A DNA stretch of 48,490 bases, counting the filler, from Sphacelaria rigidula (taxonomy: Eukaryota), in NCBI GenBank assembly GCA_964200075.2. It is 3 parts of 3 records of this genome, joined end to end, with 100 filler letters (N's around TTAATTAATTAA, not from the genome) between each part and the next. Parts side by side here need not be neighbours in the genome. Positions count along the whole stretch, not along the records: positions 16,207 to 32,301 come from CAXNAA020001487.1; 2 more parts are not named here. The stretch is one strand, 5' to 3'. The translations under genes were made by a program, and so were the position numbers. The notes beneath the pieces are model-generated. The model did no database searches and was not told the DNA's origin. It saw only the letters and a list, made by a program, of their open reading frames with translations. Of this stretch, positions 1-48,490 are shown one piece after another. The first letter of the stretch is position 1. Every line of letters starts with the position of its first letter.

Positions 1-592
1 GATCATCCCCACTGTGCGGAGTTGAGGTTCTTCCACTCCGCACAACATCATCTGGCTCGACTGCCATCATGCTTACCGTAAAAAAAACGCAAGCGCGCAA
101 AACCCCCCGGTAACCTGGTTGCCTAGCCTACGTAGTTAGTGGCGTGTTTTATAGCGTCATCGCCAACCGACGTCAACCCCATCGGGGGTCCGCCCCTACA
201 AAGCCGGGACGGAGCACGCCGGGTTCTCGCCGGACCACGGGGGGGGGGAGTTGGGAGTTTGATTCGAGGGATAAAGTTGACGTGCAATTGTTGCTGCTGT
301 CGTGTTTATATACCGCATCGTTGGTTGCCGCGCACGCTTCAGAAGGAGGTATTCCCGGTAGAAATGGGTGCGGTGGTATCTACTTCGGCCGTGGGTATGC
401 TACGGTACTATACTGTACAACTACGCGGGCACACGAGAAAGATGAGGCGCGGGTGAGATGTGGACAGAACATCACCACAAACGAGGCCATGATGGTTCCA
501 TGCGTGTTGGTATTCCAGGTGTATCCTCTCGGGCAAAGAGGGACCTGAATTTACATGACCGTTTTTTTTTTTTCCCTCGTCTGTGGTCTCAC

Positions 593-676
593 CTGTCGAA
601 GGCGCAGAAGAAGCGTGAGGACTGCGATGTAGGACTTCATCACCGTCCCAGCCGCAACGTATCCTTCGAATTCCAG
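593..676 (-). CDS. RAD5-like exon 14
   Basis: LEFEGYVAAGTVMKSYIAVLTLLLRLRQ; CAG acceptor and GTGAG donor; not present in the ORF track. Confidence 0.9.
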
Positions 677-3600
677 CTGCCGAAGGCAACAAGAGGCGTT
701 CCCAGGTTAAACACATTAAGGAACAAATCGGAAGGTCGCAGGCGAGGTATCGGCGGCAATCCGTGTCAGGTGTCGAATGAAAACGGAATAAAACAACAAT
801 ATTAGTGAGTATATTATCGCCCCGGTAGCTCAGTTGGTAACCTCGAAATTTCCTGACGGTTGGGTCTTGGGCTCAATTCTCGGAGCGATCTGGGATTTTT
901 TCTCACACAATGCCCAACAGTGGAGAGCGACAATGTCGTGGGTACACAAAATTCGACTGAACGGTCGACGAGGGAAGGGGATTGCTAAACCCCTCTCGCT
1001 ATAAAAAATAGAAGGCAAGCACCGCAGAAGGAAGGTGGGGTACTGAAGACAAATAAAAAAGAAAAAGCTCCTGTGTTGACCTTCCTCCCGTGTGACCCCG
1101 GTTGGTGCGCCCACATTTACCGAAAGGTGTCGACTGGCGCCCAGAATAGATGAGACAACAACACACTCACAGATATTGCAATCTTCGGGATGCCGTACAC
1201 CCAGGAGGATGACTAGTTGTGACCGGCTGCATACGAGGAGCTGCTAGCGATCGCGATACAGCGCTCGACTACCATGAATTCCATCGACAGGAGCGAAACA
1301 TTTCCCCTTTGCACCAAGTACGCAAAGCTTGGCTGTGCACGGGAGAGCCTCCGCTCTGGTATGATATGTCTGTCTGCAACACGCAACATCTTGCCAGCGT
1401 GACGACGCCGAAGACTGCAAGTGGATGTCGCGAGGACACGTCATTCTCGGCAAAATGGTATTCCATTCCCAACACACGTACTACAGTGACACCTGAGAAA
1501 GAACCAGACCTGAGAACGCTGCTTGAGCGCTTCGTAGAACTCGCGCTCCACCCCGGTGAACTCGAGGCGTACGATCTCAACTTCTTTTGGTGGGAGATCC
1601 ACTATAGGACGTCCGGCCGAGTCCAGAGTCCCCTGCAAACGTACGAAACGATATATTCATGTGTTGTTTAGCACAGCGTCATGAGAATATGGCTGATATC
1701 GTTCATCGATAGCTTCGGGCTCGACTCGATGCATCCTGCTTGCAAATCGAGAAGCATCACGATCGTTCTAGCTGTGGGGCTGCGGTACAGATGGGGTAGG
1801 GGTAAATGCACCAGTGCCAGGTAGAGGAGGAACGTCACTCTGAGCGTACCGCTCGATACATCCAACAAACTTGCCTTTGTCCTGCGGAGCATAATCGGAG
1901 CAAGCACGGCTTTCAGTCTCCGAATGGCTTCCATATCTCCCGCCTGCTTGGCATCATGTTCGGGACAGCAGGCAAGTGAATGGTGACAACATTAGGTGAG
2001 ATGAGCAGCACAGGTGGTGGGGGTGGCGAGCCGCACGAAATTACACTGAAACAGCTCAATACTGACGCGGTCAAGACCAGTAAGTTGTGGACGGAGACAG
2101 CAGCAGAGACATCGAAGAATTCTCAAGTGTAACGACCGCGTTTTCAATTCAATCACCAATATTTGCGACGCCGGACATTCGAACAGAAGAGGGTCACCTA
2201 AGGACAGCGACGTCGCTCTTGCCATCGTAACACGAGAAGATGACTCTCGCACACAGCCGTAGCCTGCTGGAGAAGGGCTATCGTTTCCCTGAAACGCTTT
2301 GCCGTCCCATCGCGTACGAGAAAAAAAGTACACTTACCCTGTACGGGTCTCCAATAACTCGTCGCCACCAACCGCGATCGCTCCAAGGCTCGTGCCTCAA
2401 GAAAGCCAGGAGCGCCGCCGCGTCATCGAGGCTGTTCTGTATTGGCGTACCCGTAACGGCCCATCTTCGACACGCTTCCAGCTGTAGACAAGCTCGCGAC
2501 TGAGCAAGATGATTGGGGAGGGTGGTGTTGAGGATACGGTGGAGTTCAGATGGGGCCGGGCAGCGGGCAAAGCAAGGTAAGCTGGGGATGTCGAGTCGCC
2601 CGGGTGACGGTAGTAAAAAAAACTCTCGTGACTGCGTACCGCAGGTGGCGTGCAGCTGAACCCTTTCCATGTTTTTACGTTTGAAAGATCTGACCATTTT
2701 ATTTTCTCATGTCGTCGACTTTGAGCTTTGAATACTTTTTCGAAGAGAAGGGGTTACTCTCCTGTTGATGAATACTTACTCTCAGTATGGGTTATTCACC
2801 CGCGAAAAAAAAATCAGCGCGCACACACACATGGAACACTTGAACAAACCGCGTGGCTTCTTTCCTTACTATGCACGAATTCTCGCACAACGCACGCAAC
2901 TTTGAGTCGCCACCGTTCGATTCATTGCCTCCGCAACGCACCTGATTGGTGTCAGTATTTCGAATGGAGTGCGCCTCGTCGAGGATAACTCTCCGCCACC
3001 GCACCCCTAGAAGCCCAGCGCTTGGTCGCCTCCTTTCCCCGAGGATCCGTCCGCCTGCCGTAATATATTTGGCGACAAGCAATACGAGGTGGTGGCACGA
3101 GAGCACGCTTTGGCTTTGTCTGTACTCCGGTAGCTCCAGTGCCTTGGGTGCTGCAAGCACCGACGGTGCTGCAGATGGTTGAACCAGGTCTGGTGATACG
3201 ATATCGGGACACTGTCACGCATACAACGACCATATAACTCTGCCGAGAAGGTCCGCTGCGGGTGAAAGCAGCGCAACAGACAAGATATCCGTCAACACGG
3301 AGACGAAGCAGTGATGGGCAAGCAACGAAGCGCATGGACACGTCATCACAGAAGAGTCGAGAGGCATGTCGCATGAGCAAGAACGCAATATGCTCTGGAA
3401 CGTTCGTCTCACTTTGTAGCGTTTCCGTCTGTCTCGAGACAAACTCTACATCCCAAACTCACCTCCAAGCGAGCTGCTGCCAGTGCCCGCGGCCGCCTGG
3501 TTATCAGCCTCGTTCTTCGCCATCTCGCTGCACAACGTGCCGTAAGTGGTGAGGACTACGTCGAACCTACACAGGTCTCGGATGGACCTGAACAATGTTC

Positions 3601-3752
3601 GATCCCCGAGCAGCAGGAAGCGTGTGTAGATGCAGAGTTTTGTTGTGAGCATGACCGTCACCAACGAGGGGAATTTTTCACATCGACGGCAGCAGCACAT
3701 GGATCCATCAGGTTAAATCAGGTTGATCTTCACAACAGTTGCAACGGTCTCG

Positions 3753-3830
<78 letters not shown>

Positions 3831-6800
3831 AAGGGGCAGCACGACCAGGCAAAGACGTACACTCAAGGCGTCCCGCAGGCTAACAACAACAAACCCAGCC
3901 TGGCTCACCGTTCAAACGATAGTCCCCCGCTAGGGGCTAGGGCTGCAACTACCTTCCCCTCGCTCCCGGTGGTACTACAGCAAACAAATTACAAAGAGTA
4001 AAACACATCCAATATTTCATGTAAAGCTCTCCCAAACAGCGAACGCGCGCATGCACAGCAAAGCAGGCTAAGCATTTCCCGCAACACAGCCAACAAAGCA
4101 TCGCACCTGCTCTTTGTTGTACCGTAGAAGAACGATACCGTCAAAGCGCCCTTTCTCGTCTTACTCTCCAACTCCCCGCGCCACTGACCTATCAGCGACA
4201 AGGGACACACCACCAACGTGCCGCCCTCCACTATGCCTCCTCTCCGCTCCCCTTCCTCATTCCCCATGCCCGCGCCGCCCGCCTGACACAGCACAACCTC
4301 AACGTCCTCCTCTTTGCCCTGCGTCGCGTGAGCCTTTTTCTTCATTCCCCCCGTCCACAGACGCTTAGCGCCGACAGCGTAAGGATCCGCAAGGAGTGCT
4401 GAGGGATCGGAACCTGCTTTCCCACCACCCCAGCGTCCGCCTTTACTGTTGGCTTGGCTACTGGCGGAAGATTGTCTTACCCCCCGGGCACGTTTTCTGT
4501 TTTTGTTCTTTTTGTTGTTTGCGTTGCCGACCCAGATATCCCGCGCGGTACCCCCTCGCTTGCTTGGTTCGAAGTCTTCGTCCTCCTCCTCATTGCCGGC
4601 GTCATCACTGCTTTGGTCACGTTCCTCCTGCATTACAGAAGGGGGGATGCCACCAGGCAGATGAGGTGGCAGAGAGCCGGACGGGTGGTTTCAAGATCAC
4701 CTCTGTGGGAAAACGATATATTGCTCACCCTGATGTTAGAAGGCGTAATTTTTTTGTGAACGAAGGGGAGCTGGACGTTGCGCTGTCATTCATGCCGATG
4801 GCGAACCTCACCAGCAAACCGATCTCACACGTCAACAGTAGCGAAGAGACTACCGGGTAAGACTACACAGATGGAGGTAACCAAATGGCATATCAGACGG
4901 CATATCGATTCCTTCAGCGGAGTTGGGGTATTGTTGCTTGTGCGCCACCAAGTTTTTGCGTTTTCTCTAACCACTCCAGCGGAGGTGGTGCCTTATTACT
5001 TTCACGCCACAGTTTTTCCCGTTTTGCCCCTGAACTGTGGTCAAGCGGGCGACAACAGTGCGGAAACCACAATGCCGCAGTAATTGGTTACGAGCACACA
5101 AAATACGATCTGGTAAAATCGCATCGACAACACAATCGTACAGCAGCATCGCTTCCGGGAACCTATTTCGCACACTCTCTCCAGCGTTGACGTACGGGAA
5201 AAGTAGTGATTCTCACTACCCCCCCCGAGAAGAAACGCACCTCACTTCCCAAGGACTCGGGCGTGTAATCGCTCTCGCTGGTTTCACTGGTGTCATCGGC
5301 CTCTTCTTGGTCTCCATCACCGTCGACACGACCATCACCGTCGACACGACCCGTGCCGTTGGCATTGGCACCCGTACTCTGTGCGTCGTGGGGACATGGC
5401 TCCCGAGTGCCCCTCGCGGCGGCCGCTTCCGATCGCGTCCGTCTTCGCTTCGCGGGTACCGCTTCGTTGTTCGATGGAACCGGTTCGCGTGTTGGCGCTC
5501 GTCGTTTTATTTGGCTTCCTCGTTCGCTTGAGCGGCTGGGGGCCTTGCCCTTTGCGCCTGCGGCGGTCAGGCACGGTCTTCCCGGGATTGCGATTTCCTG
5601 CTGCTGCTGTTTGTGGTTCTCCGAAGGATGCGGTGAAGACGCGGGTGAAGGGCAGTCGCCGTTGTCTGCATCGAGCAGGCTGGGATCAGGTATTTTGTCT
5701 CCCTCTTTTTTCATACATCTCTCTGCCGTCGGTTGAACGGTCTCCTCTTGTGTTGTCGATTGAATGAGTACTCCTTCCCCTTCCCCCTCCTGTTGGTGCT
5801 GGTACTCATGCCTTTCTTGTTGCTGCTGCTCCTTATCGGCGAGAATAAGCGACAGCAGCATTACCGTCTGTTCGCAATACGGAGCAAGCACGGCGAACAC
5901 CCCCCGGTCCCGCTCGTGAGATACAATGCAGGACATTCGATGATGTTTCCCGGTGGCGAAGGAGGCTTACAGACAGGAACATTTGACAAGCCAGCCCGTC
6001 GCGCTGCAGGAGGAAGGAGGTGCATCTGCTATACAATCGACTCGCCGAGGCAATCGATAGAGACGAAAACAATCGACTGCGGGACAGTTTCCGCCAACGC
6101 TGACGTAGAATCCAGTGAGAGCCGCCAAACAACAATTAATACGGGTGAACGAGGCGCGGACCAAGCACCTCCCAAGCAACTAAAGCAGCGATTGCATCGG
6201 TATCGGATACAACCCTACTTCACGAGCGATCGAAATCTGCCTCACACTCTCCAGGTTCCTAGGTCCTCCAAATCATACCCTCACCTTGCCCATTCCCATC
6301 TCGTCCGCGAGAATACCCCCCCGACACCCGAGAGAGGCCGGTGGAAACTCTTGCTGAAACTGCCTTGAGTACACGTTCACAAAGAACGGCGTAGGGCGCA
6401 ACAAGCGCCTCCTTCCAGCAACGTCGCCTCCAGGCCTCTGCTCATCGGAAGCGGCCAAAAACAGCGAGGGCGCGGGCGGCGCTGCCTTTTCCGACAGCGG
6501 CCGGGTCATGCAAGCTGCCGCCCGTCGCTCCCAGAGGGGGTGAATAACGGCTTTGTCGCTTCCGCCGCTATCTCCCTGAGCGGAGTTCCAGGACGTCACG
6601 TGCACCACACCATCCTTGACACTCACCGCCTCTTTGGTTTCGACATCTTCTGTACCGGTTGACCCGTGACCAGAGTCAGAAGACCCCCCTTGCATGACCC
6701 CGTTCTTATGGTCGGGTAACAAGGACAACCCGGTACAGTCTTCCTCGGTGACGTAGCGCCGACGCTCCCTCTGTATCATCCACGCGAGAGCCTGTCTCTG

Positions 6801-9800
6801 ATATCGCCGGAGATTGAGGCCTTCCACGAACAACCGCGGGTCAGGGCACTCGGGCATGCTGCACATTTGCGCTTCGTCATCGTACAGCTGTTTCACGTCC
6901 TCGTCCCTCACTTCCTTCTCTCCTTCGTCGGCATCTGGGTCCACCTCCACCTCTGCCTCCACCTCCGCCGAAGCACCCAACAAGCTGGCACCATCAACGT
7001 TTCTTCCCGGGGCACCCGGCGCAGCGAGTTTCTTCGAAGTCTGTCCGGCCTCAGCGCTACCCTTAGTCATGTTTTTCTCGGCTTCCGCCTCGCTCGGGCT
7101 TTTGGTTTGGCCTTGGCTAGGAATTTGCTGCGTCGAGGATCTCTGATGTTTTTGTTCAATGTGGCCTGAGCGAAAGCAAAAGGCATGAACGGTTGCGGCG
7201 GGGCAATACGTCAAGGCTAGGCGAGAAGCCTCGGCTATTAGTGGAGTGAATAGACAACGAATAATCCTTGTGACCACGGCTGGGTCCATCAGACATCGGT
7301 TGATGTGCGACAATCAATCGAATCAATCAGCGCGACAGTCAGTATTCCACTTTGTACGTTTAATGTGGATGTGGAGATGTTTTTGCCTTGTGTGCCCACA
7401 TGCTCTCTCCACAGCTTGACCACCGCGCAGCGGACTAAATGCATCTCGTGTGTTTTACCACGCCACGTTGCCGACAAAGATAACGCACACCTGTGTGGAC
7501 GAATTGCAACAGGCTGTAGGCGCTTTCGTATAGCTCTTCGTCCTTGACTATGAAATCGGTTCAAGAGATGAGGGTGCAAACGGGCAAGCAGATCGCACGG
7601 CGGCCGACACGGTGAGACGACAGGGGAGATTCAAGATGAGGTTGGCGCTCACGCTCGGCATTCGCACACGGGGTGGGGCAACACAAGCGTTCAGTGCGAG
7701 ACGTCGGCTGTCGTGCAGCCTGGCGCTCACCGAACGGTGCCACTGTTTTTGTCGCCCCATCATAGGCTCACCACAGACTACATTCGACCAGGCGTGGGAA
7801 TACCAGGATCCAGATCATGACAAAATGGTATGGGTCGCAGATCGTGTGTCCAGAATCAAAATGAGAGTCCCCTACCGAATGCACATGCTGGCACGTCATC
7901 TCTACTTCAAGGAAATGGGTGCAGCAGAGACCGACCGCCAAAGCTTCACATCTTTCTCGAATGTCACGCATCAGTCACTTCGCCTCTCACCGGGTTCCAA
8001 GTCAAACAAGCCTTCGTAAATTTCAATCGATAGCAGCAGGGGCACCTCGGCGAAGTGCCCAAGCCCAGGCAGCTCGCACACGGTTTCCGCCTCAGCCCGT
8101 ACCAGGCCCGCGTGCAGCAGTGGTGCGAGGAAGGTGCACACCTAACACACGTACAGAAAGTATATACAGATGGAACCAATGGTCACTTCGCAGCTGACAG
8201 ACGAAGGACGCCGTACGACTTCGTACGTGTGAGGGTTTGCAGCACCGGCATTGTCTTCTCTTCAGCTTGTAGTTCACGTGTTGCTCAGCGGGGGCACTTT
8301 TACCCGACAATGTTTGCCGTGAGCCATCAAGTTTCGAGAACAGCACTCGAGAGCTGTTCGGCTCTTTCTGGAAAACCGCCTTTGTAAACACAGGATGGCA
8401 AGAAATTATCAACGCTTGTTAAAGCTCTTCAACTGAAGTAGTGTGCACCAAAGCGACCTCCGTGCACACCAAAATTCCCTTGCTTATCCGGTTCATACGC
8501 GCCAATCGCTAGACACAGCGGCACTGCTATGCGCACGACACCCACCTCGCGGGGAAGTCTTCCCTCGACGCCACCCAAAGTCCCCCGAAACGAGATTTGA
8601 GACATTGCCTTCGCGGAGGATACCTTCGGACGCCCAAACTGCCTGCCGGTGCTAGACGCCGAGGTTCCCGAGCCCCGTCCACGCTTACTCTGGTTCGCGG
8701 CTGCTGCTGCTTTCCCCTTCTTGGAATTCGCACCGCCTATACCGGCGGACGAGTGCACGATTGAAACAGGTTCCCGGTACGCCATGCTGCCACGGCCAAT
8801 GCTGTGCCTGCCGTATTTTATGCAAGGTAAGGTGTTGCGATGCCAATGGATTCAGCGGCCACGCGAGCGGGGAGATGAGATTGCTGGGCTCATGGGTTTG
8901 CGCCCGCACAGGATGGCTCTGGTTACGAGTTTGTGAGTCTTGGTCGGGCCGTCTGGTGACGCGGAAACGCTCCCAACGCGCCTGCCCTTTGACACAAACA
9001 CGGCTGAGAAAAATGCCGTAATATGGGGCTTGATATCACGAGTATCCTCACCCTGTCACCCATCGCTCGCCCACGAACTTGGGCCATTCTGCGACCTGTT
9101 GTGACTGCTGCAGCTGCCCGCGCTGCGTTTTTGTTGCACCCACCCTGTCCGTTGCGAGGAGACCAGCAACGTCGCGACTTTCTTCGTTTTTCGAAGAACT
9201 TGAGGTGGACATTGTATTATTTCCATATTTTTTTGCGCTTGGCGCAAGGGAGGATGTCGGCGCTGTTGGGGTGGGTTCGTCAGGCGGTGGTGAGGACGGG
9301 GACGGCAGTCCCGGCACATTTGCCTCAAAATAGCTGTGGGAGGACATACAAGTACGTGCGAGAAGAAGGGAAGAAAGGGGACGGGGACGGGGGACGTGAG
9401 GGGGGTTGTTGTGGGAAGCTGAACCAAGTACAAGGTTGTCGGCGACTTTCGCGGCCACGCTCATCGAAGATGCTTGATAAATGCATGAAAGTAAACCGTT
9501 CTTCGTCCAATCCTTAGAACAGGATATAACTGGAGCCACAGCCTGCCGAGTCACGGAGGCCTCCTCTGCTTGTTGCAAATTCACTGAACCGGACCTTCAA
9601 CACACGTAAGGATGCCAATGCTGGTTATACCGCGGGGCACTTCCAAAGTCTCGCTGGTCCAATTATGATGTAAATCGAGAGAAAGGAATGAAATCCGACT
9701 GGATATTTGGTGGAGACGCCGAACCCGAGGTACCTTTTGCGACACTGATACTGAGTAATCACCAACGTATACCCGACATTGCTATTTTGGGGGTGTTCAT

Positions 9801-12800
9801 GGCTTACCTCCCACGGATAGGGGTAACTCAAAATGAATACAAAGATTCTCGCGCCGAGCGCGATTATGGCCGAGAGTCTAAACTCGGCACCCTGCAAAAA
9901 TTGAGGGTCCATTCAGAATCAGGGGAAGAACTAAAACATGGGACATATCCTGCTTCACTGTGCTGCAGCACAAACACACTCATGCCCTCTTTAATGTGCT
10001 CTAGCTGTCACTGCGCTGTGGTGCGTTCAGACCTTTGCGAAGACGATTTGGTCTCCGCTGGGACTGCCTGTGTTGCTTCATTGTCATTGTGTTCGTCTCT
10101 ATAGAGAATGATCATTTTAGCCGGCACGCAGTGCTGCGTACACACTGTTGAAAAAAAATTCAGTGTGCGTTGGCTGTTTCGTCTTCCGTCAAACGAGCAA
10201 GGCACTTGACACAAGCATCATTTCTATGCTGTAGTTGTCGCTGTGCTGTTGTGCATTCAAACACTCTACGAACACGGTGTGATATGCGCTGGAGAGTGCC
10301 TGAACAGCTCTCCTGCTGCCGTGTTTCGGTCTGTGCAGAAATGGGGTGGAACCAAAGTGCTGCCTATACATTACAGAGTTGAAAAAACACGTGATGGCTG
10401 CAGCTGTTTGTTGTGTCTACATCGGTACTTGAGCTGTAGTCGGGTATCGGGGAAGACACGCAAGGCGAGTGCGTGCAGGTTGGGGCAAACAAACTGAGCC
10501 AGCACGGACTGCTTTATCCTCTTTGCACAAATGTGCTATGAATCATTACGTAAGTTTCATCGACGAGGTTTTTCTACTCCTTGATTTTTTTCCCCGTTTT
10601 TTGGGGGTCCGACGGAATCCAAGTCGTTTTTTCCAAGTCGTCCATTATGGGACCCCGGAATACTGACACTACGATTTTTTTTCATGTTTTTCGCACACGA
10701 CCTGTCACCGCAAAACCCAAGGAAGAGCCCCACAGAATTTCGTGGCCAACCACGGTAAACTGATGCTTGAATTTGCATCTTCACGTAAAAAATGGCCCAA
10801 AAGACGCTATTTTCATACTAGAACCTAGAACTTCGCGGTTTCACCGTGCCACGGCAAGGTTCATCGCACAAACGCGAAAAACTTCACGCCGATTCAAGGA
10901 GTTAGACCCTGAAATTTTGAAGAGGTGTTCTATGGGTAATTGTGCAACTTTGGGTGGCCGAGGGTTTTCGTTTTTGTTCGTTTTTGCCGTTTTCCGGGGG
11001 TCCGAATGGATCGATTTTCCCCGAAAACACTGTGCCCTTCGAAAAAGGGTAAACAAGTCAAGAAGTAAGAAAAACTCGACCTTGAAAAGTTGCGTAATGA
11101 CCCATGAAACACCTATGCTAAATTTCAGCGCTCAATAACTCCTTAACCCTTTTGGGACTGGGCCTCCAGAACGACCAATGAGGCTGGTTAGGAATGACGT
11201 GTCCTGCATATGCATGAAACAGTGGCTTCATGTTGCTAAAAACCAACGTATGTATGTAACGGCAGGGTTGGAGGAAGACCGAAAGTTTCATCCAATCTAT
11301 TTTCAGGTGCAAGTACCAACTGTCTGTACTATAATTCGGGTGATGTGCGCATCAGGTGATGCACAGATGTATCAAGCAGTATGAGTCGCGGTGGAGAGCT
11401 TTCAACAGGATATGGCACCTCGCCACACAGCCCTTTGTGGTCGGGGTGGGCCGCGATTTCCCTCTTTGTTGCAAGCGGCAAATTCTCTTCGAACGGCATG
11501 GGCGTTGCGCCGCAGATACAGTACAGTGCAGCACGCCTTTCCGAATGCAGCAGCAGCTGCCGCTGCATAAATACTCCCTCACATGTTCTGGGCAGTTCTC
11601 CGCGACGGAGATCAGGTGCCTATACACTGCAAGTTCGTTACCATCGATTACATACGACCTCACCCCTGCTTGTACCGCTTCGACAAAGGGATACGCAATA
11701 CTCATGCCTCTAGCTCCGTCTCTCGTCTCACATCGTTGCCAGATTCAGTCGCCTTGTTAACATGACCACATATATAGTAGGGTGCATTTATTCCCGAATT
11801 TTCCCCGAGCACTGCGTGTTGGTGTTATCAACTAGGGTTTACTATAGGATGGTGACTCCAAAAAATCGGGGGATGAGAGGTCGGGCCTACATTAAATGCA
11901 AGTAAATGATGAACAAATTGGGAGTCCGAGCCGCGACAACTTGGGGTTTCTTTTGCTTCGAAGGCTTTTTTATGGGCCAGGGACAGGGTACACCAGCTTT
12001 GCAGTGACATCACTCCCGGCGACAGCCCCCCCCCACTGGTCGTTCTGATGTGGTCGATAAATTTCGCCTCGCCCTGATTGGACAGGTCGCTCCCAGACCT
12101 GTTTATTATTATTTTACTACACATGGTGCAGTGTTGCGCCGAAAGAAAAAAAAAGTCAAATGTGCGCCGATTTTCCCATACAGGAGTCATTGTATAAATT
12201 ACCAGCTTGGATCATCCGCAAAGTAGATGTACTTCACACGAGCGAGGTGCCCCAGAGGGACGGCCTACAGCGCAACCCACGGCATATCTGAAGAGCTATG
12301 TTCAAGGCTGGATCGTCGGCACAAGTTGCAGGCCGAGAACGTGATCATAGCCCGCGTTCAGTGGTGTGCATGGTGTTACTCGGTATGGGTGCCTTGCGGG
12401 TCCCATTGTACGACGATGGGTGGGGATCACGCTTGGTGTTTCAGCGCACCACCGCGCCCAGGGCGTAGTATATGGAGTGGACAATCCGCTTGAAAAAGAA
12501 GCATCTCACTTGCTTTTGTCGCACTGGAGAACGGCACAACCGTTTGCATGCATGTCTGGCGGCGCAGCTGATGGGTTTGAAATTTGAAAACTCCTTCATG
12601 ACCACTATATGAAGTGCAGTATAATACGCTGATGCAATGTACGGTCTACAGACAGTATACCCGTACCGTAATACTACGTAACCGCATGTGATATGCGGCG
12701 TAATCAGGGCGTAGCCGTATCTCGATATTTATTTGAGTACTTTCCTACGGTGAACCACCATTTTTCAGTGCAACTTGAGTTGTGGATTTCTCGCCTGTGA

Positions 12801-14537
12801 CTGCGTGTTCCATCATTAAACTTTGCATACTAGTTGGGCACAACACAGGCAGCATATGCTCAAAGCATCCGCGCGATTGGGCCGGGGAACGCCGTACAAC
12901 ATGACCCCAACCGATTGTGAGGAATGCCGTCCATGCGCTCTCAAATCGGCCATGCAGCTGCCTAGACTTTGCGCACTACAGGTGAACGCATGTGTGCACG
13001 CGCAGGTGCACAAAGTTGGACATTTAGCGCGGCTGGGCGGCCGATGTGGTACAAAACTGACACCGGTCTGTACTGCGACCCTGTCTGGATCATGACCATC
13101 TGTAGTGTACCGATGGGCACACAGTCTGTAGAGCTGCGCAGTTCATGATGCACGACCCTACGCGCGCTGTAGCCGCTACGAAGCGCTGAAACTTTGCTCA
13201 TATGTTGTGTGAACCACGGTGAACAGTTCCACGTCGCTATATCTGGTATGGTGCGCTGCAGGAGTGCGCACTAGAGGAGAAAGTGGTCAGATTCTGTTCC
13301 GATTTTTTTTTGGCGCAACACTGGGTGAACCCCTGTTAGTGAGCTTCAGGCCGTGTCTTCTCAAATTGTTTTCGACTCGAAAACGTACGGTCGAATTGAA
13401 TTTGCTCGTACTTGATACGTCCACCACATTCATGTTCTCAACCATCTGAGAAAATAGGTAGCGTGGACGAATCAGAAACGAGCGAATATGATTCGACCGC
13501 ACGTTTTCGACATGAAAACAATTAGATAAGGCCGCCTCAAAAGGGTTGAAACGGCGTGAAGTTTTGCCGATGAGTATTTTTTGGGTCTTTTTCGTGAACC
13601 AGCCTGTGTGCATCTAATTTCGTAGCTCTCATGTCATCAGTGGAAGAAGGCCCCCGTATTTTCGTGCTTTGAAACGCGCCTTGGTGGGTCCAAAAATGTT
13701 GCAACTCATATTTTTTGCCCCCACTCGCGGGAGGAATGCCGTATTCACGTCACGCGATCAAAGAAGGCAGTCCGGGAACCGCAATTGATTCAGTGGGGGT
13801 ATCCATAACTGCTGCCAACATTGGGTCAAGTCCGGACACCGGGTATTTGATATAATAAGGCGCTCTGCGCTGTGACAAAGAGGGCCAAACGGGGCTTACG
13901 TGGCAAAATTCAGTGAGAAAGGCGTCTCTTGCTTACATGGATAATCTCTTCTCCGAATGCTCGAGTGTTCACAGTCAGGAAGAATGTATAATAGCTGAAA
14001 TAGCAAGGCATTTGTGGTACCCGCCCCCCTTTGGCTACCGTATCAGCCTCAAGTCCCGGAGCGAAACATCACGGTACAAAACGGTACTTGTACTGTCTGT
14101 AGAATCACGTAAAAGTACAGTGCGGGAAATTTGAAATCGCGTCGGGATAACTCTGCATGTCAATCCTGCTAGTTTTTGCAACATGACCTCATCTGTCGTG
14201 ACTACATCGCCCACAAAACTACCCGGCAAGTGGAACCAGGCGAAAGGATTACACGTATGGAGGCCGAGTTGGAACGAGCAGCAGTCACGCCATACATGTA
14301 GCTCTAGGTTTCAACAGTGCACCCAGGACAGTCACAACAGTCAGACAGCACAGCACAGTAGTACAAAGAAAGAACAGAGTACAAGCGTCATGGAGTCAGC
14401 ACAATACATTACACTCACTGGTTAATCGCTCGCTCCACGTTGTATCCTGCGTTCCTCAGAAGCTGCAGTAGCTTTTTCTCATCGCCATCTATTCCTATCA
14501 AACGCAGAGTCTCCAGCTTCTCTATCAGTCCAGACAT
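593..14537 (-). CDS. RAD5: RAD5/HLTF-like SNF2-family DNA helicase/translocase gene, 5' part (UBA/CUE-like, HIRAN, SNF2_N); continues off the left edge (RING and HELICc not in window)
   Basis: 14 hand-spliced exons, all phase-compatible, 3576 nt: 14419-14537, 9052-9333, 8546-8807, 7991-8141, 7491-7547, 6285-7165, 5241-5867, 4107-4627, 3463-3587, 2942-3054, 2338-2499, 1875-1943, 1510-1632, 593-676. Motifs: HIRAN (GRLPREVCTFLAPLL), LRRYQRQALAWM, motif I GGILADEMGMGKT, Ia TLVVCPLSLIGQW, VVLTTYG, II WRRVILDEAH, III RWAVTGTPIQN, MLRRTK, LLLRLRQ. Confidence 0.9.
819..1066 (+). mobile_element. tRNA-derived SINE in RAD5 intron 13
   Basis: Head GCCCCGGTAGCTCAGTTGGTAA (Pol III A-box), degenerate B-box GGCTCAATTCT near 871, unrelated body and A-rich tail at 1051-1066; does not fold as an intact tRNA. 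Confidence 0.7.
1510..1632 (-). CDS. RAD5-like exon 13
   Basis: GTLDSAGRPIVDLPPKEVEIVRLEFTGVEREFYEAL. Confidence 0.9.
1875..1943 (-). CDS. RAD5-like exon 12 (GC donor)
   Basis: AGDMEAIRRLKAVLAPIMLRRTK then AAG|GCAAGT. Confidence 0.85.
2338..2499 (-). CDS. RAD5-like exon 11 (motif III)
   Basis: RRWAVTGTPIQNSLDD...FLRHEPW; GTAAGT donor. Confidence 0.92.
2942..3054 (-). CDS. RAD5-like exon 10 (Walker B, DEAH)
   Basis: LLGVRWRRVILDEAHSIRN. Confidence 0.92.
3463..3587 (-). CDS. RAD5-like exon 9
   Basis: DLCRFDVVLTTYGTLCSE. Confidence 0.9.
3757..3826. repeat. (AC)35 microsatellite
   Basis: Perfect dinucleotide run in an intron. Confidence 0.98.
4107..4627 (-). CDS. RAD5-like exon 8 (motif Ia)
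   Basis: GGTLVVCPLSLIGQWRGELESKT...FFYG. Confidence 0.9.
5241..5867 (-). CDS. RAD5-like exon 7
   Basis: Begins TVMLLSLIL, completing GKT; then low-complexity insertion; phase 0/0. Confidence 0.85.
6285..7165 (-). CDS. RAD5-like exon 6 (Q motif to Walker A)
   Basis: LNLRRYQRQALAWMIQRE, HPLWE, FFVNVYS, GGILADEMGMGK then GTGAG donor. Confidence 0.92.
7491..7547 (-). CDS. RAD5-like exon 5
   Basis: 57 nt, phase 1/1; VKDEELYESAYSLLQFVHTG; TAG acceptor and GT donor. Confidence 0.65.
7991..8141 (-). CDS. RAD5-like exon 4 (HIRAN)
   Basis: TAG acceptor, GTGAG donor; VCTFLAPLLHAGLVRAEAETVCELPGLGHFAEVPLLLSIEIY; not present in the ORF track. Confidence 0.85.
8546..8807 (-). CDS. RAD5-like exon 3 (HIRAN)
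   Basis: HSIGRGSMAYREP...GGVEGRLPRE; an alternative in-frame acceptor lies 6 nt inside. Confidence 0.8.
9052..9333 (-). CDS. RAD5-like exon 2
   Basis: CAG acceptor, GTGAG donor; HYFEANVPG...WPKFVGERWVTG (start of HIRAN). Confidence 0.8.
9880..10330. repeat. Dispersed repeat, inverted homolog of about 15640-15960
   Basis: GCCGGCACGCAGTGCTG...CTGTTGAAAA...TTGGCTGTTTCGTC is the reverse complement of about 15670-15730; TAAAACATGGGACATATCCTGCTTCAC matches about 15885-15911. Boundaries approximate. Confidence 0.75.
10537..11106. mobile_element. MITE-like element with about 50-bp imperfect TIRs
   Basis: Left ATGAATCATTACGTAAGTTTCATCGACGAGGTTTTTCTACTCCTTGA versus reverse complement of right end ATGGGTCATTACGCAACTTTTCAAGGTCGAGTTTTTCTTACTTCTTGA; no TSD resolved. 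Confidence 0.6.
11147..13545 (-). mobile_element. Probable piggyBac-derived deletion relic in RAD5 intron 1
   Basis: TTAA|CCCTTTTGGGAC at left and GCCTCAAAAGGG|TTGA at right (TSD with one mismatch); a Cys-rich remnant (HCTVS...TTKGCVARC...HLCIT*C) reads toward the left TIR. Confidence 0.45.
14419..14537 (-). CDS. RAD5-like exon 1 (UBA/CUE-like N-terminus)
   Basis: ATG at 14537, MSGLIEKLETLRLIG...GYNVERAIN; GTGAGT donor at 14418; splices in phase to give ERAINHYFE. Confidence 0.75.
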
Positions 14538-14745
14538 CTCGTGCTTACAACGCTGTTCCGCTAGCGGGCATCTGAGCCTTGTTTTGAGCACTAGAAATTC
14601 AAAAAATAAACCACGGCGTACCGTAGCAAAGATATGGTCATGAGTCAACGTATCCCCGATACCCTCGTGTCATCATTCTTTTCGCTGAGTCGGCCCGCGA
14701 CGTTCAACGCAAAGGCAAACGCTGCTAGGGCAAGACGACAGCAGC
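14538..14745. promoter_or_regulatory. Putative bidirectional promoter and 5' UTRs
   Basis: 208 bp between the divergent ATGs at 14537(-) and 14746(+). Confidence 0.55.
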
Positions 14746-15210
14746 ATGCCAAAAACCACCCTCTCCTTCGGAGCGGCGAGTAGTCTTATCGTCTTAATGA
14801 CAACCCCAACAACACTCGGTTTCCATACCCCAATATCCACTCCTCGTAATCATGAGCCATCATGCTTGTTCAACCACAACGGCAACACGGCCGGGTGCAC
14901 CCTCCCTCGTCGACGAAGCGCACGGGCGTCTCGGCCACTTCCCACATCTTCCATCGCTGCAACGATCCCTAGTAGAGATCGATTAGAGCACAAAGGACTC
15001 AATGCTCTAGATTCCGAAGGAGGAAATGATGGACTCGTATTTTACACCCCTGCTGATTTGGACGCGTACACCGCTCCCTGGGGTATCACGTTGCACTATA
15101 CAGGGACTCTTAACAGCTACCGCATCGAAGCGCATCGCCTGAACGGAGAGGTCGCGGGCTACACCACGGGGTTTTACGTGGGAGATTACCTACACCTCGA
15201 CAAAGTGCAG
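14746..15210 (+). CDS. Exon 1 of a probable plastid-targeted protein resembling the uncharacterised GNAT-like family of plants and cyanobacteria; remainder lost at the contig break
   Basis: Hydrophobic N-terminus ending TLG|FHTP (ASAFAP-type), S/T/R-rich transit region, then WGITLHY...GYTTGFYVGDYLHLDKVQ; CAG|GTTGGC donor, phase 0, 155 codons. Family assignment is from memory of the LHLD motif. Confidence 0.7.
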
Positions 15211-15639
15211 GTTGGCGGTTTTTTCTTGTTGATACTACGAGCTTTGAGTGTCGTCGGGGAACTTTTGCCTTTTGATACATGTACCGAGCGCGATGCCAAA
15301 GCACAGGATGGGGCACAAGGCCCATCATTATCAACACTGTTTTGTCAGAGATCTCAGAAATTTTCAGAGTTTTCGAGTTTTTGGACTCTGTGTTCAGACT
15401 TCTCGGCAGACTGCATTTGGAGCAGGACAGATTCGCTTGGTAACTTACCAATCAGATCGTCCCATTTTGATTGGGAATCGCCAGAAGAGTGGTCCAAAAC
15501 CTAGTGTTCGTGCGGTCGAATGTCACGGCCAATGACGCCCGCACTCACGTTGTATTAATAGCACATATTTTAGTACAGAACGCTGAACACACAGTACAGC
15601 ACACGACCCCAACGCACAGCATCGGCAGGAATGTCGCAG

Positions 15640-15960
15640 CAGCGGACATCACCTTGTTCGTTTTGCAAAAGACGAAACAGCCAATTCACCATGAAATTTT
15701 CAACAGTATGCAGCCAGCACTGCGTGCCGACTCACAAAATTGTTTTCTGGGGAGACGAACACAACGACAATATGGCAGCTCATGCAATCCAAACCGTCTT
15801 CGCAATGCGTCAACACCCCAGAGTACAGAGAGTGAAAGCTCCAACACATGAGAAATTGCGCGAAGGTGTTTTTGCTGCGGTAGAGTGAAACAGGACATGT
15901 GCCATGTTTTAGTCCTTCGCCTGATTGAGGCGAGGGCCGAGTTTGAGCGTTCGGCCGTTG
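15640..15960. repeat. Dispersed repeat, inverted homolog of about 9880-10200
   Basis: Shared segments described under the 9880-10330 feature; boundaries approximate. Confidence 0.7.
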
Positions 15961-16052
15961 TCGCGCTTTTTTCAATTCACCTTGGCTTACCTCATCATCT
16001 GTGTGTGGGAGGTCTGACTTGTTATGCGGGCTTCGCCCGCTGATTTAATTAA

Positions 16053-16106
16053 GGGCAATATACAAAAAAGGGTAGACCCTTATGTTTTTGGAGCAAAAAA
16101 GGGTGG
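16053..16106. mobile_element. Start of a MULE-type TIR truncated by the gap
   Basis: GGGCAATATACAAAAAAGGGTAGACCCT...TTTTGGAGCAAAAAAGGGT resembles the terminus of the 43358-44629 element (GGGCAACAGACAAAGAAGGGTACACCCT...TTTTGGGACAAAAG). Confidence 0.65.
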
Positions 16107-16206
16107 NNNNNNNNNNNNNNNNNNNNNNNNNNNNNNNNNNNNNNNNNNNNTTAATTAATTAANNNNNNNNNNNNNNNNNNNNNNNNNNNNNNNNNNNNNN
16201 NNNNNN
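16107..16206. other. Artificial contig-joining spacer
   Basis: Exactly 100 bp: N44, TTAATTAATTAA (stops in all six frames), N44. Confidence 0.95.
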
Positions 16207-16335
16207 AGCACCGTCCTTACTGGCATATGTGTGTGACAGAGAACAGTAGTAGCGGTGACGGGAACATTGCCCTATTTTTTCAACATGGTTTTCAGCGCAC
16301 AGAGGCATGTCCTGTCCATAAGGAGAGGCAGAGAG
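16207..16335. repeat. Dispersed repeat, direct homolog of about 31880-32020
   Basis: Shared GAGAACAGTAGTAG..CGGTGACGGGAACATTGCCCT...TTTTCAGCGCACAGAGGC..GTCCTGTCCA. Confidence 0.85.
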
Positions 16336-16932
16336 AAATCGACTTCGGGATTTCTGCGCACGCCGATGCTCTGGCATATGATTAATTTGGCACATGCTGG
16401 TAATATCAAGGATGCCAGTTTGTCGAGAGTTTGGTAATCGCCGAGCGGGGACACACAAAGGGCACGGGCGAGGAGCTTCCTCTCTGTCGTTGCTTCTCTC
16501 TCTNNNNNNNNNNGATATCGTCATCGACACGCGTGTACACCGCAGTTCGTTGGGTGCACCTCGCCAGAGTTGCTTAACCCTTGGACCGCGGTGCCCGTAG
16601 TCCATCTGGACCACGCGTGTACTTTTTTCAAGTGAATATTGATGCCGATTCAGCAGGTGACCTGCTCTCGCGGTCTAAAGGTCAACTCTTACTGCGGAGG
16701 TTTGGGAAGGAAGATACTTTCGCTCTGTCTTACTCTTTCGTATCTTCCCTGCAGTAGAGAAATGGGACTTCAACCTCATTTTTTGTTTCAACCCCAAAAA
16801 TTAGGATCGGCTGTTATCCACCCAACTTAAACGACTCGCAAGACCTGAGAGATGACGACTTCCCTGTCCCCCCGCCAGGTATTAATGAACGACGGTAGAG
16901 TTTTTACAGGCGCATACAACATCAATGGGGGT

Positions 16933-17418
16933 TATCATGAAGACGCATATTAGCCTGAATGTCATGCCGCTTCAGACCCGTTGTCGAGTCTGGCTATTTG
17001 CTTTGTTTTGGTAGCCAAGACTACAGGTCTGTTCAGATTTGGTAGGGTACGAATGTGAACCTGTATACTTACAGGGATGATACTGTCTTTGGTCGCTAAC
17101 CACGACCAAAGTTCCCATCATCGAACACTACCAACTGCTCCCCTACTGCTTTCCAGCAATAGAAGCCTAACCATCGGTGAGACGTATTGACTGGTTTGGA
17201 TTGGATTGATTGGTTGGGTACTGGAGTTAGAATCAAGGTAACCAAGAAGGCGTTAAATGAACCACAGCGTGAACTACTCGTCCGATATTCGGACGCTGAG
17301 CTTTTGTGCGGCTTTTACAAGCTATAGCAGCCTGTCGGTTGTTTGCTCGCCTCGTAAGCTTGTGCCCTGGGTTGCAAGCTGCGTCCCTGCAGTATACTAC
17401 CGCTTGCTCTCCATTACA
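16933..17418 (+). repeat. 5' LTR
   Basis: TATCATGAAGACG...CATTACA (TG mutated to TA); followed by TTGGCG, a PBS-like TGG. Confidence 0.93.
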
Positions 17419-18112
17419 TTGGCGTTTGATTAAGGAGTTTCTGCTTTGGCTATTGCGTTTCCTTCTTGATATCGATTGGTATCCCTGCTGCCCAGCTGCG
17501 TAACCCCAGCCTTGTGATCATTTTGCCCCCTTCCGTTTCCTTCGAGACAGCTATAGTCGAATCATCGCTTTTAATAGTCAGTAGCTTCCAACGTTTCTGC
17601 CCCGTGTGTTCTTTAGTAAAAAGTATTCGTGCTTTGCTACTTCCGACTTTCTGTAGCGTTTGATTGCACACCTTGCACTACGTGGGGTTAACGCGCACTG
17701 CTTGCTACTTTCGCCGTGCTGTCAATTTGGACATCGCCTGCACAAGGTTGCACGGCATCAGTTCCGACTGCACGTGGTGAATCTCTTGGTGATTCATTCA
17801 GTCTGGCACGATCAACGCGCCAAGCCATCGTTGGCTCGTGTATTTGGTCTTGTTGCCCCCCTTTCCTTCTTCTATTACAGGTTTGTACAGAACACCAGTG
17901 CACACAGGCGCACTTTTGTTCATAAGCCAGCCGCTGTCCCTGACCTGAGCTCCTACCAAGTCAGCACGCTGCTGCTCTTATTTTTCAGTATCGATTGTAC
18001 GCGACTGTTGTATCTTTCCTTCACGTAATTACTGAACAAGTACAACCCATGCTCATACATTGTGACAAGGGACATCTGTACACGAAATTTGGACCTGCTC
18101 CGGCACTCTGAC

Positions 18113-18232
18113 CTCGTTGCTTGTAGCTACTTTGTTGCTGTTGTAGCTTTAGCTTCGTTGCTTGTAGCTACTTTGTTGTTGTTGTAGCTTTAGCTTCGTT
18201 GCTTGTGGCTACTTCGTTGTTGTTGTTGTTGT
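18113..18232. repeat. About 40-bp tandem repeat (about 2.5 copies) in the retroelement leader
   Basis: Unit TCGTTGCTTGTAGCTACTTTGTTG(CTG)TTGTAGCTTTAGCT, decaying into (GTT)n. Confidence 0.85.
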
Positions 18233-19132
18233 CCTCTTCTGTACTTCGCACAACCGTAAGGCAACGCGGTACATCACCGTGGTAAGTAACAATACACAGC
18301 ACAACGTACTGTGAATTTTTCTACTTTGACTCCCTCTCGAACGAGCAAATATATTATTCCGAGACGGTCTCGTTGCGATAATACTCGTTGAAACATTTCA
18401 AACCTACGTTACGTGCTCATTCAAACAGACAGCACTCGAAATTGGTGCCCCTTGCCTGTGCACTACAATTTTTCGGCACCCGCTCTCAGCGTTGCCCCTG
18501 TTGTGCACCACGTCACCTGTGTTCTACATACATACGTTGCTCTGCTGGGTAACAAGCCTTCGCTCTGCACTACGCAGTCCGATTTCTCGATCTACAACCC
18601 AAGCTTTGTAAAAGCTTTTGTGCTGCCCCACGCTGCGCAATTTTCGTGCGCATCTGAAAAAACAAAAATCTCATCATTTATATACCGCCAGTCGTCCCTC
18701 AGCTTGTGCCGGGATAATACAGTTATAGTCTGCCCGTGACGCTACACCCAAAACACTTGTAAGTTATACGACTCTCACGTGCCAACGCTGCTACAGACAA
18801 TAGGGTCTTCGCTTGTCTTCGACGACATACATCTGCTCTGTGCAGAATCTCGAGCTCCGCTGATAGCTATTACCGCCATAACTTGAATAAAGTTGTATTA
18901 ACCAGACCCGGACATAGTTGTTACATACAGCAATTCGCTTGAATAAATTACTCAACTAAATCAGGTCCCACGGCCACCACAGGCGCTATTAGGCTTCATT
19001 ATCCAGTATTTCCGGATAAAAGCTTTGGCTTTTGCACGTAGCATCTCTTGTTGTCACGCTCCCTTGATAAGAGCCCGCAGACCAGACACACTGCACCTTC
19101 CTTTTTAAGCACAAAGGCTGCGTACGATTATC

Positions 19133-22100
19133 ATGCCGCACAGAACTAACGATGGCTCTTCCCCGCACTTGGGAAACCAACCGCCTCGTCGGACTCGGAG
19201 TCAAACTACTGGCGGTTCGAAATCTTTCAAGATGAGTGGCACATCACCTTCAACTCATCGCCGCACGTATGCGAGCGCTATTCGATCTTCGGGATCTGAA
19301 GGCCAACTTTCGAGCGAAGCTCGTTCTTCAGGGCTTGAAGACAAGACTTTGACACCGAGACCTGTTCTCTCACATTCCGACCCGGACTCAGAGAACATGG
19401 TAGTGCAACCGGCCGAGTCATTTGTTCCTCACGGACATGTCAGTGAGCCCATAACGGTGGATTCCGTTGCACCCCCCTCGCTGCGTTCTGTTCTTCCGAA
19501 TCCCAATGTGGAATCCGAAGTCAGAATTGTGCCCCCGGCTGAGTCGTTGCCCCTGGACCCACGTGTCCAGCTTGGCCCTGTACCGGTTGCTTCAACCGTG
19601 ACACCCCGTGGCTTGACGGCTGACAACTCTCGAGACGATTCTGTCCCAATGGAGTGCATCGCTTCTGGAGCAAGAGACTTTGTCACACGGGCTGCTTCCG
19701 TTACGGACTCCCTTCGCACGACTCTCGATAGTCCCGTGCCCCCTACTGCACAGTCCAATATCGGACCGGCAGTTTCGGTCATGTATACTGCCATGCAAAC
19801 TCTGCATCGCACCTCATCGGCGTCGTCGCCATCGCCAGCGCCAGCTCTCATCGAGTCATTTACGGCATTTTGCCACGCCACGCTCCAAGATCACTCGGCG
19901 TCTGCTCATGTGCAATTCAATGATGATTCTGCACCTGCCACGCCCAAACCCGTACGTCTAGCGTCCCGTTCGGCGACGTCGCGCTCTCCGTTTGTCACTT
20001 ATGACAAATTTAACGGACATGAGTCCAGCCCTTCCTCAACGTCGCAGCAGAGCCTTACTCGCGCTTCTGACCGGCGCCGCACACCGAGACTTGGTGACGA
20101 CCACGTCTCCCGTTCTGGCAGTTCTAAGGGCAACTCCCAGCGAAGCTTGAATTCGTCGCACGTTTCTACACGCCCGAAGAACGTCACTCGTGGTTACACT
20201 TACGACGGTAGTTCACGTCACAGTTCCAACTCATCACGCGCTCCACAGCGCCGGGTGAATGCTAACCGTGAACGTAGTCACGAGGATGCCTTGCGGCACA
20301 GATCAAGATCTTTGCGCGTTACCTCGCGCTCGAAAAACACCGATCATGCACCCTCGCGCATCTCTCATGCCCCGCATCAATCACACAGCCGCCATGTACG
20401 CAATGACAACACTGTACATGCTGGTGATATCCAAAACATATTTTCGGACATGTCACCGGCTCCGGAATCCTCAATTGAAGGATCCGGCTGCACCGTATCG
20501 CAAAACCGACGACCACGCACTAACCGCGAACCACCGTCCCGTTCCAATGCTGCGCTTATTCGTTCTCTTCAACAACGCTTGACAGAACTCGAGCGACAAC
20601 TGTCTACATGGACCCTTTATCATCTGCTGCCGCCGCCGCTACAGTCAGCAAGCCCACTCGCGCTCCCGCAGCTACTGCTACCGCTACTGTGACCTCTGCG
20701 CCTTCAGCCGCCCTTACGATGGCTCATACAACCGCCGCCGCTCCGTCTGCCATCGACACGGACGCCGATAGCGGTTCCACAACTGCCCCTGTGCGCCCGC
20801 CCCCATCCGTGGAGGTCCCCCCTCCGCTCGGCGACGAGCACTGCCCCACCGGCCTGCTCTGACATCTGTTCACCAATCGACCCCGCGTGGAGCAGCAACA
20901 GCTCATTGCCGACTACGCATCCCAGGCGCCTGCATTGGCGGAAACATACTTAGTCAGCAACGTGACGCTAACGCTGCCGCTGCCCGCCTCCTTCTGGAGG
21001 AGCACGCAGAAGTGCTAAAGGACCTCCAGCGGCAGGCCTCCCACGCTCAATCCACGAGCACGGCGGCACAACGAAGACTACAAAAGGGCCGTACTGCGGT
21101 CATGGCGGCCTAAAGACGGATCCGCGAGCTAGAAGATCATGTTCAGCGGACAGCTCAAGCAGCGGACACGTCGGTGGCGCGTCTATCCGACCATCAAGCC
21201 TCTCCGCCTTCCACCAACAACTTGCTCAGGACCCACCTGCCGGCGCCCAACAGATCGACTTACGTTCTTCCACGTAAGTCCGGCCGGACGTCGTCTGCTG
21301 CGGCCGCTGCCGCGCCACGACGCCTCCGACACCGCCACCGCAAGAAGTTAGCTCGGTGCCGAGCACCGTTTTGGCGCAAAATTTGCGACTCGTGTCCCAC
21401 GAACGAGACTGTCTTTCTCGTCCTGTGAACACTTATACTGGTCCTTTTGACCGCCGAGACCACCTCCACTGTTCCCAAAACGCATGGACCTTGATCTCCC
21501 AACGTATGTTCTACACTGTTGGGGTTTACGTCGACCAGAACGGCTTCCTGCCCAAGGAGGGCGTCTCGGTGCTCACCTTGGGCCAACTGGTTCTGCAGGC
21601 GACCGTTGGCAATCACCGTCACCACCAAAATTACGTTGACGCGGCCCTCCAACTTTTTGCGGCGCTTCGCGCCGCCTACAACACTCATCCCGGCGCCACC
21701 CTCGACGAAGACGAAGATGAAGATGGGTGGACTCCCGTAACATCCAATTGCCGGGGCCAGAAGAAGAATCACAGGCGCGACGACGATGATAATGATGGAA
21801 GGAATTCACGCCGCCGTCATGGCGGTGGGGGATCCTCTTCGGGCGGTTCCGGACCGAACCGCCCGCCTCGCAAACCGCACCGAAAAAACCACGGAGGTAA
21901 TTCTTCCAGTTCCTCGGCACCCGGATGGAGCAAGTCTAACATAGATCTTCCCGCCTCGGGCTCGGCGACCCCCAGGCAAGTGATTCCTAAGTTGGCTGAT
22001 GTTTCGGCCCGCCTTTTAGGTTCGTCCGATACGGATACACCTGACCTTCCTTTGTCTTCTACTGCAGCCCGCGCACTAGCAACCGCTGCGGCTGACAAAG

Positions 22101-23530
22101 AACGTTCCAAAGCTAGCAAAAAAGCAGCTTCCGATAGAGCCGAGTCTACCCGAGAAGCTGCAATACAGAGACAGTATATTCAGATGGATGTGAAAAAACT
22201 CTGGCACATCAAAACCGTGCCTGCCGCGGATAACGAAGATTCGGGCCAGTATACTTCTGCCCTCATCATGTCCATCCGCTGCAATGTTTGTAACATCTTT
22301 CACTTGGCGGATGTGACTGGCACACAACGTTTCGAAGATTCTGACTGGGTAGAGGGCTGGCAGACTCCCTAGCACAAAGCAATGCATCGATCGATCAGCC
22401 GCCGCTCTCCCGACCTCGCTGCTTCCATAACGCAGATTCACGACGGCTTCCTCGCCGAGATGGATCCGGACCGTGTCAAGGGGAAGATAGGTCCAGTATC
22501 ACTCTCTGATTTGGAGAGGCGTCTGAGCGGCTACTTCGATAAAAGTGACCAGGCCAGTGCCATTCAGAGGCTGAGTTGTTTCGTTTTCGCCTCTGATGTC
22601 CCCTTCGCGGATTATCTCCGCGAACTCAAGCTTTTGGTTTCGGGTACGACGGGTGTCGGACGTCAGAATGGACCGAGCGACGCAATGTGTCCGACTTGTG
22701 TTCGCAATAGCGTTGCTCAACAGCATCCGGCTCTGATGCCGTCGTTGTTTTCGGGTGTCTTGGCGCATCGCGAGGTACCTTACGCCTCCATTGATACTAT
22801 GTGGCCTGCTTTTGTACACCAAGAGGGTAATCTAACGCTTGCCATACGTGGCAAACCTTCAACGTCTGTGCGTTCACAACCTACGGTTGTGTCCTCCGCT
22901 CATACCCAAGGGGCTCGTGGCAGGAATTCGAGCTCGTCTCGCGCTTCATGGACCCCGACTCAGTCGCCGGTTCAGTTATGCATGTTCAGGGTACCAGAGA
23001 TGCATTTAGCGCGAGTTTTTATGGTTCGCCGTTTTCCGAGGAAACTTGGGATAATGTTTATTTGACTTCAACAACAGCATTCATAACCGATGATCCCCAC
23101 TTGTGGAACCCACTTCTTTCGTCTTCCGCTAGACGCAATGCCTTCAGCAGTCATGCCAACAGTTGCATCAACTGTCTTGTTCAAGGCCACAGCATGCGCG
23201 ACTGTGACAATCCATGCATCAATGCCTTTGATCTCATGAACCCTGAATTGCAGGACAATGAACCCGCGTGGCGCCGATGGCAAAAACGCATGCGCGACTA
23301 TCGTCCACCAACTCGAAATTAACGCGACAATTCGAACCAACGTGGCAACAAAAGCTCTATTCGCGATCGCCGACACAACAACAATCACGGAAGCCCTCGC
23401 CAGAACGATCAAAATTCTCGCGACAACAAACGTTTCGCTGACAGACACCAGCGGACGGGACCGACACAAAGTTCTAATCCTAATACCAGAAACCCTAGTA
23501 CCTTTACTACGGATCACTTAGATCCATGAC
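19133..23530 (+). pseudogene. gag: Disrupted gag (ORF1) of the LTR element
   Basis: Chain of + ORFs (19133, 20608, 21356, 22382, 22948) linked by frameshifts and stops; capsid-like FADYLRELKLLV; CX2CX4HX4C knuckle CINCLVQGHSMRDC at 23164-23205. Confidence 0.75.
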
Positions 23531-26500
23531 GTGCCGACGCCGGCGTTCTTCGGCCTTCCACGCCGTCGATAGCACGAGCGAAGACTTTCTCAACACAGCC
23601 CGCGGAGTCCGTGTCTAAAATTGCTCCCTCGACTCCCCCGGCACTATCCAGGAGCGTAACTGACGGCCGTTCATATCGACCCCCATCTCGACCCTCCACA
23701 CACCGCGTAACAGTTGTGTCACCCCGCGACTCAGACCTACACCCGGCACTGAACTTGGTCCTTCAGTACCGAGTATAAGTCTGAGGTGTGGGAAGACCAA
23801 CCACCAGTCCCTGAGGCGAAGGCTTCCCTCAGCGACCGCACGCACAGGTAGCAGCAAGCCTTTTTCAGCTGACCCAAGTGTTGCTGATTTGAACCTGACC
23901 ACATCGGATCATGTAACTCCCACTCAGTTGGACTGAGCTCCTTCCCCGCGATTTTCAACACGCACGGACCTACCTTCGGCCGGTTTTACTAACAACCGCC
24001 CCAACATATCTTCGGCTATGCCCCAACAGCCAAGCTTGCCTACAGAAAGCAGCCCACAAGTTTCGCCCCGTCATGTCCCGATGCTGACCTCATCCACACA
24101 ACTGGACGCAGTTGTTGTTTTCATCCCCAAATGTTTTGGAAGTTCCCTGACCTTTGTCACGGCGAAAGAGAAAGCCCCGTAAGCATGCCCCTAAGGACGC
24201 GCGCGCATCATTACGTACACCTCTTTCGAACGGAAATCCTCGACCTCAATATCTCCAAAATGCGACGACTTTGAGCTCGACGGCTCTATCAAGTATCCCG
24301 GAAGGAACAAAATTACATGATTCTAACGGCACTACTTCTTCAATCGACGACTCCAGCCCCACACACTCTGGATCCCCCTTAGACGGTGATCCCTGTCAAC
24401 CAAAGACGATCATTTACGAAATCGCCAATGACCGTGCCAAACCTGGAAATAATATACCATCCACTTCCTTCTCTGGTGAGACATCTGACCCACCGGCGGA
24501 TCACCCACCGTGCGTTTTTACTGTCAGCCATGCTGATCCTGACCAGTTTACCTTGGCGGAACATGGTCCGGATCTTGTCGGCGGTAAAATGTCTGTAGAT
24601 CCGGCCACTTTCACTACTCGCGTTGCGATACATTCCGGTCCAAACGCGATCACGCCTACAAAATGCGTATCCTTGTTGGACAGCGGCAGCCCGCAAACAT
24701 TTATTCGAAAATCAACATGGAAACACATGAAGCAGACTGGTGCTGCTACTGCAGCTTGCGAAACCACCACCAAACCTCGCGTGTGGGGCGGTTTCGGTGA
24801 TGCTGCCGCACCACTGACGACACGTAAATCCGTATAACTCAGTGTTCAATTATTTCACAAAACCATTCGATCTACCAGCCTTGCAGTCTGGGCATACGTT
24901 GTCCCCGACAACACAATGCATCACGCCATATTATTGCGCAGAGATAGTTATATATATGCGGTTTAATAAACGCACCAACTGCACGCTTCCACCACTAACG
25001 CCACATTCCCCGCCGTGTGGAGAATTCAACCTCGAGCACTTCGGTACTCTCCACGGCGCCCTGGCTTATCAGAAGAATCCCCAAGCAACCGGAGCTGCTC
25101 ACCACCTACGATATAACGGTAGCGTGGGTATTACACTCTCCGACGACCCCCAACTTCTTGAAGTTGCACTAGTTCGCCGAAATGGCATGCCAGCACTCAC
25201 GGGGCATTATCTTGCTGAAATGATACCCCGTATTGGCGCTCCAGCTGACACAGAACATTTTGTGTCGGGGGGAAGACAACTCCTCCCTCTTATGGGCCAT
25301 GCTAACATGCAACCCGGCGATGTTTTAGGGATCGCCGCTGCTTCCCTGATGCACATCTCACTTGAGACGTGCGTCACATAGCCTGCCGCGCCAAGCGCCA
25401 CATCTCCGGCGGAGTCAGTCCATTGTGTCGATGAACCCTATTTCGACCTCGCCTCTGCGACTCCACCCCAGGTCCACACCGTGGATCCTGCCCAGTCAAA
25501 TTCCGATCCTCCTGCTGAAGTGCTTCGACGTTTATCACCAGATTCTCGGAATAGATTTTTGCACGTGTGGAACCAACTGCCGCCACACATGCGCGACATC
25601 AACTTTGATCTTCATGGACCCGGCTGGGAACTGGCAGTCATCGAAGAACTCAGTGATGTCCTGCTACAGTACCAGGACCGATTTTCCCGATCCAAGACGG
25701 ATCTTGGGCATTGCAAAACACTTCCCTTTGAGGTTATCCTCTAACCCGGTGTCTCGCCGATTTCTTCTCGGCCATACCGTACCAACCCAATCCTTACCAA
25801 GAAAGTTTACGCCATATTGGATGCGTATTTGGGAGCGGGACTAATACAACATTCCTCCTCTTCTTGGGCCTCGCCACTTGTGGTCGTTCCCAAAAAGGAT
25901 GGAAACACACGCATCACCGTGAATTATCAACGGTTGAACCGCGTCACTGCAGTCGGTAAACTTCCAATTCTCCGCATTGATGAAGTCTTCGACTCCTTGG
26001 ACGAAGGAAAAATATTCAGCACCTTCTACCTCGCTTCTGGATTTTTCAGAATGCCATACACCCTGACACAGTCCCACTGACGGCTTTTTGTACCTCGTCC
26101 GGACTTTATGAGTGGCTTCGAATGCCACAAGGCGCCGCCACTGCCCCGGGATGCTTTCAACGTTTAATTCAACGCGTCACTGAGGGCCTCGAGCACATCA
26201 TCATGTACTTGGATAACGCTATCGCTTTCGATGCGTCATTTATTGCACATATACGCACTCTACGAGAATTTCTCTCTCGCCTACGCACGCAAGATTTGAA
26301 ACTGTCTCCATCCAAAGCTTTCCTTGGCGCGACTGACTTGGTTTTCTTGGGGCATTCGATTTCGCCAGCAGGCCTCCATCCGGATACAAAAAAAGTCAAG
26401 GCGATGACTGGTTTGCCGATGCCAACTAACATTTCTCAGCTTCGCTCATTGTTGGGCGGGCTATCCTACTACCGCAAATTTTCGCCGAATTTATCTAGAC

Positions 26501-27482
26501 GGAGTCGCCCCACTTACTGAGCTACTCAAGAAAGGAGCCGTGTTTTCTTTCACCACCGAAATGGAGAATATCACCCGACAACTACTCAAAACGCTTACCG
26601 AAAAGCCCGTACTCTGCTTTCCTGATTGAGAGGCAATACAAGATAGCTCCCGCCTTTTGCAACTCCACATTGACGCCAGCACACATTGATTTGGAGGAAT
26701 TTTGAATCAACCTCAGGTTAATGGCTCTGTCCGACCCATCCTTTATATCAGCCGCGCTACCCTGCCCAACGAGGCCAATTGGAGCCCGCTAGAACTGGAA
26801 GGCGGAGTAATCACTTGGGTCATTAAGCGCCTTCGACAATATCTGTTTCACGTGCCCTTCGAGATCTATACGGATCACGGAGCACTTACTTGAACAACTC
26901 GCCAAGGTTGGTAAACACAACCCTCGTGTACAACGATGGTTGGAGTTTCTAACAGCATACCTGTATACCATTAAGCACCGCCCAGGCAAAACCAACGGGA
27001 ACGCGGATCTTTTGCCGCCTACGGCCGCAGATTCCAGCCCGGCTTGCCGCTTAAGGGAACCCGATGAACCCGGAATATACACGATTAGACTTTTTTCAAC
27101 GCCCGTTTACGCCCTCGACCTCCAGTGCCCGGAAACCGGTATGAATATGGGAGGACCTCGCCCTTTATCATATGACGCCGTCTTGGGTGGGTTAAAGCCC
27201 ACTACCTCCGATTTTGTCGATTTTCGTACTTTCGGTGCTCGCGCGAAACTCTTCGCGGAGACACCTCCAGTCACCCACCTTATCTCCGACAACACGCGCT
27301 CCCGATCTGCCGCCCGCACCGCACCGAGTGCCCCGCCGTCACCAACAACGCCTGCAACATCTATGAGCCACCCAGCACAAGTTCCAAGGTCCAACACGCA
27401 AAGCTCCGCGAAAACTTCTGCACCGTGCGCCACGCGCCGCGAACAATCTTCGCCGCGCACTGATACAACCCCGCCGCCAATA

Positions 27483-27730
27483 GAGTCACCCTACGGTAGG
27501 GGGGGGTATTTGATTGCACGAAAAAAGAGGCTCCAAAGTGTGTCAGACGACCTGCCACTCTCGTGGTGCGCTTACATTCAGTTCAAAACGGTTTCAATCG
27601 GTATGAACGAGCGTTATATATCTATAACAAGCTCGCTCGAGCAACCGTTGCTCCTTTCAAGGACGATTTGGCTTGGAATTTTGTGCAAGAAGTGGCCCAA
27701 AATACCCCCCCCCCTATCGTAGGATGACTC
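27483..27730. mobile_element. 248-bp MITE in the RH-IN linker
   Basis: TIR GAGTCA(C/T)CCTACG(G/A)TAG-polyG-TATTT; flanks AATA and GATA (4-bp TSD, one mismatch). Confidence 0.85.
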
Positions 27731-28403
27731 GATAACGGCGCCGCAAACATCTCCTACCCCCGACCACGGAACTGACGACACGCCTCCTGCGCCCGGGACA
27801 GATATTGACGTCGGCATTTCTGCCCCGTCGCCTACTCCCCCGCCGCCTGCCCTACCATGTTTGGTCGGCTCGCCAGCGGAAGGTCAACTACGCGAGTTTC
27901 TCGCTAGCTACTCCCACCGCGATTGGGCTCGCGAACAAAACGCAGAACCGCTATGTCGCGCAGCGATCTAGTTCTTACAACTTGACTGTCCAGTTCCTTT
28001 TCCGTCCACACTTCTGGCCCTGGTTGGGACATTGCCACCACCAGTTATTTCTGACGTATACGAGCTCGTGCGTAAAGGCACCCTTTTTACTACGGATGAA
28101 GGCGTGCAACTCCTCGTACGTCGGCCCACGCCCTTGACAGGCGCAATTGCCGCCTCAACTATGGGACGCACCGCACGACTACTCAATGACGAACCAACGC
28201 GCATATATGTGCCATTATAATGCGCCCCTGGGTCATGAAAGGCTGCCACACAGACTTGTCATGCCACCTTGGCGTCACCCGCACCCTCGCGCTCTTGGAA
28301 CGCTTTTACTGGTGCGTTGGCATGGAAATTTCAACCCGCTTCTGGATTCGGCGATGCTTTAAATGCCAAGCCCGAAAAACTTCACGACAGATAGTACGCT
28401 GGC

Positions 28404-28651
28404 GACACTTTCTACGATAGCCTCCCCCCAAAACCAGCCAAAAGTGTCACGAAAAAGATGAGCATACAGCGCCTGATGCTTGGGTTCAGGCTGCATGAAG
28501 CGCCTCATATTGGCAATACTGGCTAGAACGAATCCAGTCGTGAGAATTCCCAGCTGCTCGTTGTGCTCGGCTTTTCCCATTTCGATTCACGTGAAGATTT
28601 TGCCTCCCAAAACCATGCACTTTCTGGGGGGGGGCTATCGTAGAAAGTGTC
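28404..28651. mobile_element. 248-bp MITE interrupting integrase
   Basis: TIR GACACTTTCTACGATAGCC; perfect 4-bp TSD TGGC; removal restores the frame VRWPVISMGLPDEPG. Confidence 0.92.
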
Positions 28652-30612
28652 TGGCCCGTCATCTCAATGGGACTCCCCGACGAGCCCGGCCACCTTGTGT
28701 CCTTTGACCACTTTGGCCCTCTACCGACCACAGGTCGCGGCAACACCTACATCTTATTCTTCACTGACCACTTCAGCCGCCACGCGTCCATGTACGCAGT
28801 AACCGCCGCAGATTTCACTGCCGCCGGAACGGCCGACATACTGGTCCACGATTGCATGAAGCACTACGGTTGCCTAAAGTGCCTACTTTCAGACAATGGT
28901 CAGCAATTTTGCTCAGACCTCTCTGATGAGCTTTACAAACTTCTGGGCATCCGCAAAATTGCCACGAGCGCTTACCAACCGAACGGCAACGGTGGTACCG
29001 AAAGAGTTAACCACACAATGGCCCAGATGCTCTCTATGGTTGTCAATGACCGCCAAAATGACTGGGACCTACACGTCTCGCACATCATGCTATCCTTAAC
29101 AACTCGGTCAATGCCGCCACAGGAATTTCTCCAAACAAACTCCATATTGGACGTTACCCTCGGCTGCCTATCACCGTGTTTGAGCGAAACACGTTTGGCG
29201 GCCACCAAGGATTGGATCAAGATCAAAAATCCTACAACGAGCTAGCGCATGCACGACAAGGCAAAGCGTTCACCCTCATGCGCGAACAACACGCTATCAA
29301 CGCCTCGCGCCTAGAGAGATCTAACACTGCGCTCTACAACCTCATGCACAAACGCCCTAACTGGAAAGTTGATGATTGGGTCTGGATCTACGACAGTTTG
29401 TCGACCATCCGCCAAGGCACCAGCAAGGCAGCCAACGAAACAATTTTGAAGACAACATTGTCCCTCAATTGGACAGGACCATTCAAGACCTTGACAACCG
29501 GACCATCGTCATCATCACCGGACGAAAAACTCGTTGGTGACAAACTGCTCTATCTCGACTTGCTTCGCGACTTCCAGGGCAAAGACACCAAGCCCCGCGT
29601 CTCCGTGCACAGATGCAAACCCTGCACGAACCCGCATGATAAAAGTGACATGCCCAAGTACCTGCCTGCCAGACTCACACAGTATGTTCTCAACAGCTAC
29701 TCGACCAAGTCCCCGCCCTACCACGTTACAACCGACGACGTGACGGAACAGCCGGTTCGATTGACTGTGTCCTCCATTTCCGGCCACCAAATAACCCGTG
29801 GTCGAGGAGGCAAGATCGCTGTCACGTTTAAGACACAACGGCACGGTCTTCGGAGAGCGTCTTGGGAACGCGAATCCGACCTGCAATTGCACCGCCGTGC
29901 AATCCTCCTTTACTGGACGCAATCCCAACATCAGCATCTTGCTCACAACAAGAAATATCTCAACATGCGCCGTGGTGCAGCAGCCCGCGAACTTCATCGC
30001 TTTGTCGCCGATGGTTACGAACTTGTACAATCCAAGACTTGTAAGAAGAAGTTCTTCGCGAACCAGCGACTCCTGCCCAAGGGCAGCTACCTTTGGTTCA
30101 AAGGCAGCGACAACCTCTGGTGGTTGGGTCAGACCCACTCCGTAACCTAGTTTCGGCCAACATATACATCGTGCGCTTCATCGATGACCCCGGGCCCATA
30201 CAGCTCAAGCTTCGGCCAGCTCTATACACCACCAGCCCATCTGCATCACGCGGATCCTGGTGTAGGTCAGAGCTCTGCTCCCTGTTGTACCTCCCTGCTT
30301 TCCCCCCTTAACGTTTGCTAGGACGCCGGAGCAATTTGTGCTTCTTCGTTGATCGCTAGCACGCCGAAGCACTTTGTGCTTCCGCGTTGCGGAGCAGTTT
30401 TTTCTGCTCCTCGAAGCAGTCTATGCTTCCCTTCTTTTGAGGTGTGGGAGTGGGTACACGGTTGTTGGTACGGGAATGTTAGGCACGGGAGTGTTCCTTT
30501 CGGTATGCTTTATTACCCGCTCATGACTTTACGAGTGAAGAAAAACCTTAGTTTTTGCTGCTTTGAGGATAAATCCTCGCAGCTGTAATAAAGGTTCGTC
30601 TGGGTGGGTTTG

Positions 30613-31097
30613 TGTCATGAAGACGCATATTAGTCTGATTGTCATGCCGCTTTAGACCCGTTGTCGAGTCTGGCTTTTTGCTTTGTTTCGGTAGCCAAGA
30701 CTACAGATCTGTTCAGAGTTGGTCGGGTACGAATGTGAACCTGTATACTTACAGGGATGATACTGACTTTGGTCGCTAACCACGACCAAAGCTCCCATCA
30801 TCGTACACTACCAACTGCTCCCCTACTGCTTTCCAGCAAAATAAGTCTAATCATCGGTGAGACGTATTGACTGGTTTGGATTAGATTGATTGATTGGGTA
30901 CTGGAGTTAGAATCAAGGTAACCAGGAAGAAGTGAAGAACCTATTGCGTGAGAACTCGTATGATGCTTGGATGCTGAGCAGGTCACACGATATCTACAAG
31001 TTGTAGCAGCCTGACGGGTCTACACTTGCCTGCTAAGCTTGTGCCTTGAGTTGCAAGCTGTGTCCTCGCATTATGCCACCGTTTGCTCTTCATTACA
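30613..31097 (+). repeat. 3' LTR
   Basis: TGTCATGAAGACG...CATTACA; preceded by G-rich TGGGTGGG (weak PPT). Confidence 0.93.
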
Positions 31098-31879
31098 GGG
31101 TACGGATAGTTTCTTCTCCATGAAAATACGCGTTTTCTAACCTGCAAAGCGTTTCATACGCACTGTTTTCTTATACGAAGGGTAACTTGTCGATTTTTGT
31201 TCCGTTCTCCACGGACTGCCTGATGCCAATCCCAGAAACGGTTGGTATTGCTGTTCGACGTTATCTTCGCATGTTTAACCGGACCCGAAGCGGCCACCTT
31301 CTCTCAGGTCTTGAGAGTCGTTTAAATTGGGTGGATGTAGTTGAGAAAAATCAAACTGTTTAGCTTTCATACCTGTTGCGAACTTCGGTCGGGAGTAAGT
31401 ACGGTAGAGCAACGAAAGCTAGCTATAATCGTGGTTGCCTGCAGTACTACCGACAGCGTTGCGTGAAAGCCACAAGAGTTTTGCTGTCGGCGATTGGTGG
31501 CGTGGGTCTCAAATGCAATGACAAGTGATTGATCGTAGAGCACTCTCGTCCCAGCTTGTCATGGATGACCTCCTCACATCGGAATAGTTATGGAAAGCTA
31601 CTCGTACTGTACCGAGGTGTTCACGCGACCAGCGTGTGCTCCAGATTGCAGCATGGACGGACTCCCATGCGCCACGCTAGCAACAGTTAGGTCACCACCA
31701 TAGGTATCATTTTTCACTCCGCATGCCAAGAAGGTCTCTACAAGTGTTTGATCTCTCATACACCCCCCTCAACTGGCGCGTGGCACGCTGTTGTGGCCGG
31801 GCACCCAGAAGGTCAGATGTGGATGAAATCAACGACGAATAACACCTTCCAAGTTCAAACCGAATCTATTTGTTATTGC

Positions 31880-32020
31880 CGCACCACCGCCCTTGCTGGC
31901 ATGTGTGTGACGGAGAACAGTAGTAGTAGCGGTGACGGGAACATTGCCCTGTTTTTCAACGACATGTTTTTCAGCGCACAGAGGCGCGTCCTGTCCAAAA
32001 GGAGTGAACAGAGGATTCTG
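31880..32020. repeat. Dispersed repeat, direct homolog of 16207-16335
   Basis: Shared sequence described under the 16207-16335 feature. Confidence 0.85.
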
Positions 32021-32130
32021 TAAAATGAGGTTCATCAATGAAATGAGGTTCGAGCTCCAAACAGTACTTTCTCCACGCTTTCAGCGATGGTGCCCAATGA
32101 CTTTCTTGTCGGGCTAATGCCCCTCGATTG

Positions 32131-32298
32131 CGTGGATACTTTTTCAGCGCATTTTACCGACTCTTTGAGCTTACAGCGCTGTCCGAAACCGCCATTTCTA
32201 CTTGTTTTTAGGAGGGGGTGATATCAGGGAAAACGGCAGTTTCGGTCAGCGCTGTAAGCTCACAGAGTCGGTAAAATGCGCTGAAAAGATATCTACGT
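32131..32298. repeat. Long inverted repeat / foldback at the contig end
   Basis: About 67-bp arms (TTTTCAGCGCATTTTACCGACTCT.TGAGCTTACAGCGCTG.CCGAAAC.GCC) around a spacer of about 30 bp. Confidence 0.9.
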
Positions 32299-32301
32299 GA
32301 T

Positions 32302-32401
32302 NNNNNNNNNNNNNNNNNNNNNNNNNNNNNNNNNNNNNNNNNNNNTTAATTAATTAANNNNNNNNNNNNNNNNNNNNNNNNNNNNNNNNNNNNNNNNNNN
32401 N
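32302..32401. other. Artificial contig-joining spacer
   Basis: Exactly 100 bp: N44, TTAATTAATTAA, N44. Confidence 0.95.
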
Positions 32402-32871
32402 CCGTCTTCCGCCTCGTGGGGCGCGGTCGACCCTCCGCTCCGGGGTGGTGGGGGGGGGGGGGGGGGGGCGAACGTGCATCAACCGACGGTAACATCTCCA
32501 ACGGGGCGACGGGCGACGGGTAATACACAACATACCTCGATATCGTACCATAGGCACTGGTATGGTGCCAAAACCTCATCACCCGGGAGTGTTGCTCAGG
32601 GGGTGGTATGCGACGTAACGGCACGGCTGATATACACCCTGTGCCATGGTATCGCTATATGACACAAAAACATCAAACTAAAGTTTGTCGCAGACACGCC
32701 ACCCCTCTGGGCGCTCCGTGCAACGACGACTTCCAGCCCTGCGGTCCAAAACACCCATATAACCCACTACAGCATTTTGTTTGCCTGATAAAGAAAAACA
32801 GAGCCAACATAAAATGATTCCTATGAAGTGCATCTCTCGAACGAGGGTTTTCACTTGCGGGCGACCTGCAC

Positions 32872-35800
32872 CTGTAGGTCCACGGACATTCGCTGTCGAT
32901 GTAGTCTCCAGCACTGAAGGGGAAGCCGTTGACGAAAAACACCTGTGTGGAATAGATACCACCGGAAGGGTGTGTGTCATGATGGGGATAGTCACTCAGT
33001 TAGCAGGTGTACAGAAGGCTTATCTTTCGTCAAGAAATCAAAAAAACGAAGTAGAACAAAAACGTGCACAATATTAAAAGTATCTACCCTAAACCTCACG
33101 GATTCGGAGTGGGCGGACCACGAGGTGAGTCTATACCTTTCGTGAGAGACAAGCGTTAAACTACCATCCTGTATTATGGGGTTGTAGTCTGACGCGACCG
33201 AGATGGGGCAAGTCAAACATTCTCACCCCGCGTAGCTGACGGCTCCGCGTCAGCTGTCGCGCCAACCCACATAGCTGACAAAGCACACGTCACAACCTAT
33301 GTTCAACTAGAATGACACATGTGATGCATACGTAGGAGTACATGCGGTGGAGCATGGGGGGTACCAGGAAAATAGCAGTGAGTGGGAAGCGGAAAAAGAA
33401 GACGGGGGAAAATGAGAGGAAGACGAGGATGTAAAAGCTGCTTTCGGATTACACACCCCTCACCACTTCAAAATCTCGGAGAAACGGAGTAGCGTATCGT
33501 TTCCGTGGCCACGCACAGCGTACGATAGCGCGATGAAACACACACATGATCCACGATTGATGGTCAATGGTCGACAACACACCAAACACAGTACGAGTAT
33601 CCAGTCGAAAAAATGCCGTGCGTAACTCACCTCATCCTCCGCGGCGTTAAAAACTTCTTCGCACTCCGTGTGGCTCAAGGTCGCCAGCATGTACCATCCA
33701 CAGCCGAACAAGTGGGCGGTCTGTTTCAGAATCGGTTGCAAACATGGCACGGCATGTGTTTGTTCAATTACAATGCTCCTGTCACTCTCTACTGTCGGCG
33801 AATTGTGTACTCTGCAGACATTGTCCGTTCGCCGTGAGTGTTTTCTCAGCGGACGTTCCATGTGCGATTCGATGCAAAAGTGCAAACGCATGAGATATTT
33901 ACGTATATTTGAATGAAAGTTGGGACATACCGGGAAAACCCGCATGCCTGACTCGTGCAGTATCACCAACAACGGTCGGTATCCTCCAAATCAAACCAAA
34001 AATAAGAAAATATATACGTATAAATATGCATATTTTTCCTTCACAAATCAACCGATACAAAATATATCATCCACGTGGATACGCATTCTCTTCACAAATC
34101 AGCCATGACAAAAATATTATCAGTCGCGTGTTCGTTATGCCCAGGAGTCTCCCCTCTACAATTACAGTACATGAGTGCCCCGTCAAACACACGGCAACTC
34201 CCGCAGTTCAACACGCCATCTCCACTCCCACCCCACCACACGACCAGAATAGCGACCTTAACCCACCACGATAACGGAGAGCAGCGTGCGAGCAGCCAAA
34301 AACGCTCCTTCATGAATGCGGTGGTTCTCCTGTGCCATGCCAAGCAGTCCGTATATTCGCAGTAGCTTTGGGGCGCTGAAGAGGTAGGCGATTTCATGGT
34401 TTCCCTCGGCGTCGTCAGGGCCCATGCCCGGCATGAAGGTGAGCGGAAAGGCTGCCAGAAGATCCACGATCAACCAGCCCGCGGCGTAGCGCTTGAATAT
34501 CCGACGACGTTGATAGACGACCTGGTACACCCAAATGACCAAGCAATGGAATCTTTATAAAAAACGGAGGGTGAGGCTGTTTGATATGATATGTTGAAAA
34601 AACGTTATGATAATGTTGTTAAGGCGCCTCAACAACGTTTTTCCTCGATAGTGGGACTCAGTCGGATTCTACCACATAGAAATCTCCGAGAATCCTACCA
34701 GCGCACTCTGCCGGGTTTTGGTGTACGAAGGTTGACTGCAGGAGAAACTCAGTAGTTGTTGTACAGATCGAAAACCCTGAAATTTTCGATTTCTTGAGCG
34801 TGACAACAGAAACTCGACGAATTCTTCGGCTTTACGCAAACTACAGTATTTGTCCAATGGTCTACCTGCGTGCCATGAACCTCCGCGAAGTACGCTGGTA
34901 TAGTCTGCATGGAGAGTAGAGGAAGTCATCTAGGGGTGGGCAGTACAAGTTGGTTGAGCCTTATCTCGAAAAAAACACGTCGTCGAAGCGGCTTAAAAGG
35001 CGTTCACATAGGTATTTCCACACACCACAAGAAGCGGCCAAATAAACAAAGTACGAAAGGGAAAATCGTACCGCGGGGTCAGACATTTTCGAGGGGAATC
35101 GATCATTTGAGAATATTCATGACCAGCTAGACCTTGGTGCGTCGATCGGAAACATGTTGTCATTATTCTTCATGTACCCAGGCCACCAAGTTCCTCACGT
35201 ACCACAATTTCCGAACTTGCACAAAACAATACATCCTTCCGATTGCACGACGCTGCTGATGCCCCGAACCCTGAACAGCATCATGAAGGGGTAAACGACC
35301 GACTCCTCTTGACCGACGATGCCCCAATAGTACGCCCAATACCACCCCCCGCGCGCGTCACCCCTCCGTTTGTTCAAGACTGATCAATCATGACCAATAC
35401 TGCACACATCGCGGGAGGAACCATCTTGGTTTGGGTGTCTCACCATGCCGGTGTCTTTGTCGACGAAGCCCGTGTTGAGATGAATAAGGATATCCACGAA
35501 GAACAGCACGTTCCACGTCACGTCCACGAACGACCACGCGCCGCTGGAATATGACGACCACACAACCGAGGGCCGAGAAAACGTACGAAGCAGGTCACAA
35601 AATGATAAGTATCAGAGCGTACTTACTGTACACGCACAAAGGACAATAACAACATCAACGACGGGGGCGGCGGGGGCGGCGGCGACGCCTTCAAGCCTTC
35701 AGAGGCCGAGCCTCAGAAGGACCAAACGGCTACTTCTCAAGATTTGACGACACTGGTGGATGACTAATCAAACGATGAGAAGTCGGCCCTGTTCCCGAAA

Positions 35801-37362
35801 CAAAAAACCGCCGAACACGCTGGTATACCTTTGCGCACATTAGAATACTGTAATGGGGATATCGGATGCTCAAGGGGGGGGGGTGGGGTGGGGGTTACTG
35901 ACCGTTAACTTTGATGTAGAACTTGACCTACCCCGGATTCCACCGGTCAACAAATCCTACGCTCTTGTAGAAACACGAAAATAGATGAACTACGGTGCTT
36001 TGCGCTGTCACACACGAAGGTCAATACCCAGATGGCGAGTCTTGAGGGCATCAACACCCCGTCATGGCCACCGCCAATCCCGACCTAGCGTAAGCGCCGT
36101 CGCCAAAGGACGGAAAGGTCCTGCGTTTTTGAGCGGATTCTTATGGTGCTGTGGGTCGGTCATGTGAATTCGACACTATCGTTTTTCCATCTGACTTTCA
36201 CCTCTGCGAATGTGTGGCATCAAGCGCTTCGGTGCAAAGAAGAGACGCATGATTGTGCTTATTTTCCACACGTCGGACAGTTCAGCATACGTCTGATAAT
36301 TACTCCTTCCCAGTATACTGATCCGGATCATGATCCAGATCATCTGACCCTACTTGTCCATGTTTGCTCCATACCGCGCCAGACACCAAGCACGCCGAGT
36401 AGCGCAAAGGTTACGCTTCGGCTTTTTCTGACTCCGCGGTCACATATTTCTTGTTTTTGGACCAACGGGTCCGAGACTCTTCTTTGTTTACTCTTTTCAG
36501 ATAGATCATGATCTGCCCGACTTGTGTTATTTTTCCTCTCCTGCCACAAAAATTCGAATCTAGAGCGTCAGGGTACCAAAAAGTAAAAAAAGACTCGCAG
36601 TTGCGAAAAGACCAGAGGTTATCTAACAAATGCACGGGAGGATCACTAGGCCGGGCTGCAAGCCACGATATCTCGTGAAGTAGACCAGGTAGCAAGCACG
36701 AAACTAGCATTTTGCACCCATCGATCTACTGACCGGTCAGCGCTCGACACGCAAACTGTAGTTGTATTCCTCTACAATTAACCAAATCAAGGACGGTGCT
36801 CATGTATTGGGTCGTGCGCTTCGTCAGAAATATAGAAGAGACGTTTCAAAAAGAGTGTACAAACATGAACCGGAACAGGTATTTATTGGTTCAGGTCAGG
36901 TGCATACGGGGATTCGTGCAGTGTCACCACGAAAAATAATCTGTCCCTGCAACAGATCAACAAGAGTGCTGCTACTGTGCCATGGAGGTGCCATTCAATT
37001 CTGCTTTACACTTACGTGAGAAGAAAGTGGACACTCAACCGGAACGCGTAAAACAAATCAACACGCGCTGCGTAAGACGGCCTCGAGAATGCTGTGACGA
37101 ACAAGCGACCAACAAAAATTCGTGCCAGTCTGTACTGATACTAAACAGGGCTACTGTTGAGTCCGGATCGGAACAGGACTTCCTTGCCCGGCTTCGTCTC
37201 CAGTGCACAAACGCTGATCGACGTTGAAGTACGGAGGCAAGCGTATGTTGCCTAGCACTACATTTGTTTGCCATCATCGTTGACCAGTTTCAGTTTCATT
37301 TTTCTTGGGTACGTCTATCACGAGACCACGCCTGGACCCCTGGGGGGTCGGGTAAAGTGCGA

Positions 37363-37404
<42 letters not shown>

Positions 37405-40400
37405 TCGTACAGCACTTTAACGTAACATCACTCTGGACGAGTTTCCGTCTGGACGAGCCCAAAATCTAATGAGACCGGCTCATCTCTCCGCCCATAGTAG
37501 CTAGCTCGCATTGAATCATTAGGCAGTGAATCAACACCCCCTGAATGCTCCGTCGCGAAAGGGACGCGTGGTCAATAGTCAAACGACTAGGGCAAGCAAC
37601 GAATGAGTACGCCCCCCCCCCAATCCGTCGACGTCCGTCCAAATTTTGTCTCCAATTTCTGCCAACTCATGTACGTATGTCTTCGAGCGGGGTACACCCA
37701 TAAACAAAGGCTTTTAGGGGATTTGCACCTGGGAAATGCATTCCCGAACTGTATTTAAACTCCAGTAAACTACCGTGCGTTTCGGATCACGTCGCCCGGG
37801 GCGATGAAAAATCACAAGCTCGATTTTTTCAAAAAAAACTGCGTCGTCTACGCCTCTGAGGTCATGGCGCTGGTGATATCTCGTCAGATCTTTTATGAGA
37901 CGAATGTCTACAGCAGTGTAGGGTGAGAGTATATTCATAGAATCCAAGCTGGATTTCCTGTCGCCCCGAGCGATTTTCTCCGGAAGCCGCCGTGATGTCG
38001 CAAAATAGAGTGCACTCGGTTGTTGTACTAACCTCTCTCTGGGGAAGAAGGCAACTCGAAAGGGCATGTAGAATACGAAGATGAAGAGCACGATGAGCAT
38101 GAACGTGGCGTGCCAGCGGTGGAAGCGGACGTTGGGCGAAAAGAGCCTCTTTTCTGCCCTTTCCGATTTGTCGTCGAAGGCGTCGTAGTCTGCCTCCGAT
38201 CCGTCCAGTAGTACTTCATCTGCCTCCGTCAGCTATGTTGCAGTTTTTTTTTGTTTATCAAACCAAGAACAGGATGGGAGAAATGGCGATTCGAACAAAA
38301 CGCGGCGATCGCATAAACTTTCGCCAAACCTTACAACCATGTCAACATGTAATATCAGCCGATTCGGCGGGAGATCGACACAAAATCACCCATGAAGTCA
38401 TCAAACGCTCCTTTTGTGCACTACGATATATCCCACCTGTCCTCGCGCGCATCACAGACACTGTGTTTCGTTCTGACAACTGAACCAAGTACCACAAACA
38501 AAGAAACACAAAACACATAGCACAAGACCGCACGCGCCGAAAGCAAGATACCAAGAGGGAATTACAACAAACATTGCAGTAGGTAGTCTACAAACGTCGA
38601 TGGGCGTGAAGAACAAAAGAGTGCGCATCATATAATGCATGCCTGCCCTCCGACCAATAGGAACTGCCAACAATAAAAACATTCCAACACGAAAACAGAA
38701 GAGGAAAAACAAATCATCCCCTACATGAACCAAAACAAAGAAACGAGTGCTTACCTTTCCACGCTGCGCCAGGGTGACGGGGCCGTGGTGGTCGTGCTGG
38801 TCACTAGCGTGGGTCGCATGAGAACGCAACTGGGTACTCAGCGTCCGAAACATCCTGCGGCGCATGTCCCCGCCCCCCGCCAACAGAACAAAAGAGTGGC
38901 TTAAATGCTGCCTCGAATAGGGCACAGAAACCCCGACAAGAACATAAAGAATTATCACCGGCGCCCACGTTTCAAGGGTTAGGGTTTACAAACTCGAGCA
39001 TAAATGTACGAGAATTATAAACACTTCCGCCTCAGACCCCCCACGACGTTTCACAAGCTCATGACATGTTGTTAAGACATTCGCAACGGACGCTGCATGC
39101 TCAGACCCTCTCACAGGCACACACACAACCAGGTGCGCGGCATAAACTTGACATAATCCATGCCCCGGATCCTCCGGGTACGGCATCGTGCGACCGTGCC
39201 GACACCTACTGACACACAGTTAGCTCTTCTGATTCGCGGGTCCTTACGGCATGCACAGGCGAACAAAAAGGCACACCTGGAAAAATCGACTCCTGAGTAT
39301 CCATCACCCGACGAGTTCGAGTTTGTACGCCAGCGCTTGGAGATATTTTTGCTGCTCCTTGTTGAGTCATCCGCTCTCGCCCGGGAAAAGTCATTTTCCA
39401 GCGCGGGTACGGTGAACCCGAACCCGTTGTCGTCTTCTCCAGAGTCACTCTCCACGGCGTTTGGCGCCGCCTGGTTGCCCCCGCCACCGCTTCTCTCGGT
39501 TTCCAATGGAGCCCGCTTCGTGTTTTTTTTTATAGAGGGAGGGAGGGGAGACCAAACCGGGTTTTGGTTCCGGCAGAATAAGAATGGTGTTGAGAGGCGA
39601 AGATAGAGCGGCCATGTGGGTCTGAATCGCCATTCAAGCTGCCATGAACTAGCACGTAGCGACTAGTTGCAGACGTGGCCACGCCAGACAATATACGGTA
39701 TTGCCGAGTATAATTTTGTGCGGGAGGACTCTCGAATTCTTCGCTTCCTGAACCAACACGGCGAGAAGTCGCGTGCCCATCCCACAAAATAAATGAAAAA
39801 AAAACACGAATACGCTCAAGCCGCGCCCATCAAGGTCACACCTTCCCGTAGATCGGTCAGGGCGCCGAGCGCAGCTAAACACCATGCGCAATTTATTCTT
39901 GTTGCCCGTATTGCAGAGTTACTGGTATCTCCCATGACTTCACCGTCGTCAACTGACCCTGGTTCTACCGTCCGCTGTTACCATCTCACGTGGGCGCTTT
40001 TCCTATAAGGCACCGTGGAGTTGCCGCTATCGTTCCAACACCCCAACAGCACCTTTACATTGTTCCTGGCGTGACAATTGCACTGCTCCCTCTGCCTTTC
40101 CGACTGCCTGAAAAGGTAGCATGTGTGGTACAACCGTTACGATACCGGAAAGTTCATGGCACTCTTACCTTGCTGTGATCCTGTTACGTGCTTGACCCTG
40201 CGTGCCCCGTTACCCCAAGATGTCACCGTAAACGTTATCTTCCCCTAATTCTATGTTGTCACCCTGACATCACGATCGCACCGCAATTGCCATTCTTCTC
40301 GGAATCTTGCTACGCTCACGTGATAGCCTTGACGTTATCCCGACAAACCCGTTACCTCGTGACTCACCCCGACAGACCCGCTGACCTGTCATCGCCTGTC

Positions 40401-41554
40401 ATCACTCTGACGCTGCTATTCAAGGTTGCCCGTGGGACATTGCCAACACCCTCGTGCCATCAACCCGGCACCCAGTGCGCTCCTCTTCCGACCGTACGGT
40501 TGCTTGACGTCGTTACCATCATCAATTTGCTATACCGTTACCCGTTACCCTGGAATAACCGTGACCCTGTTCATCCTAAGTTTGTACCTGACTGCGGGGA
40601 AGGAACAGTCTGGATAGCGGATTGGGCGTCCTGCGACTAGTTTGGTCCCCCTGTCCCCGTGTGTCAGCGGCCGTCTTCTCCTCAGAAGCAGCCGCTAGAG
40701 AAATGCCTTCGCGATGCGGTCTGAACTCTTCCACAGTGGGCAAGATGGAAAGCTCGCCTCTGCCACTTCCCATACCATTCTCCTCGTCTTGGGGCACATT
40801 GGCGTCGTCTCCCTGCCGCGGTGTTTTTTTGTGGTTTTCGGGGTTAACTTCGAGTGTTCAGAAGGTGCTTTTAACATCATCGTCAAGATGCCTTCCGCGT
40901 CGAGCACCAACACTAACCATGGGCAAGGCGCGCGCAGTGGAGAAAACGTGAAGCATGCCATCGACCATTGACGGATGGAATAGTCGCACCTTTGAACCCT
41001 AGTCCTAAATCTTTCGTATCGCGCGTCCCTCTACTCTGGATCCCATTCGATTCATTCAGCCCGCCGCCCAACGGCAACAATATGAACGGAGGACAGCAAA
41101 AGAGTTGAAACTCGGAATAACTTCCCGTCGATTGCCCAACTTCGCGAAAAATGTTCGCTGGCTTCCCTGGACACGCGCACAGCCTGCGGCCTCCGACGGA
41201 GGACTCGGTCGCGAAAAAGGAGGGAAGCAAGAAAAAGCACAGCTACTTGAATGATAAGGTAAACACTGTACCCAAATCAACTAAACTCGAAGCGTAGGGT
41301 GTTCGTTACGGCCTTCAACGGGAGCGACCGATCGTTACGGACCGATCGTTACAAACTGGCAAAATGATCCATCGCGCCCCTAACACGGTAAGCAATGCCT
41401 ACACTGGAATATGACCTCATGCGCGACGGGCTGCACCGGAACTCCTCTCTCGGCCTTCCTTTTTGCCAACGACCCTCGACGAGCTCGTTCTGTGGCCGCC
41501 AGAATAACGTCCCTTGGACCCTGTGCCACAGAGCTCAGAGATCGGCTGGATAGG
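32872..41554 (-). CDS. 6TM cation channel gene of the KCNH/CNG/plant-Shaker type, partial (N-terminus to S5 and turret); pore and CNBD lost at the gap
   Basis: Phase-compatible exons: 41416-41554 (tentative), 40588-40812, 39277-39515, 38755-38854, 38033-38232, 35444-35543, 34267-34521, 33631-33720, 33137-33168, 32872-32913. Motifs: YMPFRVAF (S1), FFVDILIHLNTGFVD (S2), RIFKRYAAGWLIVDLLAAFP (S3), PKLLR (S4), AHLFGCGWY (S5). Confidence 0.8.
33631..33720 (-). CDS. Channel exon (end of S5)
   Basis: TAHLFGCGWYMLATLSHTECEEVFNAAEDE; CAG acceptor, GTGAGT donor. Confidence 0.88.
34267..34521 (-). CDS. Channel exon (S3, S4, start of S5)
   Basis: VVYQRRRIFKRYAAGWLIVDLLAAFP...APKLLRIYGLL...RTLLSVIV. Confidence 0.9.
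35444..35543 (-). CDS. Channel exon (S2)
   Basis: GAWSFVDVTWNVLFFVDILIHLNTGFVDKDTGM; CAG acceptor, GTGAG donor; not present in the ORF track. Confidence 0.9.
37300..37403 (+). repeat. (CAAT)n tail, probably the 3' end of a non-LTR element
   Basis: About 9 CAAT units at 37367-37402 preceded by a GACCCC-TG-GGGGTC type hairpin. Confidence 0.5.
38033..38232 (-). CDS. Channel exon (S1)
   Basis: RLFSPNVRFHRWHATFMLIVLFIFVFYMPFRVAFFP. Confidence 0.85.
38755..38854 (-). CDS. Channel N-terminal exon
   Basis: CAG acceptor, GTAAGC donor; RMFRTLSTQLRSH...QRGK. Confidence 0.7.
39277..39515 (-). CDS. Channel N-terminal exon
   Basis: RAPLETERSGGGG...YSGVDFS; donor AG|GTGTGC; acceptor position less certain. 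Confidence 0.6.
40588..40812 (-). CDS. Channel N-terminal exon
   Basis: CAG acceptor, GT donor, phase 0/0; low-complexity GDDANVPQDEE...LPRSQ. Confidence 0.55.
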
Positions 41555-42459
41555 CTGGACAGGCGGGAACAGGCGGGAGCAGGGGAGGGGGGGGAGGACT
41601 CAGGATTATGGCATATATATACATATATACGGTGCCATCCCCCCAGTAACACAAACACTGTTTGGAGCACAGGCTCAAGCCTCATGTCACAGCTTCACCG
41701 AAGACATGAAGGACGCATATCCAACATGAAGTTTCAGTTTAATTCCTTCGACCAAATTTCTTCACTTATTTTCCCGAAACTTTCAACCTGGGCTTCTTAC
41801 TCCAACGTGTAATCCTACTAGCGGGCCGCTACTGCATACTACTTACTATTCTGATTCTAGTCATGCCCAAGCGAAGGTTCATGACTTGATTCTCGTGCCT
41901 GGATGCGGCTTGCGGGAAGGATCCCAAAACCTTCATACCCTGGACAAAAGAATACACGATAAAAAAATGTATTGCGTACAGTATGGAATATATTGTCTAT
42001 TGCAATAGACAATAGATCCCATACTGTACGCAGTACATTTTTTTACCATGTATTCTATTGTCCAGGGTATGAAAACCTTCACGGTCAGAGGGTGAATGTC
42101 AAGACGAACATGAACAACGTGAACAAAGTGCGTTCCGTAAGTACTGTAGGTCATGTGGTCATGGTTTTATTATTAGTACTATAAACCAGTGTTGCGCATG
42201 ATCTCACACAAATCTCTTCAAAACTCAATGAGAAGCGATCCGGAAAACGATGCCGAATCAAGTTTTGGAATCCGAAAAGCGTTGCAGGGCTCTGAATAAT
42301 TTTGCCTCTTCACAGTAAAAAAATTCGTTTGCAGGGTATGCCGAGACCTGCGCTTCGAAGGACGCCTCGGAACACAGTACTTGTCACCGGCGTCCTTCGT
42401 CGTGGTGGTTTTATAGTTTCCCATCATATGAAATCAGTGAGGAATTATTGTACTGTAAG

Positions 42460-42916
42460 GCGGCTCCTCATGGCAAACGAAGAAAAGACTATGTGAAAAT
42501 GCTTTCTCGGTCTTCCTCGTTTTCCGCCCTAAATGAGAGATGGGCAAAGTTTGACACCTTGGAATGACTCGCTTTACTCGTTAAGATGATTCCGGGACAT
42601 CTTCGCGTTTTCGGTGGCCCCAGTTTTTTTCGTCAAACTTGAATTTTGTCCAAGAACGGTAAAGAACGGTCAAATCTAGAAAAAACTAACATTTTTCTCT
42701 GGACTTGACCGTCTCTGGATGAGAACACCTGTTCGGCCAAAAAACAAGTGCGGCCTTTAGGAAAACGCAAATATGTCCTGGAACAGTCTCAACGAGTAGA
42801 GTAAGTCACTCCGACAGCAAACTCCGCCTAGCTCTCTTTTAGAGAGTAAAACGACGAAGAGGGACCAAAAACGCATTTTCACAGGACCTTTTTTTCGCTT
42901 GCCCTAAGGAGCGGCC
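42460..42916. mobile_element. Degenerate foldback/MITE (about 450-bp imperfect palindrome)
   Basis: Arms pair around about 42685: GTGAAAATGC/GCATTTTCAC, TACTCGTTAAGA/TCTCAACGAGTA, ACGGTCAA/TTGACCGT; related sequence at about 45260-45520. Confidence 0.7.
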
Positions 42917-43357
42917 TGAGAGGAATCCACTGATAGCGGACATACCTTCACGATAGCCACGACTGGGGGAAGGCATAGGAAACAGCTTTTCACTTTGAGG
43001 AGGCTTCACTGGACGTGTGACACATCTCGTGGATTGGGGTTGGACTAGTCTTGCTGTCGGTCAGGACGGGACATAAAGAGGAACGAGGCAACGGGGGGTC
43101 CAATGCGTACCGCTGCGAATCCAGTGAGAAAGATATGACAGGAGTTGGAACATGGGTTGACAATGACGTTACAAGACGGATGGTTCTTGGGCCGAAAACT
43201 AGGCAGCGTCAGATATGGAAAGAGTTATAAACCATACTACGTACAAAGCGATTTGAAAAGAGCCCCGAAAATTGAATCTCCTGAAGTTAGGGGAAAAAAA
43301 ATAAACAAATGAAATCAAACAGCTGTGGCACGGTAGGTCTACGCGTTGTTTCTCTGG

Positions 43358-44629
43358 AGACAATAGACAAAGAAGGGTACACCCTGGTGCTTTTGGGACA
43401 AAAGAGGGTAACGCATTTTTCGCCTCGGGACGCGGCGCCGTACGCGGACTGAACACCTCGAAAACGCGTTCCAGCGCCTCAGTCCCACACCCAAGGTGTC
43501 TGGGCAACATACGCGACCATTTCTTTTCACTTTCACAAGTGTTACTAAGTTGAACTTCGGATCAGAAAATGAGGGCCTGTGAGAGTAGCCTTTTTTTAAA
43601 ATATACCAGGAGGGTACACCCTGCCCTCTGCAAAAAATCCATCCCTTACCTCCTTTCCTGAAAAGTGATAATGGCCTTCAACTCATTAAGAAATATCTAT
43701 ATATATATTTGGGTCTAATCAATATATTTATATATATATTTTAATTGTGCCCTATTCATTGTCCATACCAAATTTTAGAGTCCCGACTCTGATTATTGAC
43801 GTGAGAATGAACCTGCAAACTACAAATCCGCTTTTAGGTTAGCCCAACTCGTAGTGCTGCATGGTCTGAAATGAACGTGGATGCAACAGCGAGGATCGGA
43901 GGAGGACCTTCGATTGTCCAGTCTGCGTCATCGGATTCAGGCGTTCTTCCTCCAATCCGGAATCCGGTCGGTGCCCATCTATCTTTGTTTCTGAGCCGCA
44001 AATTGCAGATCCCGCAACGGTCTGATGTTGTCACCATGTGACGCCATTCGGGCGTCTGTGTCGGCAAGATGTTCACACATGTTCGTTGAATCTTTGTGGG
44101 CTCCGACACACAAGTGCCCTGTATGCATCGTTGGATCTTTCGGGTCCTGGGGCCACCTAGCAGGGGGCTACACTTTCTTGGTCGTTGGGTTTCGGCCTTT
44201 TTGGTGGAGTGTAATTCAACCGAAAATGACTACCGTGTGGTTGTGACTGCTCGGCGTTTCTTCTGCTGAGCCGGCGGTACGCTCACCACTCCGCAAAAGA
44301 GGATCAACAGGTGCACGAAAAAGGGTAAGGAATGGATTTTAGCAGAGGGCAGGGTGTACCCTCCTGGTGTATTTACAAAAAAGGCTACTCTCACAGGCCC
44401 TCATTTTCTGATCCGAAGTTCAACTTAGTAACACTTGTGAAAATGAAAAGAAATGGTCGCGTATGTTGCCCAGACACCTTGGGTGTGGGACTGAGGCGCT
44501 GGAACGCGTTTTCGAGGTGTTCAGTCAGCGTACGGCGCCGCGTCCCGAGGCGAAAAATGCGTTACCCTCTTTTGTCCCAAAACTTTTGTCCCAAAAGCAC
44601 CAGGGTGTACCCTTCTTTGTCTGTTGCCC
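43358..44629. mobile_element. Non-autonomous Mutator-like element (MULE)
   Basis: Near-identical TIRs of about 295-305 bp (43358-43650, 44324-44629); 9-bp TSD TTTCTCTGG / TTCCTCTGG; no transposase inside. Confidence 0.85.
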
Positions 44630-45887
44630 TTCCTCTGGTATCAAAATTTCATCCCGAAATTTTATAGAGTGAGGCGAGCGCGGCCTGTGGACTATGACGA
44701 CGAAGCCTTGGCCGGCCCAGCTCGTACTGAACACCATCGACGAGACGCGATGTCGAGGGAGTGCAAGGTAGAGCAAATCGTGCTCACGGACGTTGTACGA
44801 CGTACCTCCATTGGGTTATATGGAACACATACCTACGTGCGCCTGCATTGAGGCCCTTTGTACGTGTCATTTTTGAAGAACGCGAGGAGCTTTTCCTAAT
44901 TTATCTTCCTGAACAAGTCGCCCGACCCCCTGTTCAACGCGATGCTTCTCTTCGCTTCAAGATTTGAAAAAAGGGTACCCCAAAGCTGTACAGTTCTTGA
45001 CGGGGTTCGCACAACTCCACAACTTGACACCCCGTTCTCGCACACAGCACGCAACATCAACACTGCCAACACCCACAAATTGTACCGGGTGCAAACGGCT
45101 CTTCCGGTCACAAACATTCTCCTCGCGACTCACTTGAGGAAAACTTTAAAACACTCAAACATTCCGCGGTAGTGCTGTTACAGGGTCGTACTGAAGTCAT
45201 CACAGTAACTCCTTTGAGGTCCTATCGATTGAACCAGGCTGTATCAAAGAGAGCTTGGCAGATTTAGACACCTTGGAATGCCTTGCTGTACTCGTTGAGA
45301 CGGTTCCAGCACACCCGAGCGCTTTTCCGGTGGCGGCAGGTTTTTTCGTGGCCAAAGCTGCATTTATCTCGGAGATTGCTCATTTTTCTCGTACACCGGT
45401 CAAATCCAGAAAACTTCGGCGAACAAAAATATTAATCTGGAAAACTGTCTTTTTGGGTCTTTGGCGCTGTTTTACGCCATAAAAGAGAGCTACAAGTACA
45501 CAGACTTTGACACCTTGGAATGCCGTTCTCCGAGAAAAATGAGCGGTCTCCGAAATTAATGCAAATATGGCCAAGATCGAATCCCAAATCTGTATACAGT
45601 ACAGGTTCAGAAATGCGGCGGTTCTGGAAGTGGTGGTTGGTTTATCATCTCTGTGCCGCCATAAGAGACAAGACGCAACAAGGAAACACAACACCTACAC
45701 ACGGGCCCCGAAAGGACAAGCAAAGACATCTACCAATCATGCGCATTAGCTCCAGTACTAGCCCTCTCTCATGTACACATCGCAGTCTTGATCGTTATTG
45801 ATCAGTTGTGTAATCGTCTCCGATAAGAGGACGCCTGCGGTCTTCGACATATCGAATTCTAGTCACTATTTTTTCTGCTGCTCTTGA

Positions 45888-46647
45888 GGCGGGGTCTTAT
45901 CAGAAGTGATTATCACTCTTACAAAAATCACTTTTGCAGAAGTGATTGCTCCCACAACGACCAGTGCTGAGTCTTATCGACAAGCAGTTTTGTCCAGATC
46001 GAAGCTCCGGTACAAAAATGCGGCGGCCCTGGAAGTGGCCGTCAGTCCAATATTTCTGTCCTGCTGCGGACAAGACGCAACGAGGTAGAACAGCGCCGAC
46101 ACACCGAGCCACGAAAACCAACGCATAGACACCCACCACTCACGCGCATTAGCTCAAGCGCTGACATCTACACACGGCAGTTTTTCTTCGACGGAAATTT
46201 GTTCAGCGTTGGATTAGAGGCGGCCGCGTGCGTGTCAAGTAGCAACCGAAAACGTGCCGTTGCTAACTGTTTGTGAGCGTTTGCTGTCTGCGCGTCTCAC
46301 GCAAATTATCATTTCTCGTTGAATTCTGCGCCGATTTGAGCAAGGTCACGCATAGCATGCTCAGCTGATGAGCAGCAATGAATGGAGCGGTATGTTTTGG
46401 TTTGCGAGGGCAATGGGACCCTCAGGTTCACGTTTGATTGTGTTGACGTGTCTGTCAAACCTTCGGTTATGCCCCTGTCAACGGGACGTTTTATATTCCC
46501 GTTCGAGGTGTCACCAAATCACTTGTGCATAAGTGATTTTGTGACACTTTTTGGGGGGTGGGGGTGGTATCGTAACAACCAATCATCAGTCGTTCTTTAC
46601 AAAAGTGATTCCTTGAAAAGTGATATCACTTCTGATAAGACCCCGCC
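45888..46647. mobile_element. PIF/Harbinger-type non-autonomous element, 760 bp
   Basis: Perfect 23-bp TIR GGCGGGGTCTTATCAGAAGTGAT, 3-bp TSD TGA on both sides, subterminal AAGTGAT/ATCACTT repeats. Confidence 0.85.
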
Positions 46648-46776
46648 TGACCACGGGCTGGATTGTTGCAATCAGCTTATGTGAGATAATCAATCAACTT
46701 ATAAACCGACCGAGCCAAAACCTACGGCATATCCTCGGAAAGAAAACCCTCGAAAAGAAAATATTGGACCCAGGCT

Positions 46777-48270
46777 AGGGCTGTATGTCAACTCATAAAT
46801 CAGGGTTGATTTTGATTCAAAAGTTGATCTGATTTATATCAACAATCATATCAGCGCGTCGCTGATTAGTTGATTCATACCAACTAATCAACTGAAATCA
46901 ACTGGTCAAAATAACTTCATTAACTTGATTAGTTGATTTTTCCCAGGAACTAAAGAGTCGTTTGCGTCGTGTAACGTTTTTTTTTGTCTGAGGCGCAACC
47001 GTTGATCGACGGATATGTCTACTCATCGACTCTACTCCCGAAAAGACGCTAGCAACGGTGAACACATAGTAGCACACAGCATACTGTACAGCACACCGCA
47101 CGCCACGTAGCGGCGCACTTTAGCAGCATACTGCGGGGCACACGGAACTTGACACAAGGAGGGTGTTTTTTCTTGTTTTTTTTCCGAGGAAGACGTGGCC
47201 AAGGAGGGCGGTGCTCTAGGGTGGTGAGCAGAGGCACAACGGGTGTATCCTCACGCCTCCATCTGCTGCGTGCAAATGCGTGTTCTCCGTGGGCGGTCTT
47301 GTGGTAACGAAGACCCGAAACCGCCTTAGTGGGGATCGGGTAGTAGACGTCGTGTTCCTACACGGAAGCATGAAACACGACCTCTGGTAGGCATCACTGT
47401 TATCTTGCCTCGTAGAAATTACTGCTGGGCCTGTCTGGAAAATGTACCGCTGCTGTTCACGTTTTTACTGTGGTTTACACGGAAGACGTCCGAGTCAGAT
47501 GCCCAGTACAGCACTGCGCAGATACCGGAATTACTTTTTAATGTGAAGACAACAACAACAACAACAACAACAACAACTGCAGTGAGAGAGGGTGTCTTCA
47601 AGGACTACTTTCAGGAGCGGGGAGGGAAACGAAAATTCGCGCGCATATCGCATGGTTGAATGCTGTTGTATCACAACATCGTCCACCACGCATAGCATGA
47701 CATTTTGTGGTGATACCCGCATCGCGTCAATATTTTTTCTCGTCAGGCACATCCGCAAGGCGACATCGCATATATACGGAGTAATGTATAATATGAGCTG
47801 CTAATATTCAACAAGGAGCTTTATCGATACGCGAGTGCAATCTGGGTACCACTTTCGTTTGTTTTTGCCAGACAGGTTTGAGGCGAACATGTTTCATATT
47901 TAGGAGTGCTTCGAAGTAGAATACAGCAGCGGTGGTGCAAGAAGACGGGGTGGTTGAGTACCGATGTAGCAGTTTGAGCTACATTTTTTTAACACAAGAC
48001 TGCTGCGCTGCTGCTGTGGGCGTGTGTATGCGTGCTCGTGTGCTCGTACACTGTTACAGGACGAAATGCAGCCGATTTTTGGCTTGTCCGCTGCTTCAAT
48101 TCCACCGAAAAAACAATTCCACCGAAAAAACAGTTCATCATGGTCAGTTGATTGATTGACGTGTTGTTGATTAGTTGATACTTAAATCAACTAATCATGA
48201 TGAAATCAAGCCAATCCGGAAGAAAAAATCAAGTCTCAAATCAACAACTAAAAACGGTTGATACAGGCTG
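46777..48270. mobile_element. Possible non-autonomous DNA transposon with ATCAAC/GTTGAT-rich ends
   Basis: Dense ATCAAC/GTTGAT motifs at about 46780-46940 and 48140-48265; weak terminal match (CTGTAT..CAAC); no TSD found. Confidence 0.4.
47549..47577. repeat. (ACA)n microsatellite
   Basis: About 9 perfect units. Confidence 0.9.
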
Positions 48271-48490
48271 GGCCGCCTAAGCTCACCTTCCTTCAGCCCG
48301 TTCTAACTGACGATGTATCGCGAGTTGTGCCTACTATGACACATCGTGGTAGTCGGCAAATCGGCACGCGCCTTCAAATCCATGTAGCACTGCGATCCGA
48401 CAAGGTCTCGTCAAACGAAATACTAAACTGTAGTCAAGTGCGAAAGTGTAGAGAGTCGAGGGTGCTATGTGCGGCAGAATTAGCCAAGAG

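Follow-up and report, generated by a model that had tools for sequence, protein, structure and literature searches.

A lineage of Ty3/Gypsy retrotransposons of brown-algal type is predicted to carry a chromodomain fold and a Tudor-like barrel in tandem behind its integrase, and a decayed member of this lineage lies in the Sphacelaria rigidula DNA analysed here (the window; 48,490 nucleotides, filler included). The tandem is supported by structural models, and we think it fairly probable that this two-barrel tail tethers to chromatin and biases insertion. An intact pol would run past the SH3-like region of the integrase through a Cys motif, the chromodomain fold, a two-helix linker, the Tudor-like barrel and a short conserved tail, with the part from chromodomain to barrel modelled as one confident unit and the barrel predicted to have five strands, with the Tudor domains of the Polycomb-like proteins PHF1/PHF19 as its nearest matches. 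The tail would then hold the integrase complex at a chromatin feature and so skew the sites of new insertions, as with the chromodomains of MAGGY-type elements. What was observed is the sequence, the single frame in relatives, the conservation and the predicted folds, and it is from these that we infer tethering and targeting. In the accessible text of PMC3350952 the MAGGY chromodomain directs integration via H3K9me, and the capture of reader domains by transposons is likewise described in the literature text available.

The window holds an old, dead, complete Ty3/Gypsy LTR retrotransposon of 14,165 bp (16933-31097), with these features:

16929..16932, no strand: target-site duplication GGGT, 5' side, identical to the four bases at 31098-31101
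16933..17418, + strand: 5' LTR of 486 bp, TA start and CA end, from blastn and alignment of ends
23164..23205, + strand: CCHC zinc knuckle (pattern C-x2-C-x4-H-x4-C) in a gag-like ORF, 22831-23319
24193..30263, + strand: decayed pol (protease, RT, RNase H, spacer, integrase, tail), from tblastn with full-length relatives
30613..31097, + strand: 3' LTR of 485 bp, TG...CA, from blastn and alignment of ends
31098..31101, no strand: target-site duplication GGGT, 3' side, repeating 16929-16932

The LTRs were located by a whole-stretch search and blastn, while a search confined to 20-34 kb found none. Using blastn the 5' copy was paired with 30615-31097 at 86.2% identity over 486 bp, so that direct LTRs and a duplication are both present as in Ty3/Gypsy elements, with TG...CA ends in the 3' copy and a 5' copy that opens with TA. 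The gag-like ORF gave no Pfam match, and the ORFs upstream in the element gave no meaningful Pfam family. Full-length relatives matched pol colinearly at 33-65% identity per HSP (tblastn), and Pfam identified RVT_1 (25984-26520), RT_RNaseH (26690-26893) and rve (28595-29245), with Pfam order and colinear tblastn together giving the Ty3/Gypsy succession of protease, RT, RNase H and integrase. Within the segments matched by relatives, pol has suffered seven frame changes and at least 8 in-frame stops, and the copy is a fossil that cannot function.

Between the RNase H and the tail, the integrase can be followed through five features:

28208..28402, + strand: integrase zinc-binding (H2C2) region, 63% identical to residues 1199-1263 of relative P0275
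28403..28651, + strand: 249-bp insertion with four stops, missing in relatives, whose HSPs abut at P0275 residue 1263
28652..29086, + strand: integrase catalytic core, 58% identical to P0275 residues 1263-1407 (Pfam rve, E 1.1e-07)
29371..29484, + strand: canonical integrase C-terminal SH3-like region, placed by its WTGPF motif
29614..29640, + strand: Cys motif CKPCxNPHD, between integrase and module 1, recognised by conservation in relatives

Residues 1199-1263 of P0275 are assigned to Integrase_H2C2 by Pfam. The SH3-like region with WTGPF at 29371-29484 is what we take to be the GPY/F module, and its language-model neighbours carry PF24626 (SH3_Tf2-1), which serves as a lead only. In the Cys motif, C28, K29, C31, D36 and D39 are near-invariant among the 38 sequences of our alignment A1, and this segment was poorly modelled by AlphaFold2 (pLDDT < 50).

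Downstream of these, a chromodomain-like module is followed by a helical linker and a Tudor-like module across 29755-30263:

29755..29922, + strand: module 1, chromodomain fold, with Trp changed to Arg at 29839-29841 (family profile, 78.8 bits)
29929..30054, + strand: helical linker (family profile, 28.0 bits)
30070..30138, + strand: first part of module 2, comprising Tudor-like barrel strands 1-2 and read in the 29062 frame (22.9 bits over profile positions 3-25 of 73)
30130..30164, + strand: interval with a single frame change and TAG at 30148-30150, by direct reading of the sequence
30156..30263, + strand: second part of module 2, comprising strands 3-5 and the GSWC end and read in the 30045 frame (56.5 bits over profile positions 31-66 of 73)

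The tail had been transcribed correctly in the sequence-only reading, and the frame 29062-30150 reads exactly as given there. A SWERE motif lies at 29860-29874, and the stretch KGSYLWFKGSDNLWWLGQ follows about 60 residues further on. This first frame closes at TAG 30148-30150 and coding resumes in another frame as NIYIVRFIDDPGPIQLKL...GSWC, continuing to 30263, where the match to relatives also stops (tblastn). The earlier proposals of a single frameshift inside the Tudor-like module and of a Trp to Arg replacement both held: the reading frame shifts just once (-1/+2), at some point from 30130 to 30164, where a loop whose length varies separates module 2 profile positions 25 and 31, and the codon at 29839-29841 is CGG at a position that is Trp in 172 of 189 relatives. 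Pfam analysis of the two ORFs that cover the tail of this copy returned no Chromo or Tudor family at E <= 1.

When the 362-amino acid ORF was searched against 1.84 billion proteins, 988 were matched at E <= 0.001 (best 4.4e-89). The named relatives come from the brown algae Ectocarpus, Undaria and Nemacystus, and the named members of the lineage are thus brown-algal; language-model look-alikes of the whole ORF, unlike these, had a first cluster that was commonest in Oomycota, a hint at an oomycete that we set aside in view of the named relatives. Both modules read through uninterrupted in P0002, P0006 and P0034. The profiles of both modules were matched in one frame in 137 of 309 relatives with a median spacing of 51 residues, a count that is biased because the relatives were gathered with queries containing both modules, and the two halves of module 2, which lie in different frames in the window, are contiguous in these 137. 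In another 92 of the 309 the profile of module 1 is matched and the protein ends within 110 residues. Mean column conservation, taken as the share of the commonest residue, was 0.70 for module 1 and 0.62 for module 2 in the 38-sequence alignment A1. Searching with module 2 alone against longer proteins gave 8 matches among 34 candidates, all from the same retrotransposon family; the lack of a host gene or other transposon context among these 34 is weak evidence that module 2 does not occur outside the family.

Pfam gave little indication of either module in relatives. Among 8 fragment relatives, Chromo reached 17.1 bits on one (cut-off 25.1) and Agenet E 0.02 on another, while 8 full-length relative pols gave no reader family at E <= 0.1, and PF00385 was precomputed in 1 of 120 listed relatives. 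PF00385 did not rise above its gathering score in the window or in 8 relatives. Because neither module passes Pfam cut-offs, standard annotation misses the tandem architecture.

Using AlphaFold2 on alignment A1 we obtained a tail model with pLDDT 85-97 across residues 75-255, in which the linker helices (model residues 139-156 and 171-177) had pLDDT 85-95; a domain-only model had mean pLDDT 84.1 and pTM 0.75. Module 1 was modelled as a three-stranded sheet (strands 78-88, 94-102 and 109-112) with a C-terminal helix (113-128). It superposed on the HP1, CDY1 and MPP8 chromodomains with Z 6.0-7.2 and rmsd 1.2-1.7 Å, including CDY1 (Z 7.1, rmsd 1.4 Å, 54 aligned) and HP1 1kna (Z 6.6, rmsd 1.2 Å, 50 of 52 residues), and on Chp1 with Z 7.0 and rmsd 1.6 Å. 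In an unbiased search against 48,161 chains, module 1 accounted for 26 of the best 50 matches, each of these 26 being a chromo- or chromoshadow-containing entry.

Module 2 was modelled as a five-stranded barrel in the domain-only model (strands 56-60, 66-74, 80-85, 91-95 and 112-117). With Foldseek, the ten top-ranked matches and the next five listed were all PHF1/PHF19 Tudor domains, at probability 1.00, TMt (TM-score normalised by target length) 0.58-0.65, rmsd 1.8-2.3 Å and 27-32% identity over 43-46 columns; no match of the tail models reached E 0.001 or better. With VIA, 36 of the best 50 matches were titled Tudor, Agenet, PWWP, SAWADEE, chromo-barrel or Spindlin, and 56 of 57 residues aligned with 6wau at Z 5.6. 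The top Z for the module 2 model was that of a TraI domain (6.6), with Pelota, KOW and other SH3-like barrels also listed, and all VIA Z-scores were below 8, a range where likeness may reflect a common arrangement. Profile comparison with PDB sequences gave the Swi6 chromodomain at E 0.021, the MPP8 chromodomain at E 0.045 and the PHF19 Tudor at E 0.047-0.052, and language-model scores for module 2 were 0.78-0.85, all under the tool's 0.9 line. Two further searches were discarded: whole-model Foldseek ranked retroviral integrases at the top through meaningless global alignments (TMq 0.12-0.14, rmsd 16-22 Å), and phmmer of the tail against PDB sequences gave a TIR adapter as its sole match, at chance level (E 0.46). 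The C-terminus of the relatives is therefore predicted by AlphaFold2 with Foldseek and VIA to form a Tudor-like barrel, and the suggestion that two different Royal-family folds follow the integrase agrees with the intact relatives, where both are predicted in one frame.

The suggestion that the two folds serve dual histone-mark targeting did not fare as well. We mapped module 1 on the HP1 cage residues Y24, W45 and Y48, as given in the accessible text of PMC3350952. Of 189 sequences, 175 have L/I/V/M and 5 have F at the position of Y24, 172 have W at that of W45 and 173 have L/I at that of Y48, and so module 1 keeps one of three cage positions, with the copy in the window having Arg at W45. 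Module 2 was mapped by gapless profile alignment to 6wau, with PHF19 numbers taken from chain offsets except for Y80; among 113 sequences the W50 position is A/S/G in 104, Y56 is W in 107, F74 is F in 102 and Y80 is P in 109, which leaves aromatics at two of four positions. The Tudor domains of PHF1, PHF19 and MTF2 read H3K36me3 through a four-residue aromatic cage, which in PHF1 consists of W41, Y47, F65 and F71, and MTF2, with three of the four, binds weakly (PMC7492083). For module 1, the accessible text of PMC3350952 describes a W-only cage as the pattern of 'shadow' chromodomains, and names retrotransposon chromodomains lacking Y24 and Y48 as having no identified ligand. In Ectocarpus, H3K9me1/2/3 and H3K27me3 have been reported absent and repeats have been reported to be marked with H3K79me2 and H4K20me3. 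The two folds are supported by the models, but dual histone-mark reading is not supported, with both canonical cages incomplete. Since the cages are partial, and methylation at H3K9 and H3K27 is absent from the only model host studied, the ligand of the tail is probably not classical H3K9me3; a different mark, DNA or a chromatin protein could fill this role.

A broader proposal is that this is a widespread brown-algal lineage with a built-in bivalent reader, whose remodelled pockets suit chromatin free of H3K9 and H3K27 methylation, read unusual repeat-associated marks of these algae (H3K79me2 or H4K20me3, for example) and direct new insertions to them; we regard this as unlikely, if conceivable. 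That both modules are canonical methyl-lysine readers, jointly reading two histone marks, seems to us distinctly improbable. Both folds are classical methyl-lysine reader folds, conservation extends to the Trp at the centre of the chromodomain cage and to two of the four positions in the Tudor cage, and the further conserved aromatics W190, Y191 and W198, which adjoin the module 2 cage strand, could replace those missing; the loss of the remaining cage positions, the chromodomains with no identified ligand in PMC3350952 (in its accessible text), the weak binding of MTF2 (PMC7492083) and the reported Ectocarpus marks nevertheless count against it. The broader proposal, if true, would give the first two-reader targeting module encoded by a transposon, and with it a ready-made tool for probing heterochromatin in brown algae.

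We give a similarly low standing to a tail that has no part in targeting, with barrels that would bind nucleic acid or, like chromoshadow domains, multimerise integrase and so aid assembly of the integration complex. Chromoshadow domains match module 1 about equally by Z (3q6s, 6.8; 9cea, 6.7), and its W-only cage is the pattern given for 'shadow' chromodomains in PMC3350952; the neighbours of module 2 include an ssDNA-bound PWWP, KOW domains and TraI domains, and DNA binding is described as dominant for the PHF20L1 Tudor domain in a 2026 abstract. On the other hand, module 1 is 5-9% identical to chromoshadow domains against 20-28% to chromodomains, its profile-to-sequence matches are chromodomains and not shadow domains, and the integrase has an SH3-like C-terminal region of its own upstream. 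Finally, a chance likeness in a decayed frame with no second module, as Pfam silence on this tail and the split of the halves between frames might suggest, can be dismissed given the 988 relatives, the read-through copies, the 137 co-occurrences in which the halves are contiguous, the profile scores of 22.9 and 56.5 bits and the confidently modelled fold.

Chromatin tethering by the two-barrel tail, the reading that we favour, bears on a wider question, as fusions of integrase with readers are the clearest natural cases of transposons choosing their landing sites. In one survey, as far as its accessible text goes, only a single reader type is encoded by 92% of reader genes, which makes it uncommon for an integrase to carry two different Royal-family folds in a conserved tandem. 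The hosts stand out as well: methylation at H3K9 and H3K27 is reportedly missing in Ectocarpus, and its repeats are reported to bear H3K79me2 and H4K20me3. The ligand of the tail could reveal how brown algae recognise heterochromatin-like regions, and would test whether cage-poor chromodomains, such as those like plant group II, have a real ligand.

No description of a chromodomain and Tudor tandem on an integrase was found in the literature text searched, which is consistent with the earlier remark that this architecture was not recognised from described chromovirus clades. The label of chromovirus, in contrast, was not upheld, and the lineage is probably not a chromovirus: according to the accessible text of PMC12477816, the chromodomain-bearing Gypsy lineages of Ectocarpus are kin to neither chromoviruses nor Chronos. 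The same text already reports chromodomains fused to the integrase in this lineage, as well as an Ectocarpus Gypsy element that bears a Tudor domain. Its NADAR-bearing lineage (Gypsy-12_Ec32 and relatives) is described with 'putative C-terminal chromodomains', a length of 12-14.5 kb and a 4-bp duplication, which its supplementary table lists for Ectocarpus Gypsy families. Our element resembles it in its 14,165 bp and 4-bp duplication, and P0302 (Ectocarpus), P0318, P0337 and P0325 have an N-terminal NADAR (E 1.9e-40 to 2.4e-48), RT, RNase H, integrase and the same tail. It differs in its LTRs (485-486 bp against the 266-298 bp listed) and in its second, Tudor-like barrel, the accessible text naming a chromodomain alone. 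NADAR was not found in the copy of the window (best tblastn E 0.72), which may reflect loss by decay or a NADAR-less sub-lineage such as P0275.

Gypsy-10_Ec32 is likewise a stramenopile Gypsy whose pol ends in a Tudor domain, and in the accessible text of PMC12477816 its authors name it as the first report of such a domain in a transposable element. It is described, however, as a separate lineage with a Tudor only, 11,528 bp in length and with 636-bp LTRs. MAGGY and Tf1 (group I) and the plant group II chromoviruses share the fusion of a chromodomain to the integrase C-terminus, and group II chromodomains, known from plants only according to the accessible text of PMC3350952, share with module 1 a cage without Y24 and Y48 equivalents; chromoviruses carry a single reader domain, unlike the tail described here. 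The oomycete Chronos (PMC5348765) is a stramenopile Gypsy with a post-integrase chromodomain, gained independently of chromoviruses, and has a second RNase H of archaeal type as its defining feature. As scans of 14 relatives (8 at E <= 0.1, 6 at E <= 0.01) turned up no second RNase H and the spacer ORF 26811-27722 gave no RNase_H family at E <= 1 (Pfam), we rejected Chronos membership.

The solved structures that come nearest to module 2 in fold and in sequence are the Tudor domains of the host proteins PHF1, PHF19 and MTF2, but they have a four-residue cage where module 2 is aromatic at two positions. LEDGF/p75 links HIV-1 integrase to marked chromatin through its PWWP, a Royal-family barrel. 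In that system the reader is a host protein acting in trans, whereas the reader-like folds predicted here lie within the integrase polypeptide.

Comparison of the eukaryotic window with itself by blastn returned a 486-bp direct repeat, 86% identical, at 16935-17418 and 30615-31097, and reading these repeats base by base delimited an LTR element of 14,165 bp, in which the 3' LTR starts with TG and ends with CA.

Features of the element in the window
16933-17418 and 30613-31097, LTRs, from base-by-base reading of the repeats
Flanking both LTRs, target-site duplication GGGT, from base-by-base reading
23164-23205, CCHC knuckle
24193-30263, pol homology, from matches to relatives
28403-28651, 249-bp insertion with four stops

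Pfam placed RVT_1, RT_RNaseH and rve in Gypsy order within pol, whose matched stretches are broken by seven changes of frame and eight in-frame stops, and the copy is a fossil, decayed example of the architecture. The element also contains, upstream of its gag-like region, an open frame of 527 aa (19109-20689, + strand) to which Pfam assigned nothing at E <= 0.1 and which matched none of the collected pol proteins; it could be an additional ORF of this lineage, long at 14 kb, or a frame left open by chance in a GC-rich stretch. Near each end of the element is a copy of a 120-bp direct repeat (16209-16325 and 31885-32004, 86% identical), which places the element within repeated sequence. The two identical patterns of 44 N, 12 bases and 44 N at 16107-16206 and 32302-32401, outside either end of the element, are filler joining records. 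Elsewhere, the minus strand at 2281-7313 has four open frames whose fragments of an SNF2-related helicase domain follow one another in descending profile order; this resembles a host gene of several exons encoding a chromatin remodeller. Two stretches of roughly 300 bp, 43361-43650 and 44324-44626, form an inverted repeat (92% identity, about 700 bp apart) and may be the termini of a small DNA transposon.

Direct reading of the tail showed that the frame opening at 29062 passes through a SWERE motif (29860-29874) and on to LWWLGQ before ending at a TAG (30148-30150), while a second frame reads NIYIVRFIDDPGPIQLKL and continues to GSWC at 30252-30263, with a single frame change (-1/+2) within 30130-30164. 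At 29839-29841 the window has CGG (Arg) where relatives have Trp, and thus the motifs, the Arg codon and the one frame change of the sequence-only reading were all recovered. Nine of 189 relatives share this Trp-to-Arg change, which falls at W102 of P0006 (a related protein whose numbering we use for the tail), as would fit repeated decay of the TGG codon in dead copies. Between the SH3-like region of the integrase and the chromodomain lies a Cys motif (C-K-P-C followed by N-P-x-D; window 29614-29640, P0006 residues 23-45) that hardly varies among relatives; model pLDDT there is under 50, and the motif may be a small metal-binding or a disordered recognition segment. Pfam assigned no family to either window tail ORF at E <= 1, and the case therefore rests on relatives. 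Family profiles matched the chromodomain-like module 1 of the window at 78.8 bits, and the Tudor-like module 2 as halves of 22.9 and 56.5 bits in two frames.

HMMER with the 362-aa ORF found 988 proteins at E <= 0.001 among 1.84 billion representatives (best 4.4e-89), 73 of them at E <= 1e-30, and P0006, as the query of a word-indexed search, found 380 proteins at E <= 1e-5 and, among longer proteins, 41. Named relatives were from brown algae in every case: Ectocarpus sp. CCAP 1310/34, Nemacystus decipiens and Undaria, the last represented by gene models in which host genes are fused to the element. Two of these Undaria models, P0301 and P0308, have the retrotransposon tail at their end, in one case behind a protein kinase domain; both are probably chimeras created by annotation, although co-option could be involved. 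Full-length pols have the order (NADAR)-protease-RT-RNase H-spacer-integrase-tail, with the NADAR domain in four proteins (P0302, P0318, P0337 and P0325) and not detectable in the window copy. In relatives the spacer, which separates RNase H from the zinc-binding domain of the integrase (P0275 residues 826-1198), is 350-400 residues long and has no Pfam family; in the window (26889-27900) it is Pro/Ser/Thr-rich and alignable only in part. Chronos elements, as defined in the available passages of PMC5348765, were considered and rejected, as no second RNase H was found in the full-length relatives.

A 38-sequence alignment supplied separate profiles for module 1, linker and module 2, which were run over 309 related proteins, a set biased because the search queries held both modules.

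Occurrence of the two modules among the 309 proteins
Both modules matched, 137 (median spacing 51 residues)
Module 1, protein ending within 110 residues, 92
Module 1, 110 or more residues after it, no module 2, 8
Module 2 only, 2
Neither module, 70

Both modules are uninterrupted in one frame in P0002, P0006 and P0034, and a barrel-like second part is also present in P0029, from a diverged sub-lineage (33-34% identical).

In an AlphaFold2 model built on the relatives' alignment, P0006 residues 75-255 had a pLDDT of 85-97, and the whole tail was ordered as three strands and a helix, two linker helices, then five strands. Using VIA-align on the best 1000 Foldseek chains, module 1 matched chromodomains, including those of CDY1, Chp1, HP1 and MPP8, at Z 6.4-7.1 and rmsd 1.2-1.7 Å with nearly the whole target covered. 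An unbiased comparison with 48,161 representative chains placed 26 of its best 50 matches on module 1, all to chromo- or chromoshadow-containing entries, and the other 24 on module 2, 19 of them to Royal-family entries. A separate model of the linker and module 2 (mean pLDDT 84.1, pTM 0.75) gave PHF1 or PHF19 Tudor domains as its best ten Foldseek matches and the next five listed, with probability 1.00, target-normalised TM-scores of 0.58-0.65, rmsd of 1.8-2.3 Å and 27-32% identity, at E-values of only about 0.02. By VIA, 36 of the best 50 for module 2 were Tudor, Agenet, PWWP, SAWADEE, chromo-barrel or Spindlin, the remainder being three TraI, three Pelota, two KOW, two UBE2O, Hpy99I, R67 DHFR, a BAH domain and one unclassifiable, with all Z-scores 4.7-6.6. 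Against PDB sequences, the family profile independently reached the Swi6 and MPP8 chromodomains at E 0.021-0.051 and the PHF19 Tudor domain at E 0.047-0.052. We conclude that, as far as prediction goes, both folds are real. The proposed chromodomain plus Tudor-like architecture is thus supported in intact relatives, where the halves of module 2 read through in one frame and model as a five-stranded Tudor-like barrel nearest to PHF1/PHF19.

The first cage position of module 1 was mapped from the Swi6 alignment and the start of the 1kna superposition, and we take the cage Tyr to lie directly before the aligned stretch. At the three positions relatives have L/I/V/M (175/189), W (172/189) and L/I (173/189). 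According to passages of PMC3350952, the chromodomain cage is Y24, W45 and Y48, and retrotransposon group II and 'shadow' domains retain W45 only. For module 2, positions taken from a gapless alignment to 6wau are A/S/G (104/113), W (107/113), F (102/113) and P (109/113), with further conserved aromatic residues at W190, Y191, W198 and W244; in the sections of PMC7492083 available, the PHF1 cage is W41, Y47, F65 and F71, Y80 is the fourth residue in PHF19, and MTF2, with 3/4 cage residues, binds weakly. Ectocarpus lacks H3K9me1/2/3 and H3K27me3, and its repeats go with H3K79me2 and H4K20me3 (passages of PMC12477816); given this absence of H3K9 methylation and the incomplete cages, the tail is unlikely to be a canonical H3K9me3 reader. 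The suggested function, dual-mark targeting, is putative: analogy makes it plausible, and the incomplete cages in both modules weaken it.

The available parts of PMC12477816 describe four Ectocarpus Gypsy lineages, with 'putative C-terminal chromodomains' in three, including the NADAR lineage, and a C-terminal Tudor domain in Gypsy-10_Ec32, called the first transposable element with one and having a homologue in Tribonema. Its text passages do not mention a chromodomain and Tudor together on one protein; the tandem may already be drawn in its Figure 1C, and Gypsy-10_Ec32 may belong to the family of the window element. Full-text literature, screened on titles and abstracts for Tudor or PWWP with integrase or retrotransposon, gave no other report. 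Transposon capture of Chromo and PHD readers is described in the accessible portion of a preprint (10.1101/2021.11.30.470311), with one reader type in 92% of reader genes. The tandem tail is a variant of the known fusions of integrase and reader domain, and earlier work has described its lineage in part.
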